Made by a program: the position numbers and the translations under genes. This document shows, piece after piece, positions 1 to 64,000 of a DNA stretch of 64,000 nucleotides. The DNA is from Botryllus schlosseri. Its lineage: Eukaryota. Positions within the stretch are counted from its first letter, which is position 1, and every line of letters starts with the position of its first letter. The stretch lies in the NCBI GenBank assembly GCA_051294905.1, contig CM119372.1, positions 2,606,001 to 2,670,000 of the forward strand. The letters run 5' to 3'. The notes under the pieces are model-generated. The model was given only the letters and a program-made list of their open reading frames with translations, was not told where the DNA came from and made no database searches.

Positions 1-138
1 ATCGAAAGAAACAATGTCAATTTTCATATTTTGTTGACTATTTTGGGTCCGTTTCATTGCGCTGGTATTCGTGCGGCCCCGACCGTACTCTGAAATTCTA
101 AATTTGGCCCTGACACCGAAAAAGGTTGGGAGCCACTG
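1..138. mobile_element. Right end of a Charlie-like hAT MITE (cut by the window edge)
   Basis: Ends AAAAGGTTGGGAGCCACTG, with GGCCC subterminal motifs, followed by CTCTAAAC (resembles the NTCTAGAN target). Confidence 0.65.
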
Positions 139-311
139 CTCTAAACAGTCTGTGGCTGTAAAAAATGTTACAGTAGTTTAAAAAAAAAAATAGAAAAAAA
201 ATTGAACGATGAGCGCGAAAAATTTGTTTAATTCATGATTGAATCGGTCAATATGATCGAGAATTTCATATGTATTGCTATCAATTTTTATCCTCACTCT
301 GCTCGCGTAAT

Positions 312-996
312 CAGATTTACCGGTATGAAGCCGAGGGAGGTGTGTTTGGAAAGGTAGGGCCCCTCAATAATAATTAAACATCTTCGGGCAGGCGGACCCG
401 TTGGTATGACTTCGTTCCATGATGTTATTTCGTAACCTCAGCAATATCAAAAAATGAAGAATCGCATAAACGTACTAAACTGAAAGACGCACACGATTTC
501 AAATTGGTATTTCGTCACCGGCATATAATTTTTCCGTGCGGAATGGTATTTGTCTTGTGAGGTTCAGATTGCCAAGACAGGAACATGCGTCGCCAGTCAT
601 TTAGGCGCTAATGGACAAATAAACCTATATGTATCAGCATAAGCGCGGTCCTTTTCGGCCAAGGTTTTCTCGCTGCCGATCGTTCTGGCACACCTCTTGG
701 GGTCACATGCTTCATTGCCTAAAACTTTATATCTTGGTGCATCGTGGCGCGGTAATGGCCAACGCCGATATGCCTATTTCTATAAATCTTGCGTATTTTT
801 TCTTGGGTGAAGAATACTCAATAATAAAGATATCTGGCAACTCGAAATCGCGCCGCGCGCGAAAATTTTTTGAAAAAGTTGCATAAATTTTCAAAAAATA
901 CTCTATAATTTATACTAATTCAGGATATAATTTCGGGCCCCCTTCGAGCTCGCCCTCCCCAATTGGGGGGTTTGGGGTGCGGCAGTTACGGTCCTG
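312..996. mobile_element. Degenerate non-autonomous DNA transposon (family N)
   Basis: End TTGGGGTGCGGCAGTTACGGTCCTG and internal motifs recur at ~10715-11364 inside element H. Confidence 0.5.
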
Positions 997-2520
997 TCGT
1001 TGACTACATATCAATTGCCCACATGCGGTAATCAATGGTGTATAGGCCTACTGATATATTCAGATTTGTTGGTACATCATTGGTTTTGATTGGTTGATTG
1101 GTTTGATCCGTCGATACGACTACGTCCGATGATAATCCCAAGTTTCTTCAGCCGATGTCCCCCGTAGTTTAAAAGTTCACCCGGAGTACAGCGGCGTAGC
1201 CAGTATGGTCCAAGAAGACCCAAAATTCATTTGAATATGAAACAACGCTATTGAGCTCGTCTAGTACTTGATTAGAACGCAGTATTAATCCCCGAAATGC
1301 AATTACCGCCCCTCCAAAAATTTTCGTTAGGGCTATACGTATTCGCAATGGTTCCAGAAGTTCCTAAAATGCCATAAATTATTTGGACGATTGGAAACTG
1401 CTATCGATCTCATTTAGTTCTTCGCCAGTACGTGGTAGTAGTTATCGGAATCCAATTGCATCTCTCCAAATATTTTCGTTTTGGCTGTGACGCGACCGCC
1501 TGGACATGGCGTATTCGGTGATCACACAGCATGTAAGGTTTTTACTCACGGGTTGCGGAAGCCATCCGCAAATTCCGGCCTGTATGTCTGCTAATCCAAA
1601 GTATGCTGTAGACTCTATAGTGTAGAGTGTAGATAGTCAGAAAGAATTTATTAGACGCATGTTCACTGTCCAGTGATAAATCAACACACATGTGATGCTT
1701 GAGAATTGCGACTATAAGTTACGGATAAGACTGAGTGCAAGCATTTTTGCCTGCGCTCGAAACTCGGCCCTGCTGGTGCTACTACTCCTGCACGAAGGAT
1801 TTAGAAATTCAACACCATTCCTGTACCAACGACTTGTACTGGACATCGTCTCTGCTCACTGACAAACGGCTTCAACAGCATAAGCCGCCTAGATCTTATC
1901 CCAATAATTACTAATACCCGCGCGGCAAATTTTTCTTGATTACTGTGGCGCCTGTACTGGAATGTGATTTTCACAACGACTTCTCACCTTGAGAATGACT
2001 TTCGACCGTGTCACCGGAGTGAGATTTATATTTACATTTCCATCTATAAATCTAGTTGCAAAAAGCAGATTTTTGCAATGATATAGGCTATTGATATATT
2101 GAAAGCATGGTGAGACAAAATCATTTTTCACATATACAATACGAATACACACTTGAACATTGAACATAAATCATTATACACGGATACAGGTAGGCCTACC
2201 ACGTAACCTCCTTGCGTGGAAGCACATAAACAGACATGGCTAGGCAAACCATACCTGAAGAAATAAACGCAGTCAGTGTTGTATATAAACCGCTATTTTC
2301 TACCTTTCGTTCACTAGGATCTCCAGGATTTCCTCGCGGCTGACCCCTAGCTGAAGCTAGAGAGTCAGGGTCAAACTCATCAGTGCATAGGCAAACTTAC
2401 CAGGAATCGACCATGCTGTCAACCGCTATTCTACCTTCTATAGTTCGTTAGATATCTAACGATTGGAATATTTTCCATATGGGAGTGTCATGAGCTTGCA
2501 ACTTAGTATCAAGACTAGAA

Positions 2521-4680
2521 TAGAGTTACCATATTTCTGTTTCTTAAATTACGGACACTCTTTAGCGCCCACTGGTGGGCTTTATGATGATGCATGAACA
2601 GCGAACACATTGTGAGTAAATATGACGTCACACTAGAAAAACTTCGCCTACCGACTGTATACAGCAGTGGTCGGGAACCTATGGCTCGCGAGCCATATAT
2701 GGCTATTTTGGGTATAAGATATGGCTCTTTGTCAAATATTTATTTTTGTACTGAATTGATTAATATTGCAGCGACTTGTTGGTAAATTTTCATCACGGTC
2801 AGAATAATTATTCTTGTGGCAGTATAAACATGCCTTTGAGAGGTAAAGACAACGCCGTCTTCAGGTTTACGGGCTCGGACTCCCTCTTTTCAAAATCATC
2901 AAATTTAAGTCACTGTCACGCCGGCGGCCAATATCACTCGCGAATTCTATGTACCCGACTCGAAATCTTGAATTGTGCGTTACGTTGATTAATCAAAGAG
3001 CATAGCAGACATGGTGACGCTCATTTCAAAACGCATCTCAAATACACATTGTCTTCCTGATCTACGGCGCGAAATGAACTGTTGTGGATGAGAAATTCAC
3101 AATTAAAAACAACGCCATAGCTATCCACGTTCTTGATTGGTAAGTATAGCTCTGTGTAGTACCGACTATAAAATTTATGCGTGTAGCGCAACGTTATATT
3201 ACCGCCGAATACTTTAAGAATTGAGAAGTCGACAAGTATTTAGATTTTTGGAATCGGTGTGACAGTCACATTCGATCAATATCGGTTATAGTAAATTCCA
3301 AGCTACTTACGATGAATTGCGTTAATAATGTTGAGGCTGTGCTTTAACTCTCGTTTTGAGCTTTATTTTCGAACAATAAATTCCAGTTTTTACAAAGAAA
3401 TTATGGCGCACACGAAGAATCCCATGTAGTGAGTTCGAATTAGTGCTACAATGACGTCACGAATATTCAATTGTGACGTAACAGTTGATTGACATGTATG
3501 GCTCTTTGGGAGTTGAGATGGAAAAAATAGGGACAATATGGCTCTTTGGACAAAAAAGATTCCCGACCACTGGTATACAGGAATGGAGTGGAACAATGGT
3601 TCTGAATTGGGCCATCTTTAATGTGAGCTCTAGAGATTGCTTGGGTCTGCGACAGATTTCTTCACGGGCCGGATGGAATTGTCTGGTGGACTTTATCCTG
3701 TCGGCTGGTCGTGTGTTTGGCAGCCCTGCTTTCCTGTTAGGTCGGTGCGGTCATCCGGTTGTTGGTTGTAACTAGGTCTGAAACAATATTTCATTTTCAG
3801 TCCCCTTCCGCCCAAAAAGTACTGATCTTTGGCCTGCGATATGGTAATTGAGGCAACTTCTTGGGGGCTTACTATAATGCGTCTGCTTGGTAGTTAAATT
3901 TTTTGAATGAATTCTGTCAATTCTATTGGTCATTCCATATATTACTATAAAATGCACCATCAGGTTGCATATCCTGTGGTTTCCAACCTTTTATTGTGGC
4001 GACCCGCGACCTTATTTTCAATTTTAAAATATTCCTTGGTCCGGCTAAAAAATTCTTAGAATGATTACTAAAAAAAGGTCAGCTTGCCCAGAATTACTCA
4101 CGGCCTATTTTGGGAACTAAGAACGTCCAACATCTTCGCGATCCCCAAAATAACGGCAAAAGACTCCCGGGTTTACAAAAACTGTTTCTGACTAAAGCAT
4201 CCAAACGGCCTCAATCCACTCTAGGAATATACCGTTATCTTATAATTGCAATTACAATGCGACTTATTTCCGTAAACTATTGTTCTTTTATTTATTTCGA
4301 TTGTATGTTTTGCAAGGGCGGTACGTGGTATCCATATTAATACCAATATACGTTGCACCAAATCAAATACCATAAATCTGCTTAAAAATATTATTGTTTC
4401 GATTGATTTACGAAAAACATTTCGAGCTTACGTCAAGCCTTTAAAAATCCGGACATTTACAGATATTTTAGAATTTCCTCCGGGACGCAGTTTTTGCAGT
4501 GAAATTCCGTACATGTCCGAGAAATTCACTGTTCAAACTTTGTCTGGGAGGAAATTCTACAACATGCCTTAATGTCCGGAATTTTGAAGGCTTGAAGTAG
4601 GCTAGGCTCATAATTTTTTTCTTAAATCAACATATACAATATTATTTTTGGTAAATTTATGCTACTAAAATTTTTTTCGC
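2521..4680. mobile_element. hAT-type MITE family B copy, interrupted by family A and ending in a fold-back inversion
   Basis: Starts TAGAGTTACCATA and is colinear with 7296-8622. The right TIR is missing and is replaced by an inverted B subterminal segment (4514-4680). Confidence 0.75.
2665..3572. mobile_element. hAT (Charlie-like) MITE family A
   Basis: TIR CAGTGGTCGGGAA; perfect 8-bp TSD GTATACAG; homologous copies at 31079 and 61134. Confidence 0.93.
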
Positions 4681-5159
4681 CTGAACTGCTGTTTTGTTTT
4701 GCCAGACAACATGGTTGCGTCACAATGCCAAACTCGATCACAATGGATAATGCCAGGCTGGTTTTGGGGGTTCCAGGGCTAGGAGCTGAATAAAATTTAT
4801 ATTTTCGTAATCAGTACAGCAGCAGCTTTCCATTGATATCCGTTTTATCAAAATTAGTGTTTGGCAAGCCTGTCAAAAATGGCGGTAAAATTCCATTTGG
4901 TGAAATGGGCAGTATGAAGTATCCCAAATGCAGCAAGCCGTTAATCTCGCTGTGTCCATACCATTTAGATCACTATGATAAAACCATATGTAACCTAGTA
5001 TATTTTCTCTTGACATACAGCCCTCTGCAGACATACACACATACTAAACCAGTTTTATGCTTTCTATCCCACAACCTTAGGTGTGAACGTCATTGAAGGG
5101 CGACAAGGGTTATAATTCATCTGCCCCAATTTCTCCTGAACCCGGTTTGCTGTTCGAAA

Positions 5160-6680
5160 CAGAGATGCCACTGGGATATTTCGGAAAAACCCAGATGTGG
5201 ATGCTAAATAAACCCAGAAAAACCTAGATCAGGGCCGGCCAACCCGTGGCCCGCGGGCCACATGTGGCCCACGAGATGGTTTTGAGTGGCCCGCGAGGTA
5301 ATTTCCAAAATTAGCAATATTATCAATAATGTAGTGCTCATATTGTGAACTTGCAAGGACAACCAAAAATTTGAATAGTCTGGCCGCAACACTTGAGATG
5401 TAATGACTAAAATATCAGTTCCGACGCATTGGCATATCCATGAGCCAGTCACATTTTGGTAGATCTTCGTACACTACAATAAAGCAGAATAATTTGCGAT
5501 AGATTTATCAAAAGAAAAAATTTTCTACACGCTTCGCACAACATGTTGTCACTCGATTTCTTGCTTTTAATATTGTTACCCTTTTGTGAAAATGAAAGAA
5601 CGCCTAATTTATCAGATTGAGTCTAACTATATTCGCTATTACGAGACAAAAGTGTCGTTCAAAATATGCGACCTTGCGTTTGCGCTCGCAGAAAGATCGT
5701 CTACTTTGCAACCTAGGCACAAAATGATTTGTTGCTGTTGGTCGAAGCTTTCGAAATTGATAAGTCCAGTCGCCGAATAGTCCGTTACTTGCAAACTGAG
5801 AGCCCAGCGATATACAGCAGGCCCGCAATATAGTCAAGAGACAATATTATTGAGCTATGAACTTGGAAAAATTCTCGTGCTTCGCGTGGGTAGTGGCCCG
5901 CGGAATAGTTCGTCAATCGAATGTGGCCCTTTAGCTGAAAAGGTTGGCCACCCCTGACCTAGATCCTATATTTCACTCAAATTCCTATGTGGAAACTGAA
6001 AAAATGGAAACTGACTGTTGTTAATTACAGTCATATTGACATAGAACCAAGTTCTAGCCATAGATATTGAAACTGCAACAGTTCATATTATACATTTTGC
6101 TCGGTTAACAATGCAAGTATAAAATAGATGTGTTGTTTTCCTTTTGACGCATTGCTAGGAAAATAATTGGTGCGCGTTGCTCCGAAAGCTCCAGTGAGAA
6201 ATAAAATTATTACTTTGCAAGTGGACGTTAAATAAACTGTGAAAGCAACCAAGATCTTATTTTATTTATTCATACTAGCTGTCAAGTATTGAAGCGACAT
6301 AAATTGTAAAAACACGGTTCTGAATTCCGATGAGTTGCCCTTGAACATGACTTTCTGCGAGCTGGAAGTTGTATACAATAAAGCTCCATCACATCACGGC
6401 CTTTCATTTAAGTAGTGAAACCATTTCTCAAGACTCTGCCGTTACAATGTAGCAAAATTCCCCGACAATGCAGCAATCAAGCAGTCAATCGACAACTGAA
6501 ACTCATGCATTTTTTGACATTATGATCTTACTAATCTAATATAATTGATTTTTGAACATAAAATTAACGTGGCGAATATGATGTTGAAAAAACCTAGATT
6601 TCAAGGACAAATACCTAGAAACCCAGGTGATGCTCTAAAAACCCAGATCTGGGTGGAAAACCTCAGGAGTGGCATGTCTG
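5160..6680. mobile_element. hAT-type MITE family D (hosts element C)
   Basis: TIR CAGA(G/C)ATGCCACT; TSD GTTCGAAA/GTTCAAAA; subterminal AAACC(C/T)AGA repeats. Confidence 0.85.
5230..5956. mobile_element. hAT (Charlie-like) MITE family C nested in D
   Basis: Termini CAGGGCCGGCCAACC / GGTTGGCCACCCCTG; perfect TSD ACCTAGAT; GTGGCCCGC subterminal motifs. Confidence 0.92.
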
Positions 6681-6939
6681 GTTCAAAACGGTAAGAAATC
6701 ACCGTAACGTAGCAACGTAGCACCGTACGCGCCACAACCGTACTTCCGATGGTCTGACAAAAGTTCAGACAATATTTCCTAGTCAGCGAATACTTGGTTA
6801 TTTTAGGTGATACCAGCGTGTACTTAAAGGTGGTGTGGACGCTCGAAAATTCACGTGACCGTCACACCCAGATGCCTTTGGTCACTTTGTTATTGTACAA
6901 TGTACATCCGTCTGCAGCAGTAATTAAAGGCAAAGTCGC

Positions 6940-7275
6940 TATTGGTCTTTGTTGATTTTGACTGTGTTCCATATCGAGATGGGTGGCAGGATTTAGCATG
7001 GTATTTTTGATGCTGTCATCTAACTTTGCACCGAGTTTCAAAGCTGTAACTCAATGATTAGCGTAGTAATTTCTCTGTCGAAGTCGAGTATCTGATAGAT
7101 CAGCGCGCACCAATATATTGCTGACTTCGATAACGGAATTAGCAAGCTAATCATTGACTGACAATCCTGAAACTTACCACGAAGTTTGATGACACAACCA
7201 AGATGTACCATGCCAAATCCCGTCATCCATCTCGGTATGGAACACTTTCAAAATTCACATATACCAATATCGATT
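6940..7275. repeat. Imperfect palindrome built from the ~210-bp unit also found at 8850-9470
   Basis: GTGTTCCATATCGAGATGG (~6964) is mirrored by CCATCTCGGTATGGAACAC (~7227); centre near 7097. Confidence 0.7.
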
Positions 7276-7295
7276 TAGCGAATAATCATCTATGC

Positions 7296-8622
7296 TAGGG
7301 TTACCATATTTGAGGAGGACAAATTCCGGACGCTCATTAGCGCCCACTAGCGAATTTCAAAACGATGTATTAGCACACTGTCGATCAATATGACGTCACA
7401 CTAGCAAAGCTTTGTCTATCGACTAGAGGTGGTCACGATCCGGTTCAGGAGTATGTGGTTGTGTGTTAGAAGTTGTAACCAGCGCCGAAGTCACATTTTT
7501 TCAGCCCCTCCCGCCCAAATAAATACTGTTCTTGGTCTCACCGAAGGGTAATCTATGCAACTTCCGGGAGCTTTCAATAATATTGGTTCTTCCATATACT
7601 ACTATATCATTTTGATGATAGTGTAATGGTGATGCGTCCGGCTTCTCGATCGGTAGGTCGTGGGTTCGATCCCCGGCCGGGTCATACCAAAGACTTGAAA
7701 ATTGGTATCCGCAGCTATCGTGCTAGGCGCTCAGCAATCACGGATAGCATGGAGGAGAAAATAAACGGGAGCGCAGACTAGGTGATCTCACGGTCGTATC
7801 GCAACTCCGTCGTCAAAGCATCTCGAAGGTGCAGGCGATAAAAATATCATCTCTTTCTCTCTCTCTCCGCCCACGTGATCAGAGTTAGCGGAAAATCTGG
7901 TGGATGGTAATGACTTCGAGAATGCAAGGAGCGTGATTGTACATCGCTAAGTCATGTTCATCTCACACCGATACGATTATTTATCAGCCTAATGACGGTG
8001 CGCACTGCACCACTGAGCTATGTAAACACCGCACATCCGGTGGTTTGCAACCTTTTATGGCCGCGACTCCATTTCCATTTTGAAAATGTTCCGTGGCCCA
8101 GCTCAAAATTTGATGAGTTGATTATTAATGAAACGGCGGCACATTTGCCCAAACTTGCTCCCGGCCTATTTTGGAAGTTGATTACGTTCAACATCTTCGC
8201 GAGCTCCAGAATAAAGGCAAACTACCCCCAGGTTTAGAACCACTATCGTTGAATAAAGCATCCAAACGGCGTATACCGACTCTATGAATATACCGTTGTC
8301 TCGTAAATGCGATTACAATTAGACTTATTTTTCTAAATGAATGTTATTTTATTTATTTTTGATCGCAATTTTTGCGAGGGTGGTAGTCCCCATAATAAAA
8401 CCAATATATATGATACAAAATCGCGCGCAGCGCGAAGAAAAATTTCATGTAGCATAAATCTGCCCAAAAATAATATTGTTTATGATGTTGATTTCGGGGA
8501 ATATTATGAGCTTACTTCAAAATACCGGACATTTAGGCCTATTTTAGAAATTCCTCCCGGACGCAGTTTTAACAGTGAAATTCCGGACATGTCCGGGAAA
8601 TTCCGGACGTATGGCAACCCTA
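7296..8622. mobile_element. hAT-type MITE family B (complete; contains a SINE)
   Basis: TIR TAGGGTT(A/G)CCATA; perfect TSD ATCTATGC; TTCCGGAC subterminal motifs. Confidence 0.92.
7617..7867 (+). mobile_element. tRNA-derived SINE family S1 (MetaSINE-like core, (CT)n tail)
   Basis: A box TAGTGTAATGG, B box GGTTCGATCCC, core GGTCATACCAAAGACT..AAATTGGTATCC..GCGCTCAGCA; copies at 33703 and 60029. Confidence 0.88.
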
Positions 8623-8849
8623 ATCTATGCGGTATAGCCGGTATAGGCTCACACACTTGAAACTTGATACAGTGTTAGATGTCATCATGAAGATATATAA
8701 TAAGACATATTTTTTATCCATCGCCGTATACAAGGTAATACAGCACAATCAAAATCTTCACATACCCATACCCATACTGTATTTCGCCAATAATCTGTTA
8801 TTCGGTAGGCTGTATTCCAGATGAATGCATCTTACACAGAACCAATTTT

Positions 8850-9470
8850 TAAGGCTGTGACTCGGTGATTACGATGTATTTTCGTGATCAAAGTCGATTT
8901 TATCATGGTGCGCGCTGATCTGGCATCCGGCCTATCGCGTGACAGATTTTTCACAAAAGCCGGAATTGGTATATGTCGACTTTGAATATGTTTTATACCG
9001 TGATGGATAACAAAATTTAGTAGGATATGTCTTGATGAAAGCAGCTAACACTGTACAGAGTTTCAAGGCCGTGACTCAATGATTACGGTAGCAATTTCAA
9101 AGTCGAATATGTCAGGGTGCGCGCTGATCTGGCATTCAGCCCACCGCATAGCAGATTTTTCGCAAAAGTCAGTGTTGGTATGTGTAGCTTTTTAATGAAT
9201 TTTATACGCCAATGGATAACGAAATTTTGTCTTATATTTCGTGATGAAAAAATCTAACACTGTACGAAGTTTCAAGTCTGTGACTCATTAGTTACAGTTG
9301 TAACTGCGTTATAAAAGTCGAGTATGCCAAGGTCTGCATGCGCTGATGTGGCATTGAGCCTACCTAATACAGGATTCCGCAAAATTCGATATTGGTATAT
9401 GTGGATTTTAAAAGTGTTCCATACCGAGATGGATGACGGAATTCGGTATGGTATAATTTGGTCATCAGCA
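8850..9470. repeat. Three diverged tandem units of ~210 bp
   Basis: Units start at ~8850, 9065 and 9274 (AAG.C.GTGACTC...GCGCTGAT.TGGCAT...TTGGTAT.TGT...ATGGAT.AC). Confidence 0.8.
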
Positions 9471-9670
9471 GTCACTACTTATTTCGGATTTTTGTTAATA
9501 ATTTTTTGTTTCCATCTACATTTACAAGTAAGGTGTCAAGAGATTCCGAAAAATATAATCTTTCCATAGTTTTATTCTTTCCATGTCGTCTACGGCGATA
9601 AATTGCTATCAACAGTAGCTAGAACCAGCCGTACTCATACACCTGCGAGACAATTCGTACTAGTTGTAAC

Positions 9671-11698
9671 CAGACATGGGGTAATCGCGATTAGTAATCG
9701 TAATCGATTACGACGATTACAGCATTTTCAAGTAATCGTAATCGCAATCGATTACATTCGAAAAAATCCCGAAGTAATCGTAATCGTAATCGACTACTTC
9801 CCATATGTAATCGATTTCTTTGTGAAATAACGATTACTTTTTATTTGTACAAGGACTGTGACATAAACTGAATACTCGTGAACAAGGAAGAGGTATTATA
9901 CCAGTTATTGAGAGCGTAAACGTCTGATTTTCAAATGCTACTGGTCATTATTACGTCAGAGGTAGCCTATTAGCTTTGCTCGTCTTTGCGTACGAAGCGT
10001 CCACACATAGTAAATAGATATTCGATGTACATTAGTGTGATTGTAAGAAAACCCACCGTGCTGTATATCGGGTTATCAATACATTTTAGACACCACTACC
10101 TCGCAACAGGATAATTAATCACCCCTCTGCCTAAGTTAAAATAGCAACTTTTGTATTGATGTTTGGTTCTGCTTAGTTAAACTATAGAATGTAATAGTTC
10201 TAATTCTGTAGTTAAATTCAGTGTCACCGTGCTGCTTGGCGAGCAGTAGGCCTAGATGGTACGAACGTACACCAGACAAAGGTTTGAAATTTTGTAATCG
10301 TCAAATAAAACATTACGGTTTCCACAACAAAGCATTATAATCAACAGCTGCTGATATATATCATAACCGAGCCGTTGTTTTGCCGTTTTCGTAATGGCAG
10401 CTTGCAATACATTATCTTCATTGAGTTGAAGGCAGAATTTTGTGTTCACTGTCTCGTATTCTCATATTATTTTACTCAAAACGGGCGCCAATCGCTATCT
10501 CACAATTCTTTATTGAACATTCGGACCTGCCGCCATAGCCATCGGCTTATATACCATGGTAGCGTGGGTTGTAACTAGAATCAGGATCAAAACAGCAAAA
10601 GTTTCACCCACCCAAACATTGGTCTTGGGCCCCCATAGAGTAGTCGATTTTGAAGTTGTCAATAGTATTGGTAATTGCATTATATTGCGTTTTTAATCCT
10701 ATCTCAGCGCCCGATGGCCAGATTTACCTGAAGAGCAGGGGGCGCGTAATTCATAATTATATCATCTGGTATCTTGGAATAATTACTTTATTGTATGTTG
10801 TTAATTCGTGACCTCCGGTCTGTTATATAGCCAAATGATTGTAGTGACCCAAACATAGCAGAATAAAAGAAAAACTTGCGTGAGACGCACACACAAATTG
10901 TCATGTCTAATGCTCTGTGGGTGGCCAGATGGCATTTGCATCGTGGGCTCATATTGAAAGGAATAGACTGTTTGTCACACCCACCCAGCGCGGCTATTGA
11001 CAATGGACACATACCCTAAGTTTCGGCCAATGTCTTTCTTTGGTCGCACACTTCGTGGAGTCTCATGTTGGCCGAAACTGCACATGTCTTTTGATGTGTC
11101 GAGTAGTGGTATTGACTGGCACCTATAAATGCCTATTACTATGAATTATACAAGCTTTATTTCATGAGCGGGAGAAGTATGCATTTTGAAATCAAGCTAT
11201 CTAGAGACAGTTAAATCGCAAAGCTCAAAGAGAATTTCCAAGTTAATGAAATCTATCGAAAATACTCTTATAATTTATGTTGGTTTACGAAATAGTTTTG
11301 AGTACCCTCCAACCACGCTCCCCACCCTATTGGGAAATTTGGGGTGCGGCAGTTATGGACCTGGCAAGAATGCAAAACGTTGTGTGCGATAAACCGTCCT
11401 CTATCAAATGGGCAATGGTACATTATGATGTAACAAGGAAATGTCCCATCTTTTGTGCAGACAGTTGTTATATCATTAGGCCCATTCAGCGTCATCAATG
11501 TATTGTCTTCCAATATAGCTACTACGATGCAAAATGTATGTAATCGTGAGTAATCGTGATTACTTTTCCAATGTAATCGTAATCGTAATCGACTACTTCC
11601 TGATTTTGCTGTAATCGTAATCGTAATCCTAATCGCGTGATTCAGAAGTAATCGTAATCGCAATCGATTACATTCATGAAGTAATCACCCCATGTCTG
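9671..11698. mobile_element. hAT-type non-autonomous element family H with GTAATC subterminal arrays
   Basis: TIR CAGACATGGGGT; perfect TSD GTTGTAAC; GTAATC/GATTAC arrays at both ends. Confidence 0.92.
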
Positions 11699-12199
11699 GT
11701 TGTAACTGCGTTATACGTGAAGTGAAGTAGGCACTCAAAAGAAGATACACGCCGGCAAGGCAAGTACGTAAGTCTAACGCCCCGGTAGTCTCGTTGTTGT
11801 GTTATTACCCTTTTACATGCTTGGATGGTGATGGTGACACGCTTGGAGTCAGTCTGAGCGGGAAACCGTGTGGCTAGAGATAACTGTTCGTGAGTGTGTG
11901 GTTTGCGGATGAAGAAGTAGTGAAGTATAGGAATAGGTATGTGGAAGACAAGGCTACCGCGGTGTGTGCACAGAGTTTTGTGGGTGTCGTATGGGTGTAG
12001 TAGGTTGTATAGTTTTGTGTCAGTGGCTTTTTGAAATATCTCATGTTTATGTGATTGTGTGAATAAAATATAAAACCGCACGGACTCATGACATCAAGAT
12101 CTTGAACAGAGCTATATACAACAACGTTCCTGTTAGGTCTCAGTACGCCGTATCATGAACGCTACACAAGCAACCTGGAGTTAGATTACTCAATATTAA

Positions 12200-12980
12200 C
12201 GCTAAAAAAACAAAGGGCGCTGGCGATTTTGAAGGGGGCGGAAACGCTCGGGGGGCGATATGGGGGGCGCTAGGATCAGGGGGCAATATGGGGGGCGCTG
12301 AAGAAAAATGGCTTCGCCGTAGGTTTTTGTTTGTTTTCTTCACAACATTGGCGTTTATCGCCTATATGGTTATTTGCGCCCAGCACATTAATTGCAATAA
12401 CACAATGTCTTTTTGCGCTCTTGCTTCGTTTTTCTGGTCTTTAGCAAGTGAAGAAATACCAATTTTGAATCGTGTGCTTACTTTAGTTTAATACGTTTAT
12501 GCGTTTATGGGTTTCAATATCTTTTGACTATATAGCGGACATGAGGTAACAAAATAACGGGTACGCCCGAATATGTTTAATTATTAATTACGTGGCCTAC
12601 ATTTTCCAAGACCACAGCTCACTCAGCGCTACTGGTAAATCCGATTACGTGAACTGAGAGGATAAAAAGTTTATAGCGACATATATCTGCAATTACCACC
12701 TATTCATTCATGCATTATTGAAAATTTTGGCGCCTAGGGCGACCAAGCCACACACACTTTGCTGACCATCGAAATCACGCGACGGGTTTCATGAAGTTTG
12801 GTTTATCGCGCTGTGGGTGCGCAAGACAATCGTTTTTTAGGGGGGAGCTGACGTAGCGCTGTTACGGCCCTCCTTCTTACCCATTGTCTTTATTACAGTC
12901 CTTACAATATGGGAGGGGGGGCTAGAGCACGATAATTTTTGAAAGGGGGCGCTGCAGGAAATAAAGGCTAAGAACCAATG
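12200..12980. mobile_element. Degenerate hAT-like MITE with GGGGGCGC motifs
   Basis: Clustered GGGGGCGC(T) motifs at both ends; right end AAAGGCTAAGAACCAATG resembles a Charlie TIR. No TSD found. Confidence 0.45.
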
Positions 12981-14173
12981 ATATAAAGCGTCGAATGAGG
13001 TTCACTCGAAACAACTATACGAGATGGTGATTTGAAGCATTTTTAAAAATACGGCTTTTGCATCGTAGATGTTCTGAAATTCGTCCATACAATAAAAACT
13101 GCAAACACAACAGCGACGAAATATTCTGCGATATCAGTCATATGTTAGATATATCGTTCGATTTTCACCTAATACTCGAGATACAGCAGGATATAATTGT
13201 ATTCTGCTACTGTCAGGCCACGTCTAAAGATTGGCAGTGCACGGAACAGTCCAAATCCATCCGTCCGAAGCTGTGTGTCGGTTCTTCAGTCTCTGTTTCA
13301 TTTACTTCGTTTGTTGACTATATAGTCACAAGCTTTATTTCCATAAAAGTCTTCAAACATTAACATTACATATCTGATTTTGGTGGTCTCCGTCCTCACT
13401 TTGGGCACGTCTATATTCTTGCTCGAAAACCTCAAATATCTCAAGGTATCGTCTCATTTAAACCAAACGTGATCGCTTTGTCTATTTTAAGAGTCACGAG
13501 CTTTTACCGATACACGCGCATTTCGGTGTCAGATACGTGTAAAATGCCCCATCGCGGCGACGGATCAGCACGAATTAATGATTCGAGGCGAGATCGCCAC
13601 TGTACTAATGATGATCAGAATTCCTTCGTAATTATAAACCTCCCGATACCGATAACAGTAAATAAACAAAATAACTTACTCATAGTGCTAGACTTACATT
13701 TTAGTCTTTCAACCCTTGATTTCTCATGTAATGCATGACAATATCTTCTAACAGAGTTTCATTTTCTGTCGGAAATCAAGTCAAGTGCGGGTCACACGAA
13801 GATAGAAACCTATCTTCATTTTTAATATATTTCAACGTCTACAATGACAACGTGTTTCTAGCGAAGGCAAGCATTGTTCAACCGTGTATTTGTTTTTAAT
13901 CTTCCCCTTCGTGTCGCCATTTATTTGTCAGTACAATGGCGCCGTCTAACCACTAGGAAATCAGTCTTCCCTGTAATTATGTCATAAAATATCGTTTTGA
14001 ATAATGCGTTGCACTCGTGGTCCTACTTGTAAATGTATTTCATGGCATATATGCCAGATACAATGGTAGCACTGTCACGGATGTCTTACCAGTAAATTAT
14101 CTCAATGACAGACGCCAATTGAATATTGAATTGGTTACTTTATAGTCAAGATATTTCTAGATATAATTTATAT

Positions 14174-14197
14174 ATGTGTGTGTGTGTGTGTGTGTGT
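14174..14197. repeat. (TG)n microsatellite
   Basis: Read directly. Confidence 0.9.
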
Positions 14198-14258
14198 TTG
14201 TGAGTTTCTTCAAAAATGAAATTTATTAGAAGTGTTCGGTGTTTGCGTAGGTTAAAGG

Positions 14259-14631
14259 TGGGGTTACCATACGTCCTACGTTAGGAGAATTTGTCATCCT
14301 TTTTCAAGAAATCGAAAATTTTCTCTTGAGGACGCAGCAATGTCGTCTTTTTTGGCAATTCGTCCTTCTTTATATCTTTGACCGCCGGGCACACCTAAAA
14401 AACGCCATAAATGATGCAAAATCTGGATTTTGACGGCAGGGACGTCAATGATGACTAAAAATCCGTTAGAGCGGGTCTTCCAGTATCCGAGTTGAAAAAA
14501 TGACCTTTTTTAGTCAACACAACAGCATTACTAGCAGAATTTTTTTAATTTTCCGTTTTATTGCGCGATTTTTTAAGTTTTGTGATTTGTAAAAAGTGTC
14601 CTATACTGGTTCTCAAAATATGGTAACCCTA
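14259..14631. mobile_element. hAT-type MITE family K
   Basis: Termini TGGGGTTACCATACGTCCT / CAAAATATGGTAACCCTA; homologous to 34506-35712. TSD not clear. Confidence 0.7.
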
Positions 14632-15609
14632 GTAAGCCTAGTTGAAGGTCTTAGGAGACTATTTAGTTCTGTTGTCATCGTTGGTACTTAAGTAGAAGTG
14701 AGGGTTCTACTCAAGTACAAAGTATATACAAAACTAAGAATTCTCTAGGCCCAGATTTACATCAAATGTTAATTGTTAAGTAGAAGTGGAAGCTTGCTAA
14801 CATCATAACCACTTGAGTTAGCGGAGGTAACAAAATCTACTTTAGTGCTCTCACAAATTAGATGTAGGCTTCTTCGTTAATGTATAGAAAGGATTGTTCA
14901 AATGACCTCGACGTATAGAAATCCGAAGCCGGGATTAATGTTTCGAACTCAAGAATGCTTGCACGCTAGTTAGCGGAAAGGATGCTTCTAAATATGAATT
15001 GACGTTGTTAGGACGATTTTATATGTCAAATACTAACAAATGATTGTATCCAGTATTCAGTAATACGTGAAAACTGTAAACTAACATATATGTTTCACAT
15101 CATACTTCGGTGAATATGTTCAACCTTAAACAAGAAAAATTTCTCGGAATATATAGCATTTTCATATAGTTCCGCCACAGAACTGTCGATTAGGTGAATC
15201 TTGTTGAGTGCATCCATTCATTTTGGTCAATGGTTATTTCACGACTCTACGCCAAATTCGGTAGTCTATGTCGCATCTTTTAGTGGCGTTCAAGGAACTG
15301 ATAACGTTTCTCGGCAAGATGCATATCTGGCATATCTTTGGAGTTCGAGGGAAGTAAATCAAAACCGTTATAACGAAAACCATTAAAATTTACATAAAGA
15401 TTTATTTACCAGCAGAAGTGGTCAGTCATGAGTTACTTCTGCTCGTTTTGAATACTCAAGTATAGGTTTTGCCTACTCCAACCACTTATTTAGGTGATTA
15501 TATAATAAATACGAGGAAAGAACGAAAGCACAGTTATTTTAAAAACGTACCCTAAAGTCTCAATTTTTGAGTGACATTTCAAGGCATGTTTAGGAGCGTT
15601 GGTCACGAT

Positions 15610-16126
15610 TAGGGCTGGGCATAATCGAGTACCTGAGTGATTCGATTATGAATCACGTAATATGCTTCGAGTCGAGTCAAGCAATCGAGTATCACTCATT
15701 ATGACGTCATAACAGACTGTAATATGTCAAAGTTCAAATATGTACCTTTTATGCGACCAGAAAGAATATATTGCCTGGTATCCATCACATTAAAGATACT
15801 TTGGTATTTCTTCGACCATACCGATTTCATTGCACTGGGTGACAATGTTGTGGGATGATCATGACTTCAGAAATGTGCTATTTCCAGTAGCGTTCGTAGC
15901 CTGCACTATATGTCTCGTATGCTACGATACGGCCAATCACATTTTCAAGGCTTCAACCGTGACAATTAGTATCGAAACTATAATTTTGGTTGATAAATTA
16001 ACTTTCAGTGGCGAGGAGCGTATAATTTCAGTGCTCGAAAAAATTGTTTTTTTATTACTCGACTCGAATCATTAAAATTAATACTCGATTCAGATTCGAG
16101 TACTCGAATCATGGTGCCCAGCCCTA
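15610..16126. mobile_element. hAT-type MITE family F (uninterrupted, 517 bp)
   Basis: TIR TAGGGCTGGGCA; perfect TSD GTCACGAT; TCGAGT/ACTCGA subterminal motifs. Confidence 0.93.
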
Positions 16127-17458
16127 GTCACGATCTTGCTTCCGCGTACCCTTCTGTTGCTTTTATGCATTTTGTGAAATCTGTATTTGGATATCAATGA
16201 ACCATTGCTCGCCAGCGAAATGGTCCCAACGTGCCCAACCCACTTATTCGGAGCACAATAAAAACAAAAAAACTTTAAAATCTCAATCCTGCGCCTGCAA
16301 TATCAGAAAGGGCGGTTAATACCTGCTCTGACTAAGCTGTACACAAACGAGATACAGCCACCTTAGCCATGTAAATTTACGCAGGTTGGCAAAATTAAGA
16401 AGCTCGTCATTTGCGTACAAACACAGCTACCCCGTCGAAATTAAACACTACTAAATCACCGAAACGATGTATATTCAGGGTTTGTAGTCGCATAAATTTT
16501 CAGGTGTAAATAACCTTTGCCGTTTCGTGCAAAGTAATGATTTTACATGAGTTGGTTTATTTATGCTTTACATTGCAAAATACGATTGATATATCAAAGT
16601 ACGTTAATTTCTGAGAAAAGCCGTATTTTACAATCAGAGTCATATACCGAACGGCTCCCACGATTTTAAATTTTACCGCAAACTGTCTTAGAAATCTGTG
16701 TGTACGGTGGATTTAGGAATAGATTGTCATCGCAAAAATAAACTTATGATTAATGACTACTTTGTAATCGAAATACCTGTCGATAGTTTCCGAGTTATAG
16801 ATTATTTTATTTTAATTTTAAAAGCGACATTAGAGTTTTTTTAGAATTCATGTGCGTCAAGACTCTCGTAGCGACAACTTATGCATGAGCTTTCATGAGG
16901 TGAGTCGAGCGGTGGTTCCCGGATTTTATTTCATTTCTGCATATACGTCTATACGCAAAATAATTCTCATCGAATCCTGTTATTGTTATAATCGTAACGT
17001 ATAACCTGTTGGTCCTGCCTTGACCATTAACCCCTGTTCCGAGTTTATGATCGTATGTAATATATTCATACCCGTATTGTACAAGCTAAATTAAGTTCCA
17101 ACGTATATTGTAACAAGGTAATTACAAACGGTGGCGAAACTATCCTGATAAGACTTTTTACAATACTAATAACAATAATACGTAATATACCCGTATTTGG
17201 ATTCAAATCAATATAGACTGATCATTTTACTATTTATTTAAGGGTAGGATATCCTGTGAAAGCATGTTTCATCTTGGTATCTTGGCATAGCAGTGAACGT
17301 GTGCCGTGGTGTAGTCTGATATGCGTCGATATTGATGTCGGGCCAAGAGTCCTCTTTCAAAAGAGTAAACGGAGAATATGATGTTTTATATTTTCCTGCT
17401 TGATGTTTTTGTGCTATACACACCCACTCGTGATATACATACCACGATCAGTGCATTA

Positions 17459-17810
17459 GGGCTGTTCAAAAACAACTTTTTTTTCCGGATTCCAACCATT
17501 CACTGACTGAATTGTCAGGTTACCCTAACAAACGCTGCACACTAAATTTGGTTAAATTCTAACGAATATAAGACTCCGCAGATGCAAGTAAATTTTTTAA
17601 TTTATTAGGGAAAATTCAGAAAAAAAAATTCAAATTTTTCTGTCAGCCCCATCAAATAGTTTAGCTGTCTTCAAAGACGATGCAAAACGAATTTTACTCA
17701 ATTCCAACTCGTAGAAGCTGAGTTATTTGAGAGAGAAAAACTCAAATAACCTGACAATTTACTCAGTGAATGGCTGGAATCCGGAAAAAAAAGTTATTTT
17801 TGAACAGCCT
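17459..17810. mobile_element. MITE with ~63-bp terminal inverted repeats flanked by TA
   Basis: GGCTGTTCAAAAACAACTTTTTTTTCCGGATTCCA..CCATTCACTGA..AATTGTCAGGTTA is mirrored at 17748-17810. Superfamily not determined. Confidence 0.85.
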
Positions 17811-17914
17811 TACTGTGCATAGGCATACCATGTGACGTAGGCTACGTCACAGGACAAGGAAGGTGAAGAAATAGCAATGTAATAGTTTTGCGGGGAAGTC
17901 ACAGATAATACCAG

Positions 17915-18010
17915 TTTTACCCATCAGGTCTTTAATCTGACCCAGCCGGGATTGAGCCCACGGCATATCGATTAAGAAGCCGAACGCTCCACCATTAGGC
18001 TATCACGGCG
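17915..18010 (-). mobile_element. Degenerate 5' fragment of an S1-like SINE
   Basis: GTCTTTAATCTGACCCAGCCGGGATTGAGCCCACGG...AGAAGCCGAACGC resembles the reverse complement of the S1 head and core. Confidence 0.55.
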
Positions 18011-18175
18011 AAATAAGAAATAAGAACTGAGAACTAAGCTAGCGATTGAATATAGAGAAAGAAAAACATGGATTAATTGGGATGATTGCCTCAAACTACG
18101 CAATATTGGGACACACAAATAAGGTAATGCCTTTTAGGCTAACAAGTCCGGTGAAATCTTCAATCGACATCCACA

Positions 18176-19082
18176 CAGTGTTGGGATGACTCGAGTCACC
18201 TTTTTCGTATGACTTGACTTGACTTGACTCGAGTCACTTTGCAAAAATGACTTGACTTGACTTGACTCGGTGCCTCAGAAATGCAGATTGACTCGTGACT
18301 CGGAGCAAAATTTTCGAGTCAATTTCAAGTTATTAAGTAAACGGTGTCGATTTTGTCACTTGTGAGAGCAACCAGTCTTCAATTATTGTAAGTTTCACTA
18401 TCCATTGTTACATCACAAATAAATTGACCGCTAACGAAACCATCACACCTACGTTGTCGTAGTAGCAGTAGATTTATCTAATAGCATCGCATCACTGTTT
18501 TTTAGGCAGCTCAGTACTTACATTGCGCAGTGCTCACCTTTGCCAACACTCTTGTATGATTTAAATCGAACGAATATAGTTTATGCCTTTCACGGATGTG
18601 TAGGTGGGTAGTGCCTATTGTACTACATCAATTTGATCAACCTCTCGAGGCTTCGTACTCGATCCTTTATATTGGCTGATAAAAACAGACTGTAGCATGT
18701 CGCTATTATGCAGCTACTCACGTATTTTATTAGCAGTTCTACGTGTGCGTGAGCGATACAACATCTTTTTGCTTGCATATTTAACTTTATAATCGTCATT
18801 TGATTCAAGATAAATGGCCAATTAATCTATCCTTCACACAGTTAGCAAAATGTAATGACTTTGGATCATCACAGATAATTAATTCGAAAATTTAATTTGA
18901 ATTGAATCGTGACTTGACTCGTGACTTGACTCGACTTGACTCGAGTCACCTCCAAAAAACTAGTGACTAGACTTGACTCGAGTCACCTTTGAAAATCGAT
19001 TGACTTGACTTGACTCGAGTCAAAATGTGCAATGACTCGAGATGACTCGTGACTCGAAGGTAGTGACTTGATTCCAACACTG
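18176..19082. mobile_element. hAT-type MITE family I with GACTT/GACTCGA arrays
   Basis: TIR CAGTGTTGG(G/A)AT; dense subterminal arrays; flanks share only CCACA (imperfect TSD). Confidence 0.82.
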
Positions 19083-20482
19083 CCCACAGAACGGGATTTT
19101 TAAGTTATGAGGTATAGCTTCTGGTTTCGTGTGCGACCTCTTGGGCGTGACCACACACTCTGTCTGGTAAACGGCTAGTTAATTTGCGAGCACCCGCAGG
19201 ACTGAGTCTGTACGTGGTAAGTGTGCGATGGAACGCGCGATCCTGTAAGAATCCGCTTAATGATCATTCCACAGCAAAGAAAAATGGCCGGTTGCATTCC
19301 GAAAGATTTCCCAGAAACGAGAGAGAACCATGGTTGCAGCTGCTCTCTACAGGTACCTTGCACGCGTTAGCAGTACAAGACCACCATACTATTATATAAA
19401 CAAGGTATATGCGCAAAATTCGTTAATTCGCCGCAGACATCCACCGCGAAACCCAGGTTAAATTCCATATGAAGCAAGTTATGTTTGATCGCGGATTTTG
19501 ATATCAAAGTATTGGATTGACTGGATTATGCGGTATTTGCGTGTCGATTATTCGAGTATTGGCGCAAAGCTGTAATTTGATGGTGCAGGGCAAACAATGA
19601 GGGGCTTCTAATTAATATCGCCACGTTAGCCCAAGTATATTGCAATGGCATAAATCACTAAGGGCATTATAGGATCGATTCCGAGGGGTGTGAACCTTGA
19701 TCTTTGTTTTGCTGTGCGTGCGTAGCATTTCATCTCTAAAATCTATATAGTCTTGACTCTTGACGGTTACAGAGAATTAAAAATGGCCTGATCTTGTTGT
19801 GACATGCGTTGCAGCATTCCGATAACATCGCAAATGACTGAATATACGTTGCTTTCAGCGAAGAAGCCGAAAATTTTTCGTTAAATCTTACAATATTTAC
19901 CAGATTCCGTGTAAATCGCATAATCTTCGAGTTCCTTGAAGGACTTTGTCATTAATTTGTCGAATTCTGCGAGTTGACTTTTTAATCGAAGGTTAAGAAC
20001 GGTATATTGTGGTGGATTAATGTCGTTTCAATAATTTGATAACATCTGGTACATTGATACATTCCTAAATAGTGACATGCCTGACTTGGTGATGAACAGA
20101 TTGAGCTGCCGATAAAATTTCGACTTTGGGAGTTACATCATAACCAAATCACTTTGACTATAATGTCTAATGACGATCGCCGGGTATGGAAATGTAAGCT
20201 ATAAATTACGAGAAACTGTACCAGAAGCAAATGTTCACTTAACTGTGTTTTGAAAACCTACATGTCATATCCTAACATATACATTGCAATACATGTAATC
20301 CAATTATGTAGATCGCTACCACCCATGCCATGGTATAATGGTATCTTGTAATTGCACGTAACACAGTACCAGTATATTAAACCTTACGTATTGGTCAGAT
20401 TAACATTGCCCTAAAAGCGATAGAAACTTGGATTTAAAGTGTTGCTGCATCTACCAGCCTGCCGACGAACATAAGGTGCAAT

Positions 20483-22959
20483 ATGTTATTTGTACTTCTC
20501 GTCACTTCCGTTCTTACGTCCATCGCCGAAGGAGATCTGTGCGATTATGCACAACCAAGAATTAACGTCGACTGGTTACAGGCACGTATATGATGATGTA
20601 TATACTACTTCAATATAAACCACGCTGTAGGCTACAATGTACATCAAGTAATACTGGCATTATTATTTCAAATATTGTACGAGTTATGCCGAGCATATAG
20701 TACATTTATAATGAAGTCCTGTTACATTTCAGTTAAACGGATCGTGGTATCACCATATGATATTTGGAAGCGGTAGCACCACGTGCCGGAAAATGAACAT
20801 CACAAATGTCGACATCGAAGGCAAAGTAGTCAGCGTAAAATTCCAAGACCTGATTTCGTGAGTTACTCTTGACTCGTTGTTTTCAGACGACCAGTATTGA
20901 ATCTTCAACTTAGTATCATACAGCGCATGTCTGCGCGCTAGCGTGCGCAACTGTGTAATGTGCATTAACGTATGAGATCAGCAAAATGTAATATAGTGTT
21001 GATTAGCGCTCGACAGATGACTGTAACACCTTCTCCAATAACCCCGATTTGCTCAACCGATATTCAAAAGATATGGCATCTATAGCTAAAGACGCATTTC
21101 CAAAACTTCAAAGCATTTTTACGCCTTTGCAGCCATTGCAATGCTCGGACATGAAATAAACTGGGAAAACTGTACTGGGGAACCCGTAACCTAATAAACC
21201 GATCAATATCCCCAGTTCAGCAGCTGCAGATTTTATTTCTCTAACCAATGCTACCATGACGTAACGTAAAGGTAATTGTCGATATATTCTACCTCTAACG
21301 GCCGATACCAATATCTCTTTCAAAGATATCGAATCGTTATTATCTGCGAACCGATAATATAGGTCGGCTCTAGTGCTCATATTTTTGCCAAGTATGCTGT
21401 TGATTGGTAAATACCATGGTGAATAAGTAAACCTATCGCCAGGCGGGGACATACACAAACTTAACCAATCGTATATTTTATTTTTTCATGGATTTAGATA
21501 CTCGTCCCCACAGATACAAATTCGTGAAGAATTCGCATTCTTCAGATGGAGCGACAATCCTGGGGTTATTTACGCGGGAATCAAACCAGGTGCGGATGCA
21601 TAGTTATGGAATACTTGGTTCTCTGCGCACGTATTACGGTGCAATGTATTGTTCCAATGTATTCTTCCATGGTTAAAGAGAATCTTAGAGGCACAGCACT
21701 TCAATACACAATTGAATAATATATTCATGTTGAAATACACCCGAATATTTTCGGCAGACACTGGTAAGGAGTAAAATCGTAAGCAACTACCGCATAAAAT
21801 TTAGAAGAACATTGTATATCTTCTGTGGTTATTCTCATTTGTTTATGATATATATTCATTCAACTATTTGTAAAGACATCACATAAAGTAGGCAAGACCA
21901 GTATACGCATTCTTCACGTTCAATCACACCTTGTCAAGGATCTATCGCGGTAAGAACCGTCGTGGTCCTATAAAAAGTCTACCATTCGCCCTTTGTTTAT
22001 CGTTTACGCTCAGAGAATCACATATGAAACAGAAAGTATTTAATCCGTCGTATTTATATTTATATCGACCGCAAATCTCTAAATGGAGTTTAACCCAGAA
22101 ATATGTTTTATGCAGAAGACCGGGCCGCGTTACTGCGGACAAAAATGTTACCCAAGCGGAAATCGCTATGCTGGAAACTAGCAGGTATAATGGTTGGAAT
22201 TTATATCCAGAATCTTTCAGTTATGTGAATAATTCTTCTTCAATCAGATTTATATTGACATTTTAAGCTACGTAGGTATATGCACAATTTCAGGTGCACA
22301 TAAATTTACAATGTTGGTGGCTGTCACGGATAAATGCAAGAAATATCCAATATTAGGCCGCGCTTAATATTGTCAGAGGTGGTTAAAGCATACTTAGTCA
22401 AACCAGGCGATCACGTAAAAGTAGACGAATCGGGTAAATTTTTACCCAATTACAATTCGATGAAGCGGTTTCCAATAAGTAAAAATTTAGGCCTAAAAAG
22501 TGAAAACTATATATGGAACATACAGAAGTAGAAGTAGCTCAATATCATACCAACTTGATTAAGCAGTGCGAATAGGCAAAACTTCTTGCATTAATCAAAA
22601 AGTAGAAGTAGTTCGTTACCCAAAGCCTCAGCCAATGGCCACCATGTCTTTTTTTCTTCAGGTATTCGACGATTCCACTATACCATCCACGACACCGATC
22701 ACAGAAACTACATCATATTCCTAGGATGCAATGATAGAAGTATGCTCAGTTATATATATTATCACTGAAACGCCTAATTTTGAAATCTTACTCTCGTTTA
22801 ATTTTGGCAGTGACCACGGTGGGCGTTTCTCTGAAGTCGATCGAAATTGAGGCTGAAATGGTCGATATAATTCAGCGAAGCTTGACCTCGACCGGAGTGA
22901 ACTTTTCGAAAGCTCTCCAAAGCAGTTACTTGACGTGCTACGCTTTACAGAATTATTGA
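20483..22959 (+). CDS. Secreted lipocalin (ApoD/Lazarillo-like Cys pattern), gene 1; join(20483-20581,20733-20857,21498-21589,22116-22184,22662-22739,22811-22959), 203 aa
   Basis: Manual splicing gives one open frame: MLFVLLVTSVLTSIAEGDLCDYAQPRINVDWLQ|LNGSWYHHMIFGSGSTTCRKMNITNVDIEGKVVSVKFQDLIS|YSSPQIQIREEFAFFRWSDNPGVIYAGIKP|EDRAALLRTKMLPKRKSLCWKLA|GIRRFHYTIHDTDHRNYIIFLGCNDR|MTTVGVSLKSIEIEAEMVDIIQRSLTSTGVNFSKALQSSYLTCYALQNY*. Signal peptide, GxWY, TDH motif. Introns 2-5 are GT-AG; intron 1 is GC-AG. Exon-by-exon similarity to gene 2. AATAAA at 23201. Exon 4 is the least certain. Confidence 0.82.
21673..21765. repeat. Interspersed repeat end starting TTAAAG (Kolobok-like), in lipocalin-1 intron 3
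   Basis: Inverted copies at ~50322-50410 and ~30115-30170. Confidence 0.6.
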
Positions 22960-24694
22960 TGTGATTTTGACAAGCAACATTTTGAATATACAATAATACA
23001 TACAAGCTATATATTGTTTCGTTTCATATGGTCAATACAATCGCACTATGACAATTTGCAGTGTTTACGAGTTTGCACATTACCATCTGTACGATGTACA
23101 CGTTTCGTTGTGTAGCCCGGTGGTTCCCAACGCACGCGTTGCCTGATTCATTTTTGATTCGCTTGTTTTCAGACATGCTGAATGCTGATAGAAGAATAGA
23201 AATAAAAGAATAAAAATAATTGAAAACGTGAAGAGACTCGAAAAAACCTACACACCATAGCCCGTATTCAACAACCATTACTCAATGCGCAAACTCGAAT
23301 TTCGTTATTATTTTTAATAGAATTCCCTAATTATTTGATCAGTTAAGCTATTACGACTGTTTGTTAGGGTCGCAAGATTTAACCGACCTTATATTGTTTT
23401 CGGGGTTCTTCCTTAAAACGTTTTCGGAATTACTGGCTTATAGTGATGTATATCTAAAAGTTGAAGTAGCTTTAATGCAAAATAACTATAAAATATCGCC
23501 GACCTCACTGCAATTGCAGTGACTTAAAAAGCCCAGAAAGTACAGTGAGCCGAGTTTGAAAGTCGGCAGCAATGATCCAATGAAGGAAGGCGCATGGAAG
23601 AGGGAGAGAGAGACTGATTCGTGGAAGAGAGACTGCAAGAAAAGTCGTCATGAAAAATGCATTGAAATGTTGAAATTACAATTGTTTTGTTGAAATTGCC
23701 ATCGTGCCATTGTCGTGGAGCACATAGCCTCATAAGACTATAAGCACCACTGCCGTACCTTATCAATACATTACAATACAACTATATAATATGCCATATG
23801 CGATTAAAAGTAATTCATTGCATTGATTTACTTGTAACTGCTGGTAGTAGGATTCCACTGAATGATTCAGTATTGGAAATCGCTTGTAAACCGACAATCG
23901 CAAGAGGACGAAATTGGTCAAAAACAATAATGCAATTTTTATCCATTATTCGTGGCGGCTTTTATATATGGTGTTGGTTTTCGTACTTTCGTTATAAATG
24001 ATGCTCCAACGTTGTGTTTAGTAACTTCGTATCCTTGTAAGGGTTTTGTCGCGCAGTCCTGTGAATCAATCTTGTCTGACTTTCACCACTTCATGATTAA
24101 CAGAGGCGTGATACGCTTTCGGGATTATGTATTCGAAAGGGCAAATAGAACTTGCCTCTCCACCCACACACATAAAATTGCAAGCTATCAGTATTCATAT
24201 CAACTGCCAATTAGCGAAACAATTTGACAAGGATTTCTCATCTTCAGTTTGCTCTAATCCATCGGTTTCAGAGATCGCGTATAATCCAAACGTAGCGGTT
24301 AACGTACGCGCCAGATTGGGTTAAGTTGCAAAGGATTACGGATCGGTTTCGCAGAATTCTATCGCATGCATCATATTTCCTAGACTTGTATAAAGGACTG
24401 TATGTAAATTTGTGACGACTTTATAGCTACTTTCGAACCAAAAACCAAAACATAACGCCTCGAATAAACGGTGTGAAAATTCCTTGCTTTGCGAACAAAA
24501 GAATTAAGAGGTCGGTTACAGTGCGGAAACAAAACATCGAATAATACTAACTCCAACGATCAATGGCAAACTAACTGGTACCTAAGAATAGTTCATGCCG
24601 ATTGGAATGTAACACGCGAACGATTCGGTCACAACTCAAACGCGATGTGCAATAGCAAATTCGATACTGTTGGCAAATATGAATCGATATTGAG

Positions 24695-26462
24695 TAGGGC
24701 TGGGCGCAATGATTCGAGTACTCTAATCTGAATCGAGTATTAATTTTAATGATTCGAGTCGAGTACTAAAATTATACGCTCCTCGCAACTGACAGTTAAT
24801 TTACTAACGAGCAGAGGTGGTCAAAGTAGTCAAGAAAGCTACTCAAGTAGAAGTAGAAGTTGCGACGGAAAAATCTACTCAAGTACGAGTAGAAGTACTT
24901 CTTCCATAAGCAACCTAAAACTACTTGAAGTAGAAGTAGAATTTACTGACTTTAAATCTACTCAAGTAAGTAAGTAAATCGAAAACGATCGTAATTCGTT
25001 CGTATTGATTGTCAGAAGCTGCAAATTGAGCTATGCGAAAGGTGCAGGGCTGTATTTATATTGATGCTTACCAGGAGGCATCCAATTTTCGACAGCATAA
25101 GCGTTCGACCGCATGATTGACTGAAAATGAAAGTATTGATATGGAAATGCGATACCAATCCTCTGTTTACTCGAACAGAACGTTTTAGAAAACATGCTGG
25201 TACGACACCCTCCCCCATACTTAAGGCCCGTATAGTTTGGTCGAAGAGGAATACGGAGAAGTTGTATTGGATACGGTGTGAATACTTTGCGCGATTAGTA
25301 AACGGTAATAAAACATATAGTGGATCGCAAAAACTCCATATTGTGTAACTTTATTTCCGGAAATGAAAGGCATTACTACACTTTCTTTCACATGTATGTG
25401 CTCCAGACAAAAGAACTGATACTAATTAGAACTCAAAGTATGATACTTGGAATTGATAGTGAAACATAAATACTATAGTATACTTCTCAAAGCGGAAAAT
25501 GTATTTAATGTCTTTAGTCCAGAAAGGTTGTATGCTATACAAGGTCTAAAAGCTACAAAAAAAGTCAGAGACCACTGTTCCAGATTAGGACATGCCATGG
25601 ACTGCTAGACTACGATATGATAAGTAAATGCTAGATTGCGAAACATCAGTTTCAAACGCTATGATGGGCCATATATACCTTGATGTAATGTTTCATAGGG
25701 TGACAATGCGGTGTGAACGGAACCACGCAACCCGCTACCTAAATTATATTGACTTCCGTGAAATACTATTGATCACTCCATATCCACCGTGCGCGAAGCG
25801 CGACGAAAATTCTGGGCTTTATTCAACTTTTCTGAAAATAAAATGTTGATACTCCGTGAAAACAGCCCCGAAATTCTTCAGGCTATCTTCCTGATTGGAG
25901 GAATAAACGACTTCTACTTGACAAACTGAAAATAGCGAAAAGTAAGTAAGTAGATCACAAAATATTATGAAGTAGAAGTAGAAGTAGCAAAAATTAGATC
26001 TACTTGAGTAAGTACTAGAAGTAGAGGAAAACTACTTGAGTACTTCAGAAAAGTAGAAGTACTTCGTTACTGACCACTTCTGCTAACGAGTATTATAGTT
26101 TTGATACTATTTTCCATTGAGAAGCCTTCAAACCTGGATTGGACATGTCGCAGCATAAGAGACATAGTACAGAGCTACGAACGATACCGGAAATAATTTA
26201 CGAAGTCATGATCATTCCACAACATTGTCAATAAGTGCAATGAAATCGGTATGGTCGAAAAAATACCAAATGATCTTTATAGTAATGGATAACAGGCATT
26301 ATGTTCTTTGTGGTGGCATAAAAAGTACATATTTGAAATTTAACATAGTACATTCTGTTGTGAATTGTGACGTCATAATGAGTGATACTTGACTACTCGA
26401 CTCGAACCGTAATACTTGATTCAGAATCGAATCATTCAGGTACTCGATTTGGCCCAGCCCTA
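24695..26462. mobile_element. Family F MITE (reverse orientation) hosting family E
   Basis: TIR TAGGGCTGGGC; TSD ATATTGAG/ATATTGAC. Confidence 0.9.
24812..26082. mobile_element. hAT-type MITE family E with AAGTAG arrays
   Basis: TIR CAGA(G/A)GTGGTCA; perfect TSD CTAACGAG. Confidence 0.93.
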
Positions 26463-27224
26463 ATATTGACCCCTATACGGGCGTAGACCGTTTTAATGGA
26501 AAATAGGTAACCGCCTGAGGAATCTTCGAATTTAAACAAACAAAATTAACATCGTAACTGAGTCACGGATAAGTAGAATCAAAATCATCGTTGGTGATTT
26601 TGATTGTTATCATCCGCTTGAGAAGCACAATGCACAGTGCAATATACAATACACAATGCAATGGAGTGAACAAATAAGCGTATGTCGAAACGAAGAATTA
26701 GAATATCGATCTAACTATTTCAACATCCACCAATGCCCGATGTCACAGTGCTCGTAACTTTCAACTAAAATCAAATTAGCGATTTTCAAGACATGTCCAA
26801 GTGGAAGTGGAAGTAGAAGATGAAGTTCCTAAAAGTGCTCGATTTAGTAGTCTCAAAAAGTAGATTTAATTGCCCATATATTCAATTTTCGAACTATTTA
26901 GTTAACTGCGTGATACGGTCGCCTTTTCTCGTGGTTATAACTGCAGTTCCACTCGCAAAAGTGGCAAAAACCTATTACAAAACAACTCTTTCCAAGTTTA
27001 AAAACCGAAAGTTCAAAATAACTTCGTAATTTGGCTTGGAAACTGTTCAAGTGTAAGGGAAGTAGTCTAAATACATATTCACTTGAGTGTATCGGTACTC
27101 GTAGGCCTACATAGTTACCGATCACATCTGTGTAAGTTGTGGAATGGATTAAATCGAATAGAATGATGTTTAGAGGCAGTTCCATTCTCACACTGAATAG
27201 TTTTATAGGTCTGTGAAAAGAATT

Positions 27225-27460
27225 TCGAAACGACTTGGAGTAGTCTTTGAAATCAGACACCCACCTTCGCCCAGACGATGTAAAGAGGTGGCATGCACAC
27301 GGAATGACCAGTAAAAGAAGATAATGCAAAAGCACAAGGGACAAAATGAGGTGGCAAGTGACAGAAGGCGAGCTCGATATGTCAGGTCGTGGTCCGGTAA
27401 ACTTGAGGGCTGACTATAGCATTTATTCTGTAGAAATTGCTTGTATTTCCACTTGAATGT
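27225..27460. repeat. Unclassified ~240-bp interspersed repeat (copy 1)
   Basis: Colinear with ~40275-40510, e.g. TCGATATGTCAGGTCGTGGT.CGGTAAACT. Confidence 0.75.
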
Positions 27461-28609
27461 GTTAGATACGAATTCTGGCCACATATTTATAAACTTTTAC
27501 TTATTTATACTACTATCACGATCCTAATTACCAATCGGTTTGTCACGTATCGACTATTATATAACAAATTTCGTTGTAATGTGGTTTGGTTATTGTATTC
27601 CAAAGCACAATCTAATGAGATAATTACCATTCTATATACCTGGCATATCATACTGATGATGAAAAAGCTAGATGTTGCTCTACAGTCCAAAGATAAAGTG
27701 AAAATGGGGTGCATTTCTAAGATTTCTCTACATCCAAGCCGCGTGATACGAATGGCGTTGATGACGTCTCTTCATTTTCAAAGTTCCGTATACGAAACGA
27801 CTGTTCGTACCAGCACGATCGCAGGTCATGTCGGTCATGCCATCTTGATTGGATTATTAACGAATTGGTTTTGATTAAATTCTGATCCGACTTAGACGAG
27901 AGGAATTCTGATTAGTTGCCTTGATTACTTGATCAGCCGTGTTGCCAACGTATCATAATCCCGTATATTTAGGGACAAAGATAAGGGCATTACTCGTAAG
28001 CGAAATGTGGGGATTATGGCGATTTCGTGGAAGGTTGATACATGAAAACGATTTGCGACTACCTGGTATCTTACAGGTAACAGTAGTTGCAATATCGGCG
28101 ACTATGTACCGATACGATTGCATCTACTAAGATATGAGATCGAAATCAGTTTTGATGAACAGGATAGTAACGATATCAATCTATCTCCTTCATCTGATAA
28201 GATTACCGAATTGATTAAACATTTTATATTGTAACTAAAAAGCGTTCATAAATTAACCTAGCGTTAAAATGCGTTGTAACGAAATTATGGCGTAAATTCC
28301 CAATTGCTCACGTAACCCGACATAACGATTGAAAACCAGCGATTACGATCGTTTCAGTGCGTGTGAAATTTCAAAGCAATTATAAACAAGTCATTGTTAA
28401 CACGAATATTGATTCGGTGTCGTGTACTACAAGGCACAGATACGTGCTATTTGGTTATGGTGGCCCTGAATGCACTTCCACCGTCTTTTGATTGTTATCA
28501 AATACATTGTCTCTACTTATTAGCCCAAACTAATTTTGCATGTATAGAATTCTTAGCTAAAATCCTATCAAGCAGACATTGAGTCAATTGGAGAATTTTC
28601 AACTTTTCC

Positions 28610-28990
28610 AGATTGGATTAGCCAGGTATTTTTTTACCAAATTATTGACTAGAATTAGAATTATAGCTGCACATTTATTATACATATTACTATTAGAATT
28701 ACTGAATTCGCGAAAACTTGGATGTTGAATGAAGCTCAGTTCATATCTAATAAGAGTTCGTTATCATAAACACGAGAATGACAAATCTCCGTAAAGAAAG
28801 CTTGGTTCGTTTCGCACTATACAGTTGCCCTTGGCATTTACATGAAAACAAGAAATTAGATTAGAATTAAAATTAGAGCATAGAAACATTCCTCAAATTG
28901 CGTCCGATTTAGAATTAGATTAGAGCAACGAAACGAATTAGATTTGAATTAGATTTCCGGCATTTCGCTCCAATTAGTCTAATTGCATAA
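28610..28990. mobile_element. Family G element with ATTAGA/AATTAG arrays
   Basis: Core GG(T/C)TCGTTTCGCACT.TACAGTT recurs at ~36790 (inverted), 41590, 49105 and 52290 (inverted). Confidence 0.7.
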
Positions 28991-29835
28991 ATGAAGAATG
29001 ATCTGATTGTCCACGTCTGCTTGGAAGCGGCCCTCGAAATCGCTTCGTTCACGGAGTTACAAAACAAGAAGTCGCTTGCCAATCAAACTGAACGTCAAAT
29101 CACGCGTTTCGATCGAAATTCGGCTGTGAATAACACAATAATCGCCGCAATTCGAGTATACTCTTTCTTGGAATTCGCGCGGTGTATTTTTCACAAATAT
29201 TTTCGCGATCATTTTAGAACTGGATCATAATAAAAACATATCCAAACGTACGCTAGCTGATAAAGTACACCGGTCTAAATAAGGCATGACGCCATATCAG
29301 ATTCGGTAAATATTGATATCTCCAAACAATGTAGGCAAATCTGATAATATTTGACTGAAATATCTCGCATCACACGCGTACGGACATTCACAACAACAAA
29401 TCGATTTGCGATATACACTTTATAGGCTATAGGTCGCGGGTGGCACACTGGTGACCCGCGCTCCAAACCCGACCCACCAAACTATTCCAAGTGACCCACC
29501 AGAGCATTGCAGTACCTGTGCCAGAGTTCGATCTTCAAGTCAACATTAAGGCAATTTCAAACGAATAAATACTTGCATGCGATTAGGAGTGGTGGATCAA
29601 GTTTAGGACAGATAGACTGCTCATGCCTCGACCACGGGATATCGAATGTGATTGATTGTTATTAGGCCATAGGGGCTGGGAGATAAAACTTTTCAGGCTC
29701 GTTTACACGTTTTTATTGTTTTTCTGTTTTGTTGATTTTTAGTCAGGACGTCACGAATCCTTAATTGTGACGTCAAAATTGAGTGACATCGACAATTGGT
29801 AAAAACGAGACCGTTCCTACCTTTCAGAAATCAGT

Positions 29836-29886
29836 ATGTGTGTGTGTGTGTGTGTGCGCGGCGCGTGTGTGTGTGTGTGTGTGTGT
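29836..29886. repeat. (TG)n microsatellite interrupted by CGCGGCGC
   Basis: Read directly. Confidence 0.9.
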
Positions 29887-31078
29887 GGTCTTGGATATTG
29901 TTGATTTCAAATCCGGTCATGTAACAGCTGAAAGCTGCGGATTGTGCTCCGGTACGTTCACGACGAAAAAATCTCAGAAATATGTCATGGTGTGCCATAC
30001 TATACCTTTTCCCAATGCACGCATCTGAAATATAGGGAGTGGTATTACGTCATATTTGATGATACGATTGTTGATATACAATCTTATGTCCAATTCTCTA
30101 CTAGATGGCAACTAAAGATATTCGGCTTGATTTAAATATGAATATACTATTCAATTGTGTATTGGAGTGGTATTTCACTACATTTCACACTTGATAAAAT
30201 TTACTTGCAGTATTCTCTTCTCCAGCTGTGATTAATTTTCATAATCTCCCATAGATTTCTCTACGATTGCAATAATTTGCTAACGTATACTGTCATTAAC
30301 AACAGTCGATTCACATTCTAATTTGCCATCAACGTAACCGCTGTTAATGTCGTATCGCCACGGCCAAAGCTCTAACATCATAAGCCAGTGATAACGATTG
30401 CAAACCATTCCCGTGGTTGCCACTTCGGTACAATTTCAGTACACTTAGGTGCACCAAGTTAGCATAGTGAAGCTACTATAGGCTACTTGTTGTAGCTCCT
30501 TCCGGACCATTCTGCAGCATTTGTGATAGATTTATAGCTCATCTGACAACGCCTTGTACAGAATGTACACGTGTTCATCTCATAGTTTAGAGTTGTAGTA
30601 TATTTCGATTGTGTGACAGATTCGTTCTGTACAGACGTCAGCTCTTCGTTTCAAATGTCATCGCGGCAGTACGCATGGTTAAAGGACCACAACCGATTCA
30701 TTGTTACTTGCTGCAATATATATACATATTTACACCTTTTAGTTACGGTACAGGGTCTTATACGCCCGCAAAACATATCCCTCGGTTGACAGAACGCGCG
30801 CATGACACCCGGCATGCATAAGAGAGAGATCTCACCGTTGTAGAAGGTGATGGAAGGAAGCGATAATCTACCACAAGCAACATGATCTGTCAATCACAAA
30901 TCATTGCGGTAGCGGGCCGGGACAAAGGCGGTTTTCACGGAAATAGAGTTCGTGACATTAACTTGGAATTACGCAATACGGAAAATCAATTCATCACGAT
31001 CTCCTATACAGGTTCGGAAGGCGAACCTTGATATTTTCAAGGTACGATTTTCCAAACGGACCTTGCAAGGTTCTACAG

Positions 31079-32175
31079 AAGTGGTCGGGAACCTATGGCT
31101 CGCGAGCCATGTATGGCTCTTTTCGGTATAAGATATGGCTTTTTGAGAAATTTTTGATTTTGAACTTAATTTATCAATATTGCAGCAACTTGTTAGTAGA
31201 TTTTCATGACAGCGATAATAATTATTCTCGTGGCTGCATAAAATGTCTTTGAGAGGTCAAGACAGTTGGGTATCCAGGGTTCTAGGCTCGCACCGCTCTC
31301 TTTTTAAAATCCTCAAATTCAAGTTGCTGTCGCACCGGCGCCACCACCCGCGATTTCGATCTACCCACCAGCGCGCGCCTAGAAATCTTGGATTGCACGA
31401 TACCTTGATTGACGAAAGAGAATAGTTGACATGGCGACACTTGTAGGACAATGTAGTTTTGAGATACACATTTTCTTCTTGATCCACGCCAAGAAATAAA
31501 ATGCCTTGAAAATGACATTCACAATTACAAATTCAAATTAAAAACAACGCCATAGCTATCCATTTTCTTCATCGGTTAGTAGATTTAGCACCGCCGTAAA
31601 AATGTTGGTGTATAACGTAACGTTACGCCGAATGTTTTAGAAGTCAATCAATACTTAGATGTTCAGAATCATCGCGGCAACTACATTTGATTAATATCAG
31701 TGATTCTAAATTCTACGCGATTTACGATGAGTTGGGGTGTCACAAGTGAGGCTTGGCCCGTTTGTGCCTCATCAGAGACTCACCTCTCTTTTCGCTCTTT
31801 ATTTTCGAACAATAAATATGAAAATTCCGTGATTTTGGGAATAAAATGTTCGAAATCTACTCATTCATAAACATCGATAGAAGATACCAATAACCATTAA
31901 ACGGTTCACAAATTTCCTTCACTCATCTCTGACGACAAGTGAGGAACTGCCTCACCTGCCTTCCTTAACCCCACGCCACTGACGTATCCCACGGTAGTTA
32001 TGTACTGCTGTAGTGACCGTGTTTGGCTCCACCTACCAATGTGGGGGCGGAAATATATGGCGCACACTACGAATCCCTTATATTAGTGCTACCAATACGT
32101 CACGGATGTACAATTGTGACGTAACGGTAGATTGACATGTACGGCTCTTCGGTCGAAGAAGGTTCCCGACCACTG
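31079..32175. mobile_element. Family A MITE (diverged copy)
   Basis: AAGTGGTCGGGAACCT...AGGTTCCCGACCACTG; TSD TTCTACAG/TTCTACGG. Confidence 0.88.
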
Positions 32176-32180
32176 TTCTA

Positions 32181-32761
32181 CGGGGTTGTAATGACCCGAA
32201 TTATATTTTAAATATGGAAAATAGCTCGAGTTGACTTGAGTCAATTCGTTCATGGCGCATGACTCGATCCAGACATATGACTCAAGACTCGTAATCAAGA
32301 CGGCATTTATTTGTAACTCCTAAGAATAGGAAAGTTACCACATTTCTGGTATTTCGTCTATCAGCAATGGTACTTGAAAAATAGGGCCCGAAATTGTTAA
32401 GAAGAAGGTAAATTGCTATATTTTGATTTTTTGGTTGCTGTCACACCTTATTTAACATTCACTCGCAAAGTAATAATTTTATTTGTAAATTTATGAATAT
32501 TTATGAATGCGATTCGGTAATAACCAAGCAGTGTTATAAAAAAGTGGGCTGAACATGACTCGAACTCGCAACAGAACAGTGAACACAAGGACCTGCGGAC
32601 TTGGAATTGAGTATCAACACTAAGACCTGGAAACGACGCTCTGCTACCCGACTTGGACTCGGACGCGGACTCGGTCGAGAATTGAAAAAAACACGACTTG
32701 ACTGGAGTCAAAACCTAGATTTACTTATAACTCAGAACCTTGTGACTTGGTTACAAGCCTG
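32181..32761. mobile_element. Degenerate MITE with GACTCG/GACTTG arrays
   Basis: Termini CGGGGTTGTAA / TTACAAGCCTG; subterminal motifs like those of family I. Confidence 0.5.
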
Positions 32762-32859
32762 GGTTCTCCACTGTGGACATTTCTGCCGAATAACTGAATT
32801 CTATAGTTAGATGTATGGTCAAATGTACTTGAATTACAATGTCGGCAAGATAATGCAAT

Positions 32860-33120
32860 GTGGCGAGATAGCGTAGCGGTATGATACACGGCTGCAACAC
32901 CAATGGATTGCGGATTCGAGTCCGACCGAGGTCGACTACAGAATTCCCACCTAAATGTTGTAGGTTTATCAGGCACCTCATCGCCATCTCATCCGCGCAG
33001 GCGGTGTCTTAGAAAGCCTGGAAGTGAGCCGTACGTCGGCAGATACAGAATCATAATAAAGACAATCGGCCTGGTTTCAATGAACATTGCAATCGACACA
33101 CACCATGAATAGCACAAACG
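32860..33120 (+). mobile_element. tRNA-derived SINE family S2
   Basis: Head GGCGAGATAGCGTAGCGG...GATTCGAGTCC, then GACCGAGGTCGACT; copy at 58089; related 3' parts at ~44140-44270 and ~48670-48803. Confidence 0.78.
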
Positions 33121-33221
33121 AACAGCTCCCTAAATCACGACGGAAGCAGAAAAGGAAGTCTAGCACAAAACGAGTCGAAATATTAACTTGATTCTCGGTA
33201 ATTATGCCTGAAATATCCAAC

Positions 33222-33402
33222 CTTGCTGGCGGACTTGCCTCCGTCGCCGCTATCTGATTGGTCGGGAGTCTGACCAGGGCGAGATCATAAGCTTCTATGC
33301 ACGAGTTCTGGCGGACGTCTGCCGTTCCGGATTCAACCACAATTTAATTTGCATGCTCCAGTGCCAGATTGCTCCTGTGCTGGACTAATCCTCAGTGCAG
33401 TC
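33222..33402 (-). pseudogene. Possible decayed trypsin-like (S1) serine protease exon
   Basis: AG...GT-bounded segment reading LH*GLVQHRSNLALEHAN*IVVESGTADVRQNSCIEAYDLALVRLPTNQIAATEASPPAR, similar to the DIALLxL...PxCL catalytic-Asp region. Two stops. Confidence 0.3.
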
Positions 33403-33484
33403 CTACATTAGTGAATGCAAACACGCGTATATGTAGCCTTGATTCCCACTCTGGATGTATTTGAATTTCAGCAACACTTTTCGG

Positions 33485-34230
33485 TAGGGCTTGGCACAAC
33501 GATGTAAGTACTAGAATATAGAGTCTTAATTATGATTCAAGTACTGTAAAGTAGTGAGAGATGATTCTTCCGAGTACTGAGAATGTACGATGCTTGCCAT
33601 CAGTGAGAGTGAAATTGGGATAAAGAATTATAGTTTTGATATCATATTGCACTGTGGAAGGCTGTGAACCTCGGTTAGTGGTCTCGTAGCACATGACGCA
33701 TGACCGAGCGAGATAGTGTAATGGTTATGCGTCCGGCTTCTCGAGCGGTAGGTCGTGGGTTCGATCCCCGGCCGGGTCATACCAAAGACTCGAAAAATGG
33801 TATCCGCAGCTATCCTGCTAGGCGCTCAGCAATCACGGATAGCATGGAGGAGAAAAAAAACGGGGGCGCAGACTAGATGACCTCATGGGGCCGTATCGCA
33901 ACTCCGTCGCCAAAGCATCTCGATGGTGCAGGCGAGAAAGAATATCATATCTCTCTCTCTCTCTCAGTACAAAGCTTGACATTACTGTGAAGTGTGAAGT
34001 CACAGCGTTGTCACATAGCGCAATGAAATAGGTATGGTCGAAAGTATACCAAATAATCGTTAAAGTGATGTTATTCGTGGTAGCAAAAGAGGTGCTTATT
34101 TGATCTTCCTACTTCCTATATCTTTCATCTGCAGTGACGTCATAGTAAGTGATACTCTAATATTCGTCCCGAGTAGACGCCTCATACTCGAATCAGGATC
34201 GAATAACTCAGATACTGGATTTTGTCTAGC
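33485..34230. mobile_element. Degenerate family F copy (reverse) hosting an S1 SINE
   Basis: Starts TAGGGCTTGGCACAA; contains GCAATGAAATAGGTATGGTCGAAA as in other F copies. Confidence 0.7.
33703..33965 (+). mobile_element. SINE family S1 (full length)
   Basis: A and B boxes, core and (CT)n tail; highly similar to 7617-7867. Confidence 0.9.
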
Positions 34231-34505
34231 TCTTGTCATCATGCGGACATTTCGATCACGCGTGACACCTTCAGAATGATACCAAGCGTACTAGTCTATA
34301 GACCACCACTCCGAAATATCTTGTACATAGAGAGGCGCAGAGGAAGGCCAATAGCGATTTGGTCTCGAATTCGCATCGTGACGTCGTTGATGATCGATAT
34401 GATTTCTTTGGAGATTTTAACCCAATTGTATTGTTCAGCATGTTATTTGTTTTGCGCCACGCTCAGGATGGTTCACTATCAAGCAAGAGGAAGACGCACT
34501 ATATA

Positions 34506-35712
34506 TAGGTTTGCCATACGTCCTCTTTTAAAAGGATTGGCTTCTTTTTTCAATAAATTGAAAGTGTCTTAGGAGGACGCCTAAATGTCCTCTTTTTGAA
34601 TTTGTCCTCTTTTCCTAGAAAAAGTATTAAAATGCGATCAAAAACTCGACTCCGACGCAGCGAACGACAGAGTTTTGGCAAGACAGTCGACGAAAAACAC
34701 GAAGCGACGGGTATTTTAGGAGTAGAGATGGGAAAGATGACCTTTTCTGTGCTATTGGTCAGGATTTTTTTTAAATCACCAGTTTTTTTATGGTCCTACA
34801 GCAGGAGTGTCAAACATACGGCCCGCGAAGCAATTATGAGTGGATTGAAAAAGTCTCGTACTATCGAGCACATTTGTACCAGATGTTCAGCTTTTTTGTA
34901 GGAAATACTTTCATTAAATATTCCCTCAAGAAAGAAAATGTCGAGCATGTTCAATGTTCATATAGGCCACATTATAACTGCCCGACTACGGCGTTGTGGT
35001 TTCACTCTCTCTAATTCGAGAATGCAAAAAGTGCACACAGAGTTCAGAGTTTTATGGGAAAATGGACCAAAAAGTAGCTATTCGCAAAAACGCCAACGCG
35101 GAACCGTTATATGCAGTCTACATGAAAAATATAGGTACGCAAATATACACAATCGCACTGTTGTGTCGCTTTCAACCCAATAGGCCCCGGACTTATAAGA
35201 GAAACTCGACTCGCGATTTAATAATAATAATCTAAATTCCAACGTCCGCGTTTAGACGCAGTGTGCAGTGCTAAGGCCTGTTTGCGACTAAAGCAAAGGA
35301 AGCACAGGAATATCCTAACTTGTATCGTCGTTAGCGCCACTGTTTTATCAGTTCTTAAGTCTAACTGTGCATAACTGTACAGCTCAGTGATTCTACCGGA
35401 CAATCATCGTATTTTTGCCAATTCCATTATTCGCGAATAAAGGTGTTGTCACTTGCTAGAATAAGGCTCCTATGATCCGTGTATTTATCTCCGTGTAATT
35501 ATCTATGTGTGTTTGATAATAAAACATTCATTCAAATGAAAAGTAAGGAAGCGAGGTAACATTTTGGAATCAGTTGACTGGTCCGACCCGCGAGCGATTT
35601 TAAGGCTTGAATCCGGCCCGCGGCGCAATTTGAGTTTAACACCCGTGTCTTGGAGATTTCAGAATTTTTGAAAAGTTTCCTCTTTTGCGGATCTCAAAAT
35701 ATGGTAACTCTA
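34506..35712. mobile_element. Family K MITE hosting a Charlie-like MITE
   Basis: TAGGTTTGCCATA / TATGGTAACTCTA; perfect TSD ACTATATA. Confidence 0.85.
34802..35647. mobile_element. Charlie-like hAT MITE nested in K
   Basis: CAGGAGTGTCAAAC..CGGCCCGCG / CGGCCCGCG..GTTTAACACCCGTG; decayed TSD TCCTACAG/TCTTGGAG. Confidence 0.7.
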
Positions 35713-36689
35713 ACTATATATCTCGAGAAGCTTTAAGCTCAACGCAGGATATTATAAATAAACTGTGATGGTTAAACGATGGAAGGACACAAGATGTGAA
35801 GTCCTAAATTTTTTTTCAATGCACTTCCTTCAATCTTTGGTGTATGTTTCCTATCATCAGATTATGTCCTTGCAGATTTCAACACTCAAACATCATCAGC
35901 TTCATCATTTTCGAACATGTTCGTGACTTATATGCTTGAACCAATGGCGCCCTAGCGAGATATGAATCTATACGTCGCCATATCTGTTTCTACAATCCAG
36001 TTAATATTTGCCAGGAGTTTAGCCCATAGAAAACGTGCCCTGCCTTTCAGATTTCATCCGCCATATATTAAAATTAATGAATATCTTGTCATAATTAAAC
36101 CACACATCTATAATCTTTAATGATGGAGTCATACAGCTATCCTAAACTGTGATTTCCAAGCACTCCGTCTACGGTAATCATAAAATGCTGTGTATTATCA
36201 GTTACTATACGTATGTGTGCAATGACTCGCGGAACTACCATAATCTCTTATTGAAACGAAATCCATTAGCGATCACAACTTAACGCCAGTGTTCTGCAAT
36301 GTAATTACATATTCGAAAGTACAACAATATTCATCAACAATCAGAAACCAATGTGCTGATGGCGTAGACATTGTGACTGCAATCATCTAAAACGATAAAG
36401 AGGTGTTATTTTTGCATACGCTTCTTGATCCTGACCCGAAGTGTGCGGCGATTCGTATCTGCCTCGCGAGCACTGATAACATAACCAATATGACATGTTT
36501 ACACATCATTTGCGCGAGAATAAAATTATCTAACAGTCACGCAATACCCAAGACAATGAGAAACCAAAAAAAGGGAAGAAGACTCCCGGTGTGTATATAT
36601 ATCCAGGATATTCTTTGAAACTACATACAGCATCTAGTCAATGGATAGATGAAAATGCTACACAAGAGCTAACTTGGACATTCTATGTG

Positions 36690-37040
36690 TCTAGTTAGGG
36701 CGAAATGCCAGTAATCTAATTTGTGAAAAGCTATAAGTATATACTCTAATTTTATTTGTAATCTAATTTCTGGTCTTCCTGAAAATGCTACGGGAAACTG
36801 TAAAACACGAAACGAGCCAAGCTCTGTGTACGGACATTTTCCGTTCTCATGCTCACAAGAATGGACTCTTGTTTTGATACGAACAGAACTTGATTTTTGT
36901 TGTATGTCTTTCTAATTACGACATTAATTCAATTTCCAAGTTTTTGCGAATCCAGTAATTCTGATTCTTATCAAATTGGAAAAATTGTGTAACTATAATT
37001 CTAATCGTAATCTAATTTGGAAAAGCGGGAAATGTTCCAG
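36690..37040. mobile_element. Family G element (reverse), ~200 bp upstream of the lipocalin-2 ATG
   Basis: TCTAAT arrays and core GAAACGAGCCAAGCT. Confidence 0.65.
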
Positions 37041-37248
37041 TCCAAAAATTTAATCGGGAGTGTGACTGCTTTTCAATGAGCATAATCTTACGTACGTGGA
37101 GTGCATGGAAAATGCATATCCTCGAACTGACGATTTCGTAATATATGACAATGATACTGTTTATAATTACGCTAAATGGCTGTGACGAGACGCTGTTGCA
37201 TTCTGAATTTCAGAGTTGTTTTGTTTACGAACTACCTTTCCGAAGAAT

Positions 37249-39302
37249 ATGAATTTTATAGTACATTGTGCCGTCTTGGCGCTCTTGGTAGCTCTTTCTG
37301 GCTCGGCAACAATCAAAAGCAACTGTAGACGGAACCTACCGCAAGCAGATATCGATTGGACTAAGGTAACAACCCATTGTACTATAAAATGCTTTATTCC
37401 GAGTCGAAACAAACTCCAGTAAGCTTGCAGCGCTCACATTAACAATGCATTGCTTCTGTGCGTCTATGTCACCAGTTCATATTTGCTTTATGCTAGTCAG
37501 AAATCAAATCATATCAATCAAGCATTTTATTATTATCAGATGACGTATAATGGAAACATTTACAATTCCACGTCCCGTGTATTTACCTACATCACGACTT
37601 AGTTGATGCGATTAGACAATCTATCCCTAATGGATTGAGAATGCAGCGTTTTGTGTGCGGTTTTGCAGTTGCAAGGAGCTTGGTATCATTTGCTGTACTT
37701 GCCGGCCTCGAGAACATTTGTGAGCTGCAGGAAAATGGAATTATCTTATGCCAACCCCGGGAAAAAAGTTCTAAAATTCGTATTTTCAAATATAGGGTGA
37801 GTAACTTTGTATGTTTAAAAGAAACACTGGCGCTTTAGTATGTGAGGTTGCAATGATAGCTAAATTTGTTGCAAGTGACCTGGACCATGCTTTAATGCTA
37901 TAAATTTATTCGACAATGCTTATTCCAGATACGGCGCAGAATCGGCGACATATCTATCGACGAAATTACGATTCGTATGGTCGGAAGAACCGGGACTAAT
38001 TCATCAAGTCTTTAAAAGTAAGTATTGAGTTTAAAGCCACAGAGATGTTATAAGATATTCTGAGGATTCTAGAACACAGTTTTTCATTTCATTCGATATA
38101 ATAATCACGAATTTGAACTCGCATGGCCTTTTTATTAAAAGCATAGATCTGACATGCGAGGAAATTCATTGTTTGTGATCCTAATGTGGCCATACTGACT
38201 TATCGCCAAGTATTCCTGATTTACTTCCGTATAATTCGTGTTTCTTGTGTCGACTTCACGCACTCAGATCTGGAATAGACGAATAGAACTTATAAATCTT
38301 TTAACCATCTCTGTGTCATATCAAACGATGTTCAGCGCTGTTTAGCAACAGAAAATCTCATAGGTTTTTATTGACATGCGTTCTTTGTTTGGTAGATGGA
38401 TTTAAAAAGAAAATGACAGGTTCGAAAACGCCGGTATTTCAAACAGGTAAAATATTTCTATGTTGCGTTTAGTCGGGTATCGACAGCTATGACAATGGTT
38501 CTGTTCTTCGTTTACACAGATTATTCAATTTCCCGTACGCTCGGATCGACGGATTACACGAACTTCATGATATTGCTTCAATGCAAGAAAGGTGAATTAT
38601 CTGTAAATATGTCAATATGATCTAGTTTTCGTTTCCATGATCGACACAAAGCTTGCAGGCTCAATCTCCTGTGAATGGCTTCGTTTCGAAAGTGGTTACC
38701 TTAATACTGTTGATATAGGAGCAAGCTGTCGTACCATGTGCGGATTATAGTCCGGTAGAAATGCAGCCCGACATAGTTATGTGATTCACGTAGCCAATCG
38801 CTTGGTATACCCGGGAACATGTCACGTATAGCTTGCCATTAATCAAATATATATACGTTAATATATGACGCACCTCCTAACTCTGTGATCTGTTGCTGTT
38901 AGAATAATGTCTCGCGACGTAACCACGAATAATGGTATAGCAACATGAATAACAATACTATTACCGCATGAAGGTAAAGACAATGCTGGGATTCCTATCA
39001 TATGCGATGCATCATTCATGTCATGACTTTTCATTGATTATAGTGAACTGTAAATAATTATTATCGCTAATTACCCATTGTGACTAATGACACTTAGTAT
39101 AACCTAGGCGTGTTAGATTTAACTGTAGACGAATTACTAATTCGAATTTCTTGCCTTCAACAATACAGATGACCGTACAGCGTCGATTTCGCTTCGGGAC
39201 ACAGACATCTCTGAGAATTTGATGGACCATTTACGCACAAAAATGTCGGAATACGGATTTCCTATTGATGATATCAAGTTGAGCAACGTCACTTGTTCCT
39301 AA
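37249..39302 (+). CDS. Secreted lipocalin (ApoD/Lazarillo-like Cys pattern), gene 2; join(37249-37365,37669-37796,37929-38017,38396-38446,38520-38591,39169-39302), 196 aa
   Basis: All five introns are GT-AG and the frame is open: MNFIVHCAVLALLVALSGSATIKSNCRRNLPQADIDWTK|LQGAWYHLLYLPASRTFVSCRKMELSYANPGKKVLKFVFSNIG|YGAESATYLSTKLRFVWSEEPGLIHQVFK|NGFKKKMTGSKTPVFQT|DYSISRTLGSTDYTNFMILLQCKK|DDRTASISLRDTDISENLMDHLRTKMSEYGFPIDDIKLSNVTCS*. Signal peptide, GxWY (SCR1), TDY (SCR2), SLR (SCR3-like). AATAAA at 39432. Confidence 0.9.
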
Positions 39303-40274
39303 CCACCAAGTCGATGTTCACGCCTGTGCAAATATGCAATGCCTTCTTCTTGCGCTTTTTGCGTTCCTCGATGTACGCGTTGTCATTATTTTGAAGTATT
39401 TTATTTATTGTACTTGCTCTACAGAGATTGAAATAAAATTCCTGAAATATTGTCGCGATAGGAGGGGTTCGTTTTGTGCCGTCAGTTACTTCAGGAAGTT
39501 TTTATTTTGTAATGTCAGGGCCGGTGCAACAACCACCTCGTAACGCATATTTTATTCCGGATATGTCATCGGCATTCTAGACAGGGCTTAACCGTACCAG
39601 GGCTTGTTTCTTTTTTACTTTGTCATCGTAACTTCATTCCAGGCAGGGCGCAACCGGCAGTTTTCACACATAGAAAGAAATACCATGATTACTGCACGTA
39701 ACATTCCATGGATATTTGACCAATATTTGCCTGATGTATATCAGGTATTATGTTGGCCTTCACTCTCCATTATAGTTACCTGTCCGTTAGAAATACATAC
39801 TCAATCCCTCGTAAAATGGTATAGGGTTGCGATGGGCACAGGGTTTCATTGTGCTACATCTTTTAATTAATTTCGTTGAGAGTTATAGCGAGTTCATTGA
39901 AGCAAGAAATGCTCCACCGTTTCTGTTATGCCACATATTGTACAAAGGTCATCGTCGTGATAACCTATTCTATGTAAGTAGGCTGTTCAGTTTGCAATGA
40001 TCTGTCTGAAGTCGTTTCAGTATCCATGATTTCCTTCTCCTTCGTTCCAGTGGTAGCGAATCTTGTGAGCGGCGTATATTCGCTTGTGGAGATTTTTGGA
40101 ATCATTTGACTTTGATTCGTTTGTCCATCTTATATGTTTAATTATAATTTATTTGGCAATTGTTGAAGCTGGTCGAAAAAGATGTCATATCGTCTTTAAG
40201 TTCAATTCAATTCAACAAAATTGATCATTTCAATGCACCACAAGACTGCGATACAATAAAAGAGGGAAAGGTGT

Positions 40275-40510
40275 CGAAACGGCTTGGAGTAGTCTTCGAA
40301 ATCAGACGTTCACCTAGCCTAGGCGATGTAAAAAAGAAGGCATGCACACTGAATGAAAAGTAAAGGAATATAATATAAATAGACAGGTGACAAGAAAAGG
40401 TGGCATGTGTCGGAAGGCGAGATCGATATGTCAGGTCGTGGTACGGTAAACTAGAGGGCTAACTAGTATTCAGTCCATAGAAATTGTTTGTATTTCGACT
40501 TGAATGTGGA
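40275..40510. repeat. Unclassified ~240-bp interspersed repeat (copy 2)
   Basis: Colinear with 27225-27460. Confidence 0.75.
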
Positions 40511-40530
40511 CATGCCCGATGACTGTCGGA

Positions 40531-40954
40531 TAACATAACATAACATAACATAACATAACATAACATAACATGGTTGGGTTATATTTTTGATCTGAACAAG
40601 TCACACACAATGTACAATGCGATAAGACACAATGCGATGTCATGAACAGATAGGAGGATGTCGAACGACACGCATCAGTAGCGATCCTTTACTCTAACAT
40701 CCACCTCGGCCTAGAGTGCCCGATGTCACAGTTCTTTTTCGATGTTGATCTCTTTGAAGCCGCGGCCCTCTCTACCAGTTCTTTCCATTCATTGTGAGTG
40801 CTTTCCTTCGTCGGATCTTTGTCTGGGCTTTTTTGTCGCCGTAAGAACGGCAACGGCAGGGTAAGAGGAGCCCAGATAAACCTCCGACGGGAATCGAACA
40901 CGTTCCGTCTGCGTGCCGGGCGCTTATCGTAACCACTACACTATCTCCCCCGGA
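40531..40954 (-). mobile_element. tRNA-derived SINE family S3 with (TGTTA)8 tail
   Basis: Minus-strand head GGAGATAGTGTAGTGG...GTTCGATTCCC; (TAACA)8 at 40531-40570; decayed body copy at ~26625-26750. Confidence 0.78.
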
Positions 40955-41653
40955 TCATTGACTTTTGGTTGCGTTTGAGATGTCGCAGCTTCCTGGCGAC
41001 TCAAACGGAAGTATCACCCACAAAAGTGCTTCCTCCAATTTGATTAATTGATAAAAACATGAGGTATGCGTCACTGCTATATCGCAATCAAGAAAAAGGG
41101 TTCGAAGGCAAACCACACGCTTTATATTAGTGCCATGCAATGGATATGATACCAGCGCGCGGCAAATACAAACGCCAACGGCTTTCGCCAGGTGATGCTC
41201 GTGCCGCGTTTTTGAGGAAATGTGGCTGTTGATTGCTTGGAGTGTCGCGCGTTCATTAAACCGGGGGCGAGGAAATGCTTTTTCCCGCGCCCCAGAATTT
41301 CGTGGGCAAGAAAGTTTTTTTTTTTTAATATATCCTATGTTAACACGTTAGCAGCTGCTCTCTCCTTCCGCAAAATATTGCGAAACGTGGCACATAAAAA
41401 CGGAGTTGGGAAACTACAAAACAGTCAGCTTTTCCAAAGTATAATAGGAATCGAATACCTGAATTCGCAAAAATTGGAGATTCAAATAAATCCCGAATTA
41501 TAAAGAAATACAACAAAAATCAAGATCAGTTCATATCAAATCAGAGTCCATTCTCATAGGCACGGCAATGGCAAATGTCTGTACACCGAACTTGGCTCGT
41601 TTCTCCCTATACAGTTCTCCTGTAACATGTTCAGCAATACCAAAAATCAGATT

Positions 41654-43478
41654 TAGGGCTGGGCAAAATCGAGTACCTGAGTGATTCGATTCCGAATCAC
41701 GTATTATGCTTCGAGTCGAGTCGAGTAAACGAGTAGCACGCATTATGACGTCACAACAGCATGTAATGTGTCAAAGTTCAAATATGTACCTTTTATGCAC
41801 CAACAAAGAATATAATGCCTGTTATATTCATCACATTTAAGATACTTCGGTATTTTTCGACCATACAGGTTTCATTGCACTAGTTGACAATATTGTGGGA
41901 TGATCATGACTTCGGAAATGTGCTATTTCCAGTAACGTTCGTAGCTTGGTACTATACAGAGGTGGTCAGTAACGAAGTACTTCTACTTTTTCGAAGTACT
42001 CAAGTAGTATTCCTCTACTTCTGGTACTTACTCAAGTAGATCTGATTTTCGCTACTTCTACTTCTACTTCGTAATATTTTGTGATCTACTTACTTACTTT
42101 TCGCTATTTTCACTTTGTCAAGTAGAAGTAGTTTAATCCTCCAATCAGGAAGATGGCATGACGAATTTCGGGGCTGTTTTCAAGGAGTATCAACATTTAA
42201 TTTTCATAAAAGTTGAGTAAAGCCCAGAATTTTCGTTGCGCTCCGCGCTCAGTGGATACGGAGTAACCAGTATGATTTGACGAAAGTTTCGGTGAATATA
42301 ATTTAGGTAGCGGGTTGGCGTGGTTCCGTTCACACCGCATTGTCGCTCTTCGCCCATGTGAAGTATTTCATCACAGTATATACTGCTTATCATACCGTTT
42401 GAAACTGATGTTTAGCAATCTAGCATTTCTCAATCATATCGTAATCTAGCAGTCCATGGCGTATCCTAATCCGGAAAAGTGGAATCTGACTTTTGTTAGT
42501 TTCAGAGCTGTTTCAGCATACCACCATTGAAACATTCTGGACTAAAGACATATGAAATACATTTTCCGCTTTTACAATTAGTATTTATATTTCACTTTCA
42601 ATTCCCAGTATCATATATTTCGACTTATAATTGATATCAGTTCTTTTGTCTGGATAACATACACGTTGAAGTATAAAAGCAAGTGTAGTAATGTCTTTCA
42701 TTTCCGGAAATAAAGCTACATAATATGGCATTTTTACGTTGCACCATATTTTTTATTCACGTTTACTAATCGCGCAAAGTGTATACTCCGTATCCTATAC
42801 AACTTCTTCGTATTGCTCTTCGACTAAACTACGGGCCTAATAATATGGGGGAGTGCGCCATACCATGATATTTTCTGAAACGTGCTGTTCGATTAAACAC
42901 AGGATTAGTATCGCATTTCCATATTAATACCATCATTTTCATCCCATGATGCGCACGAATGCTTATGCTGTCGAAAATTGAATACCTCGTGGTATGAATC
43001 AATATGAATTAAGCTCGACACCTTTTCGCATAGCTTTTAATATGCCCCTTTTGACAACCCATGCGAACGAATTACGATCGTTTTCACAACTACTTACTTA
43101 CTTGAGTAGATTTAAAGTCGTTCAATTCTACTTCTACTTCAAGTAGTTTTAGGTTGCTTGTGAAAGAAGTACTTCTACTCGTACTTAAGTAAATTTCCTC
43201 GTCGCTACTTCTACTTCTACTTGAGTAGCTTTCTTGGCTACTTTGACCACCTCTGGTACTATATGTTTCGTATGCTACAATACGGTCAATCAAAGTTTCA
43301 AGGCTTCAACAGTGAAAATTAGTATCGAAACCATAATTCTCATTGACAAATTACCTTTCAATGGCGAGGAGCGTATAATTTCAGTACTCGAAAAAATCGT
43401 CTTTTACTACTCGACTCGAATCATTAAAATAAATACTCGATTCAGATTCGAGTACTCGAATCATTGTGCCCAGCCCTA
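41654..43478. mobile_element. Family F MITE hosting family E, itself inserted in a family G element
   Basis: TIR TAGGGCTGGGCA; perfect TSD ATCAGATT; G sequence resumes on both sides. Confidence 0.92.
41957..43255. mobile_element. Family E MITE (reverse orientation)
   Basis: TIR CAGAGGTGGTCA; perfect TSD GTACTATA. Confidence 0.93.
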
Positions 43479-43663
43479 ATCAGATTAGAATTAAAATTAG
43501 AGCATACGGAGACATTTCACAAATTGCATCAGAATTAGATTACCGGCATTACGCTTGAATCGGTCTAATTAGATACCTACAATTATCAAGTTGGCCAGTT
43601 CTGGTTGGTACAGCGACTACGCAGCGAAATCACAACGGCGACATGTGACGAGTGGTTCTAGAA

Positions 43664-44000
43664 CAGGGGCGGGCAACTTCTCCAGTCGGCGGGCCGGATA
43701 AAGGAAAATTAAGTACTTTGGCGGGCCGGATTGCGGAGTTGATACTTTATTCGCCCATTTATCCACATATACAAGGAATAAATCGTGATTAATGAATGTA
43801 TTTTAACGACAGCAATGTAACTTCAAAGCCATTTTTCGCCAATAAGGACGAAGACAAAGTGGATTTGAGAACAGCATTGTCATACAGGCACCACCATGTC
43901 TGCTTCTCTCTGATCAATCAACACACTATGCAATCCTTAATTAAGATTTCAAGGCGTCCGATAAGCCCGGAGCCCCAAATTTACCAAGATATCAATTCAT
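43664..44000. mobile_element. Left part of a Charlie-like MITE
   Basis: CAGGGGCGGGCAAC..GCGGGCCGGAT preceded by TTCTAGAA; matching right end uncertain. Confidence 0.55.
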
Positions 44001-45164
44001 TAGGATTTAGTAGGTTACGAGATAGAGTGGTTGTTCAACTGTGTGGCCTATGTTATCTCGACATTGAATTCGTGTGGCCCACGTCCTCGGAATATGAAAG
44101 TGACCCGCGACCCGTTTTGGGTTGGCGACCCCTGGCATAAGCGGTGTCTGACAAAAGGCTATAAGTGTGCCGTGACACAAGTCGACGGTTATGGAATCAA
44201 AATAAGAAATATCGGCGTGGTGTAAATGACCATTATAGTCGACAAACACCATGATTACCACAAATGACATTAGAGTTGAGTGCATCGTAAATGCCGATAA
44301 TGCAAGTCTTTTCGCTTCGACGAACTTACGCGTAAGCTCCACCCTCGCTCGCTGCGCATATATGTGTATAATAACATACAGTCACTAAAATTTGATGTAT
44401 GTAAGCAAGTATAGTGAGGAATCTCGGAAGACTGGGGCCGCGGGTACACAGTATCATGTAAGACGGAAAACTGTCCACGGGCCGGATCCGGAATAACGGA
44501 ATATACTTCTAGTACTCAAGTTGAGGTTTTGCTTGTACTTGCACTGCTTATTCAAGTGGTTTTGTTTTGAGACTATATTTCCAGTTTTACTTAACATTTT
44601 TCAGGCACGACTACTCACTTTTTAGACTTGAAATTTTGTAAAGCGGAATGTAATTTGGGATATGTTTCCATCATCTTTACGAGTGAGATTGTCATACCAA
44701 CTGGGACGAATAGTAGGGTTACCATATTCTGCGATCTGAAAAGAGGACACTTTTTACAAGTCACAAAAGATGAAGTAGCATTCATTATTAAGAAAGATTT
44801 TGGAATTTGACTGCTATCATTAATGGGTTGACTGTACCGGAGTAAGTGAAGTTATTTTCGAGAATTGCGCCTCTTTGTAGTGTTATTAATCGTTTTGCTT
44901 TAGTCGCTAAAATGCGCCCTGCGATCAAACATGCCCTTTGAAACTACTTACTAGGGTGCTTTTGAGACTTACGGCCCATTTTCTGCTTTCAATAGAAGTT
45001 GGTATGGCTTGTCTGGGACTTCGTAGCATCTACGTGTACCTGAGTAGAAATTTACGACTTTACTTCTACTTCTGTTTGAGTACCAAGGGTGGCTACGTTG
45101 ACCTCGTCTGGAAACCGACGCCGGTCGGTTCTTGAGTCTGTATCGGTAAGCGTCGTTTGTTGAC

Positions 45165-45720
45165 TATGGCTGGTGCACAATGATTCGAGTAATCGAATCT
45201 TAATCGAGTACTCAGTCTAATGATTCGATTCGAATATATTGAGAAATGTTTTTTTCTTTCTGTTAATGCTATGCTTCTTGCCATTAAGAGTTATTTTATG
45301 AAGGGGAATTATAGCTTCGATAGTATTTTCCACTGTGGAAGGCGATGAACGCCGATTGGTGATATCGCGGTATACGAAACATGCAGTAGGCTTACAAAGC
45401 TTCCCAAGTTAGCGGTAATGACATATCTTGAAAATCACGATCAATCCACTCCCACAGCCAATGTTCCCTCTAATTTCGGACGAGTCTGCGCTCACTCACC
45501 AACTCACTGCGCAGACCCTTGGAAAACAGTGCGCAACGACTAAAAAAGAAGGTCATCACTTCGAATTCTTTGTGCGCAACTTAGATTTTCTGTGCGCAGA
45601 GACCGTATCAGCACTGCGCATTTGCGCACGTGCGCAGCTTCGAGGGAACATTGCCCACAGCATTGTCACAAAGGGCAATGAAATGGGTACGGTCGAAAAA
45701 AATACCAAATCGTGAATTAT
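45165..45720. mobile_element. Degenerate family F copy (reverse) hosting a 195-bp MITE
   Basis: GCACAATGATTCGAGTAATCGAATC...GCAATGAAATGGGTACGGTCGAAAAAATACCAAA. Confidence 0.65.
45459..45653. mobile_element. 195-bp hAT-type MITE
   Basis: TIR CAATGTTCCCTC; perfect TSD CCCACAGC; TGCGCA motifs. Confidence 0.9.
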
Positions 45721-46163
45721 ATCAAATCGTGAAAAATACCTAATCGTGAAAAATACCAAATCGGCATTATTCCGAACAATCGCTTGACGAAATTGACCAT
45801 TGTTATGTTCATTGTGTTGCGGGGCTGCTGCCATTGTTGGAACAATGCCGATTTCTATACTTTGGGGGCTGTTTCGGGGTGGTTCCATTGCCCTGACAAG
45901 ATTTTAAGTTGTTTTTCGGAATCGTTGCGACACTAGCTTTCGATTAAGACCAATTATATTAAATTTCAGTGCTCGGGTCGCTAGCTACAGCACTGATTAA
46001 GCTAATTTTAGATTGCTCAGCACTAAGATCCACTGGTTGCCCAAGCGTAGCCACCGTGAAATTGCGTATCTGTCCGTAGATTAGTAATTTAAATAGCTGG
46101 TTCGTGGTACAGAACTTGAATATAGCTTTCAATACAACATCCATTGTAACAGAATATTTATTA

Positions 46164-46200
46164 AACTCGAAGACTTTTCGGGTGCCTCTTTTCAAGAGTT
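46164..46200 (-). ncRNA. Degenerate minimal hammerhead-ribozyme-like motif in the Penelope pseudo-LTR
   Basis: Minus strand reads AACTC-TTGAAAA-GAGGCACC-CGAAA-AGTCTTC-GAGTT, followed by TAATAAA. AACTC/GAGTT pair as stem I; the CTGAnGA core is mutated. Confidence 0.45.
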
Positions 46201-46323
46201 AACGGCACACTAAAGGGATTTAAACAGATTTAAAAGCAAAACCAAAAAGGCAAAGTATGATGCAACAATCAAAATCACAGACCATGAAATTCGCATCGTA
46301 CCAATGGCAACAACAACAAACTA

Positions 46324-47367
46324 TCAAGTATACGGACATACGGTACTATAGAAAACAGCGCAATTCGTAAATAAACAGTTACACGCACGAAACAACACGC
46401 ACTGATGAGAAATTTGTAGGTTATAGAGGAAATCTTTTTGTCTACATAAAATGGGTTTGTTCAACTGAATAATAGTAGACTCCAGCACTTTTAGATGAAT
46501 TAAAGACCTACCACGCGCAATGACATTGAACATATTGTCATCATAGTGCTGCGCACAGGCGAGGTTTTCACTCAAATGCTGACCAATTGACGAAGCATAT
46601 GCTTGGTAATCGTCATAGCAGTCTGTTTTGGCAGCCAATTTGCACTGACGCGCAAGCTCCGTATGATCATTTGCGCATGCTTTTGACCGAATCAATTTTG
46701 GGATATGCTGCTTAATACGCTCAAACAATCTTTGAGATGTACGTCCTACATACCTACTATCACAGCGGCACTTGTATTGGCAAACAACACTACTTGCATT
46801 AAAAGCAGGAAGTACATCTTTTCGAGAGTTGGGCAACAAGGGTTTCGTTGTGTACACCACATGCGTGTTTACGCTGTAATAACAACGGTGAACAGCCGAT
46901 TTAATGAGTTTTTCGAAACGGTTAGACACGTTACCTAGCCAAGGTAGGTGTAAAAATGCCGGGCATTTTTCTGGTCCGTATTTGGGAGCTATATCCGATT
47001 TCTTCAAAACACTAGAGATGGAGCATTTTAATATGTGGTCTGGATAGCCATTTTTGGACAGAATCAAGTGGATATCATCCAATTCGCGTGTCAGTTGTTC
47101 CGGTGAACAGATGCGCAAGGCCCGATTGACGAGAGATAAAATGAGGTTTAATTTACGCCGCTTCGGGCAAAATTAATCCCAACGGATATAATGGCCAGTG
47201 AAGGCAGGTTTTCTGTACACCGACGTTAAAAACGTTTGTCCTGATCTCTCTACTAAGGCGTCTAAAAAGGGAAGGGTAGCATCAGTTTCCTTTTCCACGG
47301 TAAATTGTAGAGCTGGATGGAGACAGTTCAATTTTTCGAAGAAATTATTACACTCTCGCTCATTTTT
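46324..47367 (-). pseudogene. Penelope-like RT (C-terminal part) plus GIY-YIG endonuclease, with one premature stop
   Basis: Translation LNCLHPALQFTVEKE..LPFLDALV..TSVYRKPAFTGHYIRWD*FCPKRRKLNLILSLVNRALRICS runs in frame into ORF 46324..47118, which has VVCQYKCRCDSRYVGRTSQRLFERIKQH...SSIGQHL. TAA at 47173-47175; RT catalytic core absent. Confidence 0.88.
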
Positions 47368-48832
47368 AAAGAGGCACCCGAAAAGTCTTCGAGTTTAATA
47401 AATATTCTGTTACAATGGATGTTGTATTGAAAGATTAGTAATTTATACTAAAACCGAGGTAGAGAGATCTCTAAACTTGATCATAGCAAATCAAATGCTC
47501 CGAACAAACGAAAGATTACAGGCAAGGTCGACAACCGCCTCCAGAGAATGCATTCACCTATTCTTGCAATGCGAAGAAACGAAACCACCTCTAAAGATAA
47601 CATTAGAAGCGTGGGGTGAGATAACCGGACATAATGTGGAAGACCCGAGCATCCTAACGATCTTCCTCGTGGAACCGGAAGAACACCCCATAGAAACACA
47701 CAAAACAACGAAATTTTTCACCAATCGGTGGCCATGATTAATATGAGTCATGATCACCCATAAAGGGTGAACGGGCATGTCAAAATAAGAAAGCCGAAAG
47801 CTGATATTCAAAGAAGGTTTGGAGCAATAAATATTTGCTTACTGGAGTCAAGGCTAAACCGAGTGCCGATCAGGTCGTCGTTTTTAAGGAGTATAATGCA
47901 AGTCGGTCATATGACAAGATCACTAAGACATACACTCGGTCAAGGAAGAATTACAAAAGAATTGCAAGCTTCGCATCACAACAGGGCTATTTCGCAAAGC
48001 TACACAGGGCTCCGAAGGCAACGACCAACTCAATAAGCTGTGCAATATCCCAAAACGATAATATTGTATTGATAGAAAAACGCGGGTAGGGGCGGACAGG
48101 GATTTAAAGAGAGTTCAAAGGGTATCATATTTAACATTGTTTCGAAATATGACGGCAAATACATATTACATCAGGTAATTAACCCTCGCTTTTTCATTTC
48201 CTAATGTCAACACATCCACTGAGCAGCATAATAGCGTAATTCACTGCTTCCAATTTAGAAATAAAATTATTGCGCTGGAGAACACATGCAGCTACATTTT
48301 TTGACTCGGCCCGCCCACGTATTTTCTGCTTCTCATTGGCCCGCGGAGAAAAATAATTGCCCACCCCCGATTTTGAACATTTCTGCCAGTAAGCTATAAC
48401 AATATTATATACTTTGACTCCATACCGTCATCTTGTGACGCAACGAATATTACCGATACTTATTGCCTTTTTTGACCGATAACGATATTTCGTTCAAAGT
48501 GTGCGAATCGATATTAATCGGTATGGCTCTACTCAAGACTGTGTTTTCATTAAGTGTTCAGCCGGGGCCTACGATACTTATCGTAACAGAATCCCCGGTT
48601 CAGCCTTATACGATACCGTATGCATCCCATGATTTCCAATGTACACATCCTGGATGTTATGAAGGAGGAGGCTACAAAGCCTAGAAGAGGGCCGTGCTGC
48701 AAGTCCGCAGTTAAGGAATGACAACAAAATATCGACGTAGTGTAAATGGTCACTGTAGCCGAAAATCACCATGACTATCACAAACTACAGCAACAACAAC
48801 AACCGACTGTAGTTAATTTAGTGCCTTACTGG

Positions 48833-49283
48833 CCAGACTAGGATCAGCTTTTCTTAATTAGATTAGAATTAAAATTACAGCTACAAAATGTTTTTTTTAA
48901 TTGGATTATGATTAGAATTATCGCTTCACAGTTATTTCCAAATTAGATTAAAATTAAAATAATAGCTACACAGTTTTTTCAAATTCGATTAGAATTACTG
49001 AATTCGCGAAAACTTGAACATTAACTCAAGTTCCTTTATTATCAAATCATAGTGTTCATTGAAAAGGGCACGAGAATAGCAAATGTCTTTAGAGCGAGCT
49101 CATGGCTCGTTTCGCACTGTACAGTTCTCCTGTAGCATTTACAGGAGAACCAGAAATTAGATTAAAATTAAAATTAGAGCATAAAGAGATTTCACAAAAA
49201 TTAGATTAAAATTTGATTATCGACATTTCGCTCTAATTAGTCTATAATTATACAACTAGAATTATCTAGTTGCCAATGTCTGG
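48833..49283. mobile_element. Family G element
   Basis: ATTAGA arrays flanking the conserved core; homologous to 28610-28990. Confidence 0.7.
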
Positions 49284-52169
49284 CGTAAGCATTCATGTTC
49301 AGCAAGCGTCGTAAGCTACAGCGGCAAACAAAGGGTTAATATGTAACGGGGAAAACCAATGTGTACCGTCGAGGGTTTGGAATGTTTGACTCTCGCACAA
49401 AGGAGACATCTCAAAATAGATTTAGCCTATTCAGGGCAAATACCTCGTCCGGGCATTTAATTTCAAAATATTGACCCCCGCAACACGCAGCGATATTTCA
49501 CCAGTACGCGAAATCCAATAGGCCAAATTGCGATGCTCCTATTTCATTCCGTTATGGGGAGGCTTACGAACAAATTCATTAGATATGGCGCTATTATATA
49601 GAGTTATACACTTACATATGTGCTATAAAAGAGCCGATATATGGATGCTTGGTAATAAAGCTCCCGAATATACGCTAGCGCGAATGTAACATGTGACTAT
49701 AACTTCTGATCAGCTTGCCGCAAGACGTTGTGGTCTGCGGTAAGCAATTATCGAAGTATAGTCTCAATTCCGACCCCAATGGTAGCCTACATTTTTAATA
49801 GTCAGGATGGGTATAGTGGGAATACTATTATATCATGCGTTACTATGCTTCATGAGCCGGTTTATATGCCGAAAAACATCAAGGACACAAATAAAAACGC
49901 CCAATTCCCATTAATCTAGTTTGGACAATAGTTGGCACTTATCCGCTTTGGCGCTTAATATGACAGGAAGGAAGTGTGGAATTCTACGGCGTCGTGACTA
50001 GGTGAAAGGCTGGCATCACAAAATATCACGGACAACAATAACAGGCTGCCTCTGTGGGAGGGTATGGATGGGTGACATACGCCTTGAAGGTGGCAACTTT
50101 CAGTTTCATTAGAGGCTCTCGAGTATGTGTTGATCGACGGCAGATTTTGGTGCTGCTGACCATCGTGTGTTCGTGTGTGAGAAATACCAGTACAGTTTTG
50201 GTGAAACTCCTGAAGTTTCGTCATTACTAACCTGTGGTCATCATGATATTTGGTGATACGATTGTTAATATAGGAAGTTCATTTCAATTCTCCATTAGTG
50301 GATGACGATTACCCCTGACGAGTGTCAGCTGAAAATATTCGTGTTTATTTCAAAATGAATATATTATTCAATTGTATATTGAAGTTCTATACCTCTAAGA
50401 AGCTCTTAAACGTGATTAGATATAGATATCTTCCCTTTCGTGTTTCATGTACGAGTGATAATCCAGCAATTGTACAGGGCTGTACAAAATTACTTCCACG
50501 GATAAACCAAGCACTACATGACGCAATCAAAAGATACTGGCAAGCTTCTGTTTTCATGACGATATATATAAGTGGAATTGCATGTTCTATCATTTAATAG
50601 CGCAATGCTCGCCATTTTGTTCCTAATCGCCAGGAAAAGAAGTTCGGAGTGTCGGGTTTCTACTCCGGCGAATCGTTGTACCACGCGAGGCCGATGTAAC
50701 CGCGAGAGATATTGCGCCACTCGCGCGCAATTCATTGGCGTGTTTAGACTTGCCTGGCGCACGTTGTCTTATTATTCAATCGATCCTTGCTTCTCCACGC
50801 GAGCTTCATTACCGTACCATAATCGCAGGTAGATTGAATATGTTGTTGGTATCAGTGCAGGAAGAAAATATCTGACTGTTTGCTACAGTTCAGCGTATTA
50901 TTCCACATGATTGTCACGGGTATACGATGATTGAAGTCATTCGAAAATTTACAAGTAAGTTGGCGTACATAAACATTGTTGTCTTGTGAAATCATACAGC
51001 TAATAGCATATTTACTTGATTTTCGGATATCACATGTGTGCCAGTGTGCGTATTAACGCCGAGAAGCTTTTGTGCAGGTTTAGATGTAGTTTCTGTTACT
51101 CGAGGAATGCGTGCTTCGTGAGGAAGGAATGAGTCTTCTCATTGTATCGCAATCTTGTGATGTTGTTACAAGTATTAAAAATAAACTCAACGCAACAAGT
51201 TGGTGTCTATTGCGCGATTCTTGTAGTTGAAAGACTATACTGATGTCATGTGCGCCTTCACAGCGTATGGTATCATTACGAATAGTCTTAACCTCGTGTG
51301 ATTGCGACATCACGGAAGCCATCGCACGTTACCCAACCGTGTGCGCTATTAGGAATATTATTGAGACGACATTGATGAAAATGGATCAGGAATATTCACC
51401 AAGCAAGTTGGAATGCCAAGAATGTAGGGGAAGATATGAACTCACTTGAGGTTGATATCGGTGTGCGCTATAACTTTATAAAAAGATCATTATATCCGCG
51501 TAAAAGAAATTACGTCACGTGCGAGCCATACATTGCGAATCCTAATTCTGTGTACCGTCTAAAGCGCGTAACCTTCGTGCCGGAATGATTGGCGACAAGT
51601 GGTAATTTTGCTTTGTTTTTGGAAAAATAAACACGTGCACTGGCATTTATGAAGTATCAGTAGTCAGTAGTCAGGCACGAAGCGTTATAAATGTTTGCTG
51701 TTGTCTGAGTTGCTTACCAACATGCTTCTGCATCTGACATGATCGACGGATGAGGTTGCTTGTCCATCAGAATTAGCTTAATCACTCGAATATCCGACCG
51801 CTATAATAGTGAAGCCGTTCAGTAACACATCAGTATGATGACCACCAATTGGCGAACTGTTCAAAGCATAGGACGCAACGCAATACAGCTACGTCGCACG
51901 ACTCTGTATGTAGAGTCGGGTGACAACTGCAAGCTCGCACTGCAACTTATAGATAGGGTTACATTTTTTTGGTGATACGAAAAGGAGGACACAGAACGGG
52001 AGATTTTCACGGAAATGGTGATCGGTCGCGGATTGACTAGAAAGGGTATTTTCTTCCGAGCCGGTGCCTGAAAACCGGTTGGGCGTCCTCGGACAACATT
52101 TCAGTTTTCTTGAAAAAAGGGGCAAATCCTGTTTAAAGAAGACATATGTTCACCCTAACTTAGACAAGT

Positions 52170-52520
52170 GCATAATTCTAAACTATGCGAAATGAAGGTA
52201 TGCTACTTATAAGATAATTTGTGAAATGTGTCTATGCCCAAATTTTAATTATAACCTTATTTCTAGTTTTCCTGTAAATGGTTCAGGAGAACTGTGCAGT
52301 GCGAACCGAGCCAAGCCTGGTGTACAGACATATGCCATTCTCATGTTTAGGACAACGAACTCTGTTTTCATGTGAACTGAACTTGAGTTTCGTTGTATTT
52401 CTTTCTTAATCAGAATTTGGTGCGATTTCCAAGTTTTTGCGAATTTTGTAATTCTAATTCTATTGTAATTTGGAAAAACAATGTTGTAATAATTTTTATT
52501 CTAATCTAATTTGCAAAAAT
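52170..52520. mobile_element. Family G element (reverse)
   Basis: AGGAGAACTGTGCAGTGCGAACCGAGCCAAGC core plus TCTAAT arrays. Confidence 0.65.
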
Positions 52521-55500
52521 TTCACTGCATACTCGTTAGAAATCAGAATGAGCTGACGCTGAGTAAGGCCAGTAGATGGAAATGTTCTCAATGTTTCTCG
52601 GCAATTCTGTCGATTCGTTGTTCGCCAACCTATCCCACATAACTCCAGTCTGCGTTGTCGCCAGCTGTGAGTTTCTCACCAACCCAATGTTTGATTTGAA
52701 CCTTATCGAGTTCCATGTAAACGAATACGATTTCACAGTCGCATCTGAGTGGGCGAAATCGTTGTTAACTACTTCAGCGCCTTTCAAAAGTCAGAATTTC
52801 GCAGCCTGGAAACGAAACACTGTCAGCATATGTTGCAACCATGCAACGATCCATTGATGCTGTTATAAGATACGCTATGCCGAACTTGGGATTGTAGTTT
52901 CGAGAGGTTTCGGTTCCATAGCAATAAATGACCTTGTACACGCTGTAGTGGATTCTAGGATTTTACACTCAGCTGTACTGTTCATATTTACGCATGTAGA
53001 CTTCTGCGTTTCCTGGAATCTTTATCCCATAAACTCATCAGTCCATTGTCGTGCCTTAACCAATGTCATTCAAATTGCCGAGACAACTTATACCAATTAT
53101 TGCCATGCAACTTGAATTCAATATAGCTTTAATCAGCTGCCTTTACTGGCAGTTTAAGGGGACGGTACGTTTACCACGAAACCCCTACAACATCGGCGGA
53201 ATACTCCTAGTTCAAACAGATTTATCTGAGCAGACTGGTGTGTGAATCAAAAGAATTAAGAATCAACCACAATATGTGACTATACGTACCGATTTCAATA
53301 ACCAAGCAATGCATGCTATCAATGATGATCAACATAGTATAGCTATACGTATACTTCTTAACCATGCATTCAATGGTCTTCATGTTTCCAGTTTCGAATG
53401 GTCCGATTCTGCTCTTTTTTCCGCTGGCATTCCTTCCGAGCATCGAAAGTGATATTGAAAGCAGCGAAATCTTTCGCTAGCAAAATTCTTCAGTAAGGTT
53501 CGATATTAGGGGTAGGAATTTGCCAAAGGTATTGCGAAATCGAATTGAGATTATGTAGTACTTGAGTGATTGTGATGCAACAGAATCCAGAATTTTCTGT
53601 TCTCATTCTATCACGTCATAGAGGCATTGCGAATGTAAGCTTCACCTCGTGACATGTTGTTCGCTCCAACCCGGGTATTTCCCTGGTAGCGTCGTTACTC
53701 GTTACGTATCTTTGAAATGTTTGCTCTGGCGAATTCCGCCAAAATTATAGGCACTTCACGCCACGTATTCTTACCGTGAAACGCACATCTATTACCCGAG
53801 AATCCACCCTAGTTGAAACCCAGTTCAATCGCAGCCAAGTTGAGCCACGCGACACAGACACCGGAATTAGTTTTCCAGGAAATCCTTACGTCACTGCTGT
53901 GGCTATATGAGAGGCGTGTTGTAGGATTGGGAAGGTAAGATACCAAAATTCCTTCGTGATGGCGCTTGGCGAAAAGCTAGCTAGCAGAACGCGCGGTATT
54001 GCATTCGCGATAGGCTTTAAGCTGCGGCTTGGTATCGAGTCAATATAGCAGAGCTAGCTTCCATCTCCATGTACTTCACGTTAGTATAACTGTATAAATC
54101 AGTAGCAGAGAGTTGTTTCATCTGACATTTGTCCAGTGCGGTAAAGCAAACTAAGATGGCTTTGGAGTGATCTAGGTGAAATGTTAGAGGCGTTAGAGTT
54201 TCGAATTACTATAATGTCGATGTAACGAAATTCGTGTGCAAATTAAGTTGTACAATAACTTGATATTGTTACTTTATTCAAAGACAGAATACTTCCAAGA
54301 TTTCGAATTTGTTACACGGTATTCGTCGCGATTTGAGTCAGTCGAAAAACTGGTAGCGAATAAATGAGCAATTCTGAAGTTCTGTACTCCAAATGGCTTG
54401 TTTAAATCAAATTGCGCTTTATCGATATTGCGTAATTTCCAACAACGAAGCGTGTATGGACGTGCGTTTCCTACAAGCCACGCTTCGTAACAGAACGAGT
54501 CTATCACGAATTTATATGGGGAGATATGAAACGATATCTGTTGGCTTTTGTCTTAAATTCGCATTCTGAATAGGCGTGTCACAATCCCATAAATCGCGCA
54601 TATTATTGTAGGTGATTTTCTCACTGGAATGACAATACACGAAATTACAGCGATCCATTATGTACCAGTCAATGACTGTGCGTTGTCATGTGATTTTTCG
54701 CTTGCGCGCGCTCTTGTTTGCCATGGATATATAGCCTACCGTGAGTTCATTCGTAATTTACGATCGGGTATAGGTTTTTGTTACCAGATCGTTTGGAGGG
54801 TGACTTAATGTTAATTCTCAGGTCGCTACGCACCATTGTCCAGTTGCATTGGCTGTGCGCGTTTCATACGATCACTTCCCGAATACATCATCTAAACAGT
54901 ATGATGTATGGCCAATAGTCCCGTTTTCTGTTGTCAGTAGCTACTGCTGTGGTGACCTATGGAAATTCTGTGCCGTTTAACCTAGAATATGCGAAATGGT
55001 AAAATATTGATTGTTCTCAGTCTAGTTTATGATTACAGGTATCATTACAGTATTTAAGAAAAGGACTTGGTGCTTGCACAATGAAATTCGATGCACATTG
55101 GGGTCTTGAACTACTTTTCATTCTTTCCCGTCTGCGTACTATCCCTAATATGTATGTCGCAGACAATCAGCGACAACATTGTCGATTCGAGCCATTTCCG
55201 AAATATTTATTCCGCATTACGCAATTTAAGCTATAACAATACGTAACGTCACTTACGTTGCACTGTCGAACAATAGTATCTGTTTAATTACTGTTTCATT
55301 TAGTCGCCTCAATACGAGACCCGCATTAACTAAACCGTCCTGGTACATGCTTCACAGCAATATAATGTTCGTGAATTGGTTAATAATGCTATTTCACCGT
55401 GTGTTTACTAAATGAATTGGTTTTATAACTTCTTTTAGACAGGGGGTGTTGGGTATATTCGTTAATTCCGTATGTTACGTTTTTAACGCTTTGTCGCAAT

Positions 55501-58088
55501 GTCGGCCCTGTGTTACGTAACACCCCGTTTAATGTAAATAGGAACTAGTCCATCCGTTGAGGTTGCATCGCTGATGTCACTCGTAAAGTGAAACTCCCCT
55601 CTGTTTTACATTTCTGTGGTTAGCCTAAACCTCGGCATACTTTTACGAACCCCTACATTTGAATAACGAGTTGGGTTACGCCATCGTGTCGACCTGAAGT
55701 TCCGCTATATATATATAATGGTTCCGCTTTCGGGCCGTTCTTTATTTAAACGGAGAGACGCGACGCTGTGCATCATTCAACGAGAGATCTCTTCCCGTGC
55801 GGGTGCGTGGACGCATCTGGTTATAGCTTTACTTACGAAACTCGGACTATCATATATTATATGGTTCAAGTATATACGATGGATTACCTGCTGTGCTGTA
55901 GTGATGTATTCTTATTGATATGGTATCAACTGGGCAACTTGACTTCGGGGGTACCTGTCAAAACCTGCTGTGTATAAATGGCATTTTGATAGCTACCTCC
56001 CAAAGTTCGGAAAGCCGATTTCTTCGCCTCCATTCAAGGATTGCTGTACACGCCTTAAGAAACCAACACATATTCCATGGCATCAGTCCATTCCATCGGC
56101 ATTAGCAACTACGCTCGTCCATTACGAAACACTAGATCAAACATACCGTATACGCTTAACCGTGGCTCTCGTGTGACAAGTCTTTGTATTGTATCAAAGG
56201 CAAACATCAACTTTCACGTTCTAGCTAATATCACCGTGATCTAGCGGAGCCGAATGTTGTGCAGGCACGTTGCGTCATACACTTCGATCGCAATGTCTCA
56301 CGACATTAGACACCGACAGATTGGTTATCCTCCGAAATTAAAATTACATCTGCTCGTAACTACACCTTCAAATGTAAACCTGTTATATGTATCGTCATTG
56401 ACACATAGAATATTTGTCCACGTAGTTCACAGTAATTTAGCGATCTCATCTTGCACGAAAATAGTTGCCAGTTACGCCATACTGACACTGTTTAAACGAA
56501 TAATCATCTCCGTAATGTTTTGCTCGAATTGCATTCAGTTATTGCGATTTGTGTGCTTGATTGCGCTTTGCAATTTCCGCTAGACGCAATGCAATTGAAT
56601 CATGAATCTAGTTGCTGTTAGTGAGTTGATCACAAGTTGGTCTTCATCATTCGCTGTGAAATGAATAAACGCACTCAATCGCCGCACAAAATTTGCGCCT
56701 TGATTACATTATTGTAATCACTATACGACAGTGATAAACCATTTAACCAATTTTCGTCATACGCGCAAGTTTTGTGCGTTGTTGAAGTCCGAACTTCGTG
56801 GGTGTCGATGATGGTATACCGTCCGAGCTCATGCTGTTGAAATTATATGCATACTATGCGTGAAGTCATGCATGACTCGATACGATGCAACTTAATGTGG
56901 CGGTCAAACTTTAACAAAGCACTGCAGAAAGAGGCAATCAAACTTCATATAAAAAGAACTGGCTTAATGTACCTCGGGCTCGTTTAATCAACCCCAATAA
57001 TGCGCATCACCGTATGAAACTTAACTGGTTATAAAACAAGTATATTTCACTAGTGTTGCGGCAGAACCTAAACTTACTGGTTCCTGCTTCAGATGTCCTG
57101 CAGGCATGCCGCAATAGCTATGCAGACATGCCTTCATTACACCTGTCATAGTAACCACGTGCGTGCGACATATTGTCCCTAATCAATTGAGATTGGCCAG
57201 CATGCCCCTTGCATCTAATTCAACTTGTCGCATGACCCTTTCGCTGGAAATTGCGAGAGAAATTACATGTTCTCTTACAACGGTACTGATGTTTTGAGAG
57301 CAAGAAGCCATTTAGATCAATCTTACTGCATAATTTTGACTTTTGATCGTATTCCTGGTAAAATATGTGCAGTTATGAACGCAGCAGTATCCCCATCACC
57401 GCAATCCAAATTCATTTATTACGGAAAATTGATGCAGATAGTTTGTTTTTATTGAATGTCAGTATCGAAATGTACAGGCAATTGGTCATTGACTTGACTG
57501 TATTTTATAATTTGCAATTTGGGAGTAAATATAATTTCATTTCCTCTATTGTCATCTTTCAACAGTGGTCAGTAATATCACTGTCCTTGATCGATCAAGT
57601 GTTATACCATTGCTCTATTTGCCTATATTCCCGTTCGTGATCCCATTAAATACCATCACATATCTTAGCATTAACACAAGCACACGTGTCGCGAATAGCA
57701 TACCACTGTCTCTCCGACATTAATATTGTTCTGTGTTTCGATTTCGTGTTTCGTTTGAACACAGGTTGGTCCGGTTCTGATCTTCTGTAGAAATATTCCC
57801 TTTCATACGATCAGGTGATAATGTATCATTGTTGCTGCCCTGGTATCAGCTGACTTTTCTCCGTCGGCTGGCTCACAACGGAACAATAGCATTACGGGTT
57901 CATCATAATATTGACCTGACCTTACACGAAACACCCAGCATATCAGTGCTGTTGTGGTGAAATTATACGAACTGCATTGTTTCTTTGACTATCACGTTGG
58001 TACATAGTCACACGCTCATGAAGCTTGTGAGATCGTGGCTTTGTCGTCGCTACGCCACGGATCGTCGCTAACTGTACCGAAAAGATCA

Positions 58089-58335
58089 GTGGCGAGATAG
58101 CGCAGTGGCTTGATCCACGGCAGCAACACCGATGGTATGTGGGTTGAGTCCGACCGAGGTCGACTTCAGAATTCCTAACGAAGTGTTGTAGGTTTACCTA
58201 GGTCCCTCCTCACCAAGTGATCCCCATACGCGGTGTCTTAAAAGCCTTGAAGCGTGTCGTGCTGTAATTCGGCAGACACAGAATAAAAATGAAGGGATGC
58301 CCAAAACAGTAGAGAATGTCATTGCTATCGACCAC
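58089..58335 (+). mobile_element. SINE family S2
   Basis: Colinear with 32860-33120. Confidence 0.78.
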
Positions 58336-59711
58336 GACTAAGTCTGTCATTATTGATATGGACCGTAGCGAACCGGAATTGAAGTAGCCATGTGTGCTAC
58401 GCAACCAATAATACATCACAAATTAGTCCGTCCACTCCCGACAATTTGAAACAGACCACTGACTTTTCATCCACTTCGGACTCAAATTAAGATATGGATT
58501 ATCGTTTGCAGCAACCGTGGACCATCAACGTTCGTAACACTCTGGAGCTGAAACTAGAAAAGAAATCGGACTATTAATATTATTCACACTCCAACTGATG
58601 TAGTATAAGGAAAATGTTGTTGTTTCAACATTTCCTACTCCACATCAACGGAATGTGTTGAACTATCGTCGATCAGAATGTTTAATAATACTTATAAGCT
58701 ATACCTTTGGCTCTGTACAAATGTAAGTATCTTTGAATAAAGTTTTCTCAACGTCGACATGGTTATGTGTGCATTCGATTTGCGACAAGATTAGACAGGG
58801 GTACGACAGTTCTTCCTCATTCGGCACGAGCCGCGTGACATATCCTCATGGTGTGGTCGCCAAATCCCGTGTTACCGAAACAACAGGGTGCTATAATCAG
58901 GAATGTTACCCGATACCGAAATATTCCCTCGAGATATGAACTCGCGAATTCACGATGACCTAACGAGCTCTATGTATCATCCCTTTTACGATCGTAAGTT
59001 AAAGCGTCACGGTACAATAGTCGCTAAACATTGTCACGCTGACCGGATGATTGAACCCGACTGGGGGTGATCGTAACTCGCCCGAGTTCACGATGCATAA
59101 GCGTAATGCTATTTGTATCGAAGTAAATAAGTTAGTTCACAACATTTTCCCAATCGTCACTTTGCATACGACCTTATATATACGCCTGGGCTACATATGG
59201 AGGAACTGTAACGATGTGAGCCCGACCAATTTTATCGATCCGCCGATATCACACTTTGAAAGAGATGTCTGTCAAATTAGAGGTAAAAATATCGGCAATG
59301 ATGTTATTGGTGATGTCACGATATGGTTGTATGGAGTCGGAGAAGTATAGTCTGCAACTGTTAGATTGGGAATATTGATATAGTAGCGATGACTACAAAT
59401 AACCCTCTTAAATAAATGTTGAATATATGTGTGTTAAAGGTGAAGGTGCTAGTTATCGGCATCAGCTCCAAAATTCTATATCGGACGGGTTCTACATGTT
59501 ATGAACATACAAATGGGTTGAAGATGAACCGGTTCTGTATGTTGGAGTATCTTAAGTCGGACCAATATGGGAAGTGGTCTCACGCAGTACCCCTCAACCT
59601 GTTGTACGGGTACCGCGAAGTCATTTCAGGTTGTATTCAGTAAATGTATTTCTTTTTAGTAAAAGCACAGTTTTCACAAATCTTTAACGTAATTTTTTCT
59701 AGTGTAAGAAA

Positions 59712-60956
59712 TAGGGATGGTGTGAACCTCCGAATGGTTCTGGTTCGTGAGAACGCAAACCTTTTTAAAAGGTTCTGTGTGAACGCGAACGTGAACCACA
59801 TGACGTCATATTCCTGATTCCAACCCTACTTTTCAGTAAAGTGATAGCCTATCTAATGTACACGATACCTAGCGACGACTCGCGTCACATAATGCCACAA
59901 CGCTGAAGTACATATTGATGTTTTAAACGTCGCTAAATGTATATCAACTGGGCCAATCAAATGATATATTAATCCCATAAAATCAATATTTTCTATTGCT
60001 TTGCCATCAATTTCGGCGAGGACTTGCAAGAGAGAGAAGAGAGAAGGGGGTATTAGTTTTCGCCTGCACCATTGAGATGCTTTTTACGACGGAGATGGTC
60101 ATTGGTCATCTATAGTCTGCGACCCCGTTTTTTTCTCCTCCATGGTATCCGTGGATGCTGAGCGCCTAGTAGGATAGCTGCGGATACCAGTTTTCGAGTC
60201 TTTGGTCTGACCCGGCCTTGGATCGAACCCACGACCTACCGATCAAGTAGCCGGACGCATCATCATTACACTATCTCGCTCGGCAAGGGAATATATAAGG
60301 TGATGTTAACGGTCTAGGCCAGACCGGACAATGTATTCGGCGTCTGGGTATTGGTACTTTGATATTGAGCAGAGTGGAAAACGGGTTTCCATACTGCTAC
60401 CGATGTCACCCCATTAAGTTATACAGCAGTAGCCAAAACTTCAATCGCACGGCTTTGGTTTTAATGATACAGTAAACATATTAAGTCAAGATCGACCCCG
60501 TACGCCTGCTAGATTTTTTACGTCAGACAACGCTATCAATTTCATTGATTGGTTGAATATAAGCATCATTCGCTGACTACATGAAGTACATTTCGCTCTT
60601 GATATTGTGTGATTGCGGGACAAGCTCACAGCAGAGAGTCACTAAATATTCACAAACGGAAATCTAGATATTTCGAGCGAACTTTTGTAACAAGAAAAGT
60701 GAAATTTTTGAGGTCGTCAAAGTGCATGCTCGTTTAGTGTTGATTTTTTAATGCTGCCAGCGCAATGAATATAGTGGCCCGCAGTTGAAATGCAATAATT
60801 TTCAACCAAAGATGTTATAATGAAGTGAAAATTATAATAAATGAAAAAAGTTCACAGTGCAGAACCTATCAAGGTTCGTTTGTAAACGTGAACCTCTAAA
60901 TTTCTGAGGTTCACACACAGAACGCGAACGTGAACCTCACGTTCACACCATCTCTA
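59712..60956. mobile_element. hAT-type MITE family L with GTGAAC motifs (hosts an S1 SINE)
   Basis: TIR TAG(G/A)GATGGTGTGAAC; TSD GTAAGAAA/GTAACAAA. Confidence 0.88.
60029..60284 (-). mobile_element. SINE family S1
   Basis: Reverse complement of 33703-33965. Confidence 0.88.
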
Positions 60957-61416
60957 GTAACAAATGTCTAAATCGAATGCGTAGATAAATACTTTATGCG
61001 TCATTCGACTCAGTTGCACCCCGCTACGATCAGCTTATGGAGAAGAAAAGATTGCTACCATCGCATTAATTTTGCCTTGCTTTCGGTAGATATTGAAAGT
61101 CAGTATTGCCATGTTTATGGATACCCAGTATAGCAGTGGTCGGGAACCTATGGCTCGCGAGCCATATATGACTCTTTTGGATATAAGATAGCTCTTTGCC
61201 AAATATTTATTTTTGTTCCGAATTGATCAATATTGCAGCGACTTATGGTAAATTTTCATCACGGCCAAAATAGTTAATCTCGTGGCAATATAAACATGTC
61301 TTTGAGAGGTAATGACAATGCCTTCTTCAGATTTAGGGGCTGGGACCCCCTCTCTTCAAAATAATCAAATTTAAGTTACTGTCACGCCGCCGGCCATAAC
61401 ACTCGCGAATTCTATG

Positions 61417-61692
61417 CGCCAGTATTGTTTGTGTTATACTGGAGCCGAACTTTGTTTGGCTCCTGTTAATTGGCAGGCTATTGATTAGTTCTCTGATTGC
61501 GCTGTTTATTTATTTTCCTTATATAACGACTCTTCGTGCTGTTAGGATGTCTCTTCAGTAATAAACGTTTATCGTCTGTCGAGATCGTTTCGTCGTGCAA
61601 CAGGAAGTACAGGCTCTGTATCCTGGCGTGATGGCAGCAATGGGATTCGAACCCGCGCCATCGAAATGACTGGTGACTCAAACCTCCTGGCG
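61417..61692. mobile_element. 276-bp element with CGCCAG termini, 3-bp TSD (ATG) and a tRNA-Leu fragment
   Basis: Absent from the family A copy at ~2950 (empty site TTCTATGTACCCG); flanked by ATG on both sides. Confidence 0.8.
61632..61684 (-). pseudogene. 3' two-thirds of a tRNA-Leu (anticodon loop, long variable arm, T arm, 3' acceptor strand)
   Basis: GGTTTGAGTCACCAGTCATTTCGATGGCGCGGGTTCGAATCCCATTGCTGCCA; no D arm or A box. Confidence 0.75.
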
Positions 61693-62642
61693 ATGTATCC
61701 GTATCGAAATCTTGAATTGTGCGATACGTCGAATCAAAGAACATAGCAGTCGTGGTGACGCTCATTTCATAACGCAGTTCTCAAATTCACACTGTCTTCG
61801 TGAAATGAACTGCGTTGAGGATGTGACATTAACAATTACAAAATCGAATTACCGACAACGCCATAGCTATCCACGTTCCACGTTCTCCACGTTATGTGTA
61901 GCACCGGCGCCAAAATATATGCGTGTAGCGCAACGTTATGTAAGTATTTAGATTTTCGGAATCAGTGTGATAGTCACATTGATATCAGTTATAATAAATT
62001 CTAAGCTGCGTACGATGAATTGCGTTATCATCGGTGAGGCTTGGCGCGTCTGCGTCATACCTCTGGTTTCGAGCTTTATTTTCGAACAATAAATATCAGT
62101 TTTTATAGAGAAAGTGTGGCGCACACGAGGAATCCCATGTAGTGAGTTCGAATTCGCGCTACCATGACGTCACGAATTCCAATTGGGACGTAACAGTTGA
62201 TTGGAATGTATGGCTCTTTGGGAGTTGAGGAGGAAAAAATAGGGCCAATATGGCTCTTCGGACGAAAAAGGTTCCCGACCACTGCGGTATAGCATCACTG
62301 CATTTGGTAGGAGATTGACAAGCACGGCTATATGTTGGATTCAAATATTTTCTAGAATCATCATTGTCGAGTGTGAATCTGTCGACACAATCTTGGCTAC
62401 TCTAATAGCTGTTTGGCCACTCGTTAGGTAAACGCACATTCAACGTCGCCGTTCGGCCTGGAGAATGTGCAAATAGAATAAATGTCACGTAACTGGTTTA
62501 GGAATTTAAACTTACAATACAAATATCAACTCACTAGAACTCGCTGGCTGACGATATAAATCTTAGATCGACACTAGTTTTTCTGTAACATTGTTCGGGG
62601 CGCATTTTATCAGAATATGTGTATTATGCGGAACGTATAGCA

Positions 62643-63301
62643 TAGGGTTGCCATATGTCCGGAATTCCCCGGTCAGATCCGGAATTTCACTGTAAAAAGT
62701 GCTTCCGGGAGGAAATTCTAAAATAAGCCTTAAATATCCGGAATTTTGAAGGCTTGAAGTAGGCTCAGAAGTTTTTCGTAAATCAACATAAACAATCTTA
62801 TTTCCAAGCAGATTTATGCTATTCGAAAAAATTTTTCGCGCTGCGTGCGAGTTAATGCAACGTATTTTGATATTAGTATGGGCACCAGGCACCACCCTCG
62901 ACAAAAAAATGCAATCAAAAATAAATATGAATAACCAGCATTTACTGAAATCAGTCTAATTGTAATCCCAGGTATATTCCTAGAGTTGGTTAAGGTCGAT
63001 TGAATGTTTCAGAGGGTTGCAAATCTTGGGGTCGCTTGCCTTTATCTGAGGATCGCGATGATGCTGGACATAATCAGCATCCTAGGCCATGAGTAAGTTT
63101 GATCAAGCTGAAATTCTTTAGTAATCAGCTTACCAAGTTTTGAGCTGGGCCACGGAACATTTTCAAGTTGGAAATGAGGTCGCGACCGTAAAAGGTTTGA
63201 AATCACCAGATGTGCAACCTGCTGGTGCATTTTATAGTAGTCTATTATATGGAAGAATCAACATTATTGACAGAATTCATAAATAAAATTTAACAACCAG
63301 A
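62643..63301. mobile_element. Family B MITE (reverse), interrupted by family E
   Basis: Starts TAGGGTTGCCATATGTCCGG; reverse-colinear with 8030-8622. Confidence 0.85.
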
Positions 63302-64000
63302 CAGAGGTGGTCAAAGTAGTCAAGAAAGCTGCTCAAGTAGAAGTAGAAGTAGCGACGAAAAAATCTACTCAAGTACGAGTAGAAGTACTTCTTCTATAAG
63401 CAACCTAAAACTACTTGAAGTAGAAGTAGAATTGACTGACTCAAGTAAGTAAGTATAGTGAAAACGATCCTAATTCGTTCACATGGATTGTAAAAAGGTG
63501 CAAATTGAGCCATGCGATAGGTGACGAGCTTGATTCATATTGATGCATACCAGAAGGTATCCAATTTTCGATAGCATAAGCATTCGTCCACATCATGGGA
63601 TTAAAATGATAGTATTGATATGGAAATGCGATGCTAATCCTCTGTTTTCTCGAACAGCACATTTTAGAAAATAGCATGGTATGGCGCCATCCCCCATATT
63701 ATAAGGCACGTAGTTTAGTCGAAGTGCAATACGGAGACGTTGTATAGGATACAGTGTAAACACTTTGCGCGATTAGTAAACGTTGATAAAAAATATGTGT
63801 AAAAATGCCATTTTGTGTAGCTTTATTTCCAGAAATTAAAGGCATTACTACACTTGCTTCTATACTTCAACATGTATGTTATCCAGACAAAAGAACTGAT
63901 ATTAATTATAACTAAAAGTATATGATACTGGGAATTGAAAATGAAGTATAAATACTACTTCTGAAAGCAGAAGATGTGTTTCATGTTTTTAGTCCAGAAA
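63302..64000. mobile_element. Family E MITE (runs off the window)
   Basis: CAGAGGTGGTCAAAGTAGTCAAGAAAGC, colinear with 24812 onward. Confidence 0.9.

What the first reader, a model, noticed from the sequence alone, without database searches (positions are those of the whole stretch)
20483..39302. Hidden tandem pair of highly diverged six-exon lipocalin genes
Seen: two same-strand genes ~14 kb apart, with identical exon number and intron phases (0,2,1,1,1), signal peptides, W-x-x-L-x-G-x-W-Y-H, C-R-K-M, F-x-W-S-x-x-P-G, TD[Y/H] and a C-terminal T-C. Neither appears intact in the ORF track because each exon is under 50 codons. Known: GxW and TDY are lipocalin conserved regions, and this four-cysteine spacing is that of ApoD/Lazarillo-type lipocalins. 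Inference: an old, lineage-specific duplication of secreted small-ligand carriers, possibly an uncharacterised invertebrate-chordate subfamily.
Basis: partly seen in the sequence, partly recalled or inferred. Interest (0 to 1): 0.72.

Follow-up and report, generated by a model that had tools for sequence, protein, structure and literature searches.

The report
Hidden sea-squirt lipocalin gene pair
Two real, spliced genes, probably from a sea squirt, encode strongly diverged secreted lipocalin carrier proteins of an unnamed family that databases list as uncharacterized, and both carry an extra positively charged loop, coded by its own exon, at the predicted mouth of the ligand pocket.

Summary
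Two six-exon genes, A (20483-22959, 203 aa) and B (37249-39302, 196 aa), have phases 0,2,1,1,1 and are 26% identical (z=28.8). A's intron 1 is GC-AG. RNA shows 1 of 10 junctions directly; contig lengths fit 8 more.

An exon-2 profile found full-length relatives: three 'uncharacterized' Styela clava proteins on one sequence and one unnamed protein. Their profile hits ApoD (E 8.5e-6). Their models are eight-stranded lipocalin barrels (ApoD Z 13.8, tied with other lipocalins). All four stay below Pfam cut-offs. A and B themselves could not be folded.

The four cysteines align with ApoD's, but these are not typical ApoD: six exons, basic pI, no pocket Trp127 equivalent. Exon 4 encodes a basic insert of 17-23 residues in the E-F loop, matching the excess length over ApoD. 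The phase string equals that of Ptgds/ApoM, but from recall introns 4 and 5 lie elsewhere there.

Verdict: a new, probably ascidian, ApoD-like lipocalin subfamily with a cationic loop. Ligand unknown; carrier function and loop role are inferred.

The parts
20483..20581 (+). Gene A exon 1: signal-peptide-like N-terminus and first conserved Cys (C20); ends at a GC donor, phase 0
   Evidence: hydrophobic core; 3-nt overlap of X5 contig record 9 fits only this donor
20733..20857 (+). Gene A exon 2: SCR1 (GxW), strands A-C, C51; phase 2
   Evidence: X5 contig piece 20730-20857; mapping on homologue model
21498..21589 (+). Gene A exon 3: strands D-E (F-x-W-S-x-x-P-G); phase 1
   Evidence: iE 1.3e-5 to the external profile; length fit
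22116..22184 (+). Gene A exon 4: symmetric phase 1-1 exon, 23 codons, basic E-F loop insert (net +5) with unpaired C124
   Evidence: the 69-nt length is required by the 239-nt contig gap; aligns with the basic segment of homologues
22662..22739 (+). Gene A exon 5: strands F-G, SCR2 (TDH), C151; phase 1
22811..22959 (+). Gene A exon 6, coding part: strand H, degenerate SCR3, C-terminal helix, C197, stop; transcript runs to at least 23048; AATAAA at 23201 and 23209
37249..37365 (+). Gene B exon 1, coding part: signal-peptide-like N-terminus, C26; phase 0; a contig extends upstream to 37146
37669..37796 (+). Gene B exon 2: SCR1, strands A-C, C59; phase 2
37929..38017 (+). Gene B exon 3: strands D-E; phase 1
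   Evidence: covered by X8 reads and by X1 contig depth
38396..38446 (+). Gene B exon 4: symmetric phase 1-1 exon, 17 codons, basic E-F loop insert
   Evidence: length fit 211 vs 210
38520..38591 (+). Gene B exon 5: strands F-G, SCR2 (TDY), C150; phase 1
   Evidence: junction to exon 6 shown by 23 RNA reads
39169..39302 (+). Gene B exon 6, coding part: strand H, SCR3-like R162, C-terminal helix, C195, stop; transcript runs to at least 39427; AATAAA at 39432

Best explanation
A and B are two intact, spliced paralogues of an unnamed, probably ascidian-restricted, ApoD-like lipocalin subfamily. SHOWN: gene models; transcription and splicing of B (one junction directly) and of A (contig arithmetic); end-to-end homology to three Styela clava proteins and one unnamed protein; a lipocalin fold for two of those homologues; four invariant Cys aligned with ApoD's. 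INFERRED: (1) secretion through a signal peptide (about 0.9); (2) two ApoD-type disulfides, C20-C151 and C51-C197 in A, C26-C150 and C59-C195 in B (about 0.8; pairing recalled from ApoD); (3) origin from an ApoD-like gene with three introns, followed by insertion of a symmetric phase 1-1 exon in the E-F loop and gain of an intron in the G-H loop (about 0.6); (4) the calyx binds a small hydrophobic or amphipathic ligand, most likely a fatty acid, sterol or pigment (about 0.7); (5) the exon-4 basic loop sits at the calyx mouth and replaces ApoD's hydrophobic docking loops with a cationic one, tethering the protein to anionic surfaces (sulfated matrix or tunic polysaccharides, anionic membranes, microbes) or gating an anionic ligand (about 0.35).
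For: Models, shuffles and RNA. Homologues: 3 of the 7 hits are full-length relatives (26-34% identical to A and B), a fourth came; names. Family profile against the PDB: ApoD E 8.5e-6, bilin-binding protein 2.6e-5, Per a 4 6.9e-4; the top 15 of 41 rows are all lipocalins. AF2 models (mean pLDDT 71.4 and 63.1) show a short helix, 8 strands and a C-terminal helix. Foldseek ranks ApoD first for both (E 3.8e-7 and 6.2e-8); VIA-align gives Z 13.8, rmsd 3.4, 142 aligned. ESM Atlas: 10 of the 10 best family-bearing hits share one family or clan for both homologues tried, and all Pfam families shown are lipocalin types. Cys register read (2hzq numbering): first Cys to G of GxW 16 vs 16 and 16; T of TDY to Cys 11 vs 11 and 11; W to second Cys 15 vs 13 and 15. 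GxW-to-TDY spacing is 79 in ApoD against 104 (A) and 97 (B); the excess of 25 and 18 matches exon 4 (23 and 17 codons). Exon 4 maps between strands E and F, with net charge +3 to +7 in 6 of 6 family members. The E-F loop gates the calyx in beta-lactoglobulin (PMC8173191, passages); ApoD docks to lipid structures through rim loops (PMC8530192, passages).
Against: A and B themselves were not folded or scanned whole against Pfam. 0 of 4 homologues reach a Pfam cut-off and 0 of 11 exon pieces hit a lipocalin family. A shallow E. coli Blc profile does not detect A (198 of 500 shuffles score as high) and barely detects B (24 of 500). ApoD's lead in Z is a tie with LCN15, crustacyanin, RBP4, VDE, siderocalin, alpha-1-microglobulin and C8 gamma, and the Atlas puts RBP4 or triabin-like clusters above ApoD. 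The loop has pLDDT under 50, so its helix and position are weak. It is the least conserved part in B, and its hydrophobic moment is high in only 1 of 6 members. No ligand, tissue or pocket-volume data. Gene A had almost no coverage in the two raw RNA runs.
Confidence: 0.62

Rival explanations
1. [quoted passage not shown]
For: Six coding exons with phases 0,2,1,1,1 is the pattern reported for that amphioxus gene and for vertebrate ApoM and Ptgds (PMC3184775, passage), whereas chordate ApoD has four coding exons (PMC8530192, passage). Atlas top hits for P0122 are RBP4 clusters (0.94 vs ApoD 0.92). RBP4, LCN15, alpha-1-microglobulin and C8 gamma tie with ApoD in Z.
Against: The sequence profile prefers ApoD and insect bilin-binding proteins; no RBP4, PTGDS, ApoM or AMBP chain is among its 41 rows. 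There are only four conserved Cys, against three disulfides in RBP4 and ApoM (PMC8420045). Here introns 3 and 4 flank the E-F insert and intron 5 lies in the G-H loop. From recall (no call; Sanchez 2003 was not held), PTGDS and ApoM introns 4 and 5 lie at SCR3 and just before the last Cys, so the phase match would be coincidental.
Confidence: 0.17
2. They are lipocalins used as protein- or surface-binding effectors (like triabin or tick complement and clotting inhibitors, recalled) in defence or cell recognition, with a minor or vestigial ligand pocket.
For: Deep divergence (23-51% identity within the family) and basic pI 8.8-9.6. The best Pfam score is Triabin, 19.1 of 21 bits. The Atlas top hit for P0124 is a triabin/nitrophorin-bearing arthropod cluster. 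A and B lack the residue aligned to ApoD's pocket Trp127. Run X8 carries a B version with 4 of 7 listed changed codons non-synonymous.
Against: Barrel-core motifs and both Cys pairs are kept. The triabin similarity is below cut-off and generic to the clan. The X8 list is truncated (292 rows hidden), so it says nothing about selection.
Confidence: 0.13
3. The exon-4 loop is a proprotein-convertase site or a releasable cationic peptide rather than a docking loop; cleavage nicks or activates the disulfide-held barrel.
For: Clusters of basic residues (K-R-K-S or R-K-K-S) occur in A and in 3 of 4 homologues, in a low-confidence exposed segment.
Against: B and P0122 lack that motif. No canonical R-x-K/R-R furin site (motif recalled) is shared across the family. 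No processing data.
Confidence: 0.06
4. Gene A is a decaying copy, or the models are partly artefactual.
For: A needs a non-canonical GC donor and has near-zero depth in both raw RNA runs. The contig sets that hold A are not on record as RNA. One X1 contig reads from exon 4 into intron 4.
Against: A has an open 203-aa frame aligning end to end with homologues (E 4e-42). A 623-nt contig lacks the introns and fits the model to the base. All invariant family residues are kept.
Confidence: 0.02

Closest known systems
Styela clava uncharacterized proteins XP_039268370 (LOC120343298), XP_039268591 (LOC120343472), XP_077967457 (LOC144421104), and unnamed Logan protein P0124
   Same: Same length (200-212 aa), signal-like N-terminus, four invariant Cys, SCR1 and SCR2 motifs, basic E-F segment, basic pI. 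The three S. clava genes lie on a sequence of the same length (25,587,678 bases), apparently one chromosome.
   Different: Only 23-35% identical to A and B; orthology unresolved. They carry no functional name, and their exon structure could not be seen.
Apolipoprotein D (human 2hzq/2hzr) and insect bilin-binding protein (ApoD/Lazarillo-type lipocalins)
   Same: Best sequence-profile and Foldseek matches; four Cys aligned; TDY-x8-C; C-terminal helix.
   Different: ApoD has four coding exons and pI 4.7-5.5, and uses Met93 and Trp127 (PMC8530192). A and B have six exons, pI 8.8 and 9.3, Gly or Ser at the Trp127 position, and an 18-25 residue excess made of a basic loop.
Amphioxus Bf_Ambp/ApoM/Ptgds/Rbp4, vertebrate PTGDS and ApoM
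   Same: Six coding exons, phases 0,2,1,1,1 (PMC3184775); lipocalin fold (PTGDS Z 12.5).
   Different: Not among the 41 sequence-profile hits. From recall, introns 4 and 5 sit at other positions. ApoM has three disulfides.
Ciona intestinalis APOD_Cint (ENSCING00000010079)
   Same: The only tunicate lipocalin in the 2021 family survey (PMC8420045).
   Different: It was detectable by PSI-BLAST from human lipocalins. No Ciona-named protein appeared among the named hits of the family searches. Its sequence was not compared.

Membership tests
Lipocalin family | Eight-stranded antiparallel barrel followed by a C-terminal helix | tested here: met
   Met on homologue models P0122 and P0124 (ApoD Z 13.8, rmsd 3.4, 142 aligned). 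A and B are linked to them at 167 and 106 bits but were not folded themselves.
Lipocalin family | SCR1 (GxW at the start of strand A) | tested here: met
   G36/W38 in A, G42/W44 in B; invariant in 6 of 6
Lipocalin family | SCR2 (TDY between strands F and G) | tested here: met
   TDH140 in A, TDY139 in B; aligned with ApoD's TDY through the family profile
Lipocalin family | SCR3 (basic residue ending strand H) | tested here: met
   Degenerate: K163 in A and R162 in B align with the ApoD SCR3 Arg
Lipocalin family | Secretion signal | tested here: inconclusive
   N-terminal hydrophobic core (KD9 2.8-3.2) and no later membrane segment in 6 of 6; no signal-peptide predictor was available
Lipocalin family | Binding of a small hydrophobic ligand in the calyx | not testable with these tools
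   No ligand or cavity data
Pfam PF00061 / PF08212 / PF03973 / PF24976 | Score at the curated cut-off | tested here: not met
   0 of 4 homologues (best Triabin 19.1/21, Lipocalin 16/23, Lipocalin_10 13.4/27); 0 of 11 exon pieces. Whole A and B could not be scanned.
ApoD subfamily | Four conserved cysteines in ApoD register | tested here: met
   first and third spacings exact in both; second exact in B and 2 shorter in A; last Cys 5-6 residues closer to the third than in ApoD
ApoD subfamily | Coding sequence in four exons | tested here: not met
   Six exons against four (PMC8530192)
ApoD subfamily | Acidic pI, pocket Trp127, antioxidant Met93 | tested here: not met
   pI 8.8 and 9.3; G159 and S158 at the Trp127 position, though Trp in 3 of 4 homologues; no invariant Met in the E-F loop
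ApoD subfamily | Monophyly with ApoD in a family tree | not testable with these tools
   No animal reference lipocalin sequences were available to scripts; the Blc outgroup was uninformative
Ptgds/ApoM/AMBP branch | Six coding exons, phases 0,2,1,1,1 | tested here: met
   against PMC3184775
Ptgds/ApoM/AMBP branch | Same intron positions on the fold | tested here: inconclusive
   Our positions are mapped; the vertebrate positions come from recall only and differ for introns 4 and 5; no held paper gave them
RBP4/ApoM | Three disulfide bridges | tested here: not met
   Four conserved Cys only against PMC8420045
PTGDS | Catalytic cysteine in the calyx | not tested
   No structural alignment of that residue was made; A's spare Cys124 lies in the E-F loop

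The most novel reading that the evidence does not exclude
An ApoD-like gene in ascidians captured a symmetric exon that grafted a cationic lid onto the pocket mouth. This turned an acidic lipid-managing protein into a basic, surface-docking one, which then multiplied and diverged fast (at least 2 copies here, at least 3 in Styela clava) for a role at the tunic, blood or microbe interface. In doing so it reached the 0,2,1,1,1 intron-phase pattern of Ptgds/ApoM independently, so that the phase string alone is an unsafe marker of lipocalin ancestry, and the tunicate lipocalin repertoire is undercounted.
Probability: 0.25. Interest if true: 0.62.

Novelty: new variant of a known kind. Interest (0 to 1): 0.42.

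Why it matters
A 2021 survey found a single lipocalin in Ciona and used it to root the chordate tree (PMC8420045). This pair and its Styela relatives show a multi-gene tunicate family that falls below Pfam cut-offs and is annotated as uncharacterized, so the sister group of vertebrates may hold more lipocalins than counted. The genes combine ApoD-type cysteines with the intron-phase string used to argue that the ancestral chordate gene was Ptgds/ApoM-like (PMC3184775). Mapping their introns is a cheap test of whether that string reflects descent or convergence. The one-exon basic loop is a clean deletion target for learning how a lipocalin is retargeted. It is not a new kind of system: lineage-specific blooms of diverged lipocalins are common (tandem expansion in mammals: PMC8420045; other groups recalled).

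Tried and rejected
No whole genome was held, so paralogues outside the window and synteny are untested. Within the window no third copy was found by tblastn or by family profiles over 3489 segments. Exon pieces found no lipocalin in Pfam (0 of 11; B exon 4 was too short to send) or in the PDB (only chance hits such as CFA/I fimbrial subunit). B exon 2 against longer proteins found nothing. A Blc profile was too shallow to test membership (hhalign probability 7.9%, rising to 24% with six sequences). 4 of 7 hits (P0121, P0123, P0125, P0127) were dropped as internally repetitive proteins matching only a short motif. The run search listed no holder on record as RNA; this is not used as evidence. 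RNA run X12 had zero depth over the last three bins of B; that is one run read at 13 in 100, not evidence of silence. Trees were unresolved. 343 of 343 stop-to-stop ORFs of 55 aa or more gave no Pfam hit at cut-off (3 sub-threshold); there was no tRNA and no Rfam match. Genes with short exons would be missed by these scans. My first reading that the phase string files the genes under Ptgds/ApoM was downgraded after mapping the introns on the fold. An alternative 66-nt exon 4 for A (second AG three bases on) and three alternative open or GT donors for A intron 1 do not fit the contig. Five look-ups of earlier findings gave nothing on this locus or family. No complex was predicted because no binding partner is claimed.
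Full report
OBSERVATION. The window is animal-type DNA: GC about 0.37-0.45 per 2 kb, CpG observed/expected 1.16, and many dispersed repeats. Both gene models exist as described. Gene A has coding exons 20483-20581, 20733-20857, 21498-21589, 22116-22184, 22662-22739 and 22811-22959 (203 aa). Gene B has 37249-37365, 37669-37796, 37929-38017, 38396-38446, 38520-38591 and 39169-39302 (196 aa). Intron phases are 0,2,1,1,1 in both; 9 of 10 introns are GT-AG and A intron 1 is GC-AG. The proteins are 26% identical over 180 residues (E 2e-18), with a Smith-Waterman score 28.8 standard deviations above 2000 shuffles.

TRANSCRIPTION. Four runs from four studies were laid on 20300-39500. Repeats crowded the tables (134 joints and 9544 pieces not shown), so only 1 of 10 junctions is displayed directly: B intron 5, with 23 reads from 12 starts in RNA run X8 and an X1 contig. 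Contig arithmetic covers 8 more. A 623-nt X5 contig matches A exon 2 and exon 6 with 239 letters between, exactly exons 3+4+5. It begins matching 3 letters before the exon-2 acceptor, an overlap given only by the GC donor among 6 candidate phase-0 donors. An X1 contig leaves 130 letters after B exon 1, exactly 2 plus exon 2. Another leaves 211 letters against 210 expected for B exons 3-5. B intron 2 is supported only by protein homology. Caveats: X1 and X5 are not on record as RNA; A had near-zero depth in both raw RNA runs; X12 did not cover the 3' bins of B.

RELATIVES. Exon pieces hit no lipocalin family in Pfam (0 of 11) or chain in the PDB. A two-sequence profile of the exon 2s against 1.84 billion representatives gave 7 hits. 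Four were repetitive proteins and were dropped. Three were full-length relatives: Styela clava XP_039268370 and XP_077967457, both 'uncharacterized', and an unnamed Logan protein. A fourth, S. clava XP_039268591, followed from a word-based search that returned only these four. All three S. clava genes are recorded on a sequence of 25,587,678 bases. They align end to end with joined A (31-34%, E down to 4e-42) and B (26-30%). A profile of the four scores A 167 bits and B 106 bits against shuffle maxima of 3.6 and 6.0, and ranks nine true exons first among 3489 window segments, with no third copy. The host is therefore probably an ascidian related to Styela; this is inference and was not tested.

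FAMILY. The homologue profile hits ApoD (E 8.5e-6), bilin-binding protein (2.6e-5) and other lipocalins in the PDB. AlphaFold models of two homologues, built from four-sequence alignments of family members only, show a short helix, eight strands and a C-terminal helix (mean pLDDT 71.4 and 63.1). Foldseek ranks ApoD first for both. VIA-align gives ApoD Z 13.8 (rmsd 3.4, 142 aligned), tied within 1 with LCN15, crustacyanin, RBP4, VDE, siderocalin, alpha-1-microglobulin and C8 gamma. ESM Atlas neighbours are lipocalin clusters, with RBP4 or triabin-like clusters on top. Against this: 0 of 4 homologues reach a Pfam cut-off, a shallow Blc profile does not detect A and barely detects B, and A and B themselves could not be folded. 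I put lipocalin membership at about 0.95.

SUBFAMILY. But chordate ApoD has four coding exons, pI 4.7-5.5, Trp127 and Met93 (PMC8530192, passages). A and B have six exons, pI 8.8 and 9.3, and Gly or Ser at the Trp127 position. They resemble ApoD but should not be filed as ApoD. The phase string equals that of amphioxus Bf_Ambp/ApoM/Ptgds/Rbp4 and vertebrate ApoM and Ptgds (PMC3184775, passage). On the model, however, intron 1 precedes strand A, intron 2 follows strand C, introns 3 and 4 flank the E-F loop, and intron 5 is in the G-H loop. From recall, not from any call, ApoD's three introns correspond to our first three, and the fourth and fifth introns of PTGDS and ApoM lie at SCR3 and before the last cysteine. 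If so, the match in phases is a coincidence. No held paper gave the positions. Tick lipocalins are also said to share a conserved lipocalin intron pattern (PMC3695081, passages), another reason not to lean on phases.

THE INSERT. GxW-to-TDY spacing is 79 in ApoD (read) against 104 in A, 97 in B and 102-106 in the homologues. The excess, 25 and 18 residues, matches exon 4 (23 and 17 codons), a symmetric phase 1-1 exon. The segment has net charge +3 to +7 in 6 of 6 members and is modelled as a helix with pLDDT under 50, so its shape is uncertain. The E-F loop is at the calyx entrance and gates it in beta-lactoglobulin (PMC8173191, passages), and ApoD uses hydrophobic rim loops to dock on lipid structures. 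The simplest reading is a secreted, two-disulfide ligand carrier whose docking or gating loop has become cationic. The carrier role (about 0.7) and the loop role (about 0.35) are inferred. Rivals are the Ptgds/ApoM branch, a surface-binding effector, and a processing site.

AGE OF THE DUPLICATION. At 26% identity the pair is old or fast-evolving. A groups with the unnamed protein (81/83, unstarred), but an A+B clade is not rejected (p-AU 0.21), nor is an S. clava clade (0.27). Whether the duplication predates the split from Styela is open.

SURROUNDINGS. The 14.3 kb between the genes holds repeats. No other gene was recognised: 343 of 343 ORFs of 55 aa or more had no Pfam hit at cut-off, and there was no tRNA or Rfam match. 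Short-exon genes could be missed.

LITERATURE. PMC8420045 (parts 1-3 of 4 read, supplements searched for two terms) reports a single Ciona lipocalin, labelled APOD. Searches for lipocalin with Styela clava (1 paper), Botryllus (4), ascidian (27, of which 25 listed), Ciona plus ApoD plus retinol-binding protein (2) and related terms (listings only) showed no title or abstract start describing this family. The library lacks most subscription journals. Passages of PMC6325677, PMC5008119 and PMC6402760 added nothing. One earlier scan note (e1-7596805) describes a comparable array in an arthropod; it was not checked and is not used as support.

VERDICT. A real pair of expressed genes forming part of an unnamed, probably ascidian, ApoD-like lipocalin subfamily with an exon-encoded basic loop: a new variant of a known kind. 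Interest 0.42.

Noticed in passing
window 37245-39216 (gene B), run X8: All X8 reads at the listed places differ from the window: 9 coding changes in 7 codons (S92P, G137T, N143T, N169D and 3 silent) plus one 5' UTR change. Divergent strain, cryptic species or close paralogue; the list is truncated.
   Followed up: partly
window 20581/20582: GC-AG intron 1 in gene A at the position where B has GT-AG; supported by a contig overlap.
   Followed up: yes
window 22116-22184: Gene A has an unpaired fifth cysteine (C124) in the basic loop; homologue P0130 has a spare one at C27. Possible intermolecular disulfide, as with human ApoD Cys116.
   Followed up: no
window 37200-37214: An acceptor-like site (pyrimidine-rich, AG ending at 37213) lies 35 nt upstream of B's ATG: a possible 5' UTR intron or trans-splice site. 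One X1 contig reads through it from 37146.
   Followed up: no
window 46126-47433: A 282-aa open frame on the minus strand (46327-47172) sits between perfect 66-nt inverted repeats. It looks from recall like the C-terminal part of a Penelope-like retroelement; no Pfam hit.
   Followed up: partly
window 7617-7793, 33712-33888, 60123-60283: Three copies (90-94% alike) of a SINE-like repeat; the copy between the genes draws the highest RNA depth. ARAGORN finds no tRNA.
   Followed up: no
window 24700-26500, 41950-43500, 63300-63990: Copies of a long dispersed repeat in both orientations, 82-96% alike, with GAAGTA-rich subrepeats; very high contig depth.
   Followed up: no
window 22141-22342: An X1 contig reads from A exon 4 into intron 4 without splicing: pre-mRNA, intron retention or DNA.
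   Followed up: no
window 8888-9454: A tandem unit of about 209 nt, roughly 2-3 diverged copies.
   Followed up: no
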